Source: an uncultured bacterium
GTDB lineage: Bacteria; Patescibacteriota; Minisyncoccia; Phycocordibacterales; UBA6065
Reading direction: 5' to 3'
Length of the DNA: 64,000 nt
Assembly (NCBI GenBank): GCA_966243015.1
Contig: CBIMES010000001.1
Location: 426,076 to 490,075, forward strand
Shown here: in pieces, positions 1 to 64,000 of the stretch
How positions within the stretch are numbered: position 1 is the first letter of the stretch
How the letters are laid out: the number at the start of each line of letters is the position of its first letter
Notes under the pieces: generated by a model
What the model saw: only the letters and a program-made list of their open reading frames with translations
Databases searched by the model: none
What the model was told of the DNA's origin: nothing
Translations under genes and position numbers: made by a program

Positions 1-3000
1 TGTGGCGATTGAGAACCTAACCTCGGTCTCGCTGTTCGCCGTCACCGAGACATTTGATATGGCAGGGTTCTGCGTGTCGACGTCTTCCTGGTTTTCGAGA
101 AGCGCGGTGTCGATGAGTCGGACAATGTTCTGGACACGAACGCCCCTAAAGGTCTCCATCTGACCCGCGACAATGATTTTGTTCTCGGAGTCAATGTCAA
201 AAGAATAAACCGTATCCTCGAAACCGCCGCCATCGCCGCCTGTCGGGAAGCTCGGATCGACAGCTCCGTTCGGGAGGAGCTTCATGATTCTCCTTCCGTA
301 GACGAGGCTCTCACCCTCCTTGGCTATATGGCCAAACGATCCCGCGATGAGGATACTACCGTCCTCAAGTACGCGCATATCGTTAATCTGACCATCGAGA
401 GATCTCAGGCCGAAACCCCTGTCGAGGGTCATATCCGAATTCAATCGAGTCAGTGAATAGGGGGTCGAATTCGAGGTTCTCCTGAAGAATCCGCTAATGA
501 GGAGCTTGCCGTCAGGCTGCATGATCATCTTGTTGAGGCCAAATCTATGGAAGCCAAAATTGTCCGATATGATTTCGTCTATCGAGCCGTCCGCGTTGAG
601 GCGCACGAGCTCCTCATAGTCGTTGTTGGCGATGACTTCGGCGCTCACGATAATCTTTCCGTCACCGTCAACAAGAATCTCCGAGTCGCCCGAATCGACG
701 TCGAAGATCTCGCTATCAAGGGTGAACGTCTCGTCGAGCGAGCCGTCCGCGTTGAGGCGCACGAGGGAGAGCGTCTGATTCGTATCCGTGCCGACCATGA
801 TCTTGTCGCCTGGGTACGATACCACCTCCCATATGCCCAGGCCGTCGATGACCTCGTCCATCTGGAACGTCTCGTCGAGCGAGCCGTCCGCGTTGAGGCG
901 AGCAAGGCCGAAATCACCCCAAACCATAATCTTCTCGTCTGAATCGACGAAGAAGCCGCCGACCCCATCATTTACGATTGGCTCAGGGACCCATGACTCA
1001 TCGACGGTTCCGTCGTTGTTAACCATAAGGAGCGTTTGGGTATAGCTGCCGTTGAAGCCGCCAACCGCGAGATACTTGCCATTTGAAAGAGCCTTTATCT
1101 TAACCGCGTTAGGAAAACCGGAGCCATATCCGCCCCACACATTGAAAGACTCGTCCTGGATGCCGGTCTCGTCAAACCTCCTCAGGCTGCGGCCTCCCGT
1201 CATGTCACTTACGACAATCTTGCCGTCGGACTGAAGCGCGATCGAGGTCACCTCGTTATATTTAACTATCGGCTGAAGACTCTGATCGAGGCTTCCGTCG
1301 GCGTTGAGCATGAAGACGGCGCTCGCGATATCCTCGTCGGACTCGGTTGTGTAGATGCTGAAGTCTCCTCCCACGAGCATTTTCCCGCCGACGAGGAAGA
1401 CGATTGAGTCGATGGGGCCGTTTAGACCAAATCTTGACTCAGTCTCAGTCTGCTCGTCGTACGAATACGTTGGGATCAGGAAAGAGGTGTCTTTGGTTCC
1501 GTCTGAATTGAGGCGGACTGAGGTGTACGCCAGCTCGCCGTCAAACTCCGTGAAGTTTCCACTCACGATAATCTTGCCATCAGGCTGCACGGCCACGAAT
1601 CTTGTGGAGGAATTAAAACCGTCGCCGAGATTTGTCGAGAACGCGGTATCAAGAGAACCGTCCGCGTTCAGGCGAACCAGCCCCCGGGGAACGGACACCT
1701 CGTCGTACGACTCAAAGTCTCCCGCGACAAGAATCTTTCCGTTAGGCTGAACCTGGATATGACTCACGTCGCCATCAAAGCCCAATCCTGTCTGGAAAGA
1801 GGTGTCGAGCGAACCATCGGCGTCAAGAAGGACGATTGGGCCAACCTGCTGTCCGTCAAACTCAGAGAAATAACCCGACACAAAGAGCCCGCCGTCCGCC
1901 GCGAGAGATATATCGAGTGCCTGGTCGTTGAAGCCGTCGCCCACGTCAAAACCCTCGTCGAGCGACCCGTCTGAGTTGAGGCGCACGATGCGACCCACGT
2001 TCTCGCCGTCAAACTGAGTAAACTCACCTACGGCAATAATGTCGCCGCTTGAGAGACGCTTGATGTCATTTACCTGGGCGTTGAAGCCGTTGCCGACGTC
2101 GAAAGAAGAATCCTCGGTGCCGTCACCGTTAAGCCTTCGGATACCGCCCATGAAATCACCTCCGACAATTGATTTATCGTCAGGCTGAATAACCAAGGCT
2201 CGCACCACACCGTCGATTCCCGTGGGCCTAAAGGTCTGATCAAGGAGGAGAGCTGAATCATTGTCAGCGACCGCGACCACGACGTTATCCGCATCAATGT
2301 CGTCATAGTCATCGTCAGAGCTCGACACTGAGGCGATAATCTGGTCGATCTCGTTGCCCTCAATCACCGAGTCGTTGATCGCGGTGACCGTGGTGTAAAA
2401 CGTCGGCGCGGCTCCGTAAAGCTCCGGATCGTCCCAATCCGAAGGGTCGAAGGTAAATGTGGTGGTCGAGAACTGTATCTCGTCGTTAAGCGAAGAAAGG
2501 TTGACCGTTACAGGGGCAGACGGTTTTGTGTTGAGGCCGACGGTGATTGTGTGGTCAGTGTGCCAATCTTCAACCTCATCCCCCTCGCGCACGGAGAGGG
2601 TTCGAGGAGCGAGGACGACGCCCGGATCAAGGGAAAGGAGCACCACACCGCCCACGTCATAGGTGGCGTATCCCACTTGATACTCGTCGACGTAACCACC
2701 TCCCATAAACAGGCGACCGTCGGAAAGCAGGGCCAGAGTTCTTATCTCAGCGTTATACAATCCCCCCGCTATGCTCGTCGGCATCGTATCGTCGAGAGAC
2801 CCGTCCGCGTTGAATCGAATAAGCGTGAGATACTGTTTGTCGTCGTAACTGTCGAAACCCCCGGCAACGAGCAACTTCCCATCATCCTGAACGAGGAGCG
2901 CGTAGACAGGAGCGCCCCAAAACTCACCCTCAAGCGAAAAAGTGTTATCTATGGTGCCATCAGAGTTAAGTCGTGCGACATTCGAAGACGAGGCGTTTCC

Positions 3001-3924
3001 GTAGCTCGAGAACTGACCTCCAATGTACATCTTGCCGTCTGAAAGAAGGGCAATGTCGTTAACGCCGTAAGACGCGTACTGTCGATCGTCCACAGTCGCA
3101 AAGGATTCGTCAGTCGAACCATCTGCGTTAAGCCTCATGAGCCTGTACGACTCGTCATCGAGAGTCGAGTCCTCCTCGCACTCAGGCTCATCCTCATAGT
3201 CGCAGGTGTAGTCGTACTCGCCGTCGGCACCCTTATAGAAAAAGCTTCCCGCGACCACAATTTTGCCGTCTGGCTGCATGACCATCCTCTCCGCGGTGAC
3301 GTACAGATACTCAAACTTAGGGTCTATCGAGAAACTGTTGTCTATGCTTCCATCGCTATTAAGCCGAAGAATGCCCCTTACGTCCTCGCCCCGGTACGTT
3401 CCCCCGTTTGAGGCAAAAGCGGCGAGATAGTCACCATCCTCAAGCGCAATAACATCCCAGATTCCACCCGTGTTGGATCCCCCCGTCGACGGGTCGAAAG
3501 TCTCATCGAGCGTCCCGTCAGCATTGAGCCGAAGGATTCCCTCTGCGTCCTGGCCGTTGAACGACTCGAAGCTTCCGTATACGAGCATCTTGCCATCGTC
3601 AAGAATGTGAACGCCCCTCACGGACCCGCCGTCAAAACCTTCACCCCCGAGATCAAATGTCGAATCGAGGGTGAGATCGGCATTAAGCCTTACAAGCCCA
3701 CCCTGTACGGCGGATCCATTGTACTGATTGAAGCTTCCGCCCACGAGTACCTTTCCGTCCTCAAGCACCTTTACGAGATAAATCTCCGCATCATAGCCGC
3801 TGTAGGTAAACCCGCCGTCCGTCCCGAAGCTCGGATCAATAATCGCCGCGCGAACCGAGGTTGTAAAAGCGAGAGACAGCGCGAGCGCGAGGGCTACCTT
3901 ACAGAGGACGGAAAATCGTTTCAT
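1..3924 (-). CDS. Delta-60 repeat secreted protein (start codon at 3924; ORF runs off the window start, so 5' end in window, 3' end beyond)
   Basis: Own minus-strand translation from ATG 3924 gives signal peptide MKRFSVLCKVALALALSLAFTTSVRAAI. Repeated units follow (LNADGTLDETFDPSTGG...DGKMLVYGSF...), matching the Delta-60 repeat pattern. There is no in-window stop, so it is absent from the ORF track. Plus ORFs 547..942 and 3607..3933 are its antisense. Confidence 0.8.
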   Translation of the reverse strand, partial: MKRFSVLCKVALALALSLAFTTSVRAAIIDPSFGTDGGFTYSGYDAEIYLVKVLEDGKVLVGGSFNQYNGSAVQGGLVRLNADLTLDSTFDLGGEGFDGGSVRGVHILDDGKMLVYGSFESFNGQDAEGILRLNADGTLDETFDPSTGGSNTGGIWDVIALEDGDYLAAFASNGGTYRGEDVRGILRLNSDGSIDNSFSIDPKFEYLYVTAERMVMQPDGKIVVAGSFFYKGADGEYDYTCDYEDEPECEEDSTLDDESYRLMRLNADGSTDESFATVDDRQYASYGVNDIALLSDGKMYIGGQFSSYGNASSSNVARLNSDGTIDNTFSLEGEFWGAPVYALLVQDDGKLLVAGGFDSYDDKQYLTLIRFNADGSLDDTMPTSIAGGLYNAEIRTLALLSDGRLFMGGGYVDEYQVGYATYDVGGVVLLSLDPGVVLAPRTLSVREGDEVEDWHTDHTITVGLNTKPSAPVTVNLSSLNDEIQFSTTTFTFDPSDWDDPELYGAAPTFYTTVTAINDSVIEGNEIDQIIASVSSSDDDYDDIDADNVVVAVADNDSALLLDQTFRPTGIDGVVRALVIQPDDKSIVGGDFMGGIRRLNGDGTEDSSFDVGNGFNAQVNDIKRLSSGDIIAVGEFTQFDGENVGRIVRLNSDGSLDEGFDVGDGFNDQALDISLAADGGLFVSGYFSEFDGQQVGPIVLLDADGSLDTSFQTGLGFDGDVSHIQVQPNGKILVAGDFESYDEVSVPRGLVRLNADGSLDTAFSTNLGDGFNSSTRFVAVQPDGKIIVSGNFTEFDGELAYTSVRLNSDGTKDTSFLIPTYSYDEQTETESRFGLNGPIDSIVFLVGGKMLVGGDFSIYTTESDEDIASAVFMLNADGSLDQSLQPIVKYNEVTSIALQSDGKIVVSDMTGGRSLRRFDETGIQDESFNVWGGYGSGFPNAVKIKALSNGKYLAVGGFNGSYTQTLLMVNNDGTVDESWVPEPIVNDGVGGFFVDSDEKIMVWGDFGLARLNADGSLDETFQMDEVIDGLGIWEVVSYPGDKIMVGTDTNQTLSLVRLNADGSLDETFTLDSEIFDVDSGDSEILVDGDGKIIVSAEVIANNDYEELVRLNADGSIDEIISDNFGFHRFGLNKMIMQPDGKLLISGFFRRTSNSTPYSLTRLNSDMTLDRGFGLRSLDGQINDMRVLEDGSILIAGSFGHIAKEGESLVYGRRIMKLLPNGAVDPSFPTGGDGGGFEDTVYSFDIDSENKIIVAGQMETFRGVRVQNIVRLIDTALLENQEDVDTQNPAISNVSVTANSETEVRFSIAT

Positions 3925-4020
3925 GGAAAATGACAAATCTTTCTAAAGAAATAATGAAGATATTATACCCGACAAAGTCACGTAATAGCACAAGCGCCAT
4001 TGGCGCCAAACGGGGAAAAC

Positions 4021-4542
4021 CTAGAACATCTCCTTCTTGATACCCAGGCGGTACCCGATAATGCATGCAACTGGATGAAAAACATAGGTGAGGGCGAGTG
4101 CGAGAAAAGCGACGGGCACGCTCACGAGATCAAAGGCGAGGAACACGGCACACGTAGCGAGCATGTAATCCGCATGGTCTACCCCCACAAGGAACCCGCC
4201 TCGCGGAATGCCGATGCGCCTCTTGATAAAGCTACCCAGAACCCCTCCCACGAGAACAGTAAGGGCCTTGAGATACAAGATGCCCATCGAGTCAGGGACA
4301 AAAGGGTACAAAAGCAAAGGCAGCAAAAGCACGACAGGCAAGCTTAGGAGCCCCTGAGAATCCCCGAGAACCCTCCTCCCGTCACAAAGGACTGTTCCGA
4401 AATCCAAAGGGACGTTGAGGCGCTCAAACACGGGAAAGGACTTTCTCAGGGGACGGAGGAAGTTGAAGGACATGTTGACGACCCAACAGGGGACGGCAAA
4501 CGTCACGGCCGCAAGGAACACGCCTTGAAGCGAGAGACCCAT
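4021..4542 (-). CDS. Integral membrane protein, DUF46 / CDP-archaeol-synthase-like
   Basis: 173-aa ORF with multiple TM segments and the motif GGVLGSFIKRRIGIPRGG typical of DUF46 CTP-transferase-like proteins. The overlapping plus ORF 4000..4347 is Arg/Glu/His-rich antisense junk. Confidence 0.5.
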   Translation of the reverse strand: MGLSLQGVFLAAVTFAVPCWVVNMSFNFLRPLRKSFPVFERLNVPLDFGTVLCDGRRVLGDSQGLLSLPVVLLLPLLLYPFVPDSMGILYLKALTVLVGGVLGSFIKRRIGIPRGGFLVGVDHADYMLATCAVFLAFDLVSVPVAFLALALTYVFHPVACIIGYRLGIKKEMF

Positions 4543-4544
4543 GA

Positions 4545-5495
4545 CTACGCAAGCTTATTGAAGACACGGAGCTTCTCCTCGACGACGCGCTGCATGGCAG
4601 AAACCGTCGGCCTGAGAAGCTTATACGGAGCAACCTCGTCGGGGGTCGCGGTGACGGACGCCTTGAGCGCATCGCGGAACGCCACGCGAAGCTCGGTATT
4701 CACGTGAATGATGGCGACGCCCGCGTCGATAGCGGCGCGGAAATCGTCGGCAGAATTGCCGGACCCTCCGTGAAGGACGAGCGGAAGGCCAGTCGCCTCA
4801 GAAATCTCCCTGATGCGAGCGATATTAAGAGCCGGGTCAACGCCACCCTTGAGCATGCCATGGATGTTGCCGACCGCCGGCGCAAGCATGTCTACGCCCG
4901 TCGCCTCGGCAAAGCGCTTCGCCTCGTCAGGCTTGGTGAGGAACTCCTCGGAAATCTTCACGCCCTCGGGAATACCGTCAAGAACCTTTGACGACTTGCC
5001 GATGAAGCCGATTTCGGCCTCGACCATGATGTCACGGCCCTCGGCCCTGGCGCTGGAACGAACGTAGTCGACGCACTTTTTCGTGGCCGCCACGTTGTCG
5101 TCGAAATTCTGCTCGGTGCCGTCATAGATGCACGCGTCGTAGCCCGCGTCGACAACCTCCTTCACGCGATCAAATGAATAGGTGTGATCTGCGTTGATGA
5201 AAACAGGTTGGCCCGTCTCGGCGCGATAGCTTTCGACGAGCGCCTTCGCCTGAGCGACCCCAACGAAGTCTCGCTCGCCCTCTGACACGCCGATAATGAC
5301 CGGAATCTCTCGCCCTGACTCCTTGGACACGACCTCGGCAGCCTTCACCACCGCCCAGAAACCCTCGATGTTTGAGATATTGAAGTGGCCGATGGCGACC
5401 TTGCGAGCGAGGGCATCGTTTACGAGCGATCGCAGCGAAGGACCCTTTGAGGCTGACATCGCCGCGGACTTCCCTCCCTTGAAAAATTTGAACAT
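4545..5495 (-). CDS. fba: Fructose-bisphosphate aldolase, class II
   Basis: Class II FBA motifs (HFNISNIEG, DHTYSFD, LHGGSG). Start trimmed to MFKFFKGG (ATG at 5495), which sits after a terminator hairpin and an AT-rich promoter region. Confidence 0.9.
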   Translation of the reverse strand: MFKFFKGGKSAAMSASKGPSLRSLVNDALARKVAIGHFNISNIEGFWAVVKAAEVVSKESGREIPVIIGVSEGERDFVGVAQAKALVESYRAETGQPVFINADHTYSFDRVKEVVDAGYDACIYDGTEQNFDDNVAATKKCVDYVRSSARAEGRDIMVEAEIGFIGKSSKVLDGIPEGVKISEEFLTKPDEAKRFAEATGVDMLAPAVGNIHGMLKGGVDPALNIARIREISEATGLPLVLHGGSGNSADDFRAAIDAGVAIIHVNTELRVAFRDALKASVTATPDEVAPYKLLRPTVSAMQRVVEEKLRVFNKLA

Positions 5496-5562
5496 GCGTA
5501 AAGTGTAACACAATAAAAAAGGCCCCAAGGAATTGCTTCCAAGGGGCCAATTGGCCCAAACG

Positions 5563-5913
5563 TTAGCCACAAGGTGACGGCATGCTTCCGACAAGCCGCT
5601 CTTCCATGTCGTGGAGAGCGTTGCGGACCAGCTTTGACACCTGCTCGGGATTTCTGATGGGCTCGCAGAAATCTCGTTGAAACGAACAGACGTAACCATC
5701 GTATTCGAACGACCACTGGACATCGGGCTCGCAATCGCTGCCGAAGACATCGGCGAGCGCCTGAGCGATGGCGCCCGTGGTGTCTCGAATTTCTCGGAGA
5801 ATCGCGGCGAAATAAACCACGGTTCCCTCGATCTTTACGATACCCAGCTTTCCCGACTCGCCAACACCTTGAACGTGCTGGAGGTTTTCGAACTTAACGT
5901 CGCGGACTTTCAT
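5563..5913 (-). CDS. Hypothetical protein (116 aa)
   Basis: ORF-track ORF with plausible composition and a downstream hairpin terminator at about 5500-5540. No recognisable family. Confidence 0.45.
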   Translation of the reverse strand: MKVRDVKFENLQHVQGVGESGKLGIVKIEGTVVYFAAILREIRDTTGAIAQALADVFGSDCEPDVQWSFEYDGYVCSFQRDFCEPIRNPEQVSKLVRNALHDMEERLVGSMPSPCG

Positions 5914-6108
5914 ACATCAATGAACGAACCAGACACAGTGAATCGCATGTTTTGAGAGCCCAATTCGTTGGCTCAAGAGCGCGTGCCGTCATAGGGCGAC
6001 TCCGTACTCTACCTTTCATAATTATACACCCAAAAATAGGTATTTGTCAATATGCAAAAACCCCTGTTTTCAAAGGCTTTTCAGGGACAAACTTGGTACA
6101 ATATCCGC

Positions 6109-7104
6109 ATGTTTTCAAAACCAACAGACTTCCTGGCGATCGGTGACACGGTGACCGACGCATTCATTAGACTCAAGGAAGCCCACGTCACCTGTACCAT
6201 CGATAAGGACAACTGCGAGCTCTGCATGAAGTTCGGCGACAAGATCCCCTACGAGTCCGTCACCATCGTGAAGGCAGTCGGCAACAGCGCAAACGCCGCG
6301 GTGTCGGCGGCGCGACTCGGCCTCCGCTCTTCCCTCCTCACCAATCTCGGAGACGACCAGAACGGCAGGGACGCCCTCATCGAGCTCAAGAGAAATGGCG
6401 TCGACACGAAACACATCAGCCTCAGCAAAGGCATCGAGACCAACTACCACTACGTGCTCTGGTACGGCGACGAGCGAACCATTCTTGTGAAGCATCAGGA
6501 CTTCCCGTATCGCCTGCCGAAGATGAAGAACCCGAAGTGGGTGTACGTCAGCTCCCTCGGCGGCACCTCCTACGAGTATCATCTCGAGATTACAAGATGG
6601 CTCGAGGCGAATCCTGACATCAAGGTCGTCTTCCAGCCCGGAACGTTCCAGATGAACCTCGGTTACGAAAAGCTCGCCGCTCTCTACAGACGCTCGGACA
6701 TCTTCTTCTGCAACAAGGAAGAGGCCCAGCGTATCCTCGGCACGACCGAAGGCGACATCAAGACGCTCATGACGATGATGCGCGAGAAGGGCCCGAAACT
6801 CGTCGTCATCACCGACGGCCCGCGCGGCGCGTATACGTTCGACGGCACCGACGCCTTCTTCATGCCGCCCTACCCTGACCCAAAGGCGCCCTTCGAGCGC
6901 ACCGGCGCGGGCGACGCCTTCGCATCGACCTTCACAGCTGCCATCGCCCTCGGCAAAACCGTGGCGGAGGCCCTGACCTGGGCCCCAATCAACTCGGCCT
7001 ACGTCGTACAGGACATTGGCGCCCAGCGAGGACTCCTCACCCGCGAGCAACTCGAGAAATACCTTGCCACCGCCCCGGCAGACTACAAACCTCAGAAGAT
7101 CTAG
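6109..7104 (+). CDS. PfkB-family carbohydrate kinase (ribokinase-like)
   Basis: GD/DTVTD N-terminal motif and TGAGDAF anion-hole motif. Start chosen at MFSKPTDFLAIGD inside ORF 6052..7104. Confidence 0.85.
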   Translation: MFSKPTDFLAIGDTVTDAFIRLKEAHVTCTIDKDNCELCMKFGDKIPYESVTIVKAVGNSANAAVSAARLGLRSSLLTNLGDDQNGRDALIELKRNGVDTKHISLSKGIETNYHYVLWYGDERTILVKHQDFPYRLPKMKNPKWVYVSSLGGTSYEYHLEITRWLEANPDIKVVFQPGTFQMNLGYEKLAALYRRSDIFFCNKEEAQRILGTTEGDIKTLMTMMREKGPKLVVITDGPRGAYTFDGTDAFFMPPYPDPKAPFERTGAGDAFASTFTAAIALGKTVAEALTWAPINSAYVVQDIGAQRGLLTREQLEKYLATAPADYKPQKI

Positions 7105-7111
7105 AATGAAC

Positions 7112-7146
7112 GCAAAACTACGCCGGGAATTCCCGGCGGCGTTTTG
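7112..7146. terminator. Palindromic hairpin between the kinase gene and the PAP2 gene (gcaaaactacgccgggaattcccggcggcgttttgc)
   Basis: Inverted repeat read directly. Confidence 0.6.
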
Positions 7147-7154
7147 CTGTCTTG

Positions 7155-7712
7155 CTATCTGCCTCTCTTAATATAGTTGCTTCGAGGCCTGAAGAGAAAA
7201 CGGTCGAGCCACGAGAAGAACCAAAGCAAGAGACCGCCGAGAAGCCAGCCGGCAAACACCTGGGAGGGATAATGAACACCGAGATAGACGCGCGAGAGAC
7301 CGACAGCCAGGATTATGAGCAAGACGCCCGAGGTCAGAACCCAGCTGCGTGGATGGCGAAGCCAGATCCACCCAAGCACCGCGACCGAAACAAGCGCGTG
7401 GCCGGAAGGCATCGCGGACGACGCCTCGAGAGCGTATTGGAATATGCCCGCGTCAATCGTGTAGGGCCGAGGCGCGTTGATGAGGGCCTTGAGCCCGTAA
7501 ACCACGCCAAGCGAGCAGAGAAAGATGACGGCAGTCTCAAGAGCGACGCGCTTTTTCTGTATGAGAGCGAGGGCGAGAATGAGAACGACAACCGGAAGGT
7601 ACGGGCTGCCAAAAGAACCCGACACAAGAAGCGCGACGGACTGCCACGCAGGACCAATCGCCTGGATGGCGTAGAGAAGGACCGTGTCGAAATGAGTGAT
7701 CTGCTCAATCAT
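7155..7712 (-). CDS. PAP2-family phosphatase (membrane)
   Basis: PSGH and SRVYLGVHYPSQV acid-phosphatase motifs with TM helices. Confidence 0.8.
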   Translation of the reverse strand: MIEQITHFDTVLLYAIQAIGPAWQSVALLVSGSFGSPYLPVVVLILALALIQKKRVALETAVIFLCSLGVVYGLKALINAPRPYTIDAGIFQYALEASSAMPSGHALVSVAVLGWIWLRHPRSWVLTSGVLLIILAVGLSRVYLGVHYPSQVFAGWLLGGLLLWFFSWLDRFLFRPRSNYIKRGR

Positions 7713-7715
7713 GGC

Positions 7716-8501
7716 CTACATGATACTAAGAATCAGGATGCCGACAAGGATACGGTAATAACCGAACGGCACAAGATCCCTCGTCTGCACGTACTTCATG
7801 AAGACGCGAATGACCGCCCAGGCGACGAGGAAGGAGACGACGAAGCCCGTCGCAAGAACCAGCGCCTCGTGGAAGCCCATGCCTGACACGCCCTTGAGAA
7901 GCGCGTATCCCGATGCCGCCGCAATGGTCGGCACAGCAAGGAAGAACGAAAACTCAACCGCGGCCACGCGCGAGACGCCAAGGAAGAGCGCGCCGATGAT
8001 GGTCGCAGCCGATCGAGACGTGCCGGGAACGAGCGCGAGACACTGGGCGATGCCAACGAGGAAGGCCGTGCGGTAGCTCATGCCCTCAACGTTCGCGGCA
8101 CCCTCGCGCTTGGGCATTTTCTCGGAAACAATGAGGAGCACGCCGCCTACGATAAGGGCCACGGCAACCGTCTCGACGCTGAAGAGATGCCCCTGTATCC
8201 AGTCGCCGAAGAGCGCGCCGAGGGCGAGGGCGGGCACGACGGCGACGAGAGTCTTCTTCCAAGTGCCGAATGCGGCCGACGCGGCCTGGCAGCCGCCGAA
8301 CGGCCACAGCCTCCTCCGGAACAAAATGAGCACGGCACAAATGGCCCCCAGCTGTATGACGATGTCGAAGGTCTCGGCAAAACCCGGCGCAAGAGAGAAC
8401 CACTCACCCACGAGGATAAGGTGGCCCGTTGAAGACACCGGAAGGAACTCGGTCACCCCCTCAACTATTCCCAGGACAACGGCACTTAGAAAATCAAACA
8501 T
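7716..8501 (-). CDS. uppP: Undecaprenyl-diphosphate phosphatase
   Basis: EGVTEFLPVSSTGH and PGTSRSAATI signature motifs of UppP/BacA. Confidence 0.9.
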   Translation of the reverse strand: MFDFLSAVVLGIVEGVTEFLPVSSTGHLILVGEWFSLAPGFAETFDIVIQLGAICAVLILFRRRLWPFGGCQAASAAFGTWKKTLVAVVPALALGALFGDWIQGHLFSVETVAVALIVGGVLLIVSEKMPKREGAANVEGMSYRTAFLVGIAQCLALVPGTSRSAATIIGALFLGVSRVAAVEFSFFLAVPTIAAASGYALLKGVSGMGFHEALVLATGFVVSFLVAWAVIRVFMKYVQTRDLVPFGYYRILVGILILSIM

Positions 8502-8513
8502 GGCGCAGTGGAA

Positions 8514-9089
8514 TTACATGGTTACCTTCTGCACATTCGCCCTCTTGAGAAGCTCGGCCCGAAGTCGCTCGGCCACCTCCCTGTCTATGGACGGTATTAC
8601 CCCTTCGTCGTGCTGGACGCCCTTCTTGCTGTCGTCGCCCTCGGCACTCACCTCGTCGCGACTCGCCGTGTATATGACAAGGCGACTGAGGCCCGCGATC
8701 TGCTGAGTAATCGTCCTCTCTATGTCGATGTTCTGTATCTGTCGGTACGGAATCGCGGTCTCCTGCTTGGTGAAGACTCCGCGACGGATGCGAAGGGCGT
8801 CCTCGGCAAGGAGGAATCCGGAATTCCTATACACAAGCCAGCTCGACAGGAAGCCAGCGGCCAAGGCAACGGCGGCAAAAGCGAGAAGGGCCCACGACGC
8901 GACGCGAACGAGAGGGGCGACGTCAGGCGAGACAAACGACTGCGCGCGGACAAGGGAAAGACCGAATGCCGCAAGAAGAAAGAAAACGCCCGCGCCGATC
9001 CTCTTTGACACGAGGAACCAGAAGGTCTTCTGGCCAAGCGGCTGGTAGGTTGAGCCGGAAAACGCCTCGACAGATAAGTCTGTGTACAT
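8514..9089 (-). CDS. Membrane-flanked bacterial PH-domain (bPH_2, YdbT-like) protein
   Basis: Two N-terminal TM helices followed by a bPH_2-like domain (RIRRGVFTKQETAIPYRQIQNIDIERT). Confidence 0.75.
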   Translation of the reverse strand: MYTDLSVEAFSGSTYQPLGQKTFWFLVSKRIGAGVFFLLAAFGLSLVRAQSFVSPDVAPLVRVASWALLAFAAVALAAGFLSSWLVYRNSGFLLAEDALRIRRGVFTKQETAIPYRQIQNIDIERTITQQIAGLSRLVIYTASRDEVSAEGDDSKKGVQHDEGVIPSIDREVAERLRAELLKRANVQKVTM

Positions 9090-9130
9090 AGATGGAATTA
9101 TACTATACGAGTCAGGCTAAGCGGAACAAA

Positions 9131-9160
9131 GGCCGGTGCCCTAGGGCGCCGGCCTTTGGT
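9131..9160. terminator. Hairpin aaaggccggtgccctagggcgccggccttt downstream of the giant minus-strand gene
   Basis: Inverted repeat read directly. Confidence 0.6.
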
Positions 9161-9189
9161 GCCTTGTCAGGTCCGCCCGCCCTCACTGC

Positions 9190-12100
9190 CTAGTTGCCAA
9201 TCGCGACCCTCGTCCTTGCGCCGAAGTACCCCTCTGCCGGCGAGATACCCTTGGCAGACTGGAATCGCGAGAGAGCCGACCTCGTGGCGGGACCGAAGGT
9301 TGTCGTCTCAAGGCCCGGTGAACCAGCGCCCGAAACGGACACCACAAAACCATTCTCGTTGAGATATCGCTGAAGGAGTCTAATGCACGAGCCAGTTGAT
9401 CCGACCTGCATATCTGGACAAGTTCCAAGCGACTCGGGCTCAGGTGAAGGAGCTGCGGAAGCAGAAGGGATCAAATTGAGTGGGATAACGAGACCATTTA
9501 CCGTCACGCTCGCAGGCGCGGAAGGCCCAAGAAGCACGCTGAGGAGGCGAGCCAACACCGACCGGTCGATAGAGACAGAGACAGTCGGAACCACGGATGG
9601 CGCGACGACGGTCGCGGTCGTGAACGATGCGACATTCGAGGCCCTGCGAGCAGAGCTACCCGAAGAAGCTCGTGGCGGTGCCGAAGACTGATTGTCCGAA
9701 CCTTCAGATGACGGGCTCGAGAACGAGAATGAAACAGTCCTGGTTGAAGAACCTGTCGAACTTGCCCCTCGAACAGTGAGGGTCACATTGCCAGCGGATG
9801 GAGCAGCAATATCCGAACCACCGTTTGAACAGACCAAGTCCGAGAACGAAACACCGTCAAAGGAATAGGCGCAAGATTCAGAGTTTCCCCAAGAAATCGA
9901 AGGCGACCAGGAGTTCAGTGTAGAGGAAGCGACAGGAGATCCGATTGAAAGGGTCGGGGCGACCTCCGGCACGAATGAGCCGCCGTTTCGCGCGATAAAG
10001 AGAGTTGTTTCATTGTAATCGCTGTCCTGGAGATCTACCTGAGCACCGTCTGCAATCACCGTCCATGGGCCCTGTTCGTCAAATATAAATTCATGATCCG
10101 TATCCGAGATGATCAGACGTATCCTGGCGCCATCGATATCTCCACCCGAAAAAGAAGCACCGTCCCCCACGAACGTTGCGTCTCCCGTTATCGTGCCGTA
10201 GCTAGATGAATTATCATAGAATTCAGCAGACCCCTCTATGATTCCATCGTTTGAAGAATTATCCCTAAAGACGGCATCCCCGAAAATCGTCCCTTGATTC
10301 TGGGCGTACTCTCTGAATACGGCACCGTCAGCAACCGTCAAATCAATCGAGTTGTAACCATTGATGAATTCAGCCGACTTAACCGATGCGGGATCACCCG
10401 AATTTCCATACACAGTGCTCTGTACGATGAGGACATGATCATTTATACCAGGAATTGATGTCTCGTTAACACTCAGAGTTAAATCAGTCCACCAATTGTC
10501 CTGATTATTCCAATCACCGTCACCGGTGTCGTAGTCGTTGAAATAGAAGCCGTCATCAGGGTACCCGTGATACGTGATGGTACCGTATACGCTACCATCC
10601 AAAGGAAGTTCAACGGGGTAATATACATCCACATTACCCTCAACGACACCTTCGTGATAGGCCTCGACGCCTCTAAACTCGGCATTTCCCACAACCGTGC
10701 CGTCATTGCCGGAATCATTGAATATGGCATTACCCCCTATGATTCCATGGGCTTGACTTTCTGAAAGAAACTCGGCATCGCCCGTAATAGTGCCAAGCAT
10801 ATACGAATCCTCTTCAAACAAGGCGTCTCCCGTTATAGTCGCCCCATCTAGATAAGCCCCGTTCTGGAATGTTGCGAGACCAGTCACCGTAACATCGACA
10901 TAAAGAGTGCTGTCGATTACAAAGAGATTGGCAACGGCGGTCGTTGATCCCCCCGAATCACTATCAACCGAGTCCAAGAGAACGACATCGTCAGATGAAT
11001 TCGGGATTCTTCCCGCGTTTTCCGAAAGGTCGGGGCCCGTCCACCACAAGTCGGGCTCGTTCCAGTCATAATCATCTTCCCACGATTCAGGCACGTAGTA
11101 ATAAAGACCGTCTGGGTAGCCATGGAAAGTTGAAGTGCCCCCTACCGTGGCGCGAAACGGAAGCTCAACCGGAGTATACACGTCAAGATTACCCTCAATA
11201 ACAACCCCATCCGGCGAATCATCAACCCAGCTGTCGCCCCTTGCGGAAACGTTGCCTCGAATAAGGGTCCCGTACCCGAGAGCCGAGTCGATAAATTCCG
11301 CGTCACCCTTCACTTCACCGTAATTGTAAGCATCATTGATGAAACGCGCGTCCGTCGGAACCACAGCACCCTCATCATTTGCGTGACCATCGAATATAAA
11401 GAGCGTGATCTCTTGATCATCAGGACCGTACAAGGTTCCGCCGATGGATGGCTGGTAGGTGTTGTTATTGATGGTGAGCGTCGAGGTGCTGAAGGGGCCG
11501 TAATAAAGCGTCTCGACATAGGCATTGCCCGTAACCTCTATGTCACCCATGCTGATTCCCGTTCCAAAAGAGGCGTTTCCAATGACGCGATCTACCTGCA
11601 AGCCCGCATACTCCGAGTCTTCCTGCTGAGTGTTAACGAAAGACACACCCCTTTCAAGGGCCTCGCCGGTAAGACCCGTCGAGTCGATAGAATCGACGGG
11701 ATAGTACACCGAAAAATCAATAAGGGACGCGTCTAATACTGGCGCGACAGGGCCCAGAAGACGCGCGTCCATCTCGTTATGCGTTCCCGGTACCTCACCA
11801 GCGGGAACCGTGTGCGATTCGTCTGAATACCAATTATCGACATTGAACCAATCGGTGTCGCCCGCAGAGTACCAGTAGTAGTAACCATCGGTGACAGTGA
11901 AAAGCTCGGAGGCAACCGTGGCCTCATTGCCGTTCTCATCCGTGCCCCGAACCGTGAGAGTGTGCTGGCCGATAGAGGGAGCCGGAATATCATACCCCGC
12001 CGCCTCACAGTCAACGGCCTGGTAGCTTTCCTCATCAAACGCATACTCGCAAACCGCCGAGTCTCCCCACGACACACCAATGTCCCATGCGCTTGATTTG

Positions 12101-13389
12101 ATCGAGGAGCCCGGGCTCATAAAATCACCTAACTGCAGATCCGGAGGAGTGACATCGTTGTAGGTAAAGGAGACCGAGGTCGAGGTTGCCTCTCCGTTCT
12201 CATCGAGAAATATCGACAGGGTGTAATCACCGTTTGTCAGGACCTCATCCGAAAGCTCGTCGCCAGTGCTGCCGCAACTCACCACCTGTCGAGGCAACTC
12301 ATTTAACTGATACTCACAGACGGAACCGTCATCGGGACCGCCGAAGGAAATCAAAGGGTTCCACTCTCCCTCGCCGATAACGGACAAATTTGTCGGGCTC
12401 GAAATAGAAATGGTCGGTACGCCCCAATTAAACCCTATAATAGCGCCTGAACGTATGGCATAGAAGGTTTTGCCGTCCGAAGAAAAGGGAGAAACACCTC
12501 CCCATTGCTGAAACGGACTCTTTTGGCCCCAGGTCTGACCGCCGTCGAATGAGGCATACGGCGAACCTAACCCGCCGAACGAAACCATTCTCTCGCCATC
12601 GGCTGAGACTGACACATATAAACTCGAGGCGCCGGTATCCGAGGTTGACGACCAGCTTGAGCCGGAGTCACGGGAGTACCGCAGGTAGTCGTTGCTTGAT
12701 CCGACGACGACTGTCGAACCATCAGCGGAAACGGAGGCCCCACGCCAAAGACCGAGGCCAACCTCTGAGACGGCGTCCCAGGAGGCTCCCGAGTCAGTCG
12801 AGAGATACGCTGACCCAGAATCCTTCGTGGCAGCAATCACACTGCCGTCATCGGACACGGCGACATCGAACCAGTTGCCTGAGCCCGAAGCGCTCGAGGT
12901 CGCCCAGGTCGAACCGGAATCAGAGGATATAAATATATATTCGTCACTTGCGAGAGCCACGGAAGACCCGTCGCCCGATACCGCCACGGACCTCCACGGG
13001 ACGCCCGTGGGAAGACCCGTGGAAATTGTGTTCCAGGAGTTTCCGAGGTCCTCGGAAGAGTATGGCCCTCCGTTCAGACCAACCGCGACCACAAGAGATT
13101 CGTCGCGAGACATGGCGATATCACTCCATTGGGTTGAGGGAGCATCTTTTCTCTGAATAAACGCGCTCCCCCCAATCTTTTCATAGAACCAGACGTAGTC
13201 ATTGCTTGACTGATTGACGGCGACGACATTGTTTCCATCTCCGGAAGACGAGAGGGCCGTCCACGAACCGTTGAGGCCCGTGATGAAATTTTGGAAGGCG
13301 GCGAAAGCGTGGCCTGCCGATGACAGAAAAGCCATCCCCATCAAGATGACAGCGACGACGCGAAAAAATCTTTTTTTCAAGGTGAACAT
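9190..13389 (-). CDS. Giant secreted surface protein (1400 aa): signal peptide, BNR/Asp-box propeller repeats, Ig-like modules, beta-helix-like 16-aa repeats, Ser/Ala/Pro linker, C-terminal peptidoglycan-binding domain
   Basis: Start trimmed to MFTLKKRFFRVVAVILMGMAFLSSAGHAFAAF, a signal peptide with ATG at 13389. Repeated SxDxGxTW boxes (SEDLGNSW, SSDSGSTW, STDSGASW, SRDSGSSW, SFDGGQTW). Repeats of type GTITGDAEFLSESQAHGIIGGNAIFNDSGNDG. C-terminal LLQRYLNENGF...FGPATRSALSRFQSAKGI matches PG_binding_1. Confidence 0.85.
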   Translation of the reverse strand: MFTLKKRFFRVVAVILMGMAFLSSAGHAFAAFQNFITGLNGSWTALSSSGDGNNVVAVNQSSNDYVWFYEKIGGSAFIQRKDAPSTQWSDIAMSRDESLVVAVGLNGGPYSSEDLGNSWNTISTGLPTGVPWRSVAVSGDGSSVALASDEYIFISSDSGSTWATSSASGSGNWFDVAVSDDGSVIAATKDSGSAYLSTDSGASWDAVSEVGLGLWRGASVSADGSTVVVGSSNDYLRYSRDSGSSWSSTSDTGASSLYVSVSADGERMVSFGGLGSPYASFDGGQTWGQKSPFQQWGGVSPFSSDGKTFYAIRSGAIIGFNWGVPTISISSPTNLSVIGEGEWNPLISFGGPDDGSVCEYQLNELPRQVVSCGSTGDELSDEVLTNGDYTLSIFLDENGEATSTSVSFTYNDVTPPDLQLGDFMSPGSSIKSSAWDIGVSWGDSAVCEYAFDEESYQAVDCEAAGYDIPAPSIGQHTLTVRGTDENGNEATVASELFTVTDGYYYWYSAGDTDWFNVDNWYSDESHTVPAGEVPGTHNEMDARLLGPVAPVLDASLIDFSVYYPVDSIDSTGLTGEALERGVSFVNTQQEDSEYAGLQVDRVIGNASFGTGISMGDIEVTGNAYVETLYYGPFSTSTLTINNNTYQPSIGGTLYGPDDQEITLFIFDGHANDEGAVVPTDARFINDAYNYGEVKGDAEFIDSALGYGTLIRGNVSARGDSWVDDSPDGVVIEGNLDVYTPVELPFRATVGGTSTFHGYPDGLYYYVPESWEDDYDWNEPDLWWTGPDLSENAGRIPNSSDDVVLLDSVDSDSGGSTTAVANLFVIDSTLYVDVTVTGLATFQNGAYLDGATITGDALFEEDSYMLGTITGDAEFLSESQAHGIIGGNAIFNDSGNDGTVVGNAEFRGVEAYHEGVVEGNVDVYYPVELPLDGSVYGTITYHGYPDDGFYFNDYDTGDGDWNNQDNWWTDLTLSVNETSIPGINDHVLIVQSTVYGNSGDPASVKSAEFINGYNSIDLTVADGAVFREYAQNQGTIFGDAVFRDNSSNDGIIEGSAEFYDNSSSYGTITGDATFVGDGASFSGGDIDGARIRLIISDTDHEFIFDEQGPWTVIADGAQVDLQDSDYNETTLFIARNGGSFVPEVAPTLSIGSPVASSTLNSWSPSISWGNSESCAYSFDGVSFSDLVCSNGGSDIAAPSAGNVTLTVRGASSTGSSTRTVSFSFSSPSSEGSDNQSSAPPRASSGSSARRASNVASFTTATVVAPSVVPTVSVSIDRSVLARLLSVLLGPSAPASVTVNGLVIPLNLIPSASAAPSPEPESLGTCPDMQVGSTGSCIRLLQRYLNENGFVVSVSGAGSPGLETTTFGPATRSALSRFQSAKGISPAEGYFGARTRVAIGN

Positions 13390-13471
13390 AATGCAGAAAT
13401 TATAACACCACCCTTCACAAAAAAACACCGAGGGCCATTTACCCATAAAACCTGGCGCGCCCTTAAACCAC

Positions 13472-13815
13472 GGAGGATGAGAGATTCTGTCACGGGTAAT
13501 TTTCTGCCGAAAATTCCCGCGGCCCCGCCTCGTGCCGTCGCGTTCCTGCCTTCCCATAACTCATCCCCACGCAAAAGAAAAAACCGGTCAGACGGCCATG
13601 GGACGTCCTCTCGGTCTTTTGCGGAGGATGAGAGATTCGGTCCTTACAGGACCAGTACCCACGGTTGGATTTTACCTTCGCCGGGTACGGCTCGATAAAA
13701 TCTCAACCGAGCTTCGAATCTCTCACGCAGACGCAACGCGTCTGCTATCCTCCGCTTAATAAAATCGCCGCCATACGGCGGGATTTTAAAGGCGGAGGAT
13801 GAGAGATTCGAACTC
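13472..13815. repeat. Array of tRNA-Ser 3'-end-derived repeats (GGAGGATGAGAGATTC): direct copies at 13472-13487 and 13621-13640, the authentic tRNA 3' end at 13793-13815, and an inverted copy with a 22-nt hairpin insertion at 13711-13757
   Basis: Read directly. 13621-13757 forms a 137-bp unit with 19-bp terminal inverted repeats. Confidence 0.7.
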
Positions 13816-13879
13816 TCGGTGCCATTTCTGACACACAGTCTTTCCAGGACTGCGCACTAGACCACTATGCGAATCCTCC
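13793..13879 (-). tRNA. tRNA-Ser (anticodon GGA), class II with long variable arm; CCA not encoded
   Basis: Manual fold: acceptor GGAGGAT/ATCCTCC, D-stem GCA/TGC, anticodon stem CAGTC/GACTG with loop CTGGAAA, 5-bp variable stem, T-arm GAGAG-TTCGAAT-CTCTC. Confidence 0.8.
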
Positions 13880-13950
13880 GTGTCCTATGAGAATAGCCGA
13901 AAATCAGAGATAAGCAAAGGGCGGTACGTGGCACGCCAGGCACAGGCGCA

Positions 13951-14715
13951 TTACCATCGGCCGCTTGATCCGCCGCCTCCCGAGCTCCCGCCCCCGAATC
14001 CGCCAAAGCCCCCGCCCCTGCCCGATCCGCCACGACCGCCCATACCGCCCAAGAGAAGGCCCGCGAGGAAATCACCGCCCGTCCCCTTGCCCGTTCCGCC
14101 GCGTCCGCCGCCAAGCCTCGCGGCAACAAGAAAGATGAGAATCATGACAATCCAGAAGAGCATGAACTCGCGTTTGTTTTTGCCCGCCTCGATCTCGTCG
14201 GCAGCCTGCTGATCGGTGACGTACTGTGCAAAGTCAGGATCTCCCTCGACGAGGGCAATAAGGGCGTCAACGCCCGCGTTTATGCCGTCATAGTACTTTC
14301 CCTCCGCGAATCGCGGCACGACAAGGGTCCGCATGACGACCGAGGAGGCCGCGTCGGTCACGACAGGCTCCATGCCGTAGCCAACCTCGATGCGAGCCTC
14401 GCGATCATTAGGCGCCACGAGGAAGAGGAGGCCGTTGTCCTTGAGCTCCTTGCCGATTCCCCACTCCTCAAAGAGCTTGACCGCATAGTTTTCGATCGTG
14501 TCGCCGCCAAGGGACGGCACGGTTACTACCGCGAGCTCGACCCCTGCCGGCCTCTCGAAATTGCCAATCTTGTTCTCGAGGTATGCCCTTTCCTCGGACG
14601 AGAGGATGCTGGCGAAGTCGTTCACGAATCCCGAGGGCCTACCTGGGCTCTCATACGCCAAAAGGGGCTGCGCGAGGCACAGACCCGTGATGATGGCGAG
14701 GAGAATCCTCTTCAT
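13951..14715 (-). CDS. TPM-domain (YgcG-like) protein with Gly-rich C-terminal tail
   Basis: Signal peptide, TPM domain, TM helix and GGRGG-rich tail. Forms the classic pair with the upstream LemA gene. Confidence 0.85.
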   Translation of the reverse strand: MKRILLAIITGLCLAQPLLAYESPGRPSGFVNDFASILSSEERAYLENKIGNFERPAGVELAVVTVPSLGGDTIENYAVKLFEEWGIGKELKDNGLLFLVAPNDREARIEVGYGMEPVVTDAASSVVMRTLVVPRFAEGKYYDGINAGVDALIALVEGDPDFAQYVTDQQAADEIEAGKNKREFMLFWIVMILIFLVAARLGGGRGGTGKGTGGDFLAGLLLGGMGGRGGSGRGGGFGGFGGGSSGGGGSSGRW

Positions 14716-14723
14716 GCGGCCTT

Positions 14724-15278
14724 CTAGAAATTAACCGTCGGGGCAGTCTCGGATCCCGCAGCAGCCTGGAAGTAGGCCTTGGTGTCATATCCGAAGGCTC
14801 CGGCTATAACCGAGCTTGGGAAACGCTTTGCGACGAGATTGTACGCGCGGACGGAGTCATTGTATCGGCCGCGCTCGACCGAGATGCGATTCTCGGTTCC
14901 CTCGATCTGGGCCATGAGGGTCTGAACGCTGTTAATCGACTTGAGCTCTGGATAGTTCTCCATGACGACGAGGAGTCGCGCGAACGCGGACTCTACCTCG
15001 GTCGCGGCCTGAGCCTTCTCGTCGACGCTCGACGCGCCGGCGTATCGGGTGCGGGCGTCAGCGAGAGCGCCGAAGACCGCCTCCTCCTGCTTCATGGCCC
15101 CTTTTACCGAGTTCACAAGGTTCGGGATAAGGTCAACTCGCCTCTGGTACTGGGTCTCCACCTGGGCCCACTGAGTATCAACGGACTCAGAGACCGACAC
15201 GAGCTTGTTATAGGTGACAAAACCGTAGCCAAGCACGAGAACCGCGACAACAACAAGGGCAATGATGATTTTCTTCAT
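14724..15278 (-). CDS. LemA-family protein
   Basis: N-terminal TM helix plus LemA motifs (YNKLV...QWAQVETQYQRRVDLIPNLV...RYNDSVRAYN). Confidence 0.9.
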   Translation of the reverse strand: MKKIIIALVVVAVLVLGYGFVTYNKLVSVSESVDTQWAQVETQYQRRVDLIPNLVNSVKGAMKQEEAVFGALADARTRYAGASSVDEKAQAATEVESAFARLLVVMENYPELKSINSVQTLMAQIEGTENRISVERGRYNDSVRAYNLVAKRFPSSVIAGAFGYDTKAYFQAAAGSETAPTVNF

Positions 15279-15293
15279 ATATATAAGTATGTA

Positions 15294-15932
15294 CTAAATC
15301 GATCGAAACACAAAGAGAGACAAGAGGGCGAAGACCACGGCCGCATAGAGCACGTAGGTGGCGGCAGTGAGAAGGGCTGGAACGCCGAAAAGCATCGAGA
15401 ACAGAAGAAGGATAATACCAACGCACTGAAGAATCATCTTGCTCTTGCCCATGGTCTTGGCCGGTACAATCCTGCCCTTGTAGCGGAAATACGCCGATGA
15501 GACGAGGAAGATCTCGATAATGACGATGGCGAGGGCGAGATAAACGCTGATATGCTTCGATATGACAATGGTCGCCACGCTGCCGATAAGAAGCTTGTCC
15601 GCGATAGGGTCATACAAAGTTCCCCAGGTGGTTACCTTCCTTTTGGTGCGTGCCAGCGCGCCGTCCAAGGCGTCGGAGAAGGCCGAGAACAGGAACAGGA
15701 TGGTCCCCGCGAGATAGAAGTTGAGGGCGAACAGGAGGGCGACGAAAGGTATCGAGATCAGCCTGAATTTGGTGATCTGGTTCGGGGTTGTGCCGGCAGG
15801 GAGAATCGGGAGGAAGGTCTTTGCCAGGAAACGGTCGATGGGTGTGACCCTCGTGAGGTACGTCACCTTGGTTTCCGGCACGTCCAGATAGCGGTCGAGG
15901 AAGGTAAGTATGGGGTTCTGGTGCTGTTCCAT
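15294..15932 (-). CDS. CDP-alcohol phosphatidyltransferase family protein
   Basis: DALDGALAR...G...DPIADK signature with multiple TM helices. Confidence 0.85.
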   Translation of the reverse strand: MEQHQNPILTFLDRYLDVPETKVTYLTRVTPIDRFLAKTFLPILPAGTTPNQITKFRLISIPFVALLFALNFYLAGTILFLFSAFSDALDGALARTKRKVTTWGTLYDPIADKLLIGSVATIVISKHISVYLALAIVIIEIFLVSSAYFRYKGRIVPAKTMGKSKMILQCVGIILLLFSMLFGVPALLTAATYVLYAAVVFALLSLFVFRSI

Positions 15933-15994
15933 CAGAGCCTCACTATACCATGAAGGATTTGCGGCCGCATGCCTTTTGTGCTAGGATGTAGCGC

Positions 15995-16228
15995 ATGAGT
16001 ACGATTTCTAGCATACTGCCGTACGTACAGATCGCCATCTCGGCCCTCCTTATCGTCGTCATCCTGCTCCAGCAGTCTGGCGCGATGAACGGAGGCGCCC
16101 TCGGAGGCGCTGACAACGCTGGCTCGGTATTCCACACCCGACGAGGCTTCGAGAAGCTTCTCTTCATCTCCACCATTGTTCTCGGAGTGCTTTTCGCCCT
16201 CTCGGCCTTTGCTGCGCTCGTACTCTAG
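15995..16228 (+). CDS. secG: Preprotein translocase subunit SecG
   Basis: 77 aa with two TM helices and the ILLQQSGAMNGGALGG Gly-rich loop typical of SecG. Confidence 0.8.
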   Translation: MSTISSILPYVQIAISALLIVVILLQQSGAMNGGALGGADNAGSVFHTRRGFEKLLFISTIVLGVLFALSAFAALVL

Positions 16229-16270
16229 TCTCCCCTTACCCCTTTAACCCAACCTGCTCGGCAGGATCTC

Positions 16271-18052
16271 ATGGAACAAGGTTCTCCCTCTCAGAGCGCG
16301 CTTACGCGCGAGCGCTCTATTAAGGCGCTTGACGGTATAGAGTCTCTCTACAGATCATTCACCATAACCGAGAAAGTCATCTTCCTCGTAGCCGGAGGCA
16401 TTTTCGCCCTCGGCACCCTTTCGCTTCTTTATAAGATAAACGAGCAGTTCGTCGTCGAGATTCCGACCCGCGGAGGTTCCCTCACCGAGGGCATCATCGG
16501 CACGCCCCGCTTCATCAATCCGCTCCTCGCGACCTCTGACGCCGACAAGGACCTTTCGACGCTTGTCTACTCGGGACTTCTCAAGCGAGAGGCCTCGGGC
16601 GAGCTCGTGCCAGACCTCGCCGAGAGGTACGAGGTGTCCGAGGACGGCCTCGTCTACTCGTTCGTCATCAGAAACGACGCAAAGTTCCACGACGGAACGC
16701 CCGTGACCGCCGACGACGTCGAGTTCACCGTGCTCAAGGCTCAGGACGACACGCTCAAGAGCCCGCGTCAGATCAACTGGGACGGCGTCACCGTAAACAA
16801 GACCGGGACGCACGAGGTCTCGTTCACCCTCAAGAAGCCGTATGCCCCATTCTCCGCAAACCTTACCCTCGGCATCCTGCCAAAGCACGTCTGGCAGAAC
16901 TTTCAGAGTGACCAGTTCCCGTTCAGCTCCTACAACATCGAGCCTGTCGGTTCGGGTCCCTATAAAATCGCCTCGGTGCGACGCTCGAGCCAGGGTATCC
17001 CCGTCTCAATCAAGCTTAAGGCAAACAAGTCGTACGCGCTCGGAGAGCCGCACATAAGCGAGCTCACCTTCGCGTTCTACGGAAACGACAAGGCCCTCCA
17101 GGAGGCAATCGCCGGCGGAGAGGTCGAGAGCGGCTCGAACCTGAGCCCGTCGTCCGCACAGGCCCTCGCGGACGAGAGCCACATCATCGAGGCCCCTCTC
17201 ACCCGAGTCTTCGGCGTCTTCTTCAACCAGAACAACAAGGAGATCCTCGCGCACAAGGCGCTTCGACAGGCCCTCGACCTCTCGGTCGACAAGCAGGACA
17301 TCATCGACAACGTACTCATGGGATACGGAAGCATCGCCACCGAGCCCCTCCCCCCTTCATTTGACGCGGCGCCGGCCGCCGAGGCCCCGTCAGAGGACGC
17401 GACCTCGACCCGACTGGCCAAGATCGAAAAGGCCCAGGGACTCCTCGGCAAGGACGGTTGGGTGAAAAACGACGAGGGACTCCTCGAGTCAAAGCCAAAG
17501 TCAGGAGCTTCAACCACCCTCTCGTTCTCGCTCTCGACGGCAAACATCCCCGAGCTCGTCGACGCGGCGCGGCACATCGAGGGAAACTGGAAGGAGCTGG
17601 GTATCTCGACCGACATCAAGGTCTTCGAGCCGAGCGACCTCAATCAGACCGTCATCCGACCCCGCAAGTACGAGGCCCTGCTCTTCGGCATGGTTACCGG
17701 CGCGAATCCAGACCTGTACGCCTTCTGGCACTCATCGCAGCGCAACGACCCGGGCCTGAACATCGCCCTTTACACGAACGCCCGCGCGGACAAGATCCTC
17801 GAGACCATGCGCCAGGCAAACCCCGCAGACGTCCCCGCCCAGTACCAGGAGTTTGCCGCGGAGATAGCCGCCGACAGTCCCGCAGTCTTCCTCTGGAGCC
17901 CGAACTTCATCTACGCGATCCCCGAGAAAGTCCACGGAGTAGAGCTTCAGCAGATCACCAGCCCAAGCGACCGCTTCGTAAACATAGAAGACTGGTACAT
18001 CAACACGGACCGGGTATGGCGCATTTTCACCACCAATACAAACAAGGAATAA
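16271..18052 (+). CDS. ABC transporter substrate-binding protein, family 5 (oligopeptide/nickel type), membrane-anchored
   Basis: N-terminal TM anchor followed by an SBP_bac_5-like body (YSGLLKREASGELVPDLAE..., FHDGTPVTADDVEFT). Confidence 0.85.
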   Translation: MEQGSPSQSALTRERSIKALDGIESLYRSFTITEKVIFLVAGGIFALGTLSLLYKINEQFVVEIPTRGGSLTEGIIGTPRFINPLLATSDADKDLSTLVYSGLLKREASGELVPDLAERYEVSEDGLVYSFVIRNDAKFHDGTPVTADDVEFTVLKAQDDTLKSPRQINWDGVTVNKTGTHEVSFTLKKPYAPFSANLTLGILPKHVWQNFQSDQFPFSSYNIEPVGSGPYKIASVRRSSQGIPVSIKLKANKSYALGEPHISELTFAFYGNDKALQEAIAGGEVESGSNLSPSSAQALADESHIIEAPLTRVFGVFFNQNNKEILAHKALRQALDLSVDKQDIIDNVLMGYGSIATEPLPPSFDAAPAAEAPSEDATSTRLAKIEKAQGLLGKDGWVKNDEGLLESKPKSGASTTLSFSLSTANIPELVDAARHIEGNWKELGISTDIKVFEPSDLNQTVIRPRKYEALLFGMVTGANPDLYAFWHSSQRNDPGLNIALYTNARADKILETMRQANPADVPAQYQEFAAEIAADSPAVFLWSPNFIYAIPEKVHGVELQQITSPSDRFVNIEDWYINTDRVWRIFTTNTNKE

Positions 18053-18085
18053 TCAATTAATCATCACTTTATTACCACCACTTAC

Positions 18086-20032
18086 ATGAACCCACAGGAC
18101 AATCAGCTCGACGCAAGCCTCGAAAGAATCCTCCCGAAGGACACCGCACCGGCCGCCGACAGGCGACAGGACGGAGGACGCGAGGGTGACGGCAAGAACC
18201 GACGAGGCCGCGGAAGCCGAGGCGGAAAGAACAGGCGCGGCAACAGACGCGGTCGCGGAGGACGCGGCTTCGGCGGCGCCCCACGAGCAGGATCAGCCTT
18301 CGGAGGCGTCGAGCCGATTGCCAAGCGCGAGCCCCAGGCCCCTATCCCGCCCCTCGGCGACAGCATCCGCGTCATCCCTCTCGGAGGAGTAGAGGAGATC
18401 GGCCGAAACATGACCGCGGTCGAGATCGGCAACGACATCATCGTCATCGACGCGGGCTTCGCCTTCAAGGACGAGAACACCCCGGGCATCGACTATATCC
18501 TCCCGAACACTAAGTACCTCGAGGAGCGCAAGGACAAGATCCGCGGCATCATCATCACCCACGGACACCTCGACCATATCGGAGGAATCCCATACGTCAT
18601 GGACCGCATCGGCAACCCGACCATGTACACCCGTAACCTCACGGCGATCATGGTCAAGAAGCGCCAGAGCGAGTTCCCTCACCTCCCGCCGCTCGACATC
18701 AAGACCGTCGAGAAGAACGACCGCATCAAGATGGGCAACACCTACGTGCGATTCTTCGCCGTCACCCACACGATTCCAGACTCGATGGGAATCATCATCG
18801 AGACCCCGTACGGCGCCATCGTCACCCCGGGTGACTACAAGCTCTCTCATGTGGGCGGCGTTCCCGTAGAGTCCGAGGAGGAAAGCTACTCTGTCTTCGA
18901 CAAGGAGAAGGTTCTCCTCATGTTCGCCGACTCGACGAACATCGAGAACCCTGGCTTCTCCACCCCTGAGAAGCTCGTTCACGAGAATCTCGACGAGATC
19001 ATCAGGAGCATTAAGGGCCGACTCATCATCGGAACCTTCGCCTCACAGCTCGAGCGCGTCTGCGCCATCATCAAGAGCGCCGAGAAGTACGGCAAGAAGG
19101 TCATCCTCGAGGGCCGCTCGATGAAGAACAACGTGGAAATCGCACAGATGGCGGGAATCCTCGAGGTCAAGAAAGGCACCCTTGCGAGCTCGACCGAGAT
19201 CGACTCACTCCCGCCGGACCGCATCGTCATTCTCGCCACCGGAGCCCAGGGAGAGGACTTCGCCGCCCTCATGCGCATGGCGACCAAGGCCCACAAGAAT
19301 ATCCATATCAACAAGCGAGACACCGTCCTCCTCTCGTCGTCGGTTATCCCGGGCAACGAGCGAACGGTCCAGAAGCTCAAGGACAACATCGCCCGACACG
19401 GAGCGAAGATCATCCACTACCGAACCTCGGACGTGTACATCCACTCGACTGGACACGGCAACCGAGGCGAGCTCGAGTGGCTCCACAAGAAGATCAAGCC
19501 GAAGTTCTTCATCCCTGTCCACGGCACGCACTACATGCTCCGCCTGCACTCTGACCTTGCGATCTCGCTCGGCATGCCCGAGGATCATGTCATCGTTCCC
19601 GACAACTGCGACATCATCGAGATCCAGGACAAGGGCGAGAAACTCGTGAAGCTCAAGGAGAAGGCCCCTAACGGCCTCATGATGGTGGACGGATTCTCCG
19701 TCGGCGACATCCAGGAAGTGGTCATCCGAGACCGCCAGATGCTTGCCCAGGATGGCATGTTCATCGTCTTCGGCATCCTCGACGCCCAGACCGGACGCCT
19801 CAGGAAGTCTCCCGATATCATCTCCCGAGGATTCGTGTACCTTCGAGAGTCGCAGGACCTCCTCCGAGACACCCGACACATCATCAAGAAGACCATCGAG
19901 GACTCGACTGACGGCATGAACCCAATCAATATCGACTTCGTGAAGGGCAACCTCACCGACGCGGTGTCCCGACACCTCTTCCAGGAGACGGCGAAGCGAC
20001 CCGTGGTCATCCCGGTGCTTCTCACCATCTAA
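18086..20032 (+). CDS. rnj: Ribonuclease J with RGG-rich N-terminal extension
   Basis: Metallo-beta-lactamase motif IITHGHLDHIGG and a beta-CASP region. The N-terminal 90 aa are Arg/Gly-rich (RRGRGSRGGKNRRGNRRGRGGRGFGG). Confidence 0.9.
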   Translation: MNPQDNQLDASLERILPKDTAPAADRRQDGGREGDGKNRRGRGSRGGKNRRGNRRGRGGRGFGGAPRAGSAFGGVEPIAKREPQAPIPPLGDSIRVIPLGGVEEIGRNMTAVEIGNDIIVIDAGFAFKDENTPGIDYILPNTKYLEERKDKIRGIIITHGHLDHIGGIPYVMDRIGNPTMYTRNLTAIMVKKRQSEFPHLPPLDIKTVEKNDRIKMGNTYVRFFAVTHTIPDSMGIIIETPYGAIVTPGDYKLSHVGGVPVESEEESYSVFDKEKVLLMFADSTNIENPGFSTPEKLVHENLDEIIRSIKGRLIIGTFASQLERVCAIIKSAEKYGKKVILEGRSMKNNVEIAQMAGILEVKKGTLASSTEIDSLPPDRIVILATGAQGEDFAALMRMATKAHKNIHINKRDTVLLSSSVIPGNERTVQKLKDNIARHGAKIIHYRTSDVYIHSTGHGNRGELEWLHKKIKPKFFIPVHGTHYMLRLHSDLAISLGMPEDHVIVPDNCDIIEIQDKGEKLVKLKEKAPNGLMMVDGFSVGDIQEVVIRDRQMLAQDGMFIVFGILDAQTGRLRKSPDIISRGFVYLRESQDLLRDTRHIIKKTIEDSTDGMNPINIDFVKGNLTDAVSRHLFQETAKRPVVIPVLLTI

Positions 20033-20056
20033 GCCACACCGCCCTGTGTGGCCCCG

Positions 20057-20087
20057 AAAAAAGGCTCAGTGCACTGAGCCTTTTTTC
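20057..20087 (+). terminator. Intrinsic terminator aaaaaaGGCTCAGTGCACTGAGCCtttttt after rnj (copy 1 of the repeated hairpin family)
   Basis: Perfect 9-bp stem with a T-run. The same hairpin recurs at 35929, 42421, 43220 and 49899. Confidence 0.8.
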
Positions 20088-20109
20088 TTTGTGCTAAAAT
20101 ATACCCACT

Positions 20110-21297
20110 ATGCCAGAAGAAAAAATCCTGTCCTCGAAGCGCGCGATGATGTACTTCATCGGCTTCATCTTCAACCTCAGCTACGCAATCCCGACCTACA
20201 TCAACTCGACCTTCCTCAGCAAAATCCTCACGGACGGCGGCGTACCGGGCGGCGAGGCCCTTGTGGGTATCATCTATGCGGCGGGATCAATAGGCGCCAT
20301 CGCCAGCTTCATCGAGATGCCGCGCATCCTCAAGCGCTTCGGCAACCTCAAGACCACCCTTGGCCTCCTCGCCATCAACCTCGTGTCGCTCATAGGTATG
20401 ATTATGGGCGGCGGGCCGCTCGCCGTGGTCTTCTCGTTCATCCTCAACTTTGTGGCCATAGCGTTGACCAACTACACCATCGACATGTTCCTGGAGAGCT
20501 TCTCCTCGAACGCGTCGACGGGCAAGATCCGCGGCACCTTCCTCACCTCAGTGAACGCGGCCTGGCTCATCTCCCCGGTCATCGCGCCGCTCATCCTCGG
20601 CCAGGACCAGTACGTGAATGTCTACATCGTAAGCGCCCTGCTCCTCGTACCAACCCTCGGCGTCGTCTACGCAACCCTCAAGAAGTTCCAGGACCCCACC
20701 TATAACCGCATCCCATTCTGGCAAAGCATCGGAGAGATCTGGACCAACAGGAACATGCGAGGGGTGCTCATCTCCCAGCTCTTCCTCCAGTTCTTCTACG
20801 CCTGGATGGTCATCTACATGCCGATATACCTTCACGAGACCGTCGGCTTCGAGTGGACCACCATCGGCATCATCTTCAGCATCATGCTCCTGCCGTTCGT
20901 CCTCATCGAGGCCCCGCTCGGGCGCCTCGCGGACTCAAAGTACGGCGAGAAGGAGATGCTCTCGATTGGCTTCGTCATCATGGCCGTCTGCGTATTCCTC
21001 ATCCCATTCGTAACCGACCATAATGCCGTCGTCTGGGCAACCATCCTCTTCACGAGCCGCATCGGCGCGGCCATGGTAGAAATCATGGCGGACACCTACT
21101 TCTTCAAGCAGGTGAACGCAGCCAACGCCCACCTCATCAGCTTCGCCCGCATCATGCGACCGCTGGCCTACATCATCAGCCCCATCGCGGCAACCGTCCT
21201 CTTCATCGCCTTCGACATCAAGGCACTCTTCATATTCCTCGGCTTCCTGCTCGTATACGCCCTGAGATTCAGCATGTCGCTCGTCGACACGAAGTAG
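20110..21297 (+). CDS. MFS transporter
   Basis: 395 aa with 12 predicted TM helices and MFS-like composition. Confidence 0.8.
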   Translation: MPEEKILSSKRAMMYFIGFIFNLSYAIPTYINSTFLSKILTDGGVPGGEALVGIIYAAGSIGAIASFIEMPRILKRFGNLKTTLGLLAINLVSLIGMIMGGGPLAVVFSFILNFVAIALTNYTIDMFLESFSSNASTGKIRGTFLTSVNAAWLISPVIAPLILGQDQYVNVYIVSALLLVPTLGVVYATLKKFQDPTYNRIPFWQSIGEIWTNRNMRGVLISQLFLQFFYAWMVIYMPIYLHETVGFEWTTIGIIFSIMLLPFVLIEAPLGRLADSKYGEKEMLSIGFVIMAVCVFLIPFVTDHNAVVWATILFTSRIGAAMVEIMADTYFFKQVNAANAHLISFARIMRPLAYIISPIAATVLFIAFDIKALFIFLGFLLVYALRFSMSLVDTK

Positions 21298-21298
21298 C

Positions 21299-21328
21299 GA
21301 AAAGCCGGCTGCGAGCCGGCTTTTCGCT
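21299..21328. terminator. Bidirectional terminator hairpin cgaaaagccggctgcgagccggcttttcgc
   Basis: Inverted repeat between convergent genes. Confidence 0.7.
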
Positions 21329-21330
21329 AC

Positions 21331-21573
21331 CTAAAGAGACACGCTTCCCGATATGGCGTCCTTTGCCTCGATCATCTTCTCGAGGTAACGACGGAGATTT
21401 GCCTTGTCCGCGTCGGTAAGCGTCTCGGATGCGTAGAACTTCGAGAAGGTCTTGAGGAACAAGCTCACGACGTCGTTGAAGTACCTCACCTGTATGGGCC
21501 TCTCCTGCTGGATGAGATTGATGTCTCGGAGCACGCGCACGTGCCGGGTTATGACGTAGGTTTGAATACTCAT
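21331..21573 (-). CDS. Hypothetical small protein (80 aa) upstream of radC
   Basis: ORF-track ORF with no family signal. Confidence 0.35.
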   Translation of the reverse strand: MSIQTYVITRHVRVLRDINLIQQERPIQVRYFNDVVSLFLKTFSKFYASETLTDADKANLRRYLEKMIEAKDAISGSVSL

Positions 21574-21585
21574 GGCGATGTGTGA

Positions 21586-22323
21586 TTATTCGTAAATGAC
21601 GGGCACGCTCGTGTACTTGCCCTTGCCGACGATGACGTGGTCGATGAGGGCGACACCCATGATTTTTCCCGCACTCACGAGCTGCTTGGTGATCTCGATG
21701 TCGGCCGCACTCGCCATGACCATTCCCGAAGGATGGTTATGGACCAGAATGACCGCGGCGGCGCCGTATTCGAGGGCAGGCTTGAAGACCTCGCGCGGAT
21801 GGATGATGTTCGCATCGAGGGTACCCATGGACAATACCTCGTCGTGCACCACGCGATGATGGCCGTTCACGTATATGCCCCGCAGGTACTCCTTGGGTAG
21901 GTCATGCATGTCGCGCACATAGGCCGACACGTCCTTGGCGTTCCTGATGCTTATGTTCCTTCCTCCCGACTTCTTGAAGAACCTGCGGCCAAGCTCGCTT
22001 GAGGCAACGACCTGGCAAGCCTTGCCGATCGGTATGCCGATCTCCTCGGACAGCTTCTTGGCGTCGTCAAAGGAAGCAAAGCTTTTCTCCCCGTACTCCC
22101 TGATGATGCGGGAGGCCATGGTCATGACGTCCTCCTTGACGGTGCCCGTGTTGAGGATGACGGCGACGAGTTCGATGATCGAGAGGACGGAGGGACCGTG
22201 CTGTATGAGCTTCTCGCGCGGCTTCTCGGCCTCGGGAAGGTCGCGAAGCTTATACACGTACTGACGCTCGCCGTCGAGCGTCATAAGCCGATCTGAATTC
22301 TGTATGGAATAGATGCCGCTCAT
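21586..22323 (-). CDS. radC: RadC-family JAB/MPN domain protein
   Basis: HNHPSG JAMM-like motif and RadC N-terminal HhH region. Confidence 0.9.
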   Translation of the reverse strand: MSGIYSIQNSDRLMTLDGERQYVYKLRDLPEAEKPREKLIQHGPSVLSIIELVAVILNTGTVKEDVMTMASRIIREYGEKSFASFDDAKKLSEEIGIPIGKACQVVASSELGRRFFKKSGGRNISIRNAKDVSAYVRDMHDLPKEYLRGIYVNGHHRVVHDEVLSMGTLDANIIHPREVFKPALEYGAAAVILVHNHPSGMVMASAADIEITKQLVSAGKIMGVALIDHVIVGKGKYTSVPVIYE

Positions 22324-22414
22324 AGATATGATTCTATGAGTCTAGCAAAGGGTCAATCGAACCAATATAAAATAAAAATAAAGAAACCCATCAGACCACG
22401 GATGAACGCCTCGC

Positions 22415-23173
22415 CTACGCGAGCTTCACGCACTCGAGGCACATGAACATAGGTATCTCCTTGCGGGACTTGTCCTCGGCCTGCTTGCGCGGGCCCTTCT
22501 CGCTCTCCTTGTGCGACATCCACTCCTCGATGCGGAGGATGGCGAAGCCCGCGTTGGCGAGCATCTTGGAATAGTTCTGAAGCGGCCTATGGAAGGACAC
22601 CGTAAGCTCCTTGAGCCCCGCGTCCTTGGTGCCGGGATTCATGTCGACGGTCTTGCGGGACTCTGACATGTACTCATCAACCCTGCGGTACTGCGTGCCG
22701 GTGGCACCGTCCCAGCCCCACGAGGTCTTGTCGGGAATGCGGAAGGCGGGATGGTTGAGGACGATGACGTAGCGACCCTTCGACCCCAGGACGCGCGACG
22801 CCTCCTTGAAGGTCTTCGCCGCGTGCTCGATATTCTGGATAGCAAGCACAGTCATGGCGCCATCGAACATGCCGTCCCGAAGCACGGAAAGGCTGTCGGC
22901 CGAGGAGACGTAATATTCCTCGTTGTGGCCAGCGTGCTTCTTGGCTATCTCAATGAGCTCCGGCGCAATGTCCACGCCGATTATCGACGCGCCCTTGGCG
23001 GCAAGCGCGCGGGAAAAGACGCCCTGCCCGCAGGCGAGATCAAGGATGAGCTTCCCCTTCTGGGGATTCATGATGCGGATGATGTTCGGCAGAATAACCT
23101 TGTTCTGGTACGAGTCGTCGTCGTTCACGACGCCGTCATACCAGTCGGCAACCCCACCCCAGGACGTCTTCAT
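22415..23173 (-). CDS. Class I SAM-dependent methyltransferase
   Basis: LDLACGQGVFSRALAAKGASIIGVDIAPELIE motif I. Start trimmed to MKTSWGG (ATG 23173). Not a DNA m5C methyltransferase. Confidence 0.8.
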   Translation of the reverse strand: MKTSWGGVADWYDGVVNDDDSYQNKVILPNIIRIMNPQKGKLILDLACGQGVFSRALAAKGASIIGVDIAPELIEIAKKHAGHNEEYYVSSADSLSVLRDGMFDGAMTVLAIQNIEHAAKTFKEASRVLGSKGRYVIVLNHPAFRIPDKTSWGWDGATGTQYRRVDEYMSESRKTVDMNPGTKDAGLKELTVSFHRPLQNYSKMLANAGFAILRIEEWMSHKESEKGPRKQAEDKSRKEIPMFMCLECVKLA

Positions 23174-23181
23174 GGCGTTGT

Positions 23182-23556
23182 CTATGCGCTCTTCTTCTTT
23201 GCAGAAGGCTTCTTGGCGGTCTTCTTCTTTCCGGCAGTCCTCTTGATGCCATCCCAATGCCTCTTCATGTCGGCAATGAAGGCCGCGAGCTCGACGGCGT
23301 CGATGGTCTTAATGGCGTTGTACTTCTTGGCGACGGCGTCGACGGCGGTCGAATAGGCAGACTCAGTGATGTCCTGAACTCCCTCGAGCTTCTCGAGGAC
23401 CTCGCCCTTCGCCTTGAGCATCCAGCCCTTTACCTGGGCGCGGTTCTTGGGGGCATTCTTGCTGCCGTAGAGGTAATACGCTCCGACCGCGGCCGCGGTG
23501 AGACCGGCGATGCCCGCTGCGATAGTCCCGGCGTGTGATGATGATTTCTTTGGCAT
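23182..23556 (-). CDS. Hypothetical membrane-anchored protein with Lys-rich C-terminal tail
   Basis: TM helix and a KKKTAKKPSAKKKSA tail. Confidence 0.5.
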   Translation of the reverse strand: MPKKSSSHAGTIAAGIAGLTAAAVGAYYLYGSKNAPKNRAQVKGWMLKAKGEVLEKLEGVQDITESAYSTAVDAVAKKYNAIKTIDAVELAAFIADMKRHWDGIKRTAGKKKTAKKPSAKKKSA

Positions 23557-23570
23557 GGTGATTGTGGTGT

Positions 23571-23888
23571 TTAGTTGGTAACCTCGGTCTTCTCCGCCTT
23601 CGGCTTCCTCGTCGCCTTCTTTTCAGTATCCCTCACGAAGAAGGTCCTGACCAGATGGGTGACGTGCCTCCACTTCACGCCCTCGTCGCGAAGCGCCGCG
23701 CGAAGCCTCTTCGAATCGGCGACGATCTCGCCGCTCTCCGCCTTGATAGTGTCAGATATGTCGCGGGCGTTTCTCAGTATCTTGATGACGTAGAAGAGGG
23801 CGATTCCAGCGGCAATCGTCAGCACGACGAGCGATACCGTCGAGATAAAGAAGAAGATGTCTGCGTGGATGAGGGATTCGTTTGGCAT
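23571..23888 (-). CDS. Hypothetical membrane-anchored protein
   Basis: N-terminal TM helix followed by a coiled-coil-like region. Confidence 0.5.
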   Translation of the reverse strand: MPNESLIHADIFFFISTVSLVVLTIAAGIALFYVIKILRNARDISDTIKAESGEIVADSKRLRAALRDEGVKWRHVTHLVRTFFVRDTEKKATRKPKAEKTEVTN

Positions 23889-23898
23889 GATTGTGCGT

Positions 23899-24441
23899 TT
23901 AATCCTCTAATGAAAACTTGACGGGGACCTCAATGTTAGCGTCGTTCTCGGGAAGGCCGCTCGGATTGTCCTTGCTAAAACGCACGACGCCCTCGGTGTT
24001 TCCCTTCGGGTCAAACTTCACGGTGGCGACGAACGGAACGAACTCCGTCGTCATCCAGTCACCCTCGGCCTGGGCAACGCCCTGTCCGAGTAAGGTACCG
24101 TCAGGGGCAAGGATCGAGACCGGGAATGACGCCTCGAAGTACCAGCCGCCGCGGGCCTCCCCCGTAAGGGTCACTGTCGTCGAGGCAATCGCGGTCGTGC
24201 TGTCGATGTCGACCCTGATCATGTCGCTCGTAATCGGCGTCTCAATGTGCTCGACGTAGGTGATGCCCGTTTTCTGATCGGCACACTGGCGAGGATACGA
24301 CTCCATGACTGGGTTGTTCGCCGCGACGCACGTGACGAAGTCCTCGACCTTTGGCCTGCGGCCTATGTCGAGAACGAGGAATCCGTAGAGGACGACCGCG
24401 ACGGCAACTACAACGGCGATGATTTTGAAATAGTTCTTCAT
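23899..24441 (-). CDS. Secreted/anchored protein, Gmad2-like Ig-fold domain (putative)
   Basis: Signal anchor followed by a beta-rich domain. The family assignment is tentative. Confidence 0.55.
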   Translation of the reverse strand: MKNYFKIIAVVVAVAVVLYGFLVLDIGRRPKVEDFVTCVAANNPVMESYPRQCADQKTGITYVEHIETPITSDMIRVDIDSTTAIASTTVTLTGEARGGWYFEASFPVSILAPDGTLLGQGVAQAEGDWMTTEFVPFVATVKFDPKGNTEGVVRFSKDNPSGLPENDANIEVPVKFSLED

Positions 24442-24450
24442 GTGATGTGA

Positions 24451-25203
24451 TTATCGAATCGTGAAGGCAGCTCTGACCGTCACCATGACCTGCTTGTCGA
24501 TGCGGGACGTGTCATAGGCCCCGTAGTCAGAGACTTCGACTGAATTCGCCGGCAGAACCTGAACGACGCCCTGGGCGGCTGACTTGAGCGTGCCTATTGA
24601 CCGACCGCTTGACTCGGCTATGATCGCGGCGCGAGCCTTCGCGTCCTTCACGGCGTCAGCGAGGAGTGAGACGCGAAGCTCGGGAAGCTTCGAGTAATAG
24701 TACTCGAGCGACTGGGTCTGGAAGATGACGCCTTGCGATGCAAGGACCGAGGCGTCCTTGGCGAGAGTCGTGACCGCGCCGACGTCGGCCGAGGAGAGCT
24801 CGACGGTCTGGCCGAGAGTGTACTGCTTCTCCCTGTTCTCCGATCCCTGGCTGTAGTCGTAGACCTCGTACATGCTGACCGGCGAGATAATAAGGGAATC
24901 AGCGGAAACACCTCGAGACGTGTAGAATTCCTGGACCTTCTTGAGGTCAGCAGCCATCTGATCGTAACCCTGCTTGAGGCTGGACACCTTCACCTGCCTG
25001 CTGAAGTTCGTGATCCACTTGACCTGGTCCGACGTCACGTTCATACGCGCCGAGCCTGTGACCGAGAGAGAGTCGTCGAACGACCTCACCTTATAGAAGG
25101 AGAAGGCGCCGACGAGCGTCGAGAGGAGAAGGCTCGCGCCGATAACGATGCCGAGCGTGACGAGCGAAGAAGGGAGCGACGAGGAATTGTTTGATGAAGG
25201 CAT
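24451..25203 (-). CDS. SIMPL (DUF541) domain protein
   Basis: SIMPL-like pattern (TVTGSARMNV...QTVELSSADVGAVT...QVMVTVRAAFTIR). Start trimmed to MPSSNNSS. Confidence 0.75.
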   Translation of the reverse strand: MPSSNNSSSLPSSLVTLGIVIGASLLLSTLVGAFSFYKVRSFDDSLSVTGSARMNVTSDQVKWITNFSRQVKVSSLKQGYDQMAADLKKVQEFYTSRGVSADSLIISPVSMYEVYDYSQGSENREKQYTLGQTVELSSADVGAVTTLAKDASVLASQGVIFQTQSLEYYYSKLPELRVSLLADAVKDAKARAAIIAESSGRSIGTLKSAAQGVVQVLPANSVEVSDYGAYDTSRIDKQVMVTVRAAFTIR

Positions 25204-25222
25204 ACCCTCATGATACCACCCT

Positions 25223-25705
25223 TTACGAGAGCGCAACAAGAATAAACGTCACGAGGAACGCGACGCCCAGAAGCACGTTAATCGCGATGCCCGCGACCGC
25301 GCCGACGAGCGCGCCCGAGGCCGCGCGGACGGCGCGGCCACCGTCTCTCCTATATCTCATCTCCGCGACAAGGACAGCGACAAAAAGGCCACCGAGTGAG
25401 CCCAGAGGCGGAAACAAAAGCGTGCCAAGAAAAGCGCCGACGACTCCCCACAGCAGGGACTTGGCGTGGGCGCCGCCGTACTTCGCGCCCACCAGCCCCG
25501 CGAGGTTATCCACAACAAACGACACGACCACAAAGCCACCGAGGGCGAGGACGTTGCCAAGGGTGAGCGTCGTGAATCCATCATAGAATCCAAAGAGGAT
25601 CGCGACGACAAGCATGTACGCGAGCGTCGGGAACATAGGCACGAAGGCGAGAGGTATGCCCGCAGCGACAAAGACCGACGCGGCGATAAGTGCGACGGTG
25701 TGCAT
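25223..25705 (-). CDS. DUF456 family membrane protein
   Basis: Four TM helices with Gly-rich loops characteristic of DUF456. Confidence 0.7.
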   Translation of the reverse strand: MHTVALIAASVFVAAGIPLAFVPMFPTLAYMLVVAILFGFYDGFTTLTLGNVLALGGFVVVSFVVDNLAGLVGAKYGGAHAKSLLWGVVGAFLGTLLFPPLGSLGGLFVAVLVAEMRYRRDGGRAVRAASGALVGAVAGIAINVLLGVAFLVTFILVALS

Positions 25706-25716
25706 GAAGTGTATAT

Positions 25717-26265
25717 TTAAGCCTTAACCTCCCCACCCTTTCGCATAGAAAGAGTCAGGACAAGAGCGATGAGAAGAAACGCCGAGAAGGCCATGAGGGG
25801 AATCGTAATATAGCCGAACTGAAAAACCGATCGCTGGGTGCATGAGACCGAGACGCCGACGGCGCTGCACGGAAGGTCGGTGACACCAAGCTGGCCGAGA
25901 TAATGGAACAGAGCGATGGCGGCGCCGATTATCGAAAGGGCCGCGCCATAGAGCTTCACGGCAGAATCCCTGACGATAAGGGCAAGCGTCATGAGCAGCA
26001 CCTGAGGGTACATGAAGATGCGCTGGAACCAGCAGAACGTGCACGGGGCGTAGCCAATAATATCCGAGTAGGTGAGGCTTCCAACCGTCGCGATCGTGGA
26101 CACGACGAGCGCGATGAGTATCCCCCTCTTCTTTATGAGCGAGATGACGGGAAGAGACTCAATCTTCTTCGAATAGAGAGATGCGACGAGAAACACCGAG
26201 ACGATCTGAGCGGCGACCGTGAGCGAGCTCAGGACCGTGTTGAATATCGAGGTAAACTGCTGCAT
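25717..26265 (-). CDS. Disulfide bond formation protein B (DsbB/BdbC-like)
   Basis: Four TM helices with a CTFC pair and a second Cys pair (CSAVGVSVSC), as in BdbC-type DsbB. Confidence 0.75.
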   Translation of the reverse strand: MQQFTSIFNTVLSSLTVAAQIVSVFLVASLYSKKIESLPVISLIKKRGILIALVVSTIATVGSLTYSDIIGYAPCTFCWFQRIFMYPQVLLMTLALIVRDSAVKLYGAALSIIGAAIALFHYLGQLGVTDLPCSAVGVSVSCTQRSVFQFGYITIPLMAFSAFLLIALVLTLSMRKGGEVKA

Positions 26266-26276
26266 GTGAGTCGGGG

Positions 26277-26657
26277 TTATTTTGCGTCAACAACGAGCGG
26301 GCACTGAGTAAGGGTCGAGAGCTCGGCGAGCGTCGCCTCCCCTGTCTTGCGCGATCCGTCCGCGAACTCCCAGGTCGGATAGCTCTTTACGCCAGCATCA
26401 GTACAGGCCTGGGTCTGACCCTGACCGTTCGGAGTGGAGCACTCGACGTACGGGAGATGCTTTGCGGACTTTCCGAAGAGGGCCTTCTGCGCCTGGCAGT
26501 GAGGGCACCAGAACGCGCCATAGAACTTCGTGCCGCTGTCGGCGATGCACGAGGCGAACGTGTCGTACTTGCCTGGTCGGCCAGAGTACCAGACGATGGC
26601 GCCGATGATGAGGATGACCGCCGCGACGGTCACAATCCATGATGTGTATGTTTTCAT
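26277..26657 (-). CDS. Thioredoxin-fold thiol-disulfide oxidoreductase (DsbA/BdbD-like), membrane-anchored
   Basis: WCPHCQ active-site motif. Start trimmed to MKTYTSW (ATG 26657) preceding a TM anchor. Confidence 0.8.
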   Translation of the reverse strand: MKTYTSWIVTVAAVILIIGAIVWYSGRPGKYDTFASCIADSGTKFYGAFWCPHCQAQKALFGKSAKHLPYVECSTPNGQGQTQACTDAGVKSYPTWEFADGSRKTGEATLAELSTLTQCPLVVDAK

Positions 26658-26683
26658 ACGCACCATTCTACCGACAGAGAGGG

Positions 26684-29600
26684 CTATTTGGAAGCCTGAA
26701 GGTCCTCCACGTAGGCCTTTACGAGGTACGAGAGCGACACCACGAGAACCGCGAGGAGATTGATGAGGCCGAGGGCAAGGACCCACGACATTCCAAGACC
26801 CGTGCTCTGGGTGAACCAGTCAGGGTCCTTCATAAAGGACATGGTGTTAAGGACATTAAGGACAGTTCCCGCCGCAAGACCCGTCGCTCCCTTGATAAAG
26901 GACATGCGAGTTGCGGCCCCGGTAAGACCTCGGGCGAAGATACCCCTGAGAATATAGGCCGTTCCGATGGTGATAAGCAGGACTATGAGAAGCGGATACC
27001 ACGGAATGCTCTTGAAGAAGTTGATTACCCCCTCAGAGAACGCTCCGAATACACCCGCGAGGTTCTCGAAGATTGATCCCGATGTGCTGGTTGCCGAGGT
27101 GGTAGCCATGCCGATGGCACCCTCGAAGTCGCCCGAGTTGTCGATGACAGGCTCCTCGGTTGGCTGAATGCCGATATCGAAGTCGAGATCACCTGGCTGA
27201 TAGATAGGATTCTCGTCACAGAAGAATCGGTTGATGTATGACGAGGTCGTGATATAGACGATACCAGTAGGCTCCGCGATGTTCCACGGGGCGAGGATCT
27301 CGTCAGCGTGTCGGGTCTGGAGGAGCATGACGGCCTGCTCGGTGGCGTCGTCAAAGAATCCGCTGATCTCGAGGTTAGTGCCCTCGTAGGTATTGAGGAA
27401 CCACTGGAGCTTTCGCACCTCGTTAGGATCGTTCTGAGATCCCTTTCGGAGATACGACACGAGGAAATCAGACGCTGGGCAGAAGTTTACAGTTGGAATG
27501 ACCGTCGTGATGGTCGTCGCGGTAGAGCATCCGAATCCTATGCACGGACCGCCGCTTCGTCCGCCGCCGCCTCCGCCACCCGTAGTGCCGGGAGGGGTCA
27601 CCGTGTCATCGTTATCGAAGTTAATGATAGAAACGCTCTGGGCAGGGAGGCCGTTGTAGTTTGCGTCCGTGCTGCTCGAAGGGCCCACGTTTACCGCGTA
27701 GGTAACGTCGCCGTCATCAACGGTATCGTCGACGCCCGTCACAATGACCGTCTGGTAGACGTTCCAGTTCGCGGGGGTGAAGGTGAGAGCCGCGACCGTG
27801 GTGCTTCCCTCCGTAGTGTCAGAGACGACAATCGGGAGAGTCACGTTACCCGTAGGTGCCGACGAGAGGACAACGGTGAAGGCCGCGGTCGCGCCCGCCT
27901 CGCTCGTAGTGAGGCCAGAGGTGTTTCCGAGAACGAGTCCAACGCCCGTGACGCCTCCCGTGATGGTTACGGTGAAGGTTCGAGCGGTAGAAGTTGCCCC
28001 GTGCACGTCTCGAGCAAACACGCCGAAGGTGTGAGGGCCTGATACCGTCCACGACATAGATCGGCTTACGGCTACGCCCGAAATGGTTACCGGAGTCCAC
28101 TCCTCGCCTGCCGAGGTCTCGATGGTCCCGTTGTTGTTCCAGTCAAAGCCGTACTGAATGTCATCGCCGTCTGCGTCAGTCGCAGTCGCGGTAAAGGTAT
28201 GAGAGACGTTTGCGGCCGCCGTAGTAGTGCCTGTAATCGAGTTAACTACCGGGGCGTTATTGCCTCCTGGATAGCAGCCTCCTCGAGGACCACAGTTGTC
28301 AGAAATAACGATAGTGTGAGACACACCAGCCGATCGGTTGCCGCTCGCATCCTCGGCGAACACCTTGAAAGTGTAGGTGCCGTCAGCAGACCAAGACTTC
28401 GAGCTGGTAGCGGCGGTTCCCGACGTCACGAACATGGTGTACGCGTCGATGGTTCCGTTGTTATCCCAGTCGAAGCCGTAGCGGACCGAGTCGCCGTCGG
28501 GGTCGGTGGCGGTAGCGCTGAAGGTATACGAGGTCGAAACATCTCCCGTCGTCGGACCACTTACAGCAAGACCGGTCGGCGCGCTGTTGCCGCCCGTACC
28601 ACCTCCCGAGGTGATGGTAATGGTGTGCGAGAGAGCCGAAGATCGCTCGCCCGCATTGTCCTCGGCGATGACCCTGAAGGTATAAGTTCCCGCCGCGCCC
28701 CATGAGTGAGAGGTCGTGGTTGAAACGCCCGATGCGCCAAAGGCCGTGTACTCCTCGTACGAGCCGTTGTTATCCCAGTCGAAGCCGTAGCGAACGGTAT
28801 CGCCCTCGGCGTCAGTCGCGCGAGTGGCGAAGTCATATGAAACGTTAACGGTTCCCGTCGTAGGACCGTTTACGGTGAAGTTGTCAGGGGCGGTATTTCC
28901 CGGGTAGCAGCCTCCTCGAGGGCCGCAGTTCTGGAGGGTGATGGTATGAGAGGTCGCGGCGGATCGGTTGCCGCTCGCGTCCTCCGCGAAAACCTTGAAA
29001 GTCTTTGCGCCCTCGTCGCTGAAGGTGTGCGAGAGGCTCATCGCCACGCCCGAAGTAGCGAGCGCGGTCCACTGGTCGATCGAGCCGTCGTTGTCCCAGT
29101 CGAAGCCGTAGCGGATCGAGTCGCCGTCGGGGTCAGTTGACTGAGCCGAGAACGAGTACGACACACCCGCATCTCCGCCCGTAGGTCCGACAACTACCGG
29201 TGCGGTAGGCGCGTCGTTGGTGGCAGGGCCGCCGCGGACGACAGCCTCGATGACGATCTGTCCGTGCGCGCCGTTTCCTCCGAGAGCCACGTCAGATCCG
29301 CCCGCGCCCGCCGCGGGGGCCACGCCGTCAGCTCCAGCGCCTGTGGTCGAAAGGGATCCGCCAGCGCCTCCGCGAGCTCCGTCGCCTCCGTCAGTCGACG
29401 AGACATTGCTCGCCGAATCAAAGGAAATCGCGGTAGCGGACTCTCCTGACTCGAGAGTGCGCCCAACAAGGCCCGCACCGCCCGCGCCTGTGAAGGCGGC
29501 GCCGTCAGCGGCAAGCGGGTTCACGGTGACGACCGTGTCGGCAGCAGTGCTGTCCGAGGTTACGCTCTCGTCTGGACCGGTGTAGCAGCCGCCTCGAGGA

Positions 29601-30334
29601 CCGCAGTTGTCCACGGTGACCGAAAGAGACGCAGATGCGGTGCCGCCAAGACCCGTACAGGTAAAAGTGACGGAACCCGAGGAGGTTCGAGTTACCGACT
29701 GAGAGCCCGAGGTCGGCTTCGCGCCAGAGATCATGCCTGATGCGGTGCACGAATCAGTGTGATTCGAAGACCATACGATGGTCGTTGACTGACCCGAGTT
29801 GAATCGCTTCGGGGTAGCACTGAGCGAGATGGTCGGCGCAGGAGCCTGGAGCTCAGTCCCCCTCTTGCCGCCGATTCCGCCGGCAGCGCTCGTAAGAGTG
29901 CTAGTTGACGAGCTAAACGAGGAAGCCTGGCCAGATCGGCCAGCGCCCTCCTCAGACGAAACACCCCCACGACCGACTACGGCCGTGAAGGTATCACCAG
30001 GGGTAACAAAGGCGTCATTCTCCGCGTATCCGCCGCCTCCGCCGCCGCCTCCGCCGAGGACATGAGAAGTGGTCGTCGCGCCCTTTCCGCCAGATCCGCC
30101 AGCACCCCACGTCTTGACGCGAATCTCAGTAACGCCGTCAGGAACGGTCCACGTAGTCGTTCCAGGAGTAGTAATCGTCTCGATAACCACAGTCTCGACA
30201 TGGCCGGGAGCGACCACGGGAAGCGTGAAGGCCGATGCAGCGATTGGCTGGAACAGCGACACCACGACCGCAAAAGAAAGGGCCGCGGAAAGCGCTTTCT
30301 GGGAGAATCTCTGGTTTTTCATGAATATATTCAT
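26684..30334 (-). CDS. Giant surface protein (1216 aa): signal peptide, Gly-rich region, 4 tandem PKD-like repeats separated by NCGPRGGCY linkers, Calx-beta-like domain, PG-binding-like domain, 2 C-terminal TM helices
   Basis: Repeated RYGFDWDNNG...GTYTF[KR]V[FI]AEDxxG[NE]RS units at aa 375-795. VDDTVDDGDVTYAVNV matches Calx-beta. VRKLQWFLNTYEGTNLEISGFFDDATEQAVMLLQ matches PG_binding. C-terminal hydrophobic helices at aa 1110-1130 and 1180-1205. Confidence 0.9.
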   Translation of the reverse strand: MNIFMKNQRFSQKALSAALSFAVVVSLFQPIAASAFTLPVVAPGHVETVVIETITTPGTTTWTVPDGVTEIRVKTWGAGGSGGKGATTTSHVLGGGGGGGGGYAENDAFVTPGDTFTAVVGRGGVSSEEGAGRSGQASSFSSSTSTLTSAAGGIGGKRGTELQAPAPTISLSATPKRFNSGQSTTIVWSSNHTDSCTASGMISGAKPTSGSQSVTRTSSGSVTFTCTGLGGTASASLSVTVDNCGPRGGCYTGPDESVTSDSTAADTVVTVNPLAADGAAFTGAGGAGLVGRTLESGESATAISFDSASNVSSTDGGDGARGGAGGSLSTTGAGADGVAPAAGAGGSDVALGGNGAHGQIVIEAVVRGGPATNDAPTAPVVVGPTGGDAGVSYSFSAQSTDPDGDSIRYGFDWDNDGSIDQWTALATSGVAMSLSHTFSDEGAKTFKVFAEDASGNRSAATSHTITLQNCGPRGGCYPGNTAPDNFTVNGPTTGTVNVSYDFATRATDAEGDTVRYGFDWDNNGSYEEYTAFGASGVSTTTSHSWGAAGTYTFRVIAEDNAGERSSALSHTITITSGGGTGGNSAPTGLAVSGPTTGDVSTSYTFSATATDPDGDSVRYGFDWDNNGTIDAYTMFVTSGTAATSSKSWSADGTYTFKVFAEDASGNRSAGVSHTIVISDNCGPRGGCYPGGNNAPVVNSITGTTTAAANVSHTFTATATDADGDDIQYGFDWNNNGTIETSAGEEWTPVTISGVAVSRSMSWTVSGPHTFGVFARDVHGATSTARTFTVTITGGVTGVGLVLGNTSGLTTSEAGATAAFTVVLSSAPTGNVTLPIVVSDTTEGSTTVAALTFTPANWNVYQTVIVTGVDDTVDDGDVTYAVNVGPSSSTDANYNGLPAQSVSIINFDNDDTVTPPGTTGGGGGGGRSGGPCIGFGCSTATTITTVIPTVNFCPASDFLVSYLRKGSQNDPNEVRKLQWFLNTYEGTNLEISGFFDDATEQAVMLLQTRHADEILAPWNIAEPTGIVYITTSSYINRFFCDENPIYQPGDLDFDIGIQPTEEPVIDNSGDFEGAIGMATTSATSTSGSIFENLAGVFGAFSEGVINFFKSIPWYPLLIVLLITIGTAYILRGIFARGLTGAATRMSFIKGATGLAAGTVLNVLNTMSFMKDPDWFTQSTGLGMSWVLALGLINLLAVLVVSLSYLVKAYVEDLQASK

Positions 30335-30418
30335 TTCAGCTAATACTTGACGACTTGAGTTTGATACTATTTATTTTCGTTCCCCTGTCAATACTCAAAA
30401 CGCCGAAAAATGGCTTAA

Positions 30419-30504
30419 ATAAAGGACATAATCAATGTCTTTTACTGTCCTTTATAAAATCTCTTATTTCCCAAAGGTTTCATGAATTTGTTACATAAAG
30501 GACA
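30419..30504. promoter_or_regulatory. Three copies of ATAAAGGACA (two direct at 30419 and 30495, one inverted at 30447) in the divergent promoter region between the giant gene and the 30647 gene
   Basis: Read directly. Copies 1 and 2 form an inverted repeat around the internal palindrome GACATAATCAATGTC. Confidence 0.5.
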
Positions 30505-30646
30505 TATTCCCAGAAAACACCGTGAAACGGCAATTTCGCACTGTCACCCCTCACATTGACAAAAGTTCGATTTTATTTAATATCAAAAACAGACGAACCT
30601 CGTCACACACCGTTCGAAACCTTCAACCAAGAAAGTCCTGTAACTC

Positions 30647-31489
30647 ATGAAATTCAGAAATCTGCGGGCTTCGCTCGCGCTTATCACCGGTGCGCTCCTC
30701 GCGAGCGTGGCCGTCGCCAGCGATCAGTGGAACACTCGCCTCGAAGGCTACAAGACCGGCAAGGAAAATCCCGTAACCTTCAGCGTGCAGAGCAACTACC
30801 AGAGTAACTCCGTGACCGACAACGGCGTCTCCTACGACGATCCCTCGTGGCGAACCGATCTCGCGATCGACGTCCCCTGGGGAGTCCGTCTCGGCGGCAC
30901 CATCATCAGCGGCATCGGAAACGACGATCCCTTCACCGACGAGAAGAGGCTCTTCGCGGAGAAAACCTTCTTCTTCTGCGACGAGCTCGACTTCACCGTT
31001 GGCTACCGCCACGAGTTCCTCTACGAGGGCTACGGCGACTGGGACATCGACGCGCCCTATGTCGAGCTGGGCAAGAACTTCTCGTTCGCGGATGACGACA
31101 TTCGCATCCGAGCCTACGTGCGTGCGGAATACTGGCACACGTCGGCCACGGACGATAACGGGATCATCCCCGAAATCGGCCTCCGTGCCCTGCTCAAGCT
31201 CAGCAACCGCTTCTCGCTCGACCTGCGCTTCTCGGCCTTAAACGACCCGGGTATCCAGGGCGGCAACGGCGGCATGATCACGAGAGGCGAAGGGTATGTG
31301 AACTACGACGTCACGGAGGACGGGCTCGCCCGTATCTTCGCCGGCGGCGAGGTCTATAACCCCTGGAGCACCGACGGTCCCGTCGACGTTCGAGAGAAGC
31401 AGGGCCTCTTCAAGGCAGGCTTCAAGGTTGACGACATCGGCGCGGTGGGTAGCAAAATCTACAACCGCATCAAGGGCGAGGCCCAGTAA
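30647..31489 (+). CDS. Secreted beta-rich protein of unknown function (possible beta-barrel)
   Basis: Signal peptide with ASD cleavage-like site and alternating hydrophobic beta-strand pattern. Asp/Gly-rich. Confidence 0.65.
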   Translation: MKFRNLRASLALITGALLASVAVASDQWNTRLEGYKTGKENPVTFSVQSNYQSNSVTDNGVSYDDPSWRTDLAIDVPWGVRLGGTIISGIGNDDPFTDEKRLFAEKTFFFCDELDFTVGYRHEFLYEGYGDWDIDAPYVELGKNFSFADDDIRIRAYVRAEYWHTSATDDNGIIPEIGLRALLKLSNRFSLDLRFSALNDPGIQGGNGGMITRGEGYVNYDVTEDGLARIFAGGEVYNPWSTDGPVDVREKQGLFKAGFKVDDIGAVGSKIYNRIKGEAQ

Positions 31490-31512
31490 GTTCCTTCAAC
31501 ATTAGTCAGTTC

Positions 31513-31552
31513 AGTCCGCCAGCGCGCAAGCGTGTGGCGGACTTTTATTTCG
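31513..31552 (+). terminator. Hairpin gtccgccagcgcgcaagcgtgtggcggac followed by ttttattt
   Basis: Read directly. Confidence 0.65.
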
Positions 31553-31634
31553 CCCGCGAGACGTGGTAGAATGACAGTCCGTCAGAATCGTTCTTTGGCA
31601 CCGTTCAACAAACCCTGAAAACACTGGAGGAATC

Positions 31635-31988
31635 ATGCACCGTCACGAAGAGGCAGGCTATGTTCGTCCGAAAGGTCAGTGGACTCCCTACATCAAGGCG
31701 ATCGAGCGCAACGATGGCAACACCATCAAGCTCTCCTGCAAGAAGGCGAAACCTCACACGTTCAACCGCGGAGACGTCGAACCCTACCCTGACTACGTCA
31801 TGGCAGGGGAGGATTTCTTTGGCGGCCAACGCTTCGAGATATTCCGCATCGTCGATCCCTGGGAGGCACTCCTCGAGGACGGCACCCTCCGCGTCCTCAG
31901 CCAACAAGGGATATACGTCTTGCTTCCCTCCCACCTCGCCGAACCTTCGGCCGGGTGGATCGAAGCCCAGACAGCGGTCGCTGTCTAG
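31635..31988 (+). CDS. Hypothetical protein (117 aa)
   Basis: ORF-track ORF followed by a terminator hairpin at 31996-32035. Confidence 0.45.
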   Translation: MHRHEEAGYVRPKGQWTPYIKAIERNDGNTIKLSCKKAKPHTFNRGDVEPYPDYVMAGEDFFGGQRFEIFRIVDPWEALLEDGTLRVLSQQGIYVLLPSHLAEPSAGWIEAQTAVAV

Positions 31989-32065
31989 CAGCCGTAGCAA
32001 AGCCCCGAGCGACACACATCGCCCGGGGCTTTTTCATTTCATGATTACCGTGCCGCCACCAACCC

Positions 32066-33439
32066 TTACCCCCTCGGATCGAAGATGCTCGGCGGAAGCC
32101 TCTCGCCCCTGATGATGCGGGAGATACGCTCTGCGCCGTACACGGACGGGAGAATGCCGACGCCGTTACAGCCGAGATTATAGAGAAGCGATCGGTTCTT
32201 CGGTTCCTCGCCCACCACCCTCACGCCGCTCGGCGTGTATCCCATGAGCCCGTGCCAGGTAAACTGATAGTCGATCTTCCTGTTGGGGTCAGTGTCATAG
32301 GTGGTCTTAACAAATTTGTCGATCTTGGCCTTCTCCTGGTCTGGGTAGTCGAGGTCAGTCGTGTACTGAGAGCGCTCCTCGAGCGAGAACTCGGGACCGC
32401 CCACGCTGATGAGGTTAAAGGCCGACGCGCCCTCCCCCTCGAAATGCCTGCGGGTCAGGTAGAAATACGGGTCTGCGGCGTACGGATCGTCAGAGTCCGT
32501 TGCCGACGGCTCGAAATAGCTGATGGCGACCGGCGGCTTGTTCATCGGCTCGAGATACGCCGACATGTATCCCACCATACCCTTCACGAGATGATGGAAC
32601 TTGGTCTCGATAGACAGCCCTCCCTCGTTGATGATGGTGAGGCTCTCGAAGCCATTGGTGCAGAGGATCACGCGCTCGGCGACGACCGTGTGCTTCACCA
32701 CGTCGAGGAAGGCCTTGCCGTCGTGCAGCGCGACCTTCTGGACCGGCGCATGCTCGTAGAGCGCGAAACGCAACGGGTAAGTCTTCTCGAGATAGCCGAT
32801 GATCTCCTGGCAGAACAGCGCCGAGTTAAGGCAGCCCTTCTGGAACGAGATGACGGCGTGATAGGTCGAGTTCTTGGTCTGGAGCAGCTCCGAGATTTCC
32901 TCCTGTGGGACAAGCTCGTAGAGATCCGCGTACTCTGCGGGCAGACTACCAGCGAACGGCGCGTCCTTGGAAACCTTGAACACCTCCGTCCGTATGCCCG
33001 CCCTGCGGCGGTACTGGTTGTCCTTCAGGTGCCTGACGACCTGGTCGTACGTCGAGAGACCCGCGTGGCCCATGAAGCGGGACATCGGTAGGGTGAGCCC
33101 GGCCTCGGTATACATCTGGTCGAGCAGACCCCACGCAGACTCGACGGAGGCCTGTGCCTCGGCGGCCTGTTCGAGGCCAAACTCGTCGGCGATCTCGGAG
33201 AAAGGCCTCTCGAAATAGCTCGCGATCTGACCGGCATTGTGACCCGTCGCGCCACGGGCGAACCTCCCCTTCTCGAGGACAATGACGTTCTTGTCGGTAT
33301 TACGCAGGAGAAAGAAGGCGGTCGATATGCCCGCGATGCCCGCGCCGACGATAGCGACGTCAGTCGAGAGATCAGAGAAAAGAGTGTTAACCTGCCTGTC
33401 CTGCCTGAGCTGGTGAATCCAAGGTGATCTGTTAGCCAT
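32066..33439 (-). CDS. FAD-dependent oxidoreductase (DAO family)
   Basis: N-terminal DVAIVGAGIAGISTAFFL Rossmann motif over a length of 457 aa. Confidence 0.85.
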   Translation of the reverse strand: MANRSPWIHQLRQDRQVNTLFSDLSTDVAIVGAGIAGISTAFFLLRNTDKNVIVLEKGRFARGATGHNAGQIASYFERPFSEIADEFGLEQAAEAQASVESAWGLLDQMYTEAGLTLPMSRFMGHAGLSTYDQVVRHLKDNQYRRRAGIRTEVFKVSKDAPFAGSLPAEYADLYELVPQEEISELLQTKNSTYHAVISFQKGCLNSALFCQEIIGYLEKTYPLRFALYEHAPVQKVALHDGKAFLDVVKHTVVAERVILCTNGFESLTIINEGGLSIETKFHHLVKGMVGYMSAYLEPMNKPPVAISYFEPSATDSDDPYAADPYFYLTRRHFEGEGASAFNLISVGGPEFSLEERSQYTTDLDYPDQEKAKIDKFVKTTYDTDPNRKIDYQFTWHGLMGYTPSGVRVVGEEPKNRSLLYNLGCNGVGILPSVYGAERISRIIRGERLPPSIFDPRG

Positions 33440-33485
33440 TATGCGATGTTCGTGAAAATTTTATAAAGAGATTGAGGGACAGCAG

Positions 33486-34556
33486 CTAGATGAAGCGAAT
33501 CGTCTCCATGATCTTCTTGAAGGTCGAGACGAGGGCCGCACGGTCAAACTCCTTTCTGGTGCCCTCGGGATAATTCGCCAGGACGGTCGAGTGAATGTAG
33601 AACCTGACGCCGTAGCAGAGCTCACGCTGCTTGGTCACGTACACTGACTCCTCGTACCTGTTCCCCGCTCCCGCGCCCGTGGACTGGGCGTAGGTGTATC
33701 TGTTCTGACCGACGGTGACCGGCGTTCCCTTTGACGTCGTCTGTATGAAGTCTGAAGGCGTGCAGGCCGCACGGGACAGGACCTCGACGCTCATGCGCGT
33801 GTCGGTCGAGAGATTCGTCCCCGTCGCCATCTCAGCGGGAATCGTGAAGGATATGCCGGGAATCTCCTTGCCCGGACCAAGGGTGTAGTTGAAATAGGAC
33901 TCGTTGACGGAGAAGGTCTCGGGAACCTCTGCCTCGAAGCCGAACGAGGCGTTCGAATACGGAAGCCAGGCGCCCTCGTCCGAGGAAACGAACGAGACGC
34001 TGCGCAGGAGGTCGTCGAAGAGGCCGAGAATCTCGTCCTCGGGAGTAAGCCAGGTCACCGAGAACATATAGACATAGTCAGGCCGCGCGATGACGACGGA
34101 CTTGCCCTCATACAAGCCAGACCAGGTGTACGACACGCCCTCCTTGCCATCAACGGTCGCCGGGATGAGCCTTCCGTCGCCCAGCTTCCAGTTCGAGTCT
34201 GACGTCGTCGTGGCAAAGCGCTCGGCCGTGAATTCGTCGAGGTCATTCTGGAATATGTCGACGGTGATTGCCGTCGGCCCCTCGCCGTTCTGGACCTCGG
34301 GAACCAGGTCAGGGGTCATCACGATCGAGTGCCTGACGCGGGAGCCCGACGAGATGTCTCGATCAGAGAGCTTGTACCAGACGGGATAACTGAAGCTCAG
34401 GTTAAACCTGTCCGAAAAATACCATTCGGTCGTCGGCTCCTCGATGACTTGGCCTTGCCCGGTGGCACCCTCCTGGACGCGCAGGACAAAGCCGATCGAC
34501 ACCCAAACCAGGGCGATGGCGGCGACAAGCGATCCGAACACAAAAGCCTTCTTCAT
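33486..34556 (-). CDS. Hypothetical membrane-anchored extracytoplasmic protein
   Basis: N-terminal TM helix and a long beta-rich ectodomain. Confidence 0.65.
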   Translation of the reverse strand: MKKAFVFGSLVAAIALVWVSIGFVLRVQEGATGQGQVIEEPTTEWYFSDRFNLSFSYPVWYKLSDRDISSGSRVRHSIVMTPDLVPEVQNGEGPTAITVDIFQNDLDEFTAERFATTTSDSNWKLGDGRLIPATVDGKEGVSYTWSGLYEGKSVVIARPDYVYMFSVTWLTPEDEILGLFDDLLRSVSFVSSDEGAWLPYSNASFGFEAEVPETFSVNESYFNYTLGPGKEIPGISFTIPAEMATGTNLSTDTRMSVEVLSRAACTPSDFIQTTSKGTPVTVGQNRYTYAQSTGAGAGNRYEESVYVTKQRELCYGVRFYIHSTVLANYPEGTRKEFDRAALVSTFKKIMETIRFI

Positions 34557-34594
34557 ATGCTTCTATTCTACTATATATGTGGTAACCTTGGCGC

Positions 34595-35920
34595 ATGGCA
34601 AAACTCAAAAAGGACGAATACGACATCGTGGTCATCGGCGGCGGCGCCGCGGGCATGATGGCGGCGGGGCGCGCGGCCGAGCTGGGCGCAGACGTCCTTC
34701 TCGTCGAGAAGAACGACAGTCTCGGCAAGAAACTCCTCATCACGGGTGGGGGCCGCTGCAATGTCACGAACGACGAGCCCGACACCCGATCATTTCTCGA
34801 CAAGCTTCGCGGCAAGGGCAAGTTCCTCTTCTCGGCCTTCGCCCAGCACGGCGTGAGCGACACGCTCGACTTCTTCCATAACCTCGGCATGAAGACCAAG
34901 GTCGAGAACGAGGGCCGCGTCTTCCCCGTCTCGGACTCGGCACGTTCGGTCTACGACGCGCTCGTGAAGAACATGAAGAATCACGGCGTCGAGGTCCTCA
35001 CAGGCCTCCCCGTCAAGAACTTCCACGCCTACGACGACAAGGTTGTCGGGGTGAATACCGAGCGCGGTACCATCAAGGCCAAGGCGTACATTCTCGCCAC
35101 AGGCGGCGTCTCGCATCCCGAGACTGGATCGACCGGCGAGGGTTTCGAGTGGATGAGGAACATGGGCCACGAGGTAAAGAAGATCGAGGCTGCTCTCGTC
35201 CCCATCAAGATCCGCGAGCAGTGGGTCAAGGACATCGCCGGCGTCTCGCATCAGCACGTGAAGTTCACTCTATACGTGAACGACAAGGCGACCGTCTCTC
35301 GCATCGGCCGCATGGTCTTCGCGCATTTCGGCGTGAGCGGACCCCTCGCCCTCAACTTCTCCCAGAGCGTGCGCGAGGCGCAGGATCGGGCAAAACCCGG
35401 CGACAAGATAGAGATTTCCCTCGACCTCTTCCCTGACTTCGACGCGGCAAGCCTCGACCTTCAGGTTCAGGACATGTTCAGGGCGAACAACAACAAGGTA
35501 CTCAAGAACGGCATCCGCGAGATGGTAACCCCTGCCCTCACCCCGACCGTACTCTCCCTCGCCAAGCTCGACGCCGACAAGGAGATCAACGTCGTCACTC
35601 GCGAGGAGCGACAGGCATTCGTAAGGACCCTCAAGGACATGCGCATGACACCCAGCGGGTTCGTCGAAACGAGCGAGGCCATCGTCGCCTCGGGAGGCGT
35701 GCAGCTCGAGAGCATCGACTTCCGCACCATGCAGTCGAAGATCATCTCAAACCTCTTCGTCATCGGCGACCTCCTCGACATCGAGCGACCGTCTGGCGGA
35801 TACAGCCTCCAGCTCTGCTGGACCACCGGCTGGGTCGCGGGCACCAACGCCGCCAAGTTCGTCGGCGCAAAGCCAAAGCCCAAGGCCAAGGCCGAGTCCC
35901 CGGCAAAGAAAAAGGAATAA
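34595..35920 (+). CDS. NAD(P)/FAD-dependent oxidoreductase, HI0933/BaiN-like flavoprotein
   Basis: DIVVIGGGAAGMMAAGRAA...GGGRCNVTN motif typical of the HI0933 family, with a Lys-rich C-terminus. Confidence 0.85.
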   Translation: MAKLKKDEYDIVVIGGGAAGMMAAGRAAELGADVLLVEKNDSLGKKLLITGGGRCNVTNDEPDTRSFLDKLRGKGKFLFSAFAQHGVSDTLDFFHNLGMKTKVENEGRVFPVSDSARSVYDALVKNMKNHGVEVLTGLPVKNFHAYDDKVVGVNTERGTIKAKAYILATGGVSHPETGSTGEGFEWMRNMGHEVKKIEAALVPIKIREQWVKDIAGVSHQHVKFTLYVNDKATVSRIGRMVFAHFGVSGPLALNFSQSVREAQDRAKPGDKIEISLDLFPDFDAASLDLQVQDMFRANNNKVLKNGIREMVTPALTPTVLSLAKLDADKEINVVTREERQAFVRTLKDMRMTPSGFVETSEAIVASGGVQLESIDFRTMQSKIISNLFVIGDLLDIERPSGGYSLQLCWTTGWVAGTNAAKFVGAKPKPKAKAESPAKKKE

Positions 35921-35951
35921 AAAAAACGGCTCAGTGCACTGAGCCGTTTCG
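35919..35951. terminator. Bidirectional terminator aaaaaaaaCGGCTCAGTGCACTGAGCCGtttcg (copy 2 of the hairpin family)
   Basis: Read directly. It sits between convergent genes. Confidence 0.8.
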
Positions 35952-35971
35952 CATGGCTCCACAGAGCCGTA

Positions 35972-36379
35972 TTAACGAACAACGGGCCAACGGGAACGGT
36001 ATGCCGCGCGCTCGGGAAAGCACTCCTGGTCGCTCGGCAGCATGACAATCGTCCTCGACCTGTCGCCTTCGGTGACTATCCATATCCTGACGAGGGTGAG
36101 CCCACACTCACAGGCATAGCACGAGAAGAGATACCCTCCCGAGCACAAGGCTCGGGGATTGTGCACCTCCCTCTCGATCTCGCTCACGTCGCCCCACATG
36201 CCTTTCTCGTGCTTGCCAAGCGCGACATCCATACAGCCCCAGTCGACAACGCCGATAAGCGAGGACGTGACGAAGATGTCGCCGAGCTTAAACAGCGGCA
36301 TCACCGCGACGCACCGACGCACCAGTCCCACTCTGACAAGGCCCGCGTTCTCTTTGATTTCTACGCGAGTGTTATTCAT
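35972..36379 (-). CDS. Hypothetical protein (135 aa), Cys-rich
   Basis: ORF-track ORF. Confidence 0.4.
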   Translation of the reverse strand: MNNTRVEIKENAGLVRVGLVRRCVAVMPLFKLGDIFVTSSLIGVVDWGCMDVALGKHEKGMWGDVSEIEREVHNPRALCSGGYLFSCYACECGLTLVRIWIVTEGDRSRTIVMLPSDQECFPERAAYRSRWPVVR

Positions 36380-36489
36380 AAGGATCAGACAAGAGTTTCG
36401 TTTCTGTATCTACCCTGAAGGATACCCTCAGACCGAAAGAAAGCAAGCGCGGCGACCTTGGTCGCCGCGCACTACAAACCTCGCCATTT

Positions 36490-37008
36490 TTAGAGCTTCC
36501 GACTATCGTACGCCCAGTGAAGAAGGGCCTGCCTTTGCTTTCGGTGACAGAAGAAGTCGCCGGGACGGCACGAGTGCGCCACCTGGGCGACGTGGCGACG
36601 CATGGCCTTCCAGCGCTTGATCTGCCGGGCATCCTCCTCTGGCAGACGGCGGCCACGATAGTAACGGCAATACCATTGAAACCAGCCGCGCGGGTCGTCA
36701 GGGTAGATCCACCCCTTCCTCACCCACTCGGCCAAAGACTGCGATGCATTCACGCCAAAGAAGTTGAGTTTTGGATCGTGTTTGCCCGGCGAGAGCTTGG
36801 CGTTCTCGAACCAGCTCGCGGGAAACTCAGCGCGGCAGTCAGTCATGTACTTGCCGCCGAAGACGCCGAGGGCCAGGCATTCGGCGGGCGTGAGGTCGGG
36901 CTTGAACTCGGGATCAAAGTCCCTGCCCTCGGGAGCGGTGAGCTCATACGAGTACCCATCCTGCATGAGGTCATGGACGGTCACGGTCTCTATTCTGCGC
37001 GAGGACAT
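36490..37008 (-). CDS. Conserved hypothetical protein (Trp/Arg-rich, 172 aa)
   Basis: ORF with a realistic conserved-looking core (GWIYPDDPRGWFQWYCRYYRGRR). The family was not recognised. Confidence 0.55.
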   Translation of the reverse strand: MSSRRIETVTVHDLMQDGYSYELTAPEGRDFDPEFKPDLTPAECLALGVFGGKYMTDCRAEFPASWFENAKLSPGKHDPKLNFFGVNASQSLAEWVRKGWIYPDDPRGWFQWYCRYYRGRRLPEEDARQIKRWKAMRRHVAQVAHSCRPGDFFCHRKQRQALLHWAYDSRKL

Positions 37009-37009
37009 G

Positions 37010-37342
37010 CTAGATGAAGATGATGAGGCCGATGGTGACGGCCGCGACGGACGAGAGGAGGACGTACCCCGCCATCATATCCTTGATCCTCCCTATCGCC
37101 GGGTCCTGATTCGGCTCGATTTTATTGCAAATGTCCTCGACGGCGGTGTTCACGATCTCGGCCATGAGGACAAGGGCGACCGCGAAGACGATCGCGACCC
37201 ACTCAAGCGAGGAAAGCCCGCGGACGAATCCGAGGGCAATGACGAGAACCGCGACGACGGCCTGCACGCGGAAGTTAAACTCCTCGCGAAGCACTGTCCT
37301 GAAACCGTTCGCGGCCCAACCAAAGCTCTTGATGAATCTCAT
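37010..37342 (-). CDS. dgkA: Diacylglycerol/undecaprenol kinase
   Basis: 110 aa with 3 TM helices and a DgkA signature (MAEIVNTAVEDICN). Confidence 0.85.
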   Translation of the reverse strand: MRFIKSFGWAANGFRTVLREEFNFRVQAVVAVLVIALGFVRGLSSLEWVAIVFAVALVLMAEIVNTAVEDICNKIEPNQDPAIGRIKDMMAGYVLLSSVAAVTIGLIIFI

Positions 37343-37356
37343 ATGAAAATGCGCGA

Positions 37357-37923
37357 CTAGTATTTGCGGATAACGCCCTTCACGACGGCGACGATGTGAA
37401 GGTCGTACTCGGGATAGATGGGCTTGTAGTTCCTGTTGGCTGGCTCGAGGTAGATCTGATTGCCCTTCTTGCGGTAGAACTTCATGGTCCAGCCGCCGTC
37501 CACCTCGGCGATGACGATGTCGCCAACCTTGGCATTGTCGGTTTTCTCGGCAACGACGAGGTCGCCCTCCCTGATGCCCTCCTCGATCATGGAGTCGCCC
37601 TTCACCTCGAGAAGGTATGTCTTCTCGCGATCCTCGACGAGATAGGTATTGAGGTTAAGGGTGTCGAGAGTGTGCTCTTCGGCGACCATTGGGATACCCG
37701 CCTCGACGAGACCGAGAAGTGGAACCTCGTCCATCATGCGCGTCGGCGAGAGCTTGCCCTGGGCGTCCTTGGTCACGACGCCAGCCTCAATCAGCTTGTT
37801 GATGAGTTTGTAGACGGCGTTCTTTGACTTGAAGCCGGTGAGATCCATGATCTCCTTGTAGCCGGGCATGCGCTTGTGCGTCGCGTAGAAGCCGGTGATC
37901 TGTGTCTTGTACTTCTCGAACAT
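37357..37923 (-). CDS. lexA: LexA repressor
   Basis: N-terminal wHTH region and C-terminal S24 peptidase motifs (GDSM and a KxGD Ser-Lys dyad region). Start trimmed to MFEKYKTQITGF (ATG 37923). Confidence 0.9.
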   Translation of the reverse strand: MFEKYKTQITGFYATHKRMPGYKEIMDLTGFKSKNAVYKLINKLIEAGVVTKDAQGKLSPTRMMDEVPLLGLVEAGIPMVAEEHTLDTLNLNTYLVEDREKTYLLEVKGDSMIEEGIREGDLVVAEKTDNAKVGDIVIAEVDGGWTMKFYRKKGNQIYLEPANRNYKPIYPEYDLHIVAVVKGVIRKY

Positions 37924-37958
37924 TAAGTAAGGGGTGTAAGGGTCTCGCCTATTATATC

Positions 37959-38168
37959 CTAGAGGGTAAACGACGCGACCATCTGACCTGCCCTCTCGAT
38001 CCACGATGGCTGATGAGTCTTCGTGAGGTACTGGAGCTGGGCGATGAGGAACTTGTGTCGGCGGGCGTCCCTCTTGTAGGACTGGCCCTTGATGATCTTC
38101 ATGTCGATGGCCCAGTTGAGTGCCACGATCTCCTTCTTGATGGTCTTTGCGAGGGTTGTCTTGCTCAT
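37959..38168 (-). CDS. Small SOS-regulated hypothetical protein (69 aa) co-transcribed with lexA
   Basis: Start MSKTTLAKT at 38168 lies 45 nt downstream of a promoter carrying the LexA box. The longer ORF-track start at 38255 would lie upstream of that promoter. Confidence 0.5.
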   Translation of the reverse strand: MSKTTLAKTIKKEIVALNWAIDMKIIKGQSYKRDARRHKFLIAQLQYLTKTHQPSWIERAGQMVASFTL

Positions 38169-38219
38169 AGATGTTTCTCGTTTATTTCGTTTAAATTCGG
38201 TCGCTGTCTGTATGAAATA

Positions 38220-38248
38220 AGTATAGGTGAACTCTCGTTCACCTGCAA
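38220..38248 (-). promoter_or_regulatory. SOS promoter: -35 TTGCAG (38243-38248), LexA/Cheo box GTGAACGAGAGTTCAC (38227-38242) in the 17-nt spacer, -10 TATACT (38220-38225)
   Basis: Minus-strand reading shows a GAAC-N4-GTTC perfect palindrome exactly between consensus-like -35 and -10 hexamers. Confidence 0.75.
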
Positions 38249-38282
38249 GAGACATCCCAGAGAATCCTGTGGATAAGTCGGC

Positions 38283-38714
38283 CTAGGCCGTGTCCGACTC
38301 GGTGACAATGCCCTCGAATTCGTCAGAAGAGTCAGCCTCCCCCATCGCCTTGGTGTCGTGAGCCACGCCGTCTCGGTGATGCGGAGGGCAATAGAGCGTA
38401 TAGAGCTTGAGCGGCTCGGCGTCAGAGACGTTGATGACGTTGTGCCAGGTGCCGGCGGGCACGATGGCGACCGATCCGTCCGAGACCTCGTGCCTCTCGC
38501 CCGGGGCGCCGTCGACCGCGTTCAGGACGACCGCGCCGCGACCTGCCTCGAAGCGGAAGAACTGGTCCACGTCGTGCACCTCGTTGCCGATCTCCTCGCC
38601 CGGCCGAAGGCTCATGGCGACGAGCTGCACGTTCTTCGCCGTATACAGCACCTCGCGGAACTTTTCGTTCCCGACCGTCAGCCTCTCGATGTTCGCTATG
38701 TATCCTTTTTTCAT
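38283..38714 (-). CDS. Cupin-domain protein
   Basis: Cupin motifs (G...H.VDQFF...G......PAGTWHNV). Confidence 0.75.
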   Translation of the reverse strand: MKKGYIANIERLTVGNEKFREVLYTAKNVQLVAMSLRPGEEIGNEVHDVDQFFRFEAGRGAVVLNAVDGAPGERHEVSDGSVAIVPAGTWHNVINVSDAEPLKLYTLYCPPHHRDGVAHDTKAMGEADSSDEFEGIVTESDTA

Positions 38715-38757
38715 ATGCCCCTATTGTACACCTGGGCACGGCGAGCGCACGACCGTA

Positions 38758-39171
38758 TTACACAATACGAATGCCCCTGAGCTCGGCGCGCAATTCCCGG
38801 TAGTTCGGCATCGCCCTGGCCACGAGATCCCAGAACCCCTGCGAGTGATTGAACTCTCCCCTGTGACAGAGCTCGTGAACGATGACATAGTCGGAGAGAT
38901 GCGCCGGCAGAAGGGCGATGCGGTAGTTGAAGTTGAGATTGCCGGACGAAGAGCAGCTCCCCCACCTGCTGCGCTGGTCGCGAATGGCGACCTTGCCGTA
39001 CGTGAATCCGTAGAACTGATTGAAGTGAGCGAGGCGGGCGTGGACGAGGGCGCGGGCGGATTCCCTGTGCACAAGATAGCTGGCGCGAGATGCGGCGGAC
39101 GGGCGACGGGCACGTCGCGGTCTCCGACGGACCTTCGTCGCGAACCTAACGCGCCAGAGCAAGTTTCTCAT
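38758..39171 (-). CDS. DUF45/YgjP-like Zn-dependent hydrolase (short form, HELCH motif)
   Basis: SRWGSCSSSGNLNFNYRIALLP...VIVHELCHRGEFNHS matches DUF45 (M48-like). It is only 137 aa and overlaps the GIY-YIG gene 3' end by 26 nt. Confidence 0.65.
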   Translation of the reverse strand: MRNLLWRVRFATKVRRRPRRARRPSAASRASYLVHRESARALVHARLAHFNQFYGFTYGKVAIRDQRSRWGSCSSSGNLNFNYRIALLPAHLSDYVIVHELCHRGEFNHSQGFWDLVARAMPNYRELRAELRGIRIV

Positions 39172-39394
39172 CGCGGGAGAGCTTCTTAATGCGAGCCTCC
39201 TCGACCGAGGCTGACGACCTGTCGGGAAAGGCCCTCGAGTACACGAGCCTCACCGGGCGACGGCTGCGGGTGTATTTTGCGCCCCTTGATCCAGGGGCGG
39301 CAGAGTTGTGCTCCTCCACCCTGCGGGCGAGGTCGGTCGTGATGCCCGTGTAGAGGGTGTTGTCGGAACAGAGGAGGATGTAGAGGTGGTACAT
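39146..39394 (-). CDS. GIY-YIG nuclease family protein (82 aa)
   Basis: YHLYILLCSDNTLYTGITTDLARRVEEH matches the GIY-YIG catalytic module. The ATG overlaps the DUF2075 stop codon (TAATG). Confidence 0.85.
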   Translation of the reverse strand: MYHLYILLCSDNTLYTGITTDLARRVEEHNSAAPGSRGAKYTRSRRPVRLVYSRAFPDRSSASVEEARIKKLSRDEKLALAR

Positions 39395-41364
39395 TAAATT
39401 TCCTTAAACCCAATACTTTTTAAGTAACCGTAGGTTTCGTCGTAAAATTCTGGGCTACGTGTCGAATCATTCGCATCTCCGTTGGGCACAACAATAACCA
39501 TGCCCTGTCGTGCACGAGTTAGCAAAACACGATAGGCGTTTTTCTGATATGTCTGCCTCTCTTCTTTTTTAATATTCTGCCATCTACTGCCAACAAAGGA
39601 ATAATGACCCCATGCATCTCCCGTATACCTAAAGTCCCCATCCCAAACCACACAAGACCAGTCGAGCTCAAGACCCTGAATGTCAAACTCAGTAGCAACA
39701 TCCTCCATGTAGTACGACGAACGAACATCGTCCTTTCCATCCAAAAACCAGTGAACCGGATCAACCGTTGACTTAACGAATATGGCATGCGGCCGTAGAC
39801 GCTCCGCCTGAGATGAGACGATCATCCCGTAACGCTCGCTTCCACGCGCATGTGTTTTAATCCAATCCTTTGCCATCTTAATGTCACGAGTGATTACTAT
39901 TGGATACTTTTCGTGTAACCCCTCCAAAGTTTTGCTTGCTTGCAACGGCCTTATATCAAGAACCTCTTTTACCAATTTAGAGACATTTTCAGCACGAAAA
40001 GAACGCATCGAAACCGCAAGGTGCAATTCGTCAATGAAATGAACATTTTTTTGGTTTTTAATTTTCTCAATAATTTCACCGCTACCGTATTCCGAGTCAG
40101 TGAGGCGTGGCGAAACATATATTTCCCATTCAGGGAAGGATCCATTGAGGCAATTTATCCATTCTTTTATACCTCCCTCACCCGTATGAATCTCCTGTCC
40201 GCCGCCGACAAGGCACACAACGGTCGCCCAATCATTGTGCCTATCCATACACGAAATAAGAAATTCTGGCTCTGAAAGATTAAAATCTTGCTGCCCTTTT
40301 TTCCTTCGCATGAAATCGACCGTCTGCTTTTTATCCCAAGCACGTTGCGCCTCATCAAAAAGTGCCACGTGCTCAATTGGCGCTTTCTGCCCCCGAAGAC
40401 AATCGTCTCTAAAGTGGTGAACGTTTTGGATAAACAAACTAACTTCACGAATTGCGTCTTTTTTTGTAAATCTATTTCCTTTTTCCTTTTCCCTTGCGAC
40501 ACGATCTCGCGCCAAAGCCTCTCGTAGAATCGAAACAAGAGGACCGTTCCCCGAAAGATACACGCTATATAAATCACTGTCCTTATCAAGGTGTTTTTGA
40601 GCCACATCAAGTCCGACAAGCGTCTTGCCCGCACCGGGAACACCGGTCACAAAACAAATCGATTTACGCCCATTTTTCTTAGAATCAGCTATAACGCCTG
40701 AAACACGAGCAACGGTGTTTTTGAGATTTATGGCACCCGCATCTGAACGAGAGATACTTTCAACTGCATGTCCGCGATAAAGCGACATTGCAGCTTCTAC
40801 AATCGTAGGTGTTGGGCTATATATGCCGTCTTCCCACTTACGTTGGTTTATTTTCCCTGAGTCAACAAATTTTTCGAGCAGAGAAAAAATATCTTTCACA
40901 CCCTCGGCATTGACAGCAATGGGCTGAAAAACCTTATCTTCTTGCTTCGAAAATTGAGGGGTTACGATAGTTTGTTTTGCCTCTGTTGCAACAAGAACAG
41001 GGGCAATGTATATATCATGGCTAGTGCTGTGAAAATTTTTGAGATCCAGGGCATAATCCCAGACTTGATCAAGTGCATATGAGGCATATGCCGATTCGCC
41101 CACCTTAAACTCAATAACGTATAAAGTGTTCCCGGTAATAACCACGGCGTCTATACGCCTTCCCATTCGGGGAATTGAGTATTCGAAATAAATAGCACCG
41201 TCCTTATTTTTTAACGCTTCCTTCAATAACCTGATCTGTGCAATCCACGTGTCTCGTTGGGCTTTGATCACATCAAAATCACTGCTTGCGGTGATCTTGC
41301 CAAGGACAGTATCGACGTCTTCACCTAGAAACGATTGTATCGTATTTGAGTAAAAGTGATTCAC
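39394..41364 (-). CDS. DUF2075 (Schlafen-like) nuclease-helicase: N-terminal PD-(D/E)xK-like module and P-loop SF1-like ATPase
   Basis: N-terminal RIDAVVITGNTLYVIEFKV (D...ExK), Walker A GVPGAGKT, C-terminal YRVLLTRARQGMVIVVP typical of the DUF2075 end. GC about 42% against a 60% background. Confidence 0.85.
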   Translation of the reverse strand: MNHFYSNTIQSFLGEDVDTVLGKITASSDFDVIKAQRDTWIAQIRLLKEALKNKDGAIYFEYSIPRMGRRIDAVVITGNTLYVIEFKVGESAYASYALDQVWDYALDLKNFHSTSHDIYIAPVLVATEAKQTIVTPQFSKQEDKVFQPIAVNAEGVKDIFSLLEKFVDSGKINQRKWEDGIYSPTPTIVEAAMSLYRGHAVESISRSDAGAINLKNTVARVSGVIADSKKNGRKSICFVTGVPGAGKTLVGLDVAQKHLDKDSDLYSVYLSGNGPLVSILREALARDRVAREKEKGNRFTKKDAIREVSLFIQNVHHFRDDCLRGQKAPIEHVALFDEAQRAWDKKQTVDFMRRKKGQQDFNLSEPEFLISCMDRHNDWATVVCLVGGGQEIHTGEGGIKEWINCLNGSFPEWEIYVSPRLTDSEYGSGEIIEKIKNQKNVHFIDELHLAVSMRSFRAENVSKLVKEVLDIRPLQASKTLEGLHEKYPIVITRDIKMAKDWIKTHARGSERYGMIVSSQAERLRPHAIFVKSTVDPVHWFLDGKDDVRSSYYMEDVATEFDIQGLELDWSCVVWDGDFRYTGDAWGHYSFVGSRWQNIKKEERQTYQKNAYRVLLTRARQGMVIVVPNGDANDSTRSPEFYDETYGYLKSIGFKEI

Positions 41365-41447
41365 GGCTTTTTTGTGGTTGTTGTTTAGGTATTATATTTA
41401 TACTAACACCCAACATACCTGAAAATCTCTTAGATTTCACACAAAAT

Positions 41448-41912
41448 TCACTTCGCGAGCCTGAATCTTCCGGTAATATTCCATGGTAGTCTTTTAAGAT
41501 TTTTCCTCTTAATATCATGCTCCCAAATCACCACCGTCTTCCACCCCTCCCTCTTAAGCGCCCTGAGATTTTTTCGATCCCTCGCCCTATTGCCCAATAT
41601 CTTATGTGACCAAAACTCGGTGTTAGTCTTGGGCATTCCCTTGGTACACTTCCTGCACCCGTGCCAGAAACAGCCGTTGATAATGATGGCAATCTTTCGC
41701 CCAGGAAAGGCGATGTCGGGCTTACCGGGGGCCTTCTTCCAGTGAAGTCGGTAGCCGCGAATGCCGAGCGAAGACAAATGCTTGCGCACGATAAGCTCAG
41801 GCTTCGTATTCTTGGACTTGTTAGCGAGCATCACGTTCCTCACCGCGATGCTTGTCGAAACGGGAGTCGGCGGACGTTTCGCAGGCTTCTTTTTTGATAA
41901 TTTCCTTATCAT
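41448..41912 (-). CDS. vsr: Very-short-patch-repair endonuclease (Vsr-like)
   Basis: KPDIAFPGRKIAIIINGCFWHGC and later WEHD match the Vsr family. No DNA m5C methyltransferase gene is adjacent. Confidence 0.85.
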   Translation of the reverse strand: MIRKLSKKKPAKRPPTPVSTSIAVRNVMLANKSKNTKPELIVRKHLSSLGIRGYRLHWKKAPGKPDIAFPGRKIAIIINGCFWHGCRKCTKGMPKTNTEFWSHKILGNRARDRKNLRALKREGWKTVVIWEHDIKRKNLKRLPWNITGRFRLAK

Positions 41913-41933
41913 TTGTTGATAAAGAATTTATCA
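41895..41933. promoter_or_regulatory. Operator-like array: two TGATAA-N5-TTATCA palindromes (41895-41911 and 41917-41933). The four hexamers are phased 11 bp apart and overlap the vsr RBS and start codon.
   Basis: Read directly. Hexamers at 41895, 41906, 41917 and 41928. Confidence 0.6.
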
Positions 41934-41966
41934 CGTTTTAAGAACTAAATGTAACCGCCCCAGAGG

Positions 41967-42317
41967 CTATTTAACCCTAAAAACCTCCCCTCTCCCCGTC
42001 CTCCCCACCGACACGACAAAGCCCTCCGCGGCGAGGGTGGCGAGATACCGTTCCGCCTGGGCGCGGTCGAAGCCAAGCATGTCCTGCACGTCAGACACCG
42101 AGACCTCGAGGCGATGCCTGACGAGCACTCTCACCCGCTCGAGGTTCTCGCGCCTCGCGAAAGCGTCCTCCTCGGGCGCAGATGGTGTGACGCCGGCAAC
42201 CACGCCCGCCTCGCTCATCTCCGTCGACCGTCTGCGCACGACGTAGACAATGATCGTGACGGCGGCAGCGAGGACGAGGAGGGCAGCGATGATGAGGACG
42301 ACAGGGACGATATTCAT
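41967..42317 (-). CDS. Membrane-anchored winged-HTH protein (paralog A)
   Basis: N-terminal TM helix and C-terminal wHTH-like DVQDMLGFDRAQAERYLATLAAEGFVVSVGRTGRGEVFRV. Paralogous to 43267..43647. Confidence 0.6.
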   Translation of the reverse strand: MNIVPVVLIIAALLVLAAAVTIIVYVVRRRSTEMSEAGVVAGVTPSAPEEDAFARRENLERVRVLVRHRLEVSVSDVQDMLGFDRAQAERYLATLAAEGFVVSVGRTGRGEVFRVK

Positions 42318-42412
42318 GGTTGGTTTGCGTTACATCTAATCTGTCCTAAAAGGATAATAAAAAGAAGGTAAAGTTTTGGTAAAGAAACCGATGCCCTCCC
42401 TATCACACAACA

Positions 42413-42443
42413 AAAAGAAAGGCTCAGTCCACTGAGCCTTTCT
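42413..42443 (-). terminator. Terminator aaaaagaaaGGCTCAGTCCACTGAGCCtttctc (copy 3 of the hairpin family, CC-loop variant) downstream of the NYN gene
   Basis: Read directly. It is 30 nt identical to the copy at 43211-43243. Confidence 0.75.
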
Positions 42444-42611
42444 CAAAATCAACCCCTCGGCAAGGGGTAAAACGGATGTTTACTTTTGACCAAAATTATA
42501 TATACTCATGATATCTTCTGGTTTATTCATTTTGACCAGAAGGGCACTACATCCAAGGGCGGCCCTCCGAAAGGAGGGCCGCTTTGTATGTGTGCTCACT
42601 TGTTTCCCTTA

Positions 42612-43184
42612 CTAAACCGAGGCCCTCCGCTCAAGATCCCTTCCCCATATATCACCCTCTATAAGAAGAACGTCATAATACCCATCAGACCCTGTACGGA
42701 GCTCTTGGGATACATTGTTTCTCGAGGAGAATACACAGGCCTTCTTTCCCCTGCTTCTCACATAGGTGATAAGGGCGAGGAAATCTGAGTCTCCGGTAAA
42801 GAACACGGCCGTATCGTATACCGAGACGTTGTGCACGACATCGATGGTAATTTCGACATCCATATTGCCCTTCTCCTTGATCAAATCTCCTTGGGCGCCC
42901 TGCACGGGTATTCGCTTGAGCTCTTTCTTGACGACCGTAAAGCCAAGCCCTTTCTTGAGGTACGTGTAAAAACGATGCTTGCCGTCGAGATCATAATCCC
43001 GGGTCCCTTTCGCGGGATAGGCCGTATAGTAAAACACCTTGAGCTCAGTTGCCGAAAATTCACGGACGAGAAAGGCCCTGAGCTTCTCATAGTCAAACAT
43101 CTTGCCGCGTGCCTTCTGGGCCTGCCAGAGATTGCTCGCGTCGATGAAAACATAAACACGGTTGTTTTGCGGTAAGTCGACCAT
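42612..43184 (-). CDS. NYN-domain (LabA-like, PIN-fold) nuclease family protein
   Basis: VYVFIDASNLW and TGDSDF motifs of the NYN/LabA family. Confidence 0.85.
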   Translation of the reverse strand: MVDLPQNNRVYVFIDASNLWQAQKARGKMFDYEKLRAFLVREFSATELKVFYYTAYPAKGTRDYDLDGKHRFYTYLKKGLGFTVVKKELKRIPVQGAQGDLIKEKGNMDVEITIDVVHNVSVYDTAVFFTGDSDFLALITYVRSRGKKACVFSSRNNVSQELRTGSDGYYDVLLIEGDIWGRDLERRASV

Positions 43185-43210
43185 GACGCCGTGATTCTAT
43201 CATACGAGGG

Positions 43211-43243
43211 ATAAAGAAAGGCTCAGTCCACTGAGCCTTTCTT
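43211..43243 (-). terminator. Terminator ataaagaaaGGCTCAGTCCACTGAGCCtttcttc (copy 4 of the hairpin family, CC-loop variant) downstream of wHTH paralog B
   Basis: Read directly. Confidence 0.75.
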
Positions 43244-43266
43244 CGTCGCCCTATTGAGCCCTATTT

Positions 43267-43647
43267 CTAGCGCACCGCCCTGTACGTCACGCCCCTTCCC
43301 TTGTCGCCGTGGCGGACGAGCAGACCCTCGGCCTCAAGCTCGTGCAGGTACCGCGTGGCCGTCGCGTCAGAGACGCCGAGAGCCCGCTCTACGTCGTTGT
43401 TCGCGATCTCCTCGCTCTCGTACGCGAGGTCGAGCACGTCCTGGAGATGCTTCTGCCTGCGGGCCTGGATCGGCGTGAAGTGGTCGAGATTGCCCCGCTC
43501 CTCGTGCCTGTGCCAGAAGAGGAGGAAGAAGACGGTGAGGACCGCGAAGAAGAGCGCGAGCATCGGGTCGATGAAGGCGACAACGAGGACGAATCCCGCC
43601 ATGAGGGTGCCAATCGTCTTTTTTGAGATCTCTATGTCCATGCCCAC
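43267..43647 (-). CDS. Membrane-anchored winged-HTH protein (paralog B)
   Basis: Two TM helices and C-terminal DVERALGVSDATATRYLHELEAEGLLVRHGDKGRGVTYRAV, which aligns with paralog A. Confidence 0.6.
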   Translation of the reverse strand: MGMDIEISKKTIGTLMAGFVLVVAFIDPMLALFFAVLTVFFLLFWHRHEERGNLDHFTPIQARRQKHLQDVLDLAYESEEIANNDVERALGVSDATATRYLHELEAEGLLVRHGDKGRGVTYRAVR

Positions 43648-43725
43648 ATTCTATCACCCGTCTCGCCGTCGGCAACCGCCCATAAAAAAGCCGGCACCCA
43701 TGTGCCGGCTTGAATGACCGTCTGC

Positions 43726-44559
43726 CTATCCGCCAGACCCGAGCATCTTCTCGAGCGTCGCGAGACCCATCGAGTTCCTGGCGTCGAGGAACATGTTCCT
43801 GATACCGGCGACGTCCTGGCGCCCGACCAGCTCGCGGAGCTGGTGCAGGTGCGCAATAAGCGCGGTTATGGCCGCGACGGACGAATGCCCGTGGGCGACC
43901 TGAATCTGCGCGGCCACGTCGGGCGAGTTCGTGAGCAGGCGGGCAAGTCCCGCGTGATGCCCCCGAGACAGCCGCGTGCGCAGCCTGACCAGGTCGTCTC
44001 CCGACACCCTCACGTCGCGAAGCGCGAGCGCCTCGGCGAGGAGGACGGCGTGAATGAGGGCCTGGCAGCCGAGCATGTCGTGATCGTGCTTCGAGCACCC
44101 GACCCTCTCTATCGTGGCGCCGGTCTCTTCGAGAAAAGACTGGAACCACCCCTTCCACGACAAGCCCATGTGCTCGTCTGACACGGCGACGATCTCGCCC
44201 TTCCATGTCGGCGACTCGCCCTCCCTCACGCGCGGCGGCGCGAAGAGCGGGTGAATGCCGACGACGGACGCCCCGGTCTCGAGCAACGCCTCCATGGCGT
44301 TGGCCTTGAAGGACGATATGTCGATCCAGAGCTGGCCGTCACGCGAGGACGGCGCGGCGTCGTTTATGGCGCGCACCGTATACATGAGTGGGACGCAGAA
44401 CACCACGACGTCGGCCGCCGAGACGAGCTCGGCGATCCGCGTGTGATGGGTCCCGTCGTCGTAGCCCGTGACGTCGCAGCCGAGACCGGCGAAGAAGGCC
44501 TTGAACCAGCGGCCAAAGGCGCCGTCGATGCCGACGACGCATATCCGTTTCGGGTTCAC
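43726..44559 (-). CDS. tyrA: Prephenate dehydrogenase
   Basis: N-terminal Rossmann motif ICVVGIDGAFGRWF and a PDH-like C-domain. The ATGA start overlaps pheA. Confidence 0.75.
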   Translation of the reverse strand: MNPKRICVVGIDGAFGRWFKAFFAGLGCDVTGYDDGTHHTRIAELVSAADVVVFCVPLMYTVRAINDAAPSSRDGQLWIDISSFKANAMEALLETGASVVGIHPLFAPPRVREGESPTWKGEIVAVSDEHMGLSWKGWFQSFLEETGATIERVGCSKHDHDMLGCQALIHAVLLAEALALRDVRVSGDDLVRLRTRLSRGHHAGLARLLTNSPDVAAQIQVAHGHSSVAAITALIAHLHQLRELVGRQDVAGIRNMFLDARNSMGLATLEKMLGSGG

Positions 44560-45419
44560 GACTCACCTCCCCTCGCGGCAGGCGCGAATTGGGGATACGA
44601 GCCGAGAACGTGAAGCCCCGTCGTCGAGCACTTGAAGTGCGTGAGCGCCGCGGCGACGTGCGCCATTGTCTGATGGCCGTCGAACTCGACGTAGAACGCA
44701 TACTGGCCGAGCTCTCCGAGAGGCATGGAATGGATGGACGTCAGGTTGATACCCTCGAATGACCCGAGCGCCCGAAGGAGCGCGTTGGGCCAGTTGTTGA
44801 GGGTGAAGATAACCGCCGTCCTGTCCTTGCCCGTAGGCTCAGTGCGATCAAAGCCCAGCACGTGGAAGCGCGTGGCGTTGTTGCTCGAGTCCTGCATGTT
44901 CTTGCGCATGACGCGCAGGCCGTGAACCTCGGCGGCGAAGGCCGATGCGAGCGCCGCCGTGTTCCGATACTTCGGATCAGACGACACCATCTCTGCCGCG
45001 CCCGCCGTGCTCACGCTGGGAATGCGCTTCATGAGCCGGAGCGCGTCCAGGTTCCCCGAGCACTGCCCGAGGGCCTGGGGATGCGACATGACCGAGGAGA
45101 TCTCGTCGTCGGCAGCCTCTGGGTGAACCAGGAGGCAATGCTCGACGGGAACAACGACCTCGCCGATGACCTGAATCTGCGGCGTGACGGTGTCGAGCCA
45201 GCAGCGCACGACCTCGAGCACGAGGCCCTGCTGTCCGTTCTCGACGGGGACGACGCCGTAGCAGCGGTTTGCGACCGCCGCCGCCAGCACGTCCTGATTC
45301 CTGTCCCTGAACTGAATGTTGACCGGCCTCTTCCCGAAGACGTCGAGCGTCCTCAGGGCAATCTGCGCGGCCTCATGGCCGTAGGTCCCGCGGGGACCCA
45401 GAGCGATAATCGAATCCAT
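44556..45419 (-). CDS. pheA: Prephenate dehydratase with ACT domain
   Basis: PDT motifs (GPRGTYGHEAA, ESRP-like region) and a C-terminal ACT domain. Start trimmed to MDSIIALGPRG (ATG 45419). Confidence 0.8.
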   Translation of the reverse strand: MDSIIALGPRGTYGHEAAQIALRTLDVFGKRPVNIQFRDRNQDVLAAAVANRCYGVVPVENGQQGLVLEVVRCWLDTVTPQIQVIGEVVVPVEHCLLVHPEAADDEISSVMSHPQALGQCSGNLDALRLMKRIPSVSTAGAAEMVSSDPKYRNTAALASAFAAEVHGLRVMRKNMQDSSNNATRFHVLGFDRTEPTGKDRTAVIFTLNNWPNALLRALGSFEGINLTSIHSMPLGELGQYAFYVEFDGHQTMAHVAAALTHFKCSTTGLHVLGSYPQFAPAARGGES

Positions 45420-45569
45420 GACGAATCTCCTTGTGTTTTGTAGGGTTTTCTGTGCGTGTGATGAACAAATCGTTTCAGGGATGATATTAGGCGAAACGGC
45501 GAAAAACACAACCGCGTCACCGCACAGAAAAAGCCGGCCCCTTGGGGGCCGGCTTGAGGACGGGATCCG

Positions 45570-46025
45570 CTAGCGCTCGAGTTTGCCGATCATACTGAAC
45601 ACCTCGGCGTCGGACATGACGGTGGGAGCGGCGACGATCTTCCAGTCCCGACGGAGGGCCAGGCGGTATTGGAGGATGACCGAGTGATCAGCGTCCCCTT
45701 CCGCCGCGATTTCCGCCATCATCGCCTGGGCGATGACATACAAGGCGTCGAGCCGGGTGGCCCTGACGCGCCGCGCGGCCGCCACCTTGGAATCGACGCT
45801 GATGCTGGCAGCATTCAAGACGTCGCGGTCCTGACGAAGCCGGTGGATGAGGGACGCGAGGGCCTTGAGCTCGTCAGACGCCTCGCCGACCTCGGTCTCG
45901 CCGGTGACGACGGGCGGGAACTCCCTGCCAGTGAGGCAGATGGGCTCGCCCCTGCGAATGCGAACGAAGAACTCCAACAGGGCGCTTCTCTGGCAGGCAG
46001 ACTTACTGGGTGCTGAACTAGTCAT
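45570..46025 (-). CDS. Hypothetical protein (151 aa) adjacent to pheA
   Basis: ORF with the start trimmed to MTSSAPS. The family was not recognised. Confidence 0.4.
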   Translation of the reverse strand: MTSSAPSKSACQRSALLEFFVRIRRGEPICLTGREFPPVVTGETEVGEASDELKALASLIHRLRQDRDVLNAASISVDSKVAAARRVRATRLDALYVIAQAMMAEIAAEGDADHSVILQYRLALRRDWKIVAAPTVMSDAEVFSMIGKLER

Positions 46026-46114
46026 GGTGACAAGGAACGATGGTTTAAGACAGGGTCGGAATAACCCGTCACTGCCAAAAACCATACTTCAAAAACGAGA
46101 AAAGTCAACAAACC

Positions 46115-46372
46115 CTATCGCCGCAAACCATCCATCCTATTGACCGTCGCCTTGAGGTCACGAACCTCGCCCGCGAGATTTACGAGCTGAACCCCGAAAG
46201 AACGCAGGGAGTCGGAAAGATCCCGCACGCTTTCCTTGAGCCAGCGAACGTCGCTCTCGAGGGCGCTGAACCTGTTTCCCGAAAACCAGGCAATGCCCAT
46301 GAGAAAACCAGATATTGCGGTAATGATCCCGATGAACTGCGGCCAGCCTATTTGTATGATGATGTCTTGCAT
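46115..46372 (-). CDS. Small membrane/coiled-coil protein (85 aa)
   Basis: N-terminal TM helix followed by a heptad-like region. Confidence 0.4.
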   Translation of the reverse strand: MQDIIIQIGWPQFIGIITAISGFLMGIAWFSGNRFSALESDVRWLKESVRDLSDSLRSFGVQLVNLAGEVRDLKATVNRMDGLRR

Positions 46373-46428
46373 GGGTGTATGTGACTCAAATTATGAACCC
46401 GTGCTCGCAAAACACCTATAAAGAGAAA

Positions 46429-48162
46429 TTAAAGACTCGGCCCCGCCGCGTACCCGAGTATCGCCCGCGCGAGCCGGAGGTGAAGAAACGAAACGTTCGC
46501 CCCCGCCCTGCTCTTGAGCGGCGAGAGAAGAATCTGCGACAAGGGCTGTCCGTCCGCGTCCACCTGACCCTGCTTCTCCATGTGGGCAAGCTCGTCCTCG
46601 AAGGCCTTCTCGATCTTCTTCCAGTGCGCGGGACTGATTTCTTTTTTGAGATACGAGATATTCGCGGGCGAGATGTACCCGTCGGCCATGAGCTTCTCGA
46701 TATGCGAGACGACCGTCTCGGCCGTGACGCCGCGATGCATCGCCATGTCGGCGAGGCCCTGTTGCTCCTCGATGAGGACAAGCGTCTCCTCGAAGGTCGA
46801 CGGCTTCTTCTCCTTGGGCTGCGAGCGGGCGCCCTTGAGGAAAAGCTCCTGGGCCTCGCGGAGAGCCTTCTCCCCCATCTCCTCCAGGTCAGAGAGCGCC
46901 TCATCCGAGAGCTGCTGTAGCTCCGCGTCGAATTCGAGCACCTCGTTGTGCACCTGAAGCGCCGCCTCGTTCATGCCAAGGATCGTCAGACCCTCGAGCG
47001 AACGGACGCGCGACAGCGCCACATACCCCATGCCCGGCGTGAACGACTTGGACAGGTCAACCTCGACCGCGTCGAGGGACATGCCCTGGCTCTTGTGCAC
47101 CGTGATGGCCCAGGCGAGGCGCAGCGGGTACTGGGAGAGCTCGGCCTTCACCTTGCCGTCCTCCTCGATCTTCCAGCTCGCCCGCTCAATCTTGATGATC
47201 TGGCCCGCCGCAGTGCGGATGACGGGATCCTGATTCTCCTTGCACGAGATGACGATGCCGAGCGTGCCGTTCACATACCCCTCCTCGAAGTTGTTCTTGA
47301 CGCACATGACGCGCGCGCCGACTTTGAGACGCAAGAGCTCTGGCGCGAGGCACGACTTCTTGAGCGTCTCGACGAGGGCGTCCCTGCCCTTGGTCTCCAT
47401 GTAGTACTCGACCTCGCCCTCGCTCTTGAGGCGGTCGAGTTCCTGCTCGTTGAGCAGATCGACGTCGGCGTTGTGCGTGAAGAGGCGTGTCGGCTCGATC
47501 GAGAGCGACAGCTTTGCCTTAAAACGCTCCTGCAAATACTCGCGAGACGAGTCAGTGACGTCGCCACGGCGGATCTCGTTCAGTATCGAGAGCATGTAGT
47601 TGTCGTCCTTCTGGCGGAACTGCTCGGTGAGATAGCAGATGGTGAACTTGGCCTCCTGCCAGGCGTCTGACCTATATATGAAGAGAGACTCCGGCTCGCC
47701 CTGTCGCGTGACGGGAGGCAGCTGGAAGAAGTCGCCGCAAAGCACGACCTGCACGCCGCCGAAAGGCTTCATGTTGCCCTTCATGTTCTGGAGGACTTTG
47801 TTCACGAGATCAAAGCGGAAGTGATGAAGCATCGAAACCTCGTCGATGATGAGTACCTTCACCTTCTCGAAGCGCTTGGACAGGTACGACTTCTCGAACA
47901 TGCCCTCGAGGTCCGCCTGCGTGAGGGACGCGGCGATGCCGATGCCCGCCCACGAGTGAATGGTCATGCCTCCCATGTGGGTGGCGGCGATTCCCGTGGA
48001 CGCCGTGATGCCCGCGTCGATGAGGTTGTCGCGCAGGTACTTTATATAGGAATTGATGAGATGCGTCTTTCCCGACCCGGCCGGGCCGGTGACAAAGACG
48101 TTCCTTCCTGTCTTGAGTATTTCGAGAGCCTGGGCCTGGGTCATGCAGGGAGATTGTATCAC
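46429..48162 (-). CDS. Pif1/RecD-family SF1B ATP-dependent DNA helicase with C-terminal HTH-like extension
   Basis: Walker A GPAGSGKT, motif LIIDEVSM, and helicase motifs through VHKSQG. The C-terminal 120 aa form an extra helical domain. Confidence 0.9.
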   Translation of the reverse strand: MIQSPCMTQAQALEILKTGRNVFVTGPAGSGKTHLINSYIKYLRDNLIDAGITASTGIAATHMGGMTIHSWAGIGIAASLTQADLEGMFEKSYLSKRFEKVKVLIIDEVSMLHHFRFDLVNKVLQNMKGNMKPFGGVQVVLCGDFFQLPPVTRQGEPESLFIYRSDAWQEAKFTICYLTEQFRQKDDNYMLSILNEIRRGDVTDSSREYLQERFKAKLSLSIEPTRLFTHNADVDLLNEQELDRLKSEGEVEYYMETKGRDALVETLKKSCLAPELLRLKVGARVMCVKNNFEEGYVNGTLGIVISCKENQDPVIRTAAGQIIKIERASWKIEEDGKVKAELSQYPLRLAWAITVHKSQGMSLDAVEVDLSKSFTPGMGYVALSRVRSLEGLTILGMNEAALQVHNEVLEFDAELQQLSDEALSDLEEMGEKALREAQELFLKGARSQPKEKKPSTFEETLVLIEEQQGLADMAMHRGVTAETVVSHIEKLMADGYISPANISYLKKEISPAHWKKIEKAFEDELAHMEKQGQVDADGQPLSQILLSPLKSRAGANVSFLHLRLARAILGYAAGPSL

Positions 48163-48243
48163 CCCGCTCGGCGCGGCGCGCCTTGACGAGAGACCCTATT
48201 CCGCGTGGTCCGCGAAAGGAGCCTTACAGGCTCGCCCAGGGAC

Positions 48244-48762
48244 TCACTTTTTATAAGTCGGGGGTATAAATTCCTTAAGGAATTCAAGGTACGTTTCCTG
48301 CAACTCTGGACGTATCCAATCGTGCCTCAACTGCGAAATATATCTTTTCTCAATCACGTTGAGACAGGTGTCGAAATAAAAGCCACCGGGAGTCGCGACG
48401 AAAATGCACGCATGCGCCCACATATCTTGTATGGCACTCGCATGCCTCACGATATCATCCATGTCGATATGAGACCTGTACTTAACCTCCACGAGATAAA
48501 CCTCCCGAAGCCTTCGATCAATAAGAGCAAAATCGGGCGCACAACGAATCGTATCCAAAACCGCAGCACGCGCACCCTGACTGCTAAACTCAGCGACCGT
48601 TGGCAAGACAGACTCGTATCCAAAAGGTATGACCGTGAATTCGTGAGCCGCCCTGAACATCAGCTCAAAAACCTGCTCAGCAATCTTCCCTTTTATGAGT
48701 TTGTAGTGAAATTCCTGCTCCAAGTTGAGGCTCGTATTCATATGCGATATTGATTGACGCAA
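48244..48762 (-). CDS. Stand-alone PD-(D/E)xK nuclease (Hjc/Mrr-like fold), low GC
   Basis: GKIAEQVFELMF...CAPDFALID...YLVEVKYRS matches the PD-ExK active-site spacing of Hjc-like nucleases. GC about 45%. Confidence 0.6.
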   Translation of the reverse strand: MRQSISHMNTSLNLEQEFHYKLIKGKIAEQVFELMFRAAHEFTVIPFGYESVLPTVAEFSSQGARAAVLDTIRCAPDFALIDRRLREVYLVEVKYRSHIDMDDIVRHASAIQDMWAHACIFVATPGGFYFDTCLNVIEKRYISQLRHDWIRPELQETYLEFLKEFIPPTYKK

Positions 48763-48810
48763 TCATACTGCCCGCAGAGTCAAGAAAACATAAAGAGAAA
48801 GTAAAATTTA

Positions 48811-49230
48811 TTATCTGCCACCAAACCGCTCCTCCTCCCTCTCCTGCACCGCGTCCTCGTCGAGGCCAAAGTGATGCGCGATCTCGTGCCAGAGCGTCTC
48901 GAAGACAACCTCACGCACGGGCTTGCCGCTCTCTGCCGCCTCCTCCTCGATCGGCAGCCGGTACAGCGAGATGACGTCAGGAAACATCACGCCCGCGTCG
49001 TGATACCGCTCGGTCAGGGGCACGCCGCGATAGAGGCCGAGCAGGTCCATGTTCGTCTCGAGCCCCATGTCGCGCATCGTCTCCTCGTCCACCGCCTCCT
49101 CGGCGATGAGGGCGACGTTCCGCACCTTCTCCTTCACCCATTCAGGCAGGCGATCGTACGCCTCGGATATGAGGCCCTCGAATTCCGTCGGCTGAGTGAA
49201 GCCTTCGCTCATTCCCGCAGTATACACCAC
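48811..49230 (-). CDS. Minimal Zn-metallopeptidase family protein (DUF1025-like, HExxH)
   Basis: WHEIAHHFG zincin motif over 139 aa. Confidence 0.7.
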   Translation of the reverse strand: MVYTAGMSEGFTQPTEFEGLISEAYDRLPEWVKEKVRNVALIAEEAVDEETMRDMGLETNMDLLGLYRGVPLTERYHDAGVMFPDVISLYRLPIEEEAAESGKPVREVVFETLWHEIAHHFGLDEDAVQEREEERFGGR

Positions 49231-49232
49231 GA

Positions 49233-49868
49233 CTAGCGCAGAAGGCCCTTGAGCACCGGGTACACCTTCTCGGCGATTCTCAGGTAGCCCTGGTCGTTCG
49301 GGTGTATGGCGTCAGACATAAGGGTGTTGTTGCCGATGAGTCCGTCGAGCACGTCGGGCACGTAGGCCGATCCCGTCTCGTTCGCAAGGCTCTCGAAGCG
49401 ACCCTCAAACGGGTCGGTGAGGAGACCGCCGCGAACGCCGAGCACGAGCGTTATGGCTCCCGTCGCCTGGGCGCGGGCGACGATCTTGTGAAGGTTGAGG
49501 AAGGTCTCGTCAATCGGCACCTTGCGGAGATAGTCGTTGCCGCCGAGGAGGATGATGAGCACCGAGGGCTGGGACTCGAGGGCCTTGTCGAGGCGCTTCA
49601 GGCCGTCGGCCGTGGTGTCGCCCGACACGCCGAGGTTCACGATCTCGCGACTCACCATGCGCGAGAGCAGGACGGAGAGGCTGTTGCCGGGAGTCGCGCC
49701 GACGCCCTGGGCGAGGCTGTCGCCAAGGAGGACGACCGGGCCCTCCTTCGGGGGATAGTTCGTGACGTCGCTTCCCCGGTGGAAGAACCAGAGGATGCCG
49801 AGGAGCGCGACGACGCCGACGGCGACCTCGATCAGGATTCTTTTGTGTACATTCATACGTTCGTACAA
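49233..49868 (-). CDS. SGNH/GDSL hydrolase family protein
   Basis: LGDSLAQG block I, GGNDY block III and DAIHPN block V. Confidence 0.85.
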   Translation of the reverse strand: MYERMNVHKRILIEVAVGVVALLGILWFFHRGSDVTNYPPKEGPVVLLGDSLAQGVGATPGNSLSVLLSRMVSREIVNLGVSGDTTADGLKRLDKALESQPSVLIILLGGNDYLRKVPIDETFLNLHKIVARAQATGAITLVLGVRGGLLTDPFEGRFESLANETGSAYVPDVLDGLIGNNTLMSDAIHPNDQGYLRIAEKVYPVLKGLLR

Positions 49869-49890
49869 TTGTACATCAATTATTCATAAA

Positions 49891-49921
49891 AAATAAAAGG
49901 CTCAGTGCACTGAGCCTTTTC
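49891..49921 (-). terminator. Terminator aaaaaataaaaGGCTCAGTGCACTGAGCCttttcc (copy 5 of the hairpin family)
   Basis: Read directly. On the minus strand a T-run follows it. Confidence 0.8.
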
Positions 49922-49927
49922 CCGCTC

Positions 49928-51199
49928 TTACACCAGAACGATATATTGGACGCACCAGACGCCGATGGCCGTGACGAGGCCGAGCATCGCCGGCACGAAG
50001 GCGATCTTGAAGTACTCGCCGAAGGTAAGCTCCTTGACCATTCCCGTCGCCACCACTCCCGCCGCCGAGCCAATGGCGAGCATCGACCCTCCCGTCGCCA
50101 CGGCGACCGCGAGAAGGGACCAGAGATACGGATCGGTCGACGGCACCATCTTGATGGCGATGGCCGTGAGGGCGATATTGTCGAGCACCGAGGACGCGAA
50201 GCCGAGAAGGCTGTGGCCGACGACCATGCGCGCGAACGACGCCGCCTCCCCATAGAGGAACGCCGAGACGTGCTCGAGCACGCCGAGGGCGGCGAGGGCC
50301 GAGACCGAGAGCAGGATGCCTATGAAGAACTTGATCGAGGAGAGGTCCGCCTTCTGGAGGAGATGCTCGATGGTGGCGGTGAGGTGCGTGTCGCACGGCT
50401 TCCAGCGCTTGAAGAGGTCGATCGCCATCCAGGTCAGGCCCAGGCCGAAGAGCGCTCCGATGACCGGCGAGAGGCCGATCGACTTCATGGCCACCGGCAT
50501 GAGGAACGAGGCGGCGACGAGCGAGAGCACGATCTTCTCCGAGCGCGTGAGGACGATGCCCGCAGGCCTCTCCCCCGTCACGACGCGCGGGCAGTTCACG
50601 ATCTTGCGCCTGAGGAGGAAGAGGGCGACCACGAGAAGGGCCAGCGCCGGCACGAAGGCGAACGAGACGATCTGGAGGGCCGTGAACTTGTTGGCGAGCC
50701 AGAGCATGATGGTCGTGACCGCGCCGATCGGCGACCACGATCCGCCCGCGTTCGCCGCGATGACCACTCCCACCGCCGTGACCGCGAGGTTCCTGCCCGA
50801 AAAGAACTTGCGCGCGATCTGCACCATGACGATCGTCGTCGTCAGGTCGTTGAGCACCGCCGCCAGGAAGAACGTCATGCCGCAGAGCACCGTGAACTGC
50901 GCCCGGTCCGAGAGGCTGTACGAGTCCAGCTTCGCCTTGATGAGGTCAAAGGCGCGATAGTGTCCCGCGATCTCCACGAGCGACATCGCCGCGAGGAGGA
51001 AAACGATGAGGCCAAAGATGTCGGCCGACACGACCGTCAGCTCGTGACCCGCGAGCTGCGGGTCATACGCGCCAAGCAGAATCCACGACACCGCGCCCAC
51101 CGCAAGCGCCACCGCGGACTTGTGAATCTTGAGCTTCGTCTCAAGCGTGATAAGCGCGTAACCGATGACGAAGAGAGCCGAGGCCGCGAACGCAATCAT
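49928..51199 (-). CDS. NhaD/ArsB-superfamily ion transporter (Na+/H+ antiporter-like)
   Basis: 423 aa with 11-12 TM helices and NhaD-like composition. The plus-strand 426-aa ORF 49946..51226 is its antisense. Confidence 0.8.
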   Translation of the reverse strand: MIAFAASALFVIGYALITLETKLKIHKSAVALAVGAVSWILLGAYDPQLAGHELTVVSADIFGLIVFLLAAMSLVEIAGHYRAFDLIKAKLDSYSLSDRAQFTVLCGMTFFLAAVLNDLTTTIVMVQIARKFFSGRNLAVTAVGVVIAANAGGSWSPIGAVTTIMLWLANKFTALQIVSFAFVPALALLVVALFLLRRKIVNCPRVVTGERPAGIVLTRSEKIVLSLVAASFLMPVAMKSIGLSPVIGALFGLGLTWMAIDLFKRWKPCDTHLTATIEHLLQKADLSSIKFFIGILLSVSALAALGVLEHVSAFLYGEAASFARMVVGHSLLGFASSVLDNIALTAIAIKMVPSTDPYLWSLLAVAVATGGSMLAIGSAAGVVATGMVKELTFGEYFKIAFVPAMLGLVTAIGVWCVQYIVLV

Positions 51200-51366
51200 G
51201 GGATTTTGAAAACTTTAAAAAAATAGAGTGGAAGATTCCACGATATTCCTCTCGGGAACAGAATTCAAGCGCGTTGTCCACAGGCCCTCGCGGACGCGTT
51301 GCCTTCCCCACCCACCCTTTATTTTTTGCCCGCAGTATGTTATTTTCTCTGGGCACAGTTTCACAT

Positions 51367-51437
51367 TGCCGGATCGTCTAAAGGTAGGACGTCGCTCTCT
51401 GAAAGCGAAAATTTTGGTTCGATTCCAAGTCCGGCAA
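51367..51437 (+). tRNA. tRNA-Gln (anticodon CTG)
   Basis: Manual fold: acceptor TGCCGGA/TCCGGCA (U1-A72 as in bacterial tRNA-Gln), D-stem GTCT/GGAC, anticodon stem TCGCT/AGCGA with loop CTCTGAA, T-arm TTTGG-TTCGATT-CCAAG, discriminator A. Followed by terminator hairpin aaagccccgtcatatgacggggcttttc (51441-51480). Confidence 0.8.
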
Positions 51438-51526
51438 CACGAAAGAAAAGCCCCGTCATATGACGGGGCTTTTCTTTCGTGCCTGAGAACGAATGCCTGC
51501 CAACCTGCCTATGATACAATTCCAGA

Positions 51527-51958
51527 ATGAAAAAAATTATATGGGCTCTCATTATCATCCTATTGGGCGCAGGCCTCTGGTTTGTCATGTCCAAAGAGGA
51601 CAAGGTCACCGAGAGCGCATGGCAGACGTACGAAAATAAGGATTTCAAATTTACGATTTCGCATCCGGCAGGCTGGACGATTAAGGACACGAGTGCTGAT
51701 TTCGGTTTCATAAACCTGTCAATTAACGGCCCAATCCGATCAGATTTGAAAAGCAACCCAGGATTGCCGGTCTCATATTATTTTAGCCTAGCCATGCCAA
51801 AAGATAGATCAGAGGTGCGATTCAACTTCGGCTGTTTCTCTACCCCCGACAAACCTGGCAACTCACCATGCAACGCGCCAAGCACGATCGAGGAAAACGA
51901 GTCTGCGCCCGAGAATGCAGTCGCACGAGAGATCTTCTCATCATTTAAAGTCAACTAA
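51527..51958 (+). CDS. Hypothetical secreted/anchored protein, low GC
   Basis: Signal anchor and GC about 45%. It lies immediately downstream of tRNA-Gln and ends with a 16-bp-arm perfect hairpin at 52017-52048. Confidence 0.55.
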   Translation: MKKIIWALIIILLGAGLWFVMSKEDKVTESAWQTYENKDFKFTISHPAGWTIKDTSADFGFINLSINGPIRSDLKSNPGLPVSYYFSLAMPKDRSEVRFNFGCFSTPDKPGNSPCNAPSTIEENESAPENAVAREIFSSFKVN

Positions 51959-52195
51959 TCTAGTCCGAGGGATTAATTAGAGTTCCAACATCGTCCCAGA
52001 CGGCCAACACCCAAAAGCAAACACCCGCCACATGTGGCGGGTGTTTGCTTTTGGGTGTTTAATGGAAGCATCGCCTGAGGCGATGCGCCTTGGAATCGAA
52101 AGGGTTCTCCCCTATTTCTGAGGAATTCCAATTTGGCACATACTAAGGCGCACCGAGAAAATGTAAAGGGAGAATAAGTTGCTATACTTCCCCAC

Positions 52196-52615
52196 ATGGA
52201 ACAAAAATCCCTCCGCCCCAAAGTCGGCGTCGCCGTACTCATCATCAAGTACAAGCAGGTCCTCATCGGCAAGAGAAAGGGCGAGCACGGCGACGGCATG
52301 TGGGCCCCTCCCGGCGGACACCTCGAGTTCAGGGAGGACGTCTTCGACTGCGCCCGCCGCGAGGTCCTCGAGGAGACCTCGATGAGAATCAAGAGCCTCC
52401 GCATGGGCCCCATCACGAACGACACCAACCTTCCCGGAGACAAGCACTACGTGACGCTCTTCGTCATCGCCGACCACGACTCGGGAAACCCCGTCGTCAC
52501 CGAGCCTGACAAGTGTTACGAATGGCGCTGGTGCGCCTGGGACAAACTTCCCAAGCCACTCTTCTACGCGCTTCAGAACTTCGTCGACGCCGGACACTCG
52601 CCCTTCGACTACTAG
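52196..52615 (+). CDS. NUDIX hydrolase
   Basis: Nudix box GGHLEFREDVFDCARREVLEETS. Confidence 0.85.
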   Translation: MEQKSLRPKVGVAVLIIKYKQVLIGKRKGEHGDGMWAPPGGHLEFREDVFDCARREVLEETSMRIKSLRMGPITNDTNLPGDKHYVTLFVIADHDSGNPVVTEPDKCYEWRWCAWDKLPKPLFYALQNFVDAGHSPFDY

Positions 52616-53082
52616 ACAGACTGGATCCCCTCGCGACACTTCCTCTCGAGCAGGCCCGCGGCGATGGCGGACGCGACGGACACAGAGATGACGAGAAGCC
52701 CCAGGGCAAGGCCTCCCGCCCTGTCTTCCTCGGCCGGCACCGTCACCAAGAGCGAGGCCAGGCCGCCCGCGGCAAGCGCGGCGACGAGCGTCGAGCAGCG
52801 TCGTATGATCCGAAGCCCGTGCGAGACGCGATGCGAGAGCGCCTCGCCCCGCCCAACCAGCCCCAACACTCGAAACGCCTGAAAGAGCGCCACGAAGAAC
52901 GGGATCGACGAGAGATAGGCATAGGCCAGGAACGGGTCCTTGAAGTAGATCTCGAACGCCGTGGCACCCACGTTCCTGCCCTCGAGATGTGGCTCGCCGA
53001 GGAGGAAGACCAGCGCTCCGACGCCGACGAGGATGACCGCGGCCTGAAGGCATAGTATTGAGATTCTTTTCATGTATTTCAT
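52612..53082 (-). CDS. DUF2975-like membrane protein
   Basis: Four TM helices with AFEIYFKDPFLAYAYLSSIPFFVALFQAF. The overlapping 338-aa minus ORF 52112..53128 and plus ORF 52513..53055 are artefacts. Confidence 0.65.
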   Translation of the reverse strand: MKYMKRISILCLQAAVILVGVGALVFLLGEPHLEGRNVGATAFEIYFKDPFLAYAYLSSIPFFVALFQAFRVLGLVGRGEALSHRVSHGLRIIRRCSTLVAALAAGGLASLLVTVPAEEDRAGGLALGLLVISVSVASAIAAGLLERKCREGIQSV

Positions 53083-53155
53083 GTGAGGTGATTAAGGGAG
53101 TAAGAAGGGGTATCATTACCGCAGTCACTTATTCATTATAGTAAACCTGCCACAT

Positions 53156-53827
53156 ATGGGCCTCAAAGATTTCCTCAACTCTCTTCCCCGAAACTTCGTC
53201 CGCTCGTTCTCGGGCGCACACGCGCTGTGGCACCTGCTCGCCGTCGCGCTCACGACACTCATCGTCCTCTCGGGACTCGACTGGGCATATTTCCTGTACG
53301 TGCGCGGCGAGCTGCTCAACGCGGTCTTCTTCCCCGCCATCGTCATCGGCATGTTCCTGCCGATAGTCCTGCCGCTTTGGCTGGTCGTGTCCGGACGCAG
53401 GCGACGCGACGTCTCACGGACCGTGTACGGCTGGGCGATCATGCAGGCGGCCGCCTTGGGCTGGGTTATCTCCTCTCTCTACAAGTCCGTCACGGGCCGC
53501 GTCCAGCCTGATCTCCTCAACATCGCCGCGTCGACCGACCAGAGTCTTAACTGGAACTTCGGCTTCTGGGAGCACGGCATCTTCTGGGGCTGGCCCTCGT
53601 CGCACACGACAGTCGCCTTTGCCACCGCCATCGCCTTTGTCATACTCCTCGGCCGCAAGAGGCCCGTCGCGAAATGGACGGCCGTCGCCTACGCATTCTA
53701 TGTGGGCATCGCCACCTCCCTCGGCATCCACTGGCTCTCCGAGTTCGTTGCGGGCGCGATTATCGGAACGGTCATCGGCGTGACCGTGGGGAGATGGTGG
53801 AGGCCGAAACTCGGCGAGGGAAAGTGA
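53156..53827 (+). CDS. PAP2-superfamily membrane phosphatase
   Basis: KSVTGRVQPD, PSSHT and LGIHWLSEFVAG motif blocks with 6 TM helices. Confidence 0.7.
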   Translation: MGLKDFLNSLPRNFVRSFSGAHALWHLLAVALTTLIVLSGLDWAYFLYVRGELLNAVFFPAIVIGMFLPIVLPLWLVVSGRRRRDVSRTVYGWAIMQAAALGWVISSLYKSVTGRVQPDLLNIAASTDQSLNWNFGFWEHGIFWGWPSSHTTVAFATAIAFVILLGRKRPVAKWTAVAYAFYVGIATSLGIHWLSEFVAGAIIGTVIGVTVGRWWRPKLGEGK

Positions 53828-53861
53828 CATCGGCCCGGCCAGAAATGCTAGACTGACTCAT

Positions 53862-54413
53862 ATGAAAACCTACCTCGCTCTTCTCCGCGGCGTGAACGTC
53901 GGGGGAAAGAACAAAGTATCAATGGCGACGCTGCGAAGGTGTCTCGAGGACCTCGGCTTCTCCGGCGTCTCGACCTTCATCGCAAGCGGCAACGTCATCC
54001 TGAAATCAGACAAGGGCCCCGAGAAGGTGCGGGGCGCGATCGAGGCAGCGCTCACCAAGAACTTCAGGCTCGACAGCGAGCTCATCAAAGTCCTCGTTCT
54101 CACCCACAAACAGCTCAAGGCGGTGGTCGAGGGCAAGCCGAGGGGATTCGGAGAGAAGCCCGACACCTATCACAGCGACGCCATCTTCCTCATGGACGCC
54201 AAAGTGTCCCAGGCAATCAAGGCCTTCAGCCCCAAGGAAGGCGTCGACAGAATCTGGCCAGGCAAAGGCGTCATCTACTCGGAACGGCTGAGCGCCGAGC
54301 GCACCAAGAGCCGCCTGAACAGAATCATGCTCTCCCCTCTCTACAAGTCCATGACCATCCGTAACTGGAACACGACGACGAAACTGCTCGCGATACTCGA
54401 AAGGGATAAATGA
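53862..54413 (+). CDS. DUF1697 domain protein
   Basis: N-terminal YLALLRGVNVGGKNKVSMATLR hallmark of DUF1697. Confidence 0.85.
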   Translation: MKTYLALLRGVNVGGKNKVSMATLRRCLEDLGFSGVSTFIASGNVILKSDKGPEKVRGAIEAALTKNFRLDSELIKVLVLTHKQLKAVVEGKPRGFGEKPDTYHSDAIFLMDAKVSQAIKAFSPKEGVDRIWPGKGVIYSERLSAERTKSRLNRIMLSPLYKSMTIRNWNTTTKLLAILERDK

Positions 54414-54436
54414 CCGCAAGAGGTTATAATCAACTT

Positions 54437-54988
54437 ATGAAGAAAACAATTCCAATAATCATCACACTCGCCGCCCTCCTCGTCATCGGCTTCTACGCCC
54501 TCAACGCGTACATATACGAGGAGAAGCAGGCGGACACCGCGAGCGACTACAGAAAGGCAAGCTATCTCATCGACGGCGCGAGCGTGCCCCTCGGCGAGGC
54601 AGGCACAAAGTATTTTGGAAGCGAGCTTCGCACCGACCTCAACGCCGACGGCCGAGCGGACGTCGCCTTTATCATCACCCAGGACGGTGGCGGCAGCGGG
54701 ACCTTCTTCTACGTCGTCGCGGCGCTCGAAACCGAGCGAGGGTATGTGGGCTCCGAGGCATACCTCCTCGGCGACCGCATCGCCCCTCAGAATATAAACG
54801 TCAGCCCGAACCCAAGACACAGGAACGTCATCGTCGCGAACTACGCGGACCGGGCGCCAGACGAACCGATGTCCGCACGGCCATCCGTCGGGAAAAGCGC
54901 GTACCTCAAGCTCGATCCCGAGAGCATGCGCTGGGCAATCGTGCAGGCAGACTTCGAGGGAGAGTCGGCCGACGGATCGGCAAGGTAG
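54437..54988 (+). CDS. Hypothetical membrane-anchored extracytoplasmic protein
   Basis: Start trimmed to MKKTIPIIITLAALLVIGF (signal anchor). Confidence 0.5.
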   Translation: MKKTIPIIITLAALLVIGFYALNAYIYEEKQADTASDYRKASYLIDGASVPLGEAGTKYFGSELRTDLNADGRADVAFIITQDGGGSGTFFYVVAALETERGYVGSEAYLLGDRIAPQNINVSPNPRHRNVIVANYADRAPDEPMSARPSVGKSAYLKLDPESMRWAIVQADFEGESADGSAR

Positions 54989-55062
54989 GCGTCCAAGCGA
55001 AAACGAAACAGGAAACAAAAGGCCCGCGCAGTACTGCGCGGGCCGAACTGTCTTGCCTGCAT

Positions 55063-55626
55063 TCAACCCCCTTGGACAAATTCGAAATAGTCCTCGAGGC
55101 GGAACGAGCCCTCCCTGCTGTCGGTCGCGTGGGCGATGAACCTGACGCCGTCGTGACGGGTGGCGACAAGCCGACAATACGGCGGACCGGACGGTATCGG
55201 CAGCCTCTCGAGCGCGACGGACACGATGTCCTGCGCCACGAGGCTGAGTATCCCGTTCGACACGCTCGCCGGAATGAATATCTCCAGGAACCATTCCGAG
55301 CCAAACGGCAGGTCGCCCTCGAGGGTGACGCCGCAGCCGTTGGACCAGGTGTAGAGAGGCTTCTCGTGGTGGTGAGGCCGGTAGAAGCAAGCGCCGAATG
55401 ACCCGAAGAAGAAGTTCTTGGAGAACTCATTCTTGTCCTTCGGCCAAGCGACGCCTTTTGCCTTGAACTGCGCCCGTATGCACTCCGCGAGCTCCCCGAT
55501 CTCGACCCATCCCCAGCTTTCGCAGCGGCGGTCTTCGGCGGAGACTCTGTCCGAGTTGATGGCAAGGTTGCGAACGCTCGGGCGCGCAACCGTGAACGAC
55601 ACTATCCCTTCCAATCTTCTTTTCAT
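55063..55626 (-). CDS. Hypothetical protein (187 aa)
   Basis: ORF with protein-like composition. Overlapping ORFs in other frames look like artefacts. Confidence 0.45.
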   Translation of the reverse strand: MKRRLEGIVSFTVARPSVRNLAINSDRVSAEDRRCESWGWVEIGELAECIRAQFKAKGVAWPKDKNEFSKNFFFGSFGACFYRPHHHEKPLYTWSNGCGVTLEGDLPFGSEWFLEIFIPASVSNGILSLVAQDIVSVALERLPIPSGPPYCRLVATRHDGVRFIAHATDSREGSFRLEDYFEFVQGG

Positions 55627-55782
55627 AGGTATCCTTGCCGCCTGCTGGCGGCTGTCTAGGATTCTGGAGAACCGACCCCGAGAGGGGTCTAGAGGGCTTC
55701 CGTCGCCATATTCCCCGAGAACGAGCGACGTGTCAATGAAAAGGCCCCGCTTTTCAGCGGGGCCTCGATGCCGGCGGACAGG

Positions 55783-56493
55783 CTAGGTCCTGGAATGCCG
55801 GTTGATGATGCGAACGCTCGCCTCGCCGCCACCCGTCGGAATAAACTTGACCGCGAGGGCGACACGATGCTCGGGATTGAGGGCTCTCCAGTATTCCCGG
55901 GCAATCTCCTCGATATCGCCCACGAGAGGAACGACGAGAGGCTCGCCCGTGAAGGACGGAAGCGGATCGCCGTCACCCGTGTAGGTGGTGACGAGCCTGC
56001 CGACGCCTTCGATGCCGAGCGGCCCGTCGCACCCGTGAGAGAACGAGAGAAACTCGGGAAAGATAGACCCTCGCATCCTCCTGATGACGACGAACTCGAC
56101 CAGATGGCTCCGGTCGGGGAATCTCCGATACAGGCCCGTGATCCGCGGCGTGAAGTTCGGATTGTCGGGCTCATAGGAGAACCGGTCCAGTCCGAGAAGC
56201 TCCGCGAGCGGGAGACACTGTTCGACGGTCTTCTCGACGCGCTCGTATACTGCGCTCGTCTGCCTGCCGTTGCTCACGACATGCGCCCAGCCGTCGTCCC
56301 GCATCGCGTCATAGATGACGAGCTCGGGATTTCCAGCCTTGGACTGGTCCGCGAACGCGGTTCGGACGCCGCCGTCGGCGTTCTCGAGAATCCGATTCCT
56401 GCTGTTGGGGCTCCTGCCGGTAATGAAATACACCTGCACGAAATGCGAGCCGGTGTCGTTGAATCCCATGGCGATCCCTCGCCCGGGATACAT
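55783..56493 (-). CDS. purO: IMP cyclohydrolase, archaeal PurO-like
   Basis: Start MYPGRGIAMG...ITGRSPNSRNR...VVSNGRQTS...TPRI blocks align by eye with the M. jannaschii PurO N-terminal blocks (MYLGRILAVG, SSRSFPNR, VVSNGSHT, NTPRI). Confidence 0.6.
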   Translation of the reverse strand: MYPGRGIAMGFNDTGSHFVQVYFITGRSPNSRNRILENADGGVRTAFADQSKAGNPELVIYDAMRDDGWAHVVSNGRQTSAVYERVEKTVEQCLPLAELLGLDRFSYEPDNPNFTPRITGLYRRFPDRSHLVEFVVIRRMRGSIFPEFLSFSHGCDGPLGIEGVGRLVTTYTGDGDPLPSFTGEPLVVPLVGDIEEIAREYWRALNPEHRVALAVKFIPTGGGEASVRIINRHSRT

Positions 56494-56696
56494 GTTGGCG
56501 GAGAGACCACGAAGGTTCAGCGCCAAGCGATCTGACAGTAAAGATGACATCTGACAACGATCCTTTCTTGGTTGTGCCCAAAGGGCGGTTTGCGTGACTG
56601 ACCCAAGACAAGCCTATCGCACGCCGGAGTGTTGTCAACGGAGAGTCCCGCGGCCCTTCCCTTTCCTGATACAATACAAGGCAACCAACACGCACC

Positions 56697-57116
56697 ATGC
56701 CAAACAACGAAATCACCGTCAGCACAGACATCAAGGCGCCGCTCGACGCGGCCTGGAAGGCCTTCACCGAACCCGAGGGCATTACGCAGTGGAACCACGC
56801 CTCGGACGACTGGAGGTGCCCGAGAGCCGAGAACGACCTGCGCGTCGGCGGCAGGTTCAACTACCGCATGGAGGCGCGCGACGGCAGCGAGGGCTTTGAT
56901 TTCGAGGGCACCTACACCGAGCTCATTCCCCGCTCGCGCATCTCGTACGCGCTCGACGACGGCCGCGCGGTTCGCGTCTCCTTCATGTCCGTGGACGACG
57001 GCGTGGTGCGAGTGACCGAGACCTTCGACCCCGAGAACCTCAACCCTCTCGAGATGCAGCGCGACGGCTGGCAGGCCATCCTCGACAACCTCAAAAAGCA
57101 CGTCGAGGGACAGTAA
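56697..57116 (+). CDS. SRPBCC family protein (AHSA1/polyketide-cyclase-like)
   Basis: TVSTDIKAPLDAAWKAFTEPEGITQW...FNYRM pattern typical of SRPBCC. Confidence 0.75.
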   Translation: MPNNEITVSTDIKAPLDAAWKAFTEPEGITQWNHASDDWRCPRAENDLRVGGRFNYRMEARDGSEGFDFEGTYTELIPRSRISYALDDGRAVRVSFMSVDDGVVRVTETFDPENLNPLEMQRDGWQAILDNLKKHVEGQ

Positions 57117-57164
57117 GGCGCTTCGCCGTACGGCGGCCCCGTGGGGCCGCCTTTTACGTTGCAT

Positions 57165-57193
57165 TGACTTACTTATTAAAAATGTGCTATAAT
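57165..57193 (+). promoter_or_regulatory. Near-consensus sigma70 promoter: TTGACT-N17-TATAAT with extended -10 TGc, upstream of the zinc-ribbon gene
   Basis: TTGACT 57165-57170, TGCTATAAT 57185-57193. Confidence 0.7.
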
Positions 57194-57224
57194 TATATAC
57201 ATTAGGCTGTTAACTACTTCATCA

Positions 57225-57620
57225 ATGAACGATTTCAAGAGGAGGGGCGGTTTCGGGGGCAAGCGCGACGGTGACCGACGAGGCGGCTTTGGCCGGCCAA
57301 AGTTCGAGGGCGGCGGGCGACGATTCGGACGAACCCCTGCGGGCGCGGGCAGCTTCGGTCGCGAGACCGAGCTCTTCTCGGCAACCTGCGCGGAGTGCGG
57401 CAGGCAGTGCGAGGTTCCCTTCAAGCCAAACGGCAAGAAGCCTGTCCTTTGCAAGGACTGCTTCAGCCGAGGCGAGGGATCGGCGACGGCGCGACCGTCC
57501 TTCAAGTCAGCGCCCCGCGCGAGTGCGTCGGGCACGAGCGTCGACGAGCTCAAGGAGCGCATCGACGGCATGAACCGAAAGCTCGACGCGATCTACGACC
57601 TTCTCTCCCGAAATAGCTAA
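57225..57620 (+). CDS. CxxC-x17-CxxC zinc-ribbon protein with RGG-rich N-terminal region
   Basis: CAEC-x17-CKDC spacing counted exactly. The N-terminus is RRGGFGGKRDGDRRGGFGRPKFEGGGRRFGR. Confidence 0.8.
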   Translation: MNDFKRRGGFGGKRDGDRRGGFGRPKFEGGGRRFGRTPAGAGSFGRETELFSATCAECGRQCEVPFKPNGKKPVLCKDCFSRGEGSATARPSFKSAPRASASGTSVDELKERIDGMNRKLDAIYDLLSRNS

Positions 57621-57681
57621 GGCACCGAAAGAAAAAGCCCGCACCTTACGGTGCGGGCTTTGCTTTTGACGAAACGGCGAA

Positions 57682-58266
57682 TCACCATTCGACCCTGCCC
57701 CCGAGAACATACTGACCACGAGCGCCCGTGGGTAACAACACGTATCGAGCGCCGTCGATGTGATGGGCAACCAGATTATAGGCAAACACCGGCTCACCCC
57801 CGACGCACGCGCCCGTCGGATGACCCTTTGACGTTACGCGAACGATACCGATTTCGGCCAGAGATATGACAGCTTCGCAGAAGCCCGAGGGCAAGAACAC
57901 CGAACCGCCCACGGCCTCAGGGGGACGCTTGCTGCTGTGCGCCGCGTAGGAACCGTAGGTCACCCACGTGAGCACCTCCTTGCCGCCGGTGTGTCCGCAC
58001 AGGAGGCCGAACCGATCGAGAAACTCGGACAGCATGCTCACGGAAGGACCCGTGCGACGCTGCTCGCGCTCCTCTTTAATGACCAGGCCACACAGAAGCG
58101 AGGCGAGATCAGAGAATAGGGCCCACTTCCACGTCCGCAGATATGCGTGGTCGGAATCGAAGACGTTCGGGTCAGCTTCGTAGAGGGTCGGACGAATCCT
58201 TCTCAGACCCACCGGGGCCTCCACGACGCATGACAACTCGGGTGACACTGACATTGCTCCTGACAT
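57682..58266 (-). CDS. Hypothetical protein (194 aa)
   Basis: ORF-track ORF. Confidence 0.4.
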   Translation of the reverse strand: MSGAMSVSPELSCVVEAPVGLRRIRPTLYEADPNVFDSDHAYLRTWKWALFSDLASLLCGLVIKEEREQRRTGPSVSMLSEFLDRFGLLCGHTGGKEVLTWVTYGSYAAHSSKRPPEAVGGSVFLPSGFCEAVISLAEIGIVRVTSKGHPTGACVGGEPVFAYNLVAHHIDGARYVLLPTGARGQYVLGGRVEW

Positions 58267-58415
58267 AATGTTCCTTCCGCCGTCTGAGACGGCTTTCGAA
58301 GTTACGGAGAACCGGCCCCACGCGGGACCAAGAGAGTTTCCATGTCAGACAATGCATTTATTATAATAAAATGTCAATAACTACCCGGCAAAGGCGCCGT
58401 GATACGCTGTTTCCC

Positions 58416-58868
58416 ATGAACTACTGGCTGGTGAAAAGCGAGGGCGGCTGCTACTCGATCGACGATCTCAGGAAGGACCGAAAGACGCCGTGGACCGGCG
58501 TCAGGAACTTCCAGGCGCGCAACTTCATGCGAGACGGCATGAGAATCGGCGACGGCGTCCTCTTCTATCACTCGAACGCGAACCCGTCGGGAGTGTACGG
58601 AATCGCCCGCGTCGCCTCGGCACCGCATTCCGACCTCACCGCCCTCGACAGAAATGACGAACACTATGACCCGAAATCAACGCCGGACAAACCCATCTGG
58701 GAATGCGTCGACATCGCCTTCGAGGCAAAGCTCCACCGCCCTGTCTCGCTCGAGGACATGAAAAGAAACGCCAGGCTCACCAAGATGATCATCCTCCAGA
58801 AAGGCAGCAGGCTCTCTGTGACACCCGTGACTAAGGAGGAGTTCGAGGAGATCGCAAAGACGAGGTAA
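58416..58868 (+). CDS. EVE (PUA-like) domain protein
   Basis: Start MNYWLVKSEGG...VLFYHSNANPSGVYGIARV is the classic EVE N-terminus. Confidence 0.8.
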   Translation: MNYWLVKSEGGCYSIDDLRKDRKTPWTGVRNFQARNFMRDGMRIGDGVLFYHSNANPSGVYGIARVASAPHSDLTALDRNDEHYDPKSTPDKPIWECVDIAFEAKLHRPVSLEDMKRNARLTKMIILQKGSRLSVTPVTKEEFEEIAKTR

Positions 58869-58917
58869 AAGAAAAAGGCCCGCGCACTTCGTGCGCGGGC
58901 CCGATCGGTCACCCTTA

Positions 58918-59238
58918 TCAGGGCAACGCCCCTGCGGCGAGAGACCGCCTGAGCATATGGATGTAGGCTGAGTCGCGGGGAATCTTCCTTTTGACGATGA
59001 GCTCGAGCGTGTGATGAAGATGCGCCCGCTCGTCAACCAAGCGTCTCGTCTCCGAGCGCACGTTCCAGTGAGGGTCCCACTTCATAGTGTGGTCAATCTG
59101 CTCGTCGAGCCTAATTATCTGCTCGAAGACGACGAGGCGTTCCTCGACGCGAATTCTCCGGGCCTTCTCGAGACGCCAGAGAAAGAGGAACAGGACGGCC
59201 GGGGCGATGCTGACGATGAGGTATGTTGAGGAGATCAT
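58918..59238 (-). CDS. Hypothetical small membrane protein
   Basis: TM helix. The start codon is uncertain. Confidence 0.35.
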   Translation of the reverse strand: MISSTYLIVSIAPAVLFLFLWRLEKARRIRVEERLVVFEQIIRLDEQIDHTMKWDPHWNVRSETRRLVDERAHLHHTLELIVKRKIPRDSAYIHMLRRSLAAGALP

Positions 59239-59327
59239 GCTGATGAAAAATCTATACTCGCGCGGGCCCTTTGTCAAAATTGACGCCTGCGGGAGGAGGA
59301 GTATCATTCTCCCAAACCACCACACAC

Positions 59328-59642
59328 ATGACACTTGTCATCCGTGACCAGCTCATCAACCCACCCACGTGGTTCGCGTCGTTCCGGGACCTCACGCTCT
59401 ACTGCAACGTCTTCCTCAGAAGCGACATCGTCATAGAGAGCGACGACCCCGATCCCTACGTCAGATATATACGACCCCGCGGCGGCATGGACTTCGTGAG
59501 AGACTTCGTCCGCCCCGACAGCGAGGACGGGATTCGCCTCGACATCGCGAACACCAGACCGCGAACCATCGTGACAGACCGCATCTCGCCCGAGAACGTC
59601 CATCGGCTCATCGCCGGCATCAGGACGTGTCAGGGGCGCTAG
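59328..59642 (+). CDS. Hypothetical protein
   Basis: ORF with the start trimmed to MTLVIRDQL. Confidence 0.35.
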   Translation: MTLVIRDQLINPPTWFASFRDLTLYCNVFLRSDIVIESDDPDPYVRYIRPRGGMDFVRDFVRPDSEDGIRLDIANTRPRTIVTDRISPENVHRLIAGIRTCQGR

Positions 59643-59738
59643 ACGGCCAAACAGGGCGCGGCTCCTTACGGAGCCGCGCCCTTTCGCCTCTGTGGACAAC
59701 TCACTCCCCGCACCGTGCTCAGAGGGTACAATGAAAAT

Positions 59739-60269
59739 ATGAAGAACATCAGCACACAGCGCGGACTCAGCACCGTGGTCATCGCCCTTATTGTCGCCCT
59801 TCTCGCGGCGGCGGCAGTCTACGGCTACAAGAGCATGTACTCGTACAGGGACACGGCGTCGACAGAGACGAGCGTCACGTCAGGCACGACGACACAGGGA
59901 ACGGCGACCTCGACCGTCGACAGCCCCCTCCTCGGCACGCAGTGGTCATGGAAGTACTCGGACACTCCGGAAGGGAGCGTCACAGCCCCTGCCGGAGACA
60001 GGTTCGTCATCACCTTCAACGAGGACCGCAGCGTCACAAGCAGCACCGACTGCAACAGGATGACAGGCCGGTTCACGGTGAACGGTGAGATCCTCAGCTT
60101 CGGGCCGTTCGCCACGACCAAGATGTACTGCGCAGGCTCGCTCGAGGCTGAGTATGCCCGGCAGCTCGGCCTCACCGCGTCCCACATCATCCAGGGTCCG
60201 GAGCTCCGGCTCATCCTCCTGAAGGACGCGGGCACCATGGTATTCACCCGGAACTTCAAGGCTGAGTAG
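59739..60269 (+). CDS. META-domain (HslJ-like, DUF306) membrane-anchored protein
   Basis: TM anchor followed by a META domain (FTVNGEILSFGPFATTKMYC). Confidence 0.7.
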   Translation: MKNISTQRGLSTVVIALIVALLAAAAVYGYKSMYSYRDTASTETSVTSGTTTQGTATSTVDSPLLGTQWSWKYSDTPEGSVTAPAGDRFVITFNEDRSVTSSTDCNRMTGRFTVNGEILSFGPFATTKMYCAGSLEAEYARQLGLTASHIIQGPELRLILLKDAGTMVFTRNFKAE

Positions 60270-60297
60270 GTTTAGAAGCACTAATCCAAACACGCCC

Positions 60298-60450
60298 ATG
60301 CTTTCAACAATCGCAATCATTCTTCTCGTCCTCTGGCTCCTCGGCATCGTCAGCTCCTACACCGTCGGAGGCTTCATCCACATCCTTCTCGTCATCGCCA
60401 TCGTCATGTTCCTCATCAGGATTATCCGCGGCGAGAATCCCGTCAAATAG
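60298..60450 (+). CDS. lmo0937-family small membrane protein (50 aa)
   Basis: Own translation MLSTIAIILLVLWLLGIVSSYTVGGFIHILLVIAIVMFLIRIIRGENPVK. It is below the ORF-track size cutoff. Confidence 0.65.
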   Translation: MLSTIAIILLVLWLLGIVSSYTVGGFIHILLVIAIVMFLIRIIRGENPVK

Positions 60451-60453
60451 GCA

Positions 60454-63117
60454 ATGAAGTGGCACTCCCTCTCGGCTACCGAGGCGTTCGATAGGCTCGA
60501 ATCCGCCGAACACGGGCTGACGGCAGCGGAGGCAGCGAACAGAGTCGCGTCACACGGCCGCAACGAGCTTGCGGAAGCGAAGACGGACTCTGTTTTCGCT
60601 CTCTTCCTGCGCCAGTTCCAGAGCCCCATTATCTACATCCTCCTCGCGGCGGCCGCGGTCATGTTCGTCATGAGCCACGCGAGCGACGCGCTCATCATCT
60701 TCGCCGTCCTCTTCGTCAACGCCGTCATCGGCGCCGTGCAGGAGGGTCGCGCCCAGAACACCCTCGTCGCCCTCAAGAACATGGTGAGGACGAACGCAAC
60801 GGTCATGCGCGAGCGACGCGAGACCATCGTGCCGTCCGAGGAGATTGTACCCGGAGACGTCATCGTCCTCCGCGAGGGAGACAAGGTCCCCGCGGACGCC
60901 CGCGTCTTCGCCGCGCAGTCACTCCAGATCGACGAGGCCGCCCTCACCGGGGAGTCTGACCCCGTCGCCAAGTCAATCGACGCCATCGCGCGAGAAGACG
61001 TCTCCCCTGCCGACCAGAGGAACATGGTCTTCAAGGGAACCTACGTCATCGGCGGCGAGGCGCGCGCCGTCGTCACGGACACGGGCGCCAGGACGCTCAT
61101 CGGAGGCATCTCCGAGAAGCTCAGCTCACTCGACACCGACATGCCGCTCAAGGCCGAGATCCAGTCGCTCTCGAGACTGGTCATCTTTCTCGTGCTCGGC
61201 GTCTGCGCCGCCCTCTTCGTCATCGGCGTACTTCGCGGCATCAGCTTCGCAGAGATGTTCCTCACGGCCGTGGCGGTCGCCGTATCCGCGATTCCCGAGG
61301 GCCTTCCCGTCGTCGTCACCATCGTCCTCGCCGCGGGCATGTACCGCATGAGCAGGCGCAACGCCCTCGTGCGCAAGCTGCAGGCAGTCGAGGCGCTCGG
61401 CCAGGCCAGCGTCATAGCCGTCGACAAGACAGGCACCATCACCATGAACCAGATGATGGTCGAGAGACTCTATGTGGACGGAAAGTCGTACGAGGTGCTC
61501 GGCAAGGGCTACGAGCCGACCGGCGAGATCACCGAGTCCGGCAACATCGTCGAGCCCCTCAATCATGAGACGCTCCTCCTCGCTGGACGCATCGCCTCCC
61601 TCACCGCCTCTGCGACCATCGCCTACGCGGACGATCTGAAGCAGTGGCAGAGAACGTCAGGCGACCCAACCGAGGCTGCCCTCATCTCCCTCTCGCAGAA
61701 GATTGGCTACGAGAAGGACGCCCTTCTGCGCGAGATGCCGAAGGTCCACGAGATCCCCTTCAGCTCGGCCATCAAGTTCCACGCCACCTCGCACGAGTCA
61801 GAGGGCAAGGTTGTCTTCTACATCGCCGGCGCCCCCGAGGTTATCCTCGAGAAGGCGACGCATGTGCACAGGAACGGAAAATCAGTGCCCTTTGGCGACG
61901 CAGAGCGTGAGGCGACGGCAAAGGCCCTCGCGGGCATGTCTCGCCTCGGCCTCCGCATCGTGGCGCTCGCGGCGCACCTCAACGCGCCTCGCGCCGTCGA
62001 CGCGACGGACCTCCCTGACCTGTGCTTCGTAGGACTCGCCGGCATCAGCGACACCGTGCGCACGGGCGTGCGCGAAGCGCTCGAGGCCGCGCATAAGGCG
62101 GGCGTGAAGGTTGTCATGATCACCGGCGACTATCCCGAAACCGCCCGCGCCATCGGCGAGAAGATTGGCATCTACGAGTCGGGCGACGACATCATCACCG
62201 GCAAGGAGCTCAGCAGCCTGTCAGAGGGCGAGCTCGCCGCGCGACTGCCGAAGACCAGCATCTTCGCCCGCGTGACGCCCGAGGACAAGCTCAAGATCAT
62301 AGAGGCGTACCGACGCCAGAAGATCATCATCGCCATGACCGGAGACGGCGTGAACGACGCCCTGTCGCTCGCCGCCGCGGACCTTGGCGTGTCCATGGGC
62401 AAGATTGGTACTGAGGTGGCCAAGGAAGCATCCGACATGGTGCTCCTCGACGACAACTTCGGCAGCATTGTCTCGGCCATCGAGGAGGGCCGTAACATCT
62501 ACCACACCATCAAGAAGGTCATCCTCTATCTCCTCTCGACATCCCTCGGAGAGGTCCTCACCATCACCGCCGCCATCGTTCTCGGCTATCCGCTTCCCCT
62601 GCTCGCCGGACAGATCATCTGGCTCAACTTCATCACCGACGGATTCCTGGTAGTGGCACTCGCGCTGGAGCCCAAGGAGGGCAACGTGCTCGGCCGTATC
62701 AAGCGACATACCACGGCCATGGTCAACCGTGCGATGGTAAACAGGATCGGCCTTATGAGCGTGTCCATGACGGCCGTCTCGCTCGCCCTCTTCGTCGCCT
62801 ACCTCGACCAGGGATTCGTCATCGCCTCGACCGTCGCCCTCACCACCCTTGCGGTCTGTCAGTGGTACAACGCATTCAACGTCAGGTCAGAGGTCAGGTC
62901 GGTCTTCAACAGGCACTTCTTTGGCAACCCCTTCCTCTTCGTCGCCCTCGCCGTCGTCGCGGGCCTTCAGGTGCTTGCCGTCTACTGGACTCCCCTTCAG
63001 GACCTCCTCCGCACGGCGCCGCTCGCCCTCAAGGATTGGTATGTGATATTAGGCTGGAGCCTTGTGGTCATCGCCACCGAGGAGATCAGGAAGCTTGTCG
63101 CCCGCCTAAGGAGATAA
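60454..63117 (+). CDS. Cation-transporting P-type ATPase (P2-type, Ca2+-ATPase-like)
   Basis: DKTGTIT phosphorylation motif, TGES, TGDGVNDA and 10 TM helices over 887 aa. Confidence 0.9.
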   Translation: MKWHSLSATEAFDRLESAEHGLTAAEAANRVASHGRNELAEAKTDSVFALFLRQFQSPIIYILLAAAAVMFVMSHASDALIIFAVLFVNAVIGAVQEGRAQNTLVALKNMVRTNATVMRERRETIVPSEEIVPGDVIVLREGDKVPADARVFAAQSLQIDEAALTGESDPVAKSIDAIAREDVSPADQRNMVFKGTYVIGGEARAVVTDTGARTLIGGISEKLSSLDTDMPLKAEIQSLSRLVIFLVLGVCAALFVIGVLRGISFAEMFLTAVAVAVSAIPEGLPVVVTIVLAAGMYRMSRRNALVRKLQAVEALGQASVIAVDKTGTITMNQMMVERLYVDGKSYEVLGKGYEPTGEITESGNIVEPLNHETLLLAGRIASLTASATIAYADDLKQWQRTSGDPTEAALISLSQKIGYEKDALLREMPKVHEIPFSSAIKFHATSHESEGKVVFYIAGAPEVILEKATHVHRNGKSVPFGDAEREATAKALAGMSRLGLRIVALAAHLNAPRAVDATDLPDLCFVGLAGISDTVRTGVREALEAAHKAGVKVVMITGDYPETARAIGEKIGIYESGDDIITGKELSSLSEGELAARLPKTSIFARVTPEDKLKIIEAYRRQKIIIAMTGDGVNDALSLAAADLGVSMGKIGTEVAKEASDMVLLDDNFGSIVSAIEEGRNIYHTIKKVILYLLSTSLGEVLTITAAIVLGYPLPLLAGQIIWLNFITDGFLVVALALEPKEGNVLGRIKRHTTAMVNRAMVNRIGLMSVSMTAVSLALFVAYLDQGFVIASTVALTTLAVCQWYNAFNVRSEVRSVFNRHFFGNPFLFVALAVVAGLQVLAVYWTPLQDLLRTAPLALKDWYVILGWSLVVIATEEIRKLVARLRR

Positions 63118-63527
63118 GGCCCCGCGCGCGCAAAAAGACCCCTGGAGGCTGAAAGCCCCAGGGGTCGAATGCGTCCGTTATGCTGCCTCCGGCCAACCTT
63201 GCGGTCGGCTACCCGTCATAGCCTTGGTGGGCTTTTACCCCGCCAACAAGCTGATAGGACACGAACGCCTGTGAAGTGCTCTTTGCGCGTGAAGCGTAAA
63301 GACTACGATGAACTCTGCGCGAGTTAGGAAACGCAGCCCCTCGTGATCCGGGAAGGTCCGGGACACCTTCCCTTATGCCCGAAGACATACTCCACTGTCG
63401 CTGATTCGCGTATTACTCGCACAAGCCCGAGGGCCTGGGCAGCGCTGGCATCTACTGACAGTCTACGCACCTTTGACTTCGCGTCAAATCTTTGCCGTAA
63501 TCACTTTATTAGGGTAATCTGGGACAC

Positions 63528-64000
63528 ATGTCTAAAAACGACACCATTCTCAGTTTCGACGAAGTCTCGTTCGAGTACGGCCACAACAAGCCCATACTGA
63601 ACGAGGCTTCTTTCTCCGTGCGCAGGGGCATGAAGGTCACGCTCATGGGCCAGAACGGCGCGGGCAAGTCCACCCTCTTCGGCCTCATCGCCGGCGCCTC
63701 AAAGCCCGAGTCGGGCAAGATCAATCGCGCCCAGGGAATGACCATGGCCACCGCCAAGCAGGTCATCCCCCGCGAGGACCTCGACCTCACCATCCGCGCC
63801 TTCTTCGAGAAGTGCTTCGCCCAGAAGGTCTACGATATCGACCCGCGCATTGACGAGGTGTTCGAGGCGGTTAACTTCAGCGCACCGCACGACCGCATCA
63901 TCCGCTCGTTCTCGGGCGGCCAGCAGGCGCGCATCCTCCTCGCCTCGGCCCTCATCCAGAAGCCTGACCTGCTCCTCCTCGACGAGCCGACCAACAACCT
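63528..64000 (+). CDS. ABC-F family ATPase (N-terminal part; continues beyond the window)
   Basis: Own translation [18 protein letters not shown]...[10 protein letters not shown]...[31 protein letters not shown]. There is no stop in the window. Confidence 0.85.
   Translation, partial: [157 protein letters not shown]

Follow-up and report, generated by a model that had tools for sequence, protein, structure and literature searches.

A putative family of small structured inserts recurring behind tRNA-Ser genes

The 3' end of a tRNA-Ser(GGA) gene in a stretch of 64,000 nucleotides from an uncultured bacterium (the window) is followed by two unrelated inserts, which are bounded exactly by further copies of the tRNA end and are absent from a sister species. 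Inserts of the same layout recur behind tRNA-Ser genes in other metagenomic contigs, where their arms match the local tRNA, their number varies between strains and their helices show compensatory base changes. Judged by sequence comparison, these inserts appear to form a recurrent, structured family anchored at tRNA-Ser, which has no match in Rfam or in the phage, plasmid and viral records searched; the mechanism that we describe for them below is a proposal. The original prediction for this locus had seen a repeat array and a hairpin element, interpreted as a trace of integration at the tRNA and placed in the leader of a large surface-protein gene. Its observation is confirmed by our analysis, and its interpretation is partly supported.

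Three copies of the tRNA-Ser 3' end

The complement of the last 17 nt of tRNA-Ser(GGA), CGGAGGATGAGAGATTC, occurs in three exact copies on the plus strand of the window, and the further direct copies that had been predicted are thereby confirmed. The tRNA gene and the copies are located as follows.

13791/13793-13879, minus strand: tRNA-Ser(GGA) gene (ARAGORN; Rfam tRNA model, 53.8 bits)
13793-13809, plus strand: repeat copy 1 (17 nt; up to 13811 as 19 nt), inside the tRNA-Ser(GGA) gene
13622-13638, plus strand: repeat copy 2, exact match to CGGAGGATGAGAGATTC
13471-13487, plus strand: repeat copy 3, exact match to CGGAGGATGAGAGATTC

The spacing is 151 bp from copy 3 to copy 2 and 171 bp from copy 2 to copy 1, 19 nt are common to copies 1 and 2, and the block of identity between the tRNA and the repeats begins in the T-loop. 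If up to three mismatches are allowed, the window contains six matches to the tRNA end, compared to a mean of 1.13 in 100 dinucleotide-preserving shuffles of the window, none of which reached six. The repeat copies carry the genomic ...CCGCA and not the mature ...CCGCCA; since no CCA tail is present, they derive from DNA and not from a mature tRNA, and an origin by reverse transcription of mature tRNA was rejected for this reason. ARAGORN called no additional tRNA or tmRNA, and for the tRNA-Gln at 51367 no repeat of its end was found. A self-BLAST of the intergenic region revealed no further copy of the array sequence in the 64-kb window.

The inserts are missing from a sister species

Read along the strand of the tRNA, the genes are arranged in the order CDP-alcohol phosphatidyltransferase, LemA, TPM-domain protein, tRNA-Ser, array, large gene, bPH_2 protein, BacA and PAP2. 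The best protein relatives, with about 50% identity, carry the labels Paceibacterota, Parcubacteria or Patescibacteria, which suggests an uncultivated member of this group as the source of the window, and a scan of the genome collection with the TPM protein gave distant relatives only (at most 48% identity). Two features on the far side of the array from the tRNA are needed for the comparison with other genomes.

13390-13470, minus strand: ancestral tRNA-downstream spacer with the promoter of the large gene (orthologous to the L085 spacer, z = 6.9)
9190-13389, minus strand: gene of a large secreted protein of 1399 aa (signal peptide; C-terminal PG_binding_1 domain, Pfam; ATG at 13389)

The nearest relative with usable sequence is the sister species L085, the TPM protein of which is 71-79% identical and which has the same order of TPM gene, tRNA-Ser and large gene, with a tRNA-Ser that differs from that of the window at one base. 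In L085, tRNA and ATG are separated by 91 bp, which consist of a terminator followed by a promoter. The DNA after copy 3 aligns with this spacer (z = 6.9), whereas the segments that follow copies 1 and 2 reach z = 1.7 and 1.0. Since orthology to the L085 spacer is limited to the DNA after copy 3, this copy sits at the position of the L085 tRNA end, and we infer that it represents the ancestral 3' end of the tRNA. With only 91 bp between tRNA and ATG in L085, the window therefore holds about 322 extra bp, which are bounded exactly by the repeats, and the segment downstream of the tRNA is polymorphic for presence and absence among relatives. The difference of 322 bp could be due either to a gain in the lineage of the window or to a loss in L085 via recombination between the repeats. 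In the contigs of the window's own species that we compared (L001-L004), the array is identical and thus provides no sign of current mobility.

Three direct copies with regular spacing (151 and 171 bp) could have arisen if the tRNA 3' end had been duplicated in tandem together with its terminator, or copied by replication slippage. However, the segments after the three copies are unrelated when compared pairwise (z = 0.1, -0.1 and 1.0), and the closest relatives of both units are found in other genomes. From this we conclude that tandem duplication, which we regard as barely credible, is to be rejected and that the extra DNA consists of two different units, here termed unit A (next to the tRNA) and unit B.

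The same comparison bears on the large gene. The last 84 bp before its ATG, including an extended -10 element (TGTTATAAT, 13399-13407) located in the spacer ahead of the ATG, are orthologous to the array-free L085. Since this conserved promoter sits after copy 3, the array lies upstream of the promoter and not, as had been supposed, in the leader of the large gene. Nor do we find evidence for the suggestion that the gene came with, or is controlled from, an element integrated at the tRNA: L085 has the gene but no array, and the promoter of the gene is located downstream of the array. No matching distal repeat was found past the large gene, and nothing in the data ties this gene to an integrated element; it is a neighbour of the inserts and not a part of the element.

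Anatomy and folding of the two units

Each unit comprises a terminator-like hairpin and a palindrome ending in a repeat copy. The parts, all read on the minus strand, are listed in the order in which they follow the tRNA.

13758-13790, minus strand: terminator-like hairpin of unit A, CGCCG-TATGG-CGGCG followed by ATTTTATT, directly after the tRNA (terminator scan, fold)
13621-13755, minus strand: palindrome of unit A, type Y, 135 nt (folds; homology to L120 and L171; compensatory changes)
13747-13755, minus strand (sense order): 5' arm of unit A, part 1, with the inverted-copy part ATCCTCCGC
13726-13745, minus strand: inserted hairpin of unit A, CGCAGACGC-AA-CGCGTCTGC, 20 nt, splitting the 5' arm
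13715-13725, minus strand: 5' arm of unit A, part 2, with the inverted-copy part TTCGAATCTCTCA at 13713-13725
13640-13714, minus strand: internal Y domain of unit A
13621-13639, minus strand: 3' arm of unit A, which is repeat copy 2
13574-13620, minus strand: terminator-like hairpin of unit B, GGCCGTCTGACCGG followed by TTTTTTCTTTT (terminator scan, fold)
13471-13573, minus strand: palindrome of unit B, type X (nhmmer against the X profile, E = 1e-20)

The inverted copy of the tRNA end is composed of TTCGAATCTCTCA (13713-13725) and ATCCTCCGC (13747-13755) and closes, together with copy 2, the 135-nt palindrome of unit A, the 19-nt arms of which are about 100 nt apart. An inverted copy interrupted by a hairpin and a long hairpin element had both been anticipated and are present, although the inserted hairpin measures 20 nt (13726-13745) instead of 22 nt and the element 135 nt (13621-13755) instead of 137. 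Indeed, the fold of this element is far more stable than expected from its composition: as RNA, the tRNA-sense strand reaches -77.4 kcal/mol compared to -41.7 +/- 4.1 kcal/mol for shuffled sequences (z = -8.8), the opposite strand gives z = -8.9, and the two strands folded as DNA give z = -9.4 and -9.1.

Unit B folds weakly. Its 5' arm is decayed (GCGTGGGGATGAGTTATGGG), its interior contains the motif GAGGCGGGGCCGCGGG...GTGACA, and its 3' arm is repeat copy 3 (13471-13487). As whole modules, unit A and unit B comprise 171 bp and 151 bp, respectively; both are non-coding, and they are unrelated to each other (z = 0.5). The perfect arms of the tRNA-proximal unit A and the decayed arms of the distal unit B fit a stack in which the newest insert is located nearest to the tRNA.

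Related units behind tRNA-Ser genes in other contigs

A metagenome scan for copies of the tRNA end without the T-loop TTC in front of them yielded 47 loci, many of which are plainly chance matches in coding or unrelated DNA. Together with two cases (L010 and L171) that came from inspecting further tRNA-Ser genes, at least nine metagenomic contigs besides the window carry units of the same layout directly behind a tRNA-Ser gene. In this layout, the tRNA-Ser is followed by a short and often terminator-like hairpin; then come the complement of the tRNA end, a hairpin-rich stretch of about 100 nt and, once more, the tRNA end. Such units follow tRNA-Ser(GGA) in L100/L108, L137 and L140, a tRNA-Ser with the anticodon ACT in L111/L127 and L126, tRNA-Ser(CGA) in L010, and a tRNA-Ser(GGA) with a different 3' end in L171. 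The L120 locus, in which the tRNA is not visible, harbors at least six units in an array that also includes two ORFs between units, and several of its near-identical units lie between ordinary-looking genes. The 340-aa ORF between the L120 units encodes a widespread Paceibacteria-type protein; a relative of it in L170 occurs without units and with a serine integrase and a rolling-circle Rep nearby.

The interiors of the units fall into at least two types. Unit A (type Y) is 65% identical to the L120 units outside the core (z = 9.9), and nhmmer with type Y gives E = 1e-29 for the window and 1e-11 for the L171 unit, which is also of type Y. Unit B (type X) is 69% identical to the L108 unit outside the core (z = 7.8), and type X relatives are present in L108/L100, L111/L127, L126, L140 and in one of the L120 units. 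The L010 unit, judged by its motifs (GAGTGAC near the 3' arm), is type X-like, and the interiors of the L137 units and of the second L127 unit are neither X nor Y.

Across loci, the units are 151-200 bp in size and all have the same orientation as the tRNA. Most of them are preceded by a terminator-like hairpin with a T-run, there is no room for their own promoter, and the extra hairpin that splits the 5' arm is found in some units only, at two different positions. The G+C content of the unit-bearing genomes ranges from 36% to 58%, and that of the lineages with type Y units from 42% to 58%. Every unit with visible context is located directly behind a tRNA-Ser gene or behind another unit, and no dispersed copies were detected in the other 170 loci or elsewhere in the 64-kb window. 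The existence of hairpin units in other genomes means that the original prediction is not refuted on the point that it had itself named, a lack of further copies. As a separate observation, L122 contains an isolated copy of the tRNA end without arms.

Arms tuned to the local tRNA and compensatory changes

The arms of the units follow the tRNA next to which they are found. In L010, the 3' arm AATTCTCCCCCTCTTCGCCA matches the end of the adjoining tRNA-Ser(CGA), GAATCTCCCCCTCTCCGCCA, and in L171 a Y interior is joined to arms of the contig's own tRNA, the 5' arm GGGAGATTCGAA being the exact complement of the tRNA sequence TTCGAATCTCCC. In L120, the cores vary between units and the 5' arms, read by eye, appear to vary along with them. 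Most 5' arms retain GATTCGAA, a sequence that pairs with the tRNA past the unit's own 3' arm.

In the alignment of type X units (6 lineages), 83.8% of the cells are paired in the consensus structure. The covariation score of this small sample is 0.348 compared to 0.168 in shuffles (0 of 500 reached the observed value) and at most 0.112 with slid partners, and one helix carries double changes in six of its seven pairs. For type Y, which is represented by only three lineages, a hairpin with the loop UGUAA has three stem versions (GGUCC/GGACC, GAAAC/GUUUC and CUCC/GGAG). The motifs UGUAA, GGGUACUG, GAGUCGGGGUCGA and GUGACC are conserved in loops or linkers. As far as these alignments go, it is thus the predicted structure of the units that is conserved, and not their sequence alone.

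Of the two strands, it is the tRNA-sense strand that has the better fold in 12 of the 13 units, with 33 G-U pairs versus 10 on the antisense strand. This strand bias points to a single-stranded working form of the tRNA-sense strand, either RNA or DNA, and could in part reflect base composition.

Searches for machinery, parent elements and known families

No integrase, resolvase or transposase domain was identified by Pfam among 29 tested proteins of the window, nor a recombinase in the flanks of the units in L108, L111, L120, L126, L137 and L140, so that the integrase expected from the original prediction was found neither among these proteins nor beside the units of these six loci. In Rfam searches, only genuine tRNAs scored (E-value threshold of 10 in the window and 0.05 in eight other loci). 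The units had no blastn match in phage and plasmid records. In viral contigs, the tRNA end, its complement and the X motif matched only phage tRNA genes or chance sites in coding DNA, and the type Y motif had no match. An autonomous parent element, or a free or circular form, was not seen, the phage, plasmid and viral collections contained nothing similar, a target-site duplication was found at the flanks of none of 8 units, and our literature search retrieved no description of such units.

Turnover at the tRNA-Ser locus

The number of units varies between strains, since L127, which is otherwise near-identical to L111, contains one additional unit. In L100 and L108, the tRNA and its unit are the same, but the sequences diverge right after the last repeat. 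The content downstream of the tRNA differs as well among the contigs that we compared, as listed below; by its TPM protein, L108 is the outgroup to the other contigs with the syntenic locus.

Window: units Y and X; downstream of the tRNA, the large gene
L108: unit X; downstream of the tRNA, small genes
L171: unit Y; downstream of the tRNA, an island with an acetyltransferase
L085: no units; downstream of the tRNA, the large gene
L172 and L006: no units; downstream of the tRNA, other, non-homologous content
L095: no units; downstream of the tRNA, an island with a 682-aa reverse transcriptase
L088: no unit recognised; downstream of the tRNA, a metabolic gene set replacing the large gene

Larger inserts are present at the same tRNA in L095, L171 and L100, and all of them begin with the motif AGTAYCGGNRTGACCYRAGT. 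The tRNA-Ser locus is clearly a hot spot of replacement.

A proposed mode of insertion

The reading that we favor, to which we give a little less than an even chance, is that the units are cargo-less, non-autonomous modules of site-specific insertion, which stack at the 3' end of tRNA-Ser with a recombinase from elsewhere and possibly as folded single strands. [quoted passage not shown] A module is made up of a short terminator-like hairpin, a long imperfect palindrome and one of at least two conserved internal domains (X and Y), and the palindrome has the last 17-19 nt of the tRNA as its 3' arm and their complement, often split by an extra hairpin, as its 5' arm. Insertion would occur by site-specific recombination within or beside the T-loop, the presumed crossover region of one class of tRNA-targeting integrases. 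Each module would supply a fresh tRNA 3' end together with a terminator and would shift the previous end downstream, with the newest module adjoining the tRNA, and the recombinase would be supplied in trans. As a folded single strand, the palindrome may rebuild a double-stranded tRNA-end site, comparable to integron attC or CTX attP. That a module may work in this way, with a duplex copy of the target rebuilt by folding, is suggested by its inverted arm, its conserved structure and the strand bias. Two facts weaken this step: a recombinase is missing, and the folded arms restore no more than the 3' half of the T-arm, whereas classic att sites of the T-loop type use the whole symmetrical T-arm.

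Comparison with known systems

Like the integrative elements at tRNA 3' ends (mv4, tycheposons, islands), the units have an identity block of 17-19 nt that restores the tRNA, and successive insertions would shift older copies downstream and leave partial tRNA copies behind. As is typical for such elements, we found flanking direct repeats of the tRNA and presence or absence with breakpoints at the repeats; an integrase gene and cargo or replication genes were not found, and ORFs between units occur only in L120. Phage mv4 uses tRNA-Ser(CGA) as attB. Its attP measures 234 bp and includes a core of 17 bp that has the same sequence as the 3' end of tRNA-Ser (10.1101/2023.11.06.565760), and with 151-200 bp the units are in the range of such complete attP sites. 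In tycheposon islands, it is successive integrations that leave the partial tRNA copies (10.1101/2020.12.28.424599). Unlike these elements, the units have neither integrase nor cargo, a whole unit being about the size of an att site, and they possess an inverted second copy of the core, a conserved and covarying internal domain and a recurrence as stand-alone sequences.

The units also resemble parts of integrons, the attC sites of which rebuild a duplex site by single-strand folding. In common with attC, they are imperfect palindromes (about 60-140 nt), structure is kept more than sequence and one strand is favored. One arm repeats the core of the primary site, and the stacking of units beside a fixed primary site may be comparable to the head-to-tail cassette arrays of integrons: the window has two empty units, L127 has two units, and L120 has at least six units with two ORFs between them but no visible tRNA. 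In contrast to integrons, the core GTTRRRY/RYYYAAC is absent from the units, the arms of which read GCGGAGGAT...ATCCTCCGC, the internal sequence is conserved, and the primary site is a tRNA end, which is not adjacent to intI and has the housekeeping genes for TPM, LemA and CDP-alcohol phosphatidyltransferase as neighbors.

A second precedent is the attP(+) of the CTX phage, an Xer-dependent integrating element. Two inverted target-like sites about 90-100 nt apart fold in its ssDNA and so rebuild a duplex site for recombination; the phage, which integrates as a folded single strand at dif, does not encode the recombinase itself (PMC3442271). Inverted target-like sites that form a hairpin from one strand are equally present in the units. 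Unlike in CTX, the target is a tRNA-Ser end and not dif, no Rep gene or other phage or rolling-circle gene is attached, and the hairpin rebuilds only part of the T-arm. A wider version of our proposal, which is possible but in our estimation doubtful, would be an integron- or CTX-like system operating on a tRNA gene in Patescibacteria-like bacteria, which takes up hairpin modules, and occasionally gene cassettes, and stacks them at tRNA-Ser ends, with arms that co-evolve with the isoacceptor. The roles within such a system would be no less doubtful: the tRNA end might serve as the primary site and the modules as its attC-like single-stranded partners.

Alternative explanations

The main rival to insertion modules is that the units are structured non-coding RNA genes, which mimic the acceptor/T-arm helix of tRNA-Ser, are trimmed by RNase P and RNase Z after read-through transcription from the tRNA or a neighboring gene, function as RNA, and originated by local copying of the tRNA end. 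We consider both this identity and this origin unlikely, even though the compensatory changes in internal helices, the conserved motifs in loops and linkers, the bias towards the sense strand (12 of 13 units, in which it has the lower folding energy and a larger number of G-U pairs) and the common orientation with the tRNA could all be explained in this way. The same applies to the paired ends, which copy acceptor and T-stem as in tRNA-like non-coding RNAs (YrlA/Y RNA, the tRNA-like domain of tmRNA), and to the extra hairpin of unit A and L111, which is positioned exactly where the tRNA body leaves the acceptor/T-stem stack. However, this hairpin is missing or displaced in other units, a mimic of the T-loop or D-arm is absent, Rfam provides no match, a terminator-like hairpin with T-run lies ahead of most units, and space for a promoter is lacking. 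Moreover, unit B is visibly decaying, and the patchy occurrence among close relatives, the strain-variable copy number and the stacking of unrelated units correspond to the distribution of mobile DNA and not to the pattern of a housekeeping RNA.

Mobile DNA could also have left the units behind in another form, namely as inert scars (attL/attR or attP arms) of integrase-bearing prophages or islands that had integrated at tRNA-Ser and were later deleted. Inserted DNA bounded by direct repeats of the tRNA 3' end is what such events produce, partial tRNA copies from successive integrations are well known, for example from tycheposons (10.1101/2020.12.28.424599), and the hot-spot character of the locus, the larger inserts in L095, L171 and L100 starting with AGTAYCGGNRTGACCYRAGT and the armless, isolated tRNA-end copy in L122 are in agreement with scars. 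Random deletion, however, would not yield the same 135-200-bp architecture with a core-complementary arm at ten or more independent loci, nor would it be expected to result in conserved X and Y domains with compensatory changes in genomes from 36% to 58% G+C, and fragments of an integrase were not seen. We therefore regard this explanation as quite unlikely. The terms scar and remnant used in the original prediction do not hold in view of conserved structured families behind tRNA-Ser in at least nine other contigs, with compensatory changes and tRNA-tuned arms; its proposal of integration and excision at a tRNA attB gains support from an indel bounded exactly by repeats and from the stacking of unrelated units, although no integrase was found. 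Non-autonomous transposons similar to MITEs or REPINs, with a transposase encoded elsewhere and inverted repeats that match the tRNA end by chance, share with the units the terminal inverted repeats of 17-19 bp, the small size, the intergenic location, the lack of coding capacity and the folding into hairpins, and the near-identical L120 units between ordinary-looking genes have a similar appearance. We nevertheless judge this reading very unlikely: the palindromes lack a target-site duplication, units with context are confined to one kind of site, behind tRNA-Ser or another unit, and are never dispersed, no other copy exists in the 64-kb window or in the other 170 loci, and the arms follow the local tRNA instead of representing fixed transposon ends.

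Implications

The related inserts behind tRNA-Ser in other bacteria point to an undescribed type of small mobile DNA rather than to random scars. The bacteria concerned have very small genomes with few recognised mobile elements, and little is understood of how their DNA is exchanged and rearranged. Gene-less, structured modules with a preference for tRNA-Ser ends would, as a family, define a group-wide recombination hot spot. In relatives, the same tRNA is followed by quite different content, namely the gene of a large surface protein, a set of metabolic genes, or an island with either a reverse transcriptase or an acetyltransferase. In practical terms, the units break assemblies, with contigs ending at this tRNA, and could be mis-annotated as tRNA fragments. 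The family would also provide a sequence handle for finding the responsible recombinase, and should the modules prove to work as folded single strands, this would be a third independent case of the strategy after integron attC and CTX-phage attP.

A motif opening larger inserts at the tRNA-Ser 3' end

In four independent contigs, the motif AGTAYCGGNRTGACCYRAGT is placed immediately after the final copy of the tRNA 3' end, and gene-bearing inserts that are larger than the units, i.e. the small gene-less palindromic inserts behind tRNA-Ser genes, begin with this motif.

Positions of AGTAYCGGNRTGACCYRAGT in the compared contigs
L095 2122-2141, motif
L100 294-313, motif
L171 4137-4156, motif
L120 about 2752-2771, motif with one mismatch

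The insert in L095 is an island with a 682-aa reverse transcriptase, and the one in L171 is an acetyltransferase island; the window lacks the motif. AGTAYCGGNRTGACCYRAGT appears to form the left end of an insert of a third kind, one that carries cargo, at the tRNA-Ser 3'-end site.

tRNA-Ser loci in other contigs

Units of the same kind as in the window are also borne by three loci of tRNA-Ser with the anticodon ACT, which is unusual in bacteria.

tRNA-Ser genes with anticodon ACT
L111 2125-2212, minus strand
L126 463-549
L127 197-284, adjoined by tRNA-Ser(GCT)

These genes have their 3' end in common with the tRNA-Ser(GGA) of the window. An 82-nt sequence, GGGGTCGCGCCGAAGGCGCGACACTAATGCATTCCCCCCGCCGAATCCAGAATCCAAAAGGGTTTTCCACGCTCCGCGTGG, lies about 30 nt past the tRNA-Ser genes of L009 (about 8478-8559) and L111 (about 5500-5581, minus strand); it is identical in these unrelated contigs with differing flanks and is without an Rfam match.

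At the syntenic locus, the relative L088 carries a gene set (L088 7076-11604) in place of the large surface-protein gene. The set encodes DsbB, dihydroorotate dehydrogenase, a 2-hydroxyacid dehydrogenase and a histidine phosphatase, together with a fragment of pyruvate kinase, and is bounded as in the window by the tRNA-Ser on one side and the bPH_2/BacA flank on the other. Contigs L093 and L094 of two relatives, in neither of which a tRNA was called, terminate 117 bp and 102 bp past the TPM gene, respectively. Both ends coincide with the place of the tRNA-Ser locus in syntenic relatives, which suggests that this hot spot breaks short-read assemblies.

The viral contigs L090 (about 585-667) and L091 (minus strand, same sequence) contain a tRNA-like minihelix of about 65 nt, composed of GGAGGAT, one hairpin and then GGGAGTTCGAATCTCTCATCCTCCG. 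Its acceptor and T arm are those of the window tRNA-Ser; ARAGORN made no tRNA call for it.

Elsewhere in the window, a stretch of low G+C content (39394-42317; 0.44-0.45 compared to 0.58 for the window), which has no tRNA beside it, codes for a Schlafen-like helicase, a Vsr endonuclease and a small HTH protein. This stretch probably represents a defence or restriction island gained by horizontal transfer.

Genes between units, and an integrating element in related bacteria

Array and integrating element
L120 1-2741, six or more units of the internal types X and Y in an array
L170 1-2141, large serine recombinase and rolling-circle replication initiator

The expected tRNA-Ser is not visible in L120 because the contig begins inside a unit. 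Two ORFs sit between its units; one encodes a 340-aa proteasome-like protein, the other a 197-aa P-loop protein, and each is followed by a common segment of about 47 nt (GGTCAAG...CTTGACCAACCACAGTTCTAAC.CGAGACAGCCCG). In L170, where no X/Y units are present at 1-2141, the serine recombinase and the rolling-circle initiator adjoin a homologue of the 340-aa ORF. This arrangement shows that small integrating rolling-circle elements exist in related bacteria.

Follow-up and report, generated by a model that had tools for sequence, protein, structure and literature searches.

The question raised by this locus is whether four consecutive minus-strand genes of a high-GC Patescibacteria chromosome of the Paceibacteria type, which encode a Vsr, a DUF2075, a GIY-YIG and a DUF45 protein and lie close to lexA (the islet), belong together as one nuclease system. 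An earlier note on this DNA had taken them for a single unit that is not a named system. In the 64-kb window (the whole stretch of DNA that was analysed) all four reading frames are present (Table 1), and the domains assigned to them are borne out by Pfam matches. The drop in GC content that the note had described is also real: the DUF2075 gene has 43.8% GC (GC3 0.41) and vsr 49.9% (with an intermediate GC3 of 0.64), compared with 57.8% for the whole window and 56-66% (GC3 0.74-0.89) for the backbone genes. In our best explanation, to which we give a probability of about 0.7, a single acquired defence candidate, PDC-S41, follows a partnerless Vsr in a variable hotspot, and the GIY-YIG and DUF45 genes are native neighbours.

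Table 1. Features of the locus, with positions in the window, strand and basis
Feature	Position	Strand	Basis
LexA, 188-aa form, native backbone gene	37357..37923	-	TIGR00498
Promoter with embedded LexA (Cheo-type) box	38220..38248	-	TTGCAG-GTGAACGAGAGTTCACC-TATACT
Cupin_2 protein, native backbone gene	38283..38714	-	
YgjP-like/DUF45 HExxH protein, short form, 137 aa	38758..39171	-	PF01863
Small GIY-YIG protein, 82 aa	39146..39394	-	PF01541
PDC-S41 gene (DUF2075, 656 aa)	39394..41364	-	PADLOC, Pfam, GC3
AT-rich spacer between vsr and PDC-S41 start, 83 nt	41365..41447	-	sequence read
vsr, 154 aa, T:G mismatch endonuclease of the Vsr type, intact; forms the upstream end of the variable slot	41448..41912	-	TIGR00632, PF03852
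wHTH1, TM and winged-helix protein	41967..42317	-	native GC3 0.80

At least one of the four genes does have a name, since the DUF2075 gene is the single-gene defence candidate PDC-S41 already catalogued in PADLOC. Residues 1-656 of the protein match positions 1-653 of the 657 positions of the PDC-S41 profile (E 6.6e-285, 944.6 bits), and the match to Pfam PF09848 (E 7e-82) is accompanied by a weak NERD match at the N-terminus. The protein has an N-terminal HsdR/NERD-like PD-(D/E)xK nuclease (D72, E85, K87), which is followed by a DUF2075/Schlafen-group-3, Dda/Pif1-like SF1 helicase with the Walker A motif GVPGAGKT at residues 241-248 and the Walker B motif DEAQ at 337-340. The three nuclease residues and both Walker motifs are invariant across 26 homologues, and fold searches returned HsdR and SF1B helicase matches. 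The family is abundant, with more than 8000 homologues that share 58-73% identity across about 15 phyla. Because of this high identity across phyla and of a GC3 of 0.41 against about 0.8 in the backbone, the gene is, as far as its sequence tells, horizontally acquired cargo. It encodes a candidate anti-phage nuclease-helicase, which agrees with the foreign, defence-like character that the note had ascribed to it. PDC-S41 is one of the 145 phage defence candidates in the preprint of Payne et al. (2024; bioRxiv 10.1101/2024.01.29.577857); a search of the literature found no paper naming it.

The site into which this gene was inserted becomes visible by comparison with related genomes. With LexA (120.2 bits against TIGR00498, cut-off 110.95) as the anchor for finding syntenic relatives, eight lineages have a backbone in common, in the order DEAD helicase/wHTH, slot, (PPIase)-YgjP/GIY-YIG-(cupin)-69-aa gene-lexA-DAGK, and differ in the contents of the slot. 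A Vsr is accompanied by PDC-S41 in the window, by a different DUF2075 gene in L087, by HNH in L084, by a McrB-N/NucS-type nuclease in L088 (E 7.5e-17 against E. coli McrB-N), and by a C5-methylase together with a BglII-type endonuclease in L171. No Vsr was found in the three syntenic relatives L173, which has Dam-like methylases in the slot, L174, which has a PemK toxin gene just upstream of it, and L175, which has no recognised defence gene there. The Vsr of L087 is the closest relative of the window Vsr, and two sister lineages each have, independently of one another, a different DUF2075 gene next to Vsr. On the strength of this synteny, the slot is shown to be a hotspot of restriction and defence gene turnover. 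The GIY-YIG and DUF45 genes belong to the backbone and are, judged in the same way, ordinary conserved native neighbours common to related Patescibacteria. The GIY-YIG protein (PF01541, E 2e-15, 57.3 bits against a gathering score of 22.6) is 84% identical to that of L084 and its gene has a GC3 of 0.80. The DUF45 protein, 86% identical to that of L084, matches only the C-terminal half of PF01863 (profile positions 97-205 of 207, E 9e-36, 124.3 bits against 26) and keeps the motif HELCH; in L084, L171 and L007 the protein is likewise short (123-128 aa), and in L174 and L175 it is longer (154-179 aa). Neither protein has a match in PADLOC.

The Vsr protein scores 118.8 bits against TIGR00632, above the curated cut-off of 97.85, and matches PF03852 (E 7e-22) as well as E. 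coli Vsr in the alignment to 1cw0 (E 1.2e-15). It retains the Asp of PGKPD, the stretch NGCFWHGCRKC with the His of GCFWH, the wedge Trp of EFW, and WEH; catalytic residues are intact in both Vsr and the DUF2075 protein. The window Vsr shares 67-78% identity with Vsr proteins of syntenic Patescibacteria, and Vsr identities overall (58-78%) follow the divergence of the backbone (58-86%). The note had also seen no Dcm-type methylase in the window, and indeed a C5-methyltransferase HMM, built from Vsr-adjacent methylases and run on the six-frame translation, gave no match in the whole 64 kb. Likewise, the 38 closest Vsr relatives scanned had no C5-methylase in their flanks (up to 8 kb, or less where the contig was short), and the HMM had matches near Vsr in 32 of 47 more distant relatives. 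It looks as if this Vsr had stayed behind intact when the remaining genes of a C5-methylase restriction-modification module were replaced, and a remnant of the canonical module kept by L171 is a better reading than the defence or damage effector that the note had seen in it. It may either still repair T:G mismatches that arise from a C5-methylase encoded elsewhere or be a relic that has not yet decayed; a retained function agrees better with the finding that the protein is intact and that at least five lineages have conserved it with no methylase nearby.

Outside this lineage PDC-S41 is found in changing company. In 80 loci from other genomes, for which the flanks were fetched, its neighbours differ from locus to locus, with the flavour of a defence island and no conserved partner. 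They include Gabija, Fic, HNH and AbiEi-like genes, methylase fragments and a second DUF2075 gene; a complete Gabija pair lies near PDC-S41 in L004 (GajA E 1e-244, GajB E 4e-213), and in L047 and L073, as in the slot of the L171 type, the gene is within or adjoining restriction-modification genes. The four-gene combination is not conserved, as GIY-YIG adjoins PDC-S41 in none of the 80 loci, DUF45 is near it in one and Vsr in 8-10, with at least 70 loci lacking any Vsr sequence. The eight significant Vsr matches are all at most 1.7 kb away from PDC-S41, which has a P of about 6e-6 under uniform placement in the fetched flanks, so that a link between Vsr and DUF2075 does recur elsewhere above chance, in which the note was right. 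Four of the eight are fragments, the copy in L047 is of full length but degenerate (NGDFRHGW), and the match in L061 is marginal. Depending on the locus, Vsr is located upstream, downstream or inverted relative to PDC-S41, and the PDC-S41 proteins linked to it are not monophyletic.

It was unexpected that, in other genomes, about 10% of the PDC-S41 genes directly adjoin a vsr gene or a piece of one. L047 has the order dcm fragment, PDC-S41, degenerate vsr, and vsr fragments abut PDC-S41 in L023, L060 and L038, the last with a 91-nt spacer between an N-terminal vsr fragment and PDC-S41, comparable to the 83 nt in the window. In these loci too, dcm/vsr modules would have been replaced.

That Vsr, DUF2075, GIY-YIG and DUF45 act as one operon with an effector role in DNA damage or defence and a functional tie to the region around lexA is highly improbable. 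The genes are co-directional, all four products have hydrolase-type domains, and no strong terminator was found between wHTH1 and the cupin gene. Upstream, vsr adjoins wHTH1, which is a paralogue of the gene at 43267-43647, is preceded by a promoter-like site (42354-42383) and has a homologue directly 5' of vsr in L087 as well. The junction that the note had described is present, the DUF2075 stop and the GIY-YIG ATG having one base in common in the TAATG at 39392-39396, but the translational coupling claimed for the unit does not extend to vsr, which is separated by the AT-rich spacer from the PDC-S41 start codon, a GTG at 41364. With the annotated ATG as start, there are 26 nt of overlap between GIY-YIG and DUF45. 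The TAATG overlap results from cargo that ends exactly where the next native gene begins in a compact genome; it probably allows read-through and co-expression, and transcription shared by cargo and native neighbours is what we infer from this layout, their synteny being observed directly. It is this synteny that already contradicts a four-gene operon, because GIY-YIG, DUF45, cupin and lexA persist without Vsr or DUF2075 in L173-L175 and beside other cargo in L084 and L171, and the order of GIY-YIG and DUF45 flips between lineages. Furthermore, the two genes are all but missing beside PDC-S41 elsewhere, and composition divides the native from the foreign genes. The position near lexA is a property of the backbone, and the single GAAC-N4-GTTC of the window (38229-38240) lies downstream of the islet, inside the promoter that drives the 69-aa gene and lexA. 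As the same promoter and box precede the small gene and lexA in seven relatives (L084, L086, L171-L175), a Cheo-type LexA motif is assumed for the phylum; with this motif no LexA box was found upstream of the islet in a search of the whole window, and the islet genes are predicted to be outside the SOS regulon, with no SOS link.

A smaller unit, in which Vsr and PDC-S41 are a functional two-gene defence module and the Vsr-type nickase would make or recognise a lesion or nick where the nuclease-helicase loads and degrades DNA, is unlikely. The clustering of all eight Vsr matches around PDC-S41, the different DUF2075 gene beside the Vsr of L087, the intact window Vsr and the Vsr-type nuclease domains that ARMADA and Druantia-like systems have fused to defence helicases would agree with it; however, the great majority of PDC-S41 loci have no Vsr, the matches are mostly fragmentary, degenerate or marginal and vary in position and orientation, the linked PDC-S41 proteins do not form one clade, PDC-S41 has a nuclease of its own, and the window copies of both genes are spaced apart and differ in GC3 (0.64 vs 0.41). 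Nevertheless, co-location in defence islands is an incomplete explanation for the DUF2075 genes beside Vsr in sister lineages and for the contact with vsr in about 10% of loci. A further reading, to which we give little weight, is that PDC-S41 either works against cytosine-5 methylation or needs it, for instance as a type IV-like nuclease-helicase attacking modified DNA. It would then establish only where the resident C5-methylase has been destroyed, which would explain its presence on dcm or vsr ruins (the dcm fragment of L047, the vsr fragments of L023, L038 and L060, the orphan vsr of the window), the alternation of the slot between the C5-methylase restriction-modification system of L171 and the 5mC-reading McrB-N nuclease of L088, and the survival of Vsr alone out of the original module; in a variant, Vsr nicking and PDC-S41 would act jointly. 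More credible, yet still tentative, is that Vsr is a working housekeeping repair enzyme serving a C5-methyltransferase encoded elsewhere, alongside which PDC-S41 merely landed. This is compatible with our best explanation, but gives Vsr a current function. It would fit with a catalytic and zinc-site signature that is the same as in methylase-linked Vsr proteins, with the conservation of Vsr in several Patescibacteria lineages and with the nearest non-Patescibacteria clade, Coriobacteriia-like and from the gut, in which Vsr, with no methylase, has a fixed place among housekeeping genes. It fits less well with the lack of C5-methylase matches in the window and in the scanned flanks, and the three syntenic relatives without Vsr show that it is not core.

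We thus favour a single acquired PDC-S41 gene behind a partnerless Vsr. A type II restriction-modification module of C5-methylase, endonuclease and Vsr would once have filled the slot, as it still does in L171. Methylase and endonuclease would then have been replaced, by a recently acquired PDC-S41 in the window, by the 5mC-reading McrB-N/NucS-type nuclease in L088, by the HNH pair in L084 and by another DUF2075 gene in L087, which would have left Vsr without a partner. This order, module first and replacement later, is drawn from the comparison of lineages rather than from a rooted reconstruction, and vsr could have been exchanged together with the cargo since its GC3 is intermediate. By analogy to Nhi, PDC-S41 acting alone would translocate, driven by ATP, along invading or replicating phage DNA and couple this movement to cleavage by its N-terminal nuclease; activity on phage replication intermediates has been demonstrated for Nhi alone (Bari et al., 2022).

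The analysis removes a false lead, in that the four genes are not a new nuclease system. Tiny as their genomes are, CPR/Patescibacteria keep a chromosomal hotspot beside a surviving Vsr, where genes for restriction-modification, for methyl-dependent restriction and for helicase-nuclease defence take each other's place. Moreover, the recurrent contact of PDC-S41 with vsr and dcm remnants is a clue to what this widespread candidate senses.

Core-gene-flanked defence hotspots or "immigration control" regions are known from enterobacteria as variable loci of the hsd-mcr-mrr type. The slot differs from these in its CPR/Patescibacteria host and in having yielded neither an integrase or a tRNA nor conserved element ends, and resembles them in its conserved flanks and in the alternation of methylating (restriction-modification) with methyl-restricting (McrB-N nuclease) content. 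Dcm and Vsr of E. coli carry out very short patch repair. Compared with such Dcm-Vsr modules and with type II restriction-modification systems that have a V gene, the window Vsr is by its sequence a bona fide family member, and the same slot carries the entire module in L171, whereas in the window and beside the 38 closest Vsr relatives scanned the adjoining C5-methylase is absent and other nucleases hold its position. The window copy of PDC-S41 corresponds to the PADLOC candidate in its end-to-end profile match, as a lone gene and in its variable, defence-rich neighbours, with no structural difference; it is particular in its Patescibacteria genome and its place after an orphan vsr. Nhi of S. 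epidermidis (SERP2475; Bari et al., 2022) and "Nhi-like" (Millman et al., 2022) are single-protein defences combining a nuclease with DUF2075. PDC-S41 is not a sequence member of the Nhi family, as the PADLOC Nhi model covers only its P-loop residues 231-264 (E 3.3e-6), but in its single polypeptide, too, an SF1 helicase of the DUF2075 type comes after an N-terminal HsdR-like PD-(D/E)xK nuclease, and as a candidate it is likewise a stand-alone defence gene.

In the window, the DUF2075 gene, which corresponds to the PADLOC single-gene phage defence candidate PDC-S41, is located in a defence and restriction hotspot of Patescibacteria, directly beside an intact orphan Vsr. The earlier note had described it as part of an unnamed four-gene system near lexA together with vsr, a GIY-YIG gene and a DUF45 gene. 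The coordinates of these four minus-strand ORFs and their Pfam matches (Vsr, SLFN-g3/DUF2075 helicase plus a weak N-terminal NERD, GIY-YIG and YgjP-like, respectively) agree with that description, and in the profile search Vsr lies above the curated TIGR00632 cut-off. PHROGs and NCBIfam gave no family beyond Pfam for PDC-S41, GIY-YIG or DUF45. The low GC ascribed to DUF2075 and partly to vsr was also found, as GC drops to 0.41-0.46 across 39400-41600 and DUF2075 and vsr have GC3 values of 0.41 and 0.64, versus 0.74-0.89 in the adjoining genes. Of the junctions, that of DUF2075 and GIY-YIG has one base common to the stop codon and the ATG (TAATG), and that of vsr and DUF2075 is uncoupled because of an AT-rich spacer of 83 nt.

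Features of the window and of the PDC-S41 locus L047, and gene content of the variable slot in the window and in syntenic Patescibacteria relatives (L-numbers denote comparison loci from other genomes)
Feature	Position	Strand	Description
vsr	41448-41912	minus	154 aa
DUF2075 gene	39394-41364	minus	656 aa, GTG start
GIY-YIG gene	39146-39394	minus	82 aa
DUF45 gene	38758-39171	minus	137 aa
Promoter with embedded Cheo-type LexA box	38220-38248	minus	TTGCAG GTGAAC-N4-GTTCAC[C/T] TATAC
L047 arrangement	9429-12996		C5-methylase 5' fragment, PDC-S41, ~570 nt, vsr with degenerate core NGDFRHGW
Window slot			Vsr + PDC-S41
L087/L090 slot			Vsr + different DUF2075 gene, opposite strand
L084-L086, L093 slot			Vsr + 318-aa uncharacterised protein + HNH; L093 content inferred from its identical Vsr
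L088/L089/L091 slot			Vsr + 160-aa uncharacterised protein + McrB-N/NucS-type nuclease (PADLOC PDC-S02-like)
L171/L172 slot			Vsr + convergent C5 DNA methylase + BglII-type endonuclease
L173 slot			463-aa uncharacterised protein + two Dam-like methylases
L174 slot			Vsr absent; 112-aa gene; PemK toxin gene just upstream of slot
L175 slot			Vsr absent, no recognised defence gene

Syntenic relatives were found by two routes, via the closest Vsr homologues and via LexA homologues. On one side of the slot their backbone consists of a DEAD-box helicase gene, with or without ABC ATPase, PLD-type or TM-wHTH genes, and past the slot follow an optional PPIase gene, YgjP-like and GIY-YIG genes in variable order, an optional cupin gene, a 65-69-aa gene and lexA, beyond which the relatives share further genes with the window. 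Backbone proteins of the window and the relative L084 are 58-86% identical (GIY-YIG 84%, DUF45 86%, LexA 85%) and the Vsr proteins 69%, and compared to the more distant L171 the values drop in step (LexA 74%, DUF45 70%, GIY-YIG 61%, Vsr 58%). From this identity and synteny it follows that GIY-YIG and DUF45 are native neighbours outside any acquired unit. Moreover, of 80 PDC-S41 loci, taken with flanks of at most 10 kb at either end, none has GIY-YIG adjacent to PDC-S41 and only one (L007) has DUF45 near it. A four-gene system is not supported. A DUF45 pseudogene truncated and split by insertion was ruled out, as short forms of 123-137 aa are kept in relatives. Vsr itself is accessory, since it is missing from three syntenic lineages and stands in canonical company in one, and the LexA-anchored relatives without Vsr rule out that it is a core backbone gene. 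Among the proteins encoded in the slot, the 318-aa protein downstream of Vsr in L084 had no PDB match. In L088 (also L089 and L091) the orphan Vsr and the 160-aa gene are followed by a gene (6872-7810 in L088) for a 312-aa protein with a McrB-N-like 5-methylcytosine-binding domain, matching E. coli McrB-N structures with an E-value of 7.5e-17, and a NucS/EndoMS-type nuclease domain. This protein probably acts as a type IV restriction enzyme made of one chain.

The Vsr of the window has kept the catalytic Asp, the His of GCFWH, the Cys/His zinc ligands and the intercalating aromatics, the same signature as in methylase-linked relatives. As PROSITE C5-methylase patterns were too insensitive, they were replaced by a home-made HMM built from Vsr-adjacent methylases, which gave no match anywhere in the 64-kb window, in line with the missing partner methylase pointed out before. 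With this HMM the 38 closest Vsr relatives had no C5-methylase in their fetched flanks and 32 of 47 more distant relatives had one, both counts covering a subset of the Vsr loci, to which the methylase-containing L171, found separately, does not belong. The nearest clade outside Patescibacteria is of gut origin and Coriobacteriia-like, with methylase-less Vsr in a fixed housekeeping synteny. Together with the 38 closest relatives this clade shows that Vsr frequently has no partner in this branch of its family. Its members (L097-L118 and L170 from gut metagenomes, 54-59% identical) have the order Zn-phospholipase-C-like, Vsr, metallophosphoesterase, UDG-like, in L170 also with DXP synthase, contain no C5-methylase within 8 kb of Vsr and apparently represent housekeeping orphan vsr genes.

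In the 80 PDC-S41 loci all significant matches to the Vsr profile are less than 1.7 kb away from PDC-S41, and such proximity has P ~6e-6 under uniform placement in the fetched flanks, which weakens defence-island co-location as the sole cause. A full-length vsr is present ~570 nt downstream of PDC-S41 in L011 and L047, L023 and L060 have C-terminal vsr fragments 0-17 nt past its stop codon, in L038 a spacer of 91 nt separates the end of an N-terminal fragment from its start, and inverted pieces are found upstream in L034, L043 and L061. In L047 a C5-methylase 5' fragment (HMM positions 8-129 of 379) abuts the PDC-S41 start, so that PDC-S41 appears to have replaced most of the dcm gene. The PDC-S41 proteins of the Vsr-linked loci are not monophyletic. 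A functional link between PDC-S41 and Vsr is disfavoured because most PDC-S41 genes occur without any Vsr and the linked copies are mostly fragments or degenerate. The simplest reading of these sequences is that PDC-S41 would repeatedly take the place of methylase and endonuclease genes in C5-methylase/Vsr modules, which matches what L171 and the window contain at one hotspot. Only the contact of PDC-S41 with vsr/dcm remnants and the switching of one slot between genes that methylate DNA and genes that restrict methylated DNA are worth pursuing.

A mobile element carrying the islet was ruled out, as neither a tRNA nor an integrase is present near it in the window, the repeat search found no repeats flanking vsr-DUF2075, and flanking DNA is not conserved among the PDC-S41 loci except for a few pairs sharing flanks mutually. 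Clustering of neighbouring ORFs gave a largest family present in at most 8 of the 80 loci; recurring neighbours are MazG-like, a second DUF2075 paralogue, Fic, HNH, RhuM/DinD-like and AbiEi-like. Among homologues from genomes the closest one, 70% identical (L004, labelled Kaiserbacteria), is on a 6.5-kb contig of 37% GC with a complete Gabija system directly upstream of PDC-S41 (366-6246; GajA E 1e-244, GajB E 4e-213). In L007 (Nomurabacteria) a frameshift or an assembly error splits the PDC-S41 frame into two ORFs (9770-11962). About 1.2 kb downstream of them follow a short DUF45 (13114-13497) and a cupin gene (14150-14566) homologous to those of the window, and PDC-S41 may thus have arrived independently, for a second time, close to these backbone genes.

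The sole GAAC-N4-GTTC of the 64 kb (38229-38240) has a TTGCAG -35 element on one side and a TATACT -10 element on the other, ahead of the 69-aa gene and lexA. This promoter with its box is kept in seven relatives (L084, L086, L171-L175) upstream of the conserved 65-69-aa gene preceding lexA, which indicates that this CPR lineage has an SOS box of the Gram-positive type. The box is downstream of the islet, and none occurs upstream of GIY-YIG, PDC-S41 or vsr. A promoter-like site (42354-42383) before the winged-helix gene wHTH1 and the lack of a strong terminator between wHTH1 and cupin make it plausible that native and foreign genes are co-transcribed by read-through. Two minus-strand genes (41967-42317 and 43267-43647) encode small paralogous proteins, 33% identical, whose N-terminus forms a transmembrane helix and whose C-terminus forms a winged helix. 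One of them lies before vsr and the other before the NYN gene, both low-GC nuclease genes, and L084, L087 and L088 have homologues upstream of their vsr. The low-GC NYN-domain gene (42612-43184, GC3 0.62) is flanked by an exact 30-nt direct repeat (42414-42443 and 43213-43242), each copy a terminator-like hairpin AAAGAAAGGCTCAGT-CC-ACTGAGCCTTTCT, and resembles a further small insertion in which the terminator was duplicated. L084 has its NYN-domain gene (32% identical) elsewhere, between cupin and the 69-aa gene.

The DUF2075 protein matches the PDC-S41 model along its whole length (E 6.6e-285, residues 1-656 versus profile positions 1-653 of 657). PDC systems are 145 predicted "phage defence candidates", derived from genes that lie inside BREX, DISARM and type I restriction-modification systems (bioRxiv 10.1101/2024.01.29.577857); the supplements of that paper contain nothing specific on PDC-S41, and a literature search did not find the name. 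The family is large and strongly conserved, with >8000 matching database proteins, the best 120 of which are 63-73% identical and usually 657 aa long. When one genome per species is considered, members 58-70% identical are present in Patescibacteria, Acidobacteriota, Planctomycetota, Bacteroidota, Chloroflexota, Proteobacteria and further phyla, a distribution that fits frequent horizontal transfer. Across 26 homologues the PD-(D/E)xK motif D72...E85-x-K87, the Walker A motif GVPGAGKT and the Walker B motif DEAQ are invariant. The AlphaFold model has a mediocre overall pLDDT of 69.6 and is good in the N-terminal 200 residues and unreliable in 518-576; Foldseek against the PDB gave weak matches only, with human SLFN14 on top (E 1.8e-3), and a PDB sequence-profile search with the PDC-S41 alignment gave no match. 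The single-protein anti-phage nuclease-helicases Nhi and "Nhi-like" (Bari et al. 2022; Millman et al. 2022) have the same architecture, but the PADLOC Nhi model matches the PDC-S41 protein at the P-loop only and PDC-S41 is therefore not an Nhi member by sequence. Judged from its sequence, the DUF2075 gene is a new copy of the known, predicted defence candidate PDC-S41 with Nhi-like architecture.

Follow-up and report, generated by a model that had tools for sequence, protein, structure and literature searches.

Genes and features at the vsr locus

The window, by which we mean the whole 64-kb stretch of DNA analysed here, carries a gene encoding a very-short-patch repair endonuclease (Vsr) among minus-strand genes that include a DUF2075/Schlafen-type helicase, an NYN-domain protein and two small proteins that each combine a transmembrane helix with a winged helix, the one next to vsr being referred to below as wHTH-1 (Table 1). 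Across the vsr start lies a 39-bp hyphenated palindrome built of four hexamers, which is the subject of this analysis. A homology search returned 1951 vsr homologues, and an identical Vsr was found on thirteen metagenomic contigs; the closest named relative belongs to a Candidatus Paceibacterota MAG. A scan of GTDB genomes with Vsr yielded one close relative only, which is the contig of the lineage called L008 below, and the remaining GTDB matches were to Atopobiaceae, Flavobacteriales and others.

Table 1. Genes and sequence features at and around the vsr start, with positions in the window and, where given, relative to the vsr ATG
Feature	Position	Strand	Basis
DUF2075/Schlafen-type helicase, 656 aa	39394..41364	-	
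vsr, very-short-patch repair endonuclease	41448..41912	-	Pfam PF03852, E 7e-22
39-bp hyphenated palindrome, four hexamers at 11-bp spacing	41895..41933	-	sequence, statistics, folding
Unit 2, TGATAA-GGAAA-TTATCA, +2 to +18	41895..41911	-	sequence
Central 5-nt spacer / hairpin loop ACAAA	41912..41916	-	sequence, folding
Unit 1, TGATAA-ATTCT-TTATCA, -21 to -5 of the vsr ATG	41917..41933	-	sequence
Putative extended -10-like motif TGaTAAATT (pattern TGnTAnnnT), inside unit 1	41925..41933	-	sequence comparison
Alternative -10-like hexamer TACATT, -41 to -36	41948..41953	-	sequence
wHTH-1, 116 aa, N-terminal transmembrane helix and C-terminal winged helix	41967..42317	-	
Promoter-like site of wHTH-1, TTTACC-18-TATTAT, conserved with L006	42354..42383	-	
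NYN-domain protein	42612..43184	-	
126-aa protein, transmembrane helix and winged helix	43267..43647	-	
Further genes: GIY-YIG, YgjP-like, cupin, 69-aa ORF, lexA		-	

A preliminary description of this DNA had joined vsr and the DUF2075 gene into one tightly repressed unit, a claim that we abandon. The DUF2075 protein is a full-length match to the PADLOC candidate defence protein PDC-S41 (E 6.6e-285), its homologues (70–73% identity) stand alone in all four other contexts examined, with neither vsr nor TGATAA arrays beside them, and the 83-nt gap ahead of the gene in the window holds a perfect TATAAT of its own (41391-41396, 26 nt ahead of the GTG). Judged by these contexts, DUF2075 appears to be a stand-alone defence gene and not part of a vsr unit. 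An operator travelling with DUF2075 was also considered, and was rejected on the same homologues, which occur in unrelated contexts lacking vsr and arrays alike. The slot after vsr is filled differently elsewhere, by a 318-aa protein and an HNH protein in L008 and by a 160-aa protein and a McrB_N/NucS_C protein in lineage L012, while synteny is kept in the flanks of the slot. With cargo that differs between syntenic flanks, vsr is thus the constant gene to which a defence slot of variable content is anchored. The GC profile (0.44 for DUF2075 vs 0.58 for the whole window) fits this reading, and these observations support the view that the array, if regulatory, concerns vsr.

A phased array of inverted hexamers

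On the plus strand, TGATAA occupies 41895-41900, TTATCA 41906-41911, a second TGATAA 41917-41922 and a second TTATCA 41928-41933, the four starts (41895, 41906, 41917 and 41928) following one another in exact 11-bp steps. Together they form two perfect 17-bp dyads, TGATAA-N5-TTATCA, with 5 bp between them, which places the centres of successive half-sites 11 bp, and those of the dyads 22 bp, from each other. The array reads TTTTT-TGATAA-TTTCC-TTATCA-TTTGT-TGATAA-AGAAT-TTATCA-CG on the plus strand and cg-TGATAA-ATTCT-TTATCA-ACAA-ATG-ATA-AGG-AAA-TTA-TCA-AAA on the coding (minus) strand. Read from the sequence, the hexamer starts, the 11-bp spacing and the two palindromes are all as given in the preliminary description, which was equally right to lay one palindrome over the vsr start and first six codons and the other over the position of the ribosome-binding site. 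Since the vsr ATG occupies 41912-41910, its A falls at 41912 and unit 2 covers its TG together with codons 2–6 (ATA AGG AAA TTA TCA; I R K L S). Unit 1 sits where a ribosome-binding site would be, and this stretch lacks a Shine-Dalgarno sequence (TTCTTTATCAACAAATG).

The two dyads are the only exact TGATAA-N5-TTATCA 17-mers in the 64-kb window, and 4 of the 16 TGATAA copies in those 64 kb fall within the 39 bp of the array. The scan for other sites that had been proposed with the preliminary description found no further dyad site with up to one mismatch in the 64 kb, and two dyad-like sites with up to two mismatches, which is the level expected by chance. In a generic test for arrays of the form X-Nk-rc(X)-Nj-X-Nk-rc(X), with any hexamer as X, k from 0 to 10 and j from 0 to 12, the window gave a single match, the vsr array itself, and 200 block-wise dinucleotide shuffles gave none. 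The array is real, non-random and statistically exceptional, but species-specific.

Comparison across lineages and strains

The array was compared across the four other lineages with a Vsr >60% identical to that of the window, namely L006 (78%), L007 (68%), L008 (71%) and L012 (69%). Ahead of and across its vsr start, L006 has TGATAA-AGTCT-TTCTAA at -43, TGGTAA-ATTCT-ATATCA at -21 and TGATAA-AGAAA-ACCGTA at +2, and L007 has TGATAC-ATTCT-TCATAA at -43, TGATAA-AAATC-TCATGA at -21 and TGTTAA at +2, the dyads of L007 being poor (3/6 and 4/6 symmetric positions). TGATAA-like words therefore recur in both in 22-bp phase (-43, -21 and about +1), a phase common to the three lineages, and unit 1 of the window bears its best resemblance to the -43 unit of L007. 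On the short contigs of L006 and L007, sites within two mismatches of the dyad pattern occur only upstream of vsr. The preliminary description had tied its proposal to conservation in orthologous loci, and this is borne out in part: degenerate words persist in L006 and L007, but hexamer 4 (numbered along the coding strand) is lost in L006, and no such dyads are present at the vsr starts of L008 and L012. Only the species of the window has all four hexamers in perfect form; its strain variants all share an identical array and, being identical, carry no information on constraint.

Two of the hexamers have explanations of their own. All five lineages, even the two that lack dyads, carry a motif of the pattern TGnTAnnnT before vsr (cgTGaTAAATT in the window; taTGgTAAATT at -21 and tcTGaTAAAGT at -43 in L006; tgTGaTACATT at -43 in L007; tgTGcTAGAGT at -43 in L008; taTGcTAGGCT at -43 in L012), for which reason unit 1 overlaps the likely promoter, with hexamer 1 fitting an extended -10. 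Hexamer 3 is ATG ATA A, a conserved coding stretch (M-I-R/K-K) in the window, L006 and L008, and L008 has ATGATAAGGAAACGC without hexamer 4. This leaves hexamers 2 and 4 to be explained, each of them an exact complement placed at precisely the required offset. Hexamer 4 lies within an 8-codon N-terminal extension common to the window and L006 only, and L006 reads ACCGTA at that position, showing that TTATCA there is specific to the species of the window.

These comparisons bear on whether the array could be without a dedicated function, a side effect of a promoter region made of 22-bp tandem repeats, with hexamers 2 and 4 the outcome of a duplication or of template-switch correction at a quasi-palindrome. 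Ahead of vsr, the window, L006 and L007 do carry two or three 22-bp units with 13–16/22 identities, and such an origin would suit the separate explanations of hexamers 1 and 3, the restriction of hexamer 4 to one species, the lack of a perfect array in every other lineage compared and the uninformative strain variants. Against it, two exact complements at the right offsets would arise by chance with a probability that we estimate at roughly 1e-4 when spacers are allowed to vary, the generic array class did not occur in any of the 200 shuffles, and around unit 1 the intergenic sequence keeps 28 of 34 nt between the window and L006 when farther upstream the two are unalignable. We consider a functionless by-product distinctly unlikely.

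The array as a possible repressor operator

We posit that the array probably serves vsr as a negative control element of an ordinary sort, either a repressor site or an RNA hairpin that hides the start codon, two models that are not mutually exclusive. The first and likelier of these, an operator of two dyads for which the membrane-anchored winged-helix protein of the neighbouring gene is the candidate binder, is one that we entertain tentatively, at somewhat less than an even chance. We infer in it the promoter assignment, the binding of a protein, the identity of the binder and the sign of regulation. The operator would consist of two adjacent 17-bp dyads accommodating two dimers of a helix-turn-helix repressor that bind cooperatively and, with dyad centres 22 bp apart, or about two helical turns, the two dimers could share the same face of the DNA. 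Unit 1 would lie over TGaTAAATT and the predicted transcription start, and unit 2 over the start codon and first codons; because the units overlap the -10-like element, the start and the first codons, occupancy would block expression, either by occluding RNA polymerase or by blocking early elongation, and Vsr would be kept low.

Centre spacings of 11 and 22 bp are the classical geometry of dimeric helix-turn-helix and winged-helix repressors, and MexR, for example, binds two GTTGA-N5-TCAAC sites. The array shows the dyad symmetry expected of winged-helix operators, with half-sites that follow at about one helical turn and extend over a promoter-like motif and the start. Like tandem operators of the MarR, ArsR/SmtB and IclR types, it has inverted half-sites spaced by 5 bp, two sites next to each other over the putative promoter and the start, a neighbouring winged-helix gene and a local range with only one target. 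Unlike the members of those families, the candidate binder carries a membrane anchor and lacks their ligand or dimerisation domains, and, in contrast to known winged-helix operators, binding is here a prediction and the array and its candidate binder are kept together in one relative only. The operator model best explains the window itself, in that it covers the identical half-sites, the equal spacers, the 11/22-bp phasing, the overlap with the -10-like motif and ATG and the adjacent winged-helix gene. The repressor-site geometry put forward in the preliminary description therefore stands insofar as the array is real, non-random and placed over a -10-like element and the ATG, but a 39-nt hairpin (see below) accounts for it about equally well.

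The best candidate for the repressor would be wHTH-1, with its membrane anchor and its winged helix of the ArsR/MarR/IclR type. The earlier assignment of this upstream gene as a membrane-anchored winged-helix protein agrees with our structural model, which resembles ArsR/SmtB, MarR and IclR repressors. The protein matches HTH_IclR (E 8.5e-6), and the model (pLDDT 70) has a transmembrane helix at residues 4–38, a disordered linker, a long helix at 48–68 and a canonical winged helix (wHTH 48–115). Its best PDB matches are the repressors CadC, ArsR, SqrR, SmtB, CzrA, NolR, MarR and IclR, with TM-scores (0.35–0.46) that are weak because of the transmembrane helix in the model. A homologue search with wHTH-1 returned its own 99% variant only, and the one orthologue detected is that of L006 (51% identity), likewise located just upstream of vsr; wHTH-1 is absent from the vsr-upstream position in L008 and L012, and no wHTH-1 gene was seen within the 5-kb contig of L007. 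The 126-aa paralogue type is present in all lineages. Dyad quality appears to track wHTH-1 across these five related lineages, being perfect in the window, 5/6 and 5/6 in L006, degenerate in L007 and nil in L008 and L012, which is suggestive at most. Between the window and L006, wHTH-1 differs at several positions of its recognition helix, although the dyads are little changed. No matching dyad was found at the promoter of wHTH-1 itself. TTTAYC repeats phased at 11 bp do occur at that promoter and are conserved with L006; they were rejected as a second site since such a pair appeared in 12 of 200 shuffles, and is thus not significant.

Several observations are counted against the operator. The full array is species-specific, and degenerate or absent in the other lineages, and L007 has strong inverted repeats yet lacks wHTH-1 in its 5-kb contig. 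Recognition helices that differ more than the dyads, together with a wHTH-1 promoter free of dyads, count in the same direction. Two of the four hexamers are otherwise explained, by the TG/TA of the promoter and by the codons ATG ATA A. The complementarity of the spacers described in the next section is needless for a simple operator and needed by a hairpin. A membrane anchor, finally, is unusual in repressors. We know of no transcriptional repressor of vsr in any organism. The most specific form of the proposal, in which a membrane-tethered ArsR/MarR-like winged-helix protein would serve in a CPR bacterium (Paceibacterota) as a dedicated dimer-of-dimers Vsr repressor and couple an envelope or membrane signal to vsr, seems to us rather unlikely.

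The array as a possible RNA hairpin

The spacers ATTCT and GGAAA pair at four of five positions (three Watson-Crick pairs and one G-U), and owing to this complementarity all 39 nt fold, as sense RNA, into one hairpin with 17-nt arms, 16 pairs, the loop ACAAA and a predicted energy of -13.8 kcal/mol, as against only -3.1 and -3.6 kcal/mol for two small hairpins. The AUG is located at the junction of loop and 3' arm. This single hairpin burying the AUG was missed by the preliminary description. It offers a second means of keeping Vsr low, in which the 39-nt stem-loop would hide the vsr start codon and hold translation down with no dedicated protein, a reading that we regard as possible, though as one that will more probably prove wrong than right. 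As vsr has no Shine-Dalgarno sequence, its initiation would depend on an accessible AUG, which favours control by such a structure. No terminator was found between wHTH-1 and vsr, which makes read-through into the palindrome likely, and transcripts of this kind would hold the entire hairpin. Were the alternative hexamer TACATT (Table 1), with its counterpart TACATT at -40 to -35 in L007, the promoter in use, the transcript of vsr itself would also contain the whole hairpin.

Structure at the vsr start was ranked, by z-score, among the -45 to +25 regions of 50 gene starts from the five lineages. The vsr starts came first (L007, z -4.2), third (window, -3.7) and fourth (L006, -2.9), and the signal outlasted shuffles that keep the purine/pyrimidine segmentation (z -4.2 in the window, -2.7 in L006 and -3.4 in L007). 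The start codon is still held within a long stem in L006 and L007 despite the divergence of their hexamers. It is these cross-lineage features, namely a stable stem holding the AUG, complementary spacers and the lack of a Shine-Dalgarno sequence, that the RNA model explains best. The vsr starts of L008 and L012 were unremarkable for structure both in the ranking of 50 starts and against the segmentation-keeping shuffles, which tells against the RNA model, as does the absence of any Rfam match over the array; the sole Rfam matches, at 42376-42552, are under their gathering scores.

The stems themselves also limit the RNA model. In an RNAalifold consensus, none of the ten pairs shows a compensatory double change in homologous columns, the stems of L006 and L007 lie in different registers, and sense and antisense strands fold with no consistent bias towards the sense (-14.6/-13.9, -12.2/-9.6 and -13.5/-14.3 kcal/mol). 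Moreover, a hairpin needs neither hexamer 1 to equal hexamer 3 nor its loop to equal the spacers in length. Given the differing registers, the absent covariation and the about equal folding of the strands, what is conserved is a long inverted repeat spanning the start of vsr, which fits a DNA palindrome and an RNA hairpin equally.

A variant of the RNA model draws on insertion sequences, among which IS10 is subject to fold-back inhibition. Here, transcripts reading through from the winged-helix gene would hold both arms and be translationally silent, and those initiated from the extended -10 in the 5' arm would lose that arm and expose the AUG; the variant suits the placement of the -10-like motif inside the 5' arm. 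A precedent is IS200, in which a stem-loop is reported to occlude the ribosome-binding site (PMC3196728). Also in favour of the RNA model, a low level of Vsr is advantageous (PMC2715241). The vsr locus resembles the read-through protection of IS10 and IS200 in having a 3' arm with the start codon, a 5' arm over the putative -10 of the gene and a co-directional upstream gene without a terminator. Unlike those systems, vsr is not a transposase gene, covariation is absent and the arms are themselves palindromic, which would be needless there.

Implications for the control of Vsr

Vsr must stay scarce because in E. coli an excess of it disturbs MutL/MutH mismatch repair and has a mutagenic effect (PMC2715241). 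If the tethered winged-helix reading were true, an envelope or membrane signal would act on a repair nuclease that is mutagenic and anchors an anti-phage slot of variable content, and the protein would be, to our knowledge, the first transcriptional regulator described for vsr. How Vsr is limited outside E. coli is, as far as we know, largely unknown, and we are aware of almost no regulatory sites characterised in uncultivated small-genome bacteria of this group. If true, wHTH-1 and the array would accordingly rank among very few characterised regulator-operator pairs of CPR bacteria. The locus offers a compact and directly testable 39-bp element, one sequence that can be taken either for an operator or for a hairpin that blocks translation. 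Its practical significance is modest, as one species-specific site of a familiar kind.

Sequences and known sites resembling the array

Resembling patterns were sought in larger collections. A scan of viral contigs for three of the hexamers gave 30 matches, mainly coding, with a GC content of 0.21–0.47 (most ≤0.37); AT-rich and in none of the 30 cases accompanied by the fourth hexamer, they were rejected as chance and not relatives of the array. A metagenome scan for the exact four-hexamer pattern also gave 30 matches, none from the species of the window. These are 22-bp tandem arrays between housekeeping genes (UvrC/rhamnosidase, MatE, SecA, T9SS cargo), one flanking gene having a T9SS sorting domain typical of Bacteroidota. 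The spacers within each array are near-identical, which marks them as simple tandem repeats, and they were accordingly rejected as relatives of the vsr site. Among other elements, the array is unlikely to be an intrinsic terminator of the upstream gene, since the stem is followed on the sense strand by an A-run and not a U-run, and a dif/Xer site, a DnaA box and an IHF site were rejected by eye on spacing or mismatches.

That the array is a known global site, be it a Fur box, a LexA/SOS box or the C-box of a restriction-modification controller, is highly improbable. The preliminary description had drawn analogies to Fur-like arrays and to C-boxes, neither of which survives comparison. The core of the half-site in the Fur 7-1-7 box is TGATAA, and in this the array is indeed like a Fur box, in its 7-1-7 form or as arrays of GATAAT hexamers. 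Set against the 7-1-7 TGATAATnATTATCA or the 19-bp GATAATGATAATCATTATC, however, it reads as 7-3-7 (TGATAAT/CTTATCA and TGATAAA/TTTATCA), with arms 5 bp apart vs 3 bp in TGATAATnATTATCA; unlike Fur boxes, its half-sites are thus 2 bp farther apart, the 64 kb contain no more sites beyond this one locus, and its target has no link to iron. Restriction-modification C-boxes likewise have two dyads over about 35–40 bp just before a nuclease-related gene, and the logic of tight control over a potentially harmful enzyme would be similar. Their consensus consists of GACT...AGTC-type boxes, and in contrast the array lies before vsr itself, with no GACT/AGTC-type boxes in it, no small Xre-type C gene downstream and no adjacent cognate methyltransferase/endonuclease pair.

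LexA might be suggested by a lexA gene 4 kb away and by the role of vsr as a repair gene. It is excluded because the SOS box of this genome, GGTGAAC-GAGA-GTTCACC (38226-38243), is of the form GAAC-N4-GTTC, and the vsr array contains neither GAAC nor GTTC. This SOS box, which stands before the operon of the 69-aa ORF and lexA, is of the Gram-positive type.

Gene content downstream of vsr

The content of the slot that directly follows vsr differs between members of this Paceibacterota lineage, as seen by comparing the window with contigs of two related lineages, L008 and L012. The window carries the DUF2075/PDC-S41 gene at a GC content of 0.44 (vs 0.58 for the whole window), L008 encodes a 318-aa protein together with an HNH protein, and L012 encodes a 160-aa protein together with a McrB_N/NucS_C nuclease. 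Beyond the slot, the window and L008 share a gene set consisting of GIY-YIG, YgjP-like, cupin and lexA genes. The vsr-anchored slot looks like a small defence-gene hotspot.

Coordinates of features in the window and in contigs of related lineages
Feature	Contig	Position	Strand	Remark
Slot directly 3' of vsr	window	39394-41447		compared across contigs
	L008	5444-7100
	L012	5388-6810
Three GATAAA words, direct repeats 11 bp apart	L012	4867-4894		A-rich stretch just upstream of vsr extended -10
8-residue N-terminal Vsr extension	window	41889-41912
	L006	5001-5030
Called L012/L013 Vsr start (127 aa)	L012	4944-5000
TTTACC-N5-TTTACC direct repeats, 11 bp apart	window	42367-42383	minus	wHTH-1 promoter region
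TTTATG/TTTATC/TTTACC	L006	4260-4290		counterpart of the wHTH-1 promoter repeats
Two successive terminator-like hairpins	window	42415-42468	minus	3' of NYN gene
Perfect palindrome GGTGAAC-GAGA-GTTCACC	window	38226-38243	minus	upstream of 69-aa ORF preceding lexA

Vsr N-termini and upstream repeats

Relative to the Vsr proteins of the related contigs L007, L008 and L012, which begin MLKKRIPTPV and MIRKRIKTPV, those of the window (MIRKLSKK...) and of L006, a fourth related contig (MIKKTVRK...), have an N-terminal extension in common. This may have arisen by a shift of the start codon one 22-bp repeat unit upstream, or by a 24-nt insertion after codon 4. The L012/L013 start as called is probably 19 codons too short, and an upstream in-frame ATG gives back the conserved N-terminus MKSKRIQTPSASSPAVRNVML. 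The GATAAA repeats of L012, a weaker form of which is present in L008, may be phased A-tracts acting as a curved-DNA or UP-like element.

Within the wHTH-1 promoter region, the 14-nt stretch TTCTTTAYCAAAAC is similar to the right-hand half of unit 1 at vsr (TTCTTTATCAACAA). The repeats found there may form an additional site for the candidate protein of the vsr array, but a single 11-bp-phased TTTACC pair does not reach significance (12 of 200 shuffles).

Tandem palindromes on metagenome contigs

Head-to-tail 22-bp units of the form TGATAA-N5-TTATCA-N5, for example TGATAAGCCTATTATCAATGTG repeated, occur in arrays of 3 to >6 on metagenome contigs with a GC content of about 0.5 (L125, L127, L130, L131, L133, L136-L138, L142, L144, L145) or about 0.4 (L126, L134, L139, L140, L146, L151, L152). 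These arrays are intergenic, with housekeeping genes on either side (UvrC/rhamnosidase, NTP-transferase/MatE, SecA/phosphodiesterase, peptidase S49/T9SS cargo). They are an intergenic tandem-palindrome repeat family with no relation to the window's organism. In a third group of matches (GC 0.31-0.37; L124, L128, L129, L132, L135, L141, L143, L147-L149, L153), CTGATAAGRNYCTTATCAG-type arrays adjoin a conserved motif, ttatttcattatc, and repeats of the word 'catccggatag', and resemble subterminal repeats of a mobile element.

Other elements near vsr

Of the two hairpins after the NYN gene, one combines a 13-bp stem with a T-run. The pair overlaps an Rfam L20_leader match that, at 28.7 bits, stays below its gathering score (58.7) and is probably due to chance. 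The palindrome near lexA is a Gram-positive-type LexA box (GAAC-N4-GTTC) and suggests an autoregulated two-gene operon of the 69-aa ORF and lexA.
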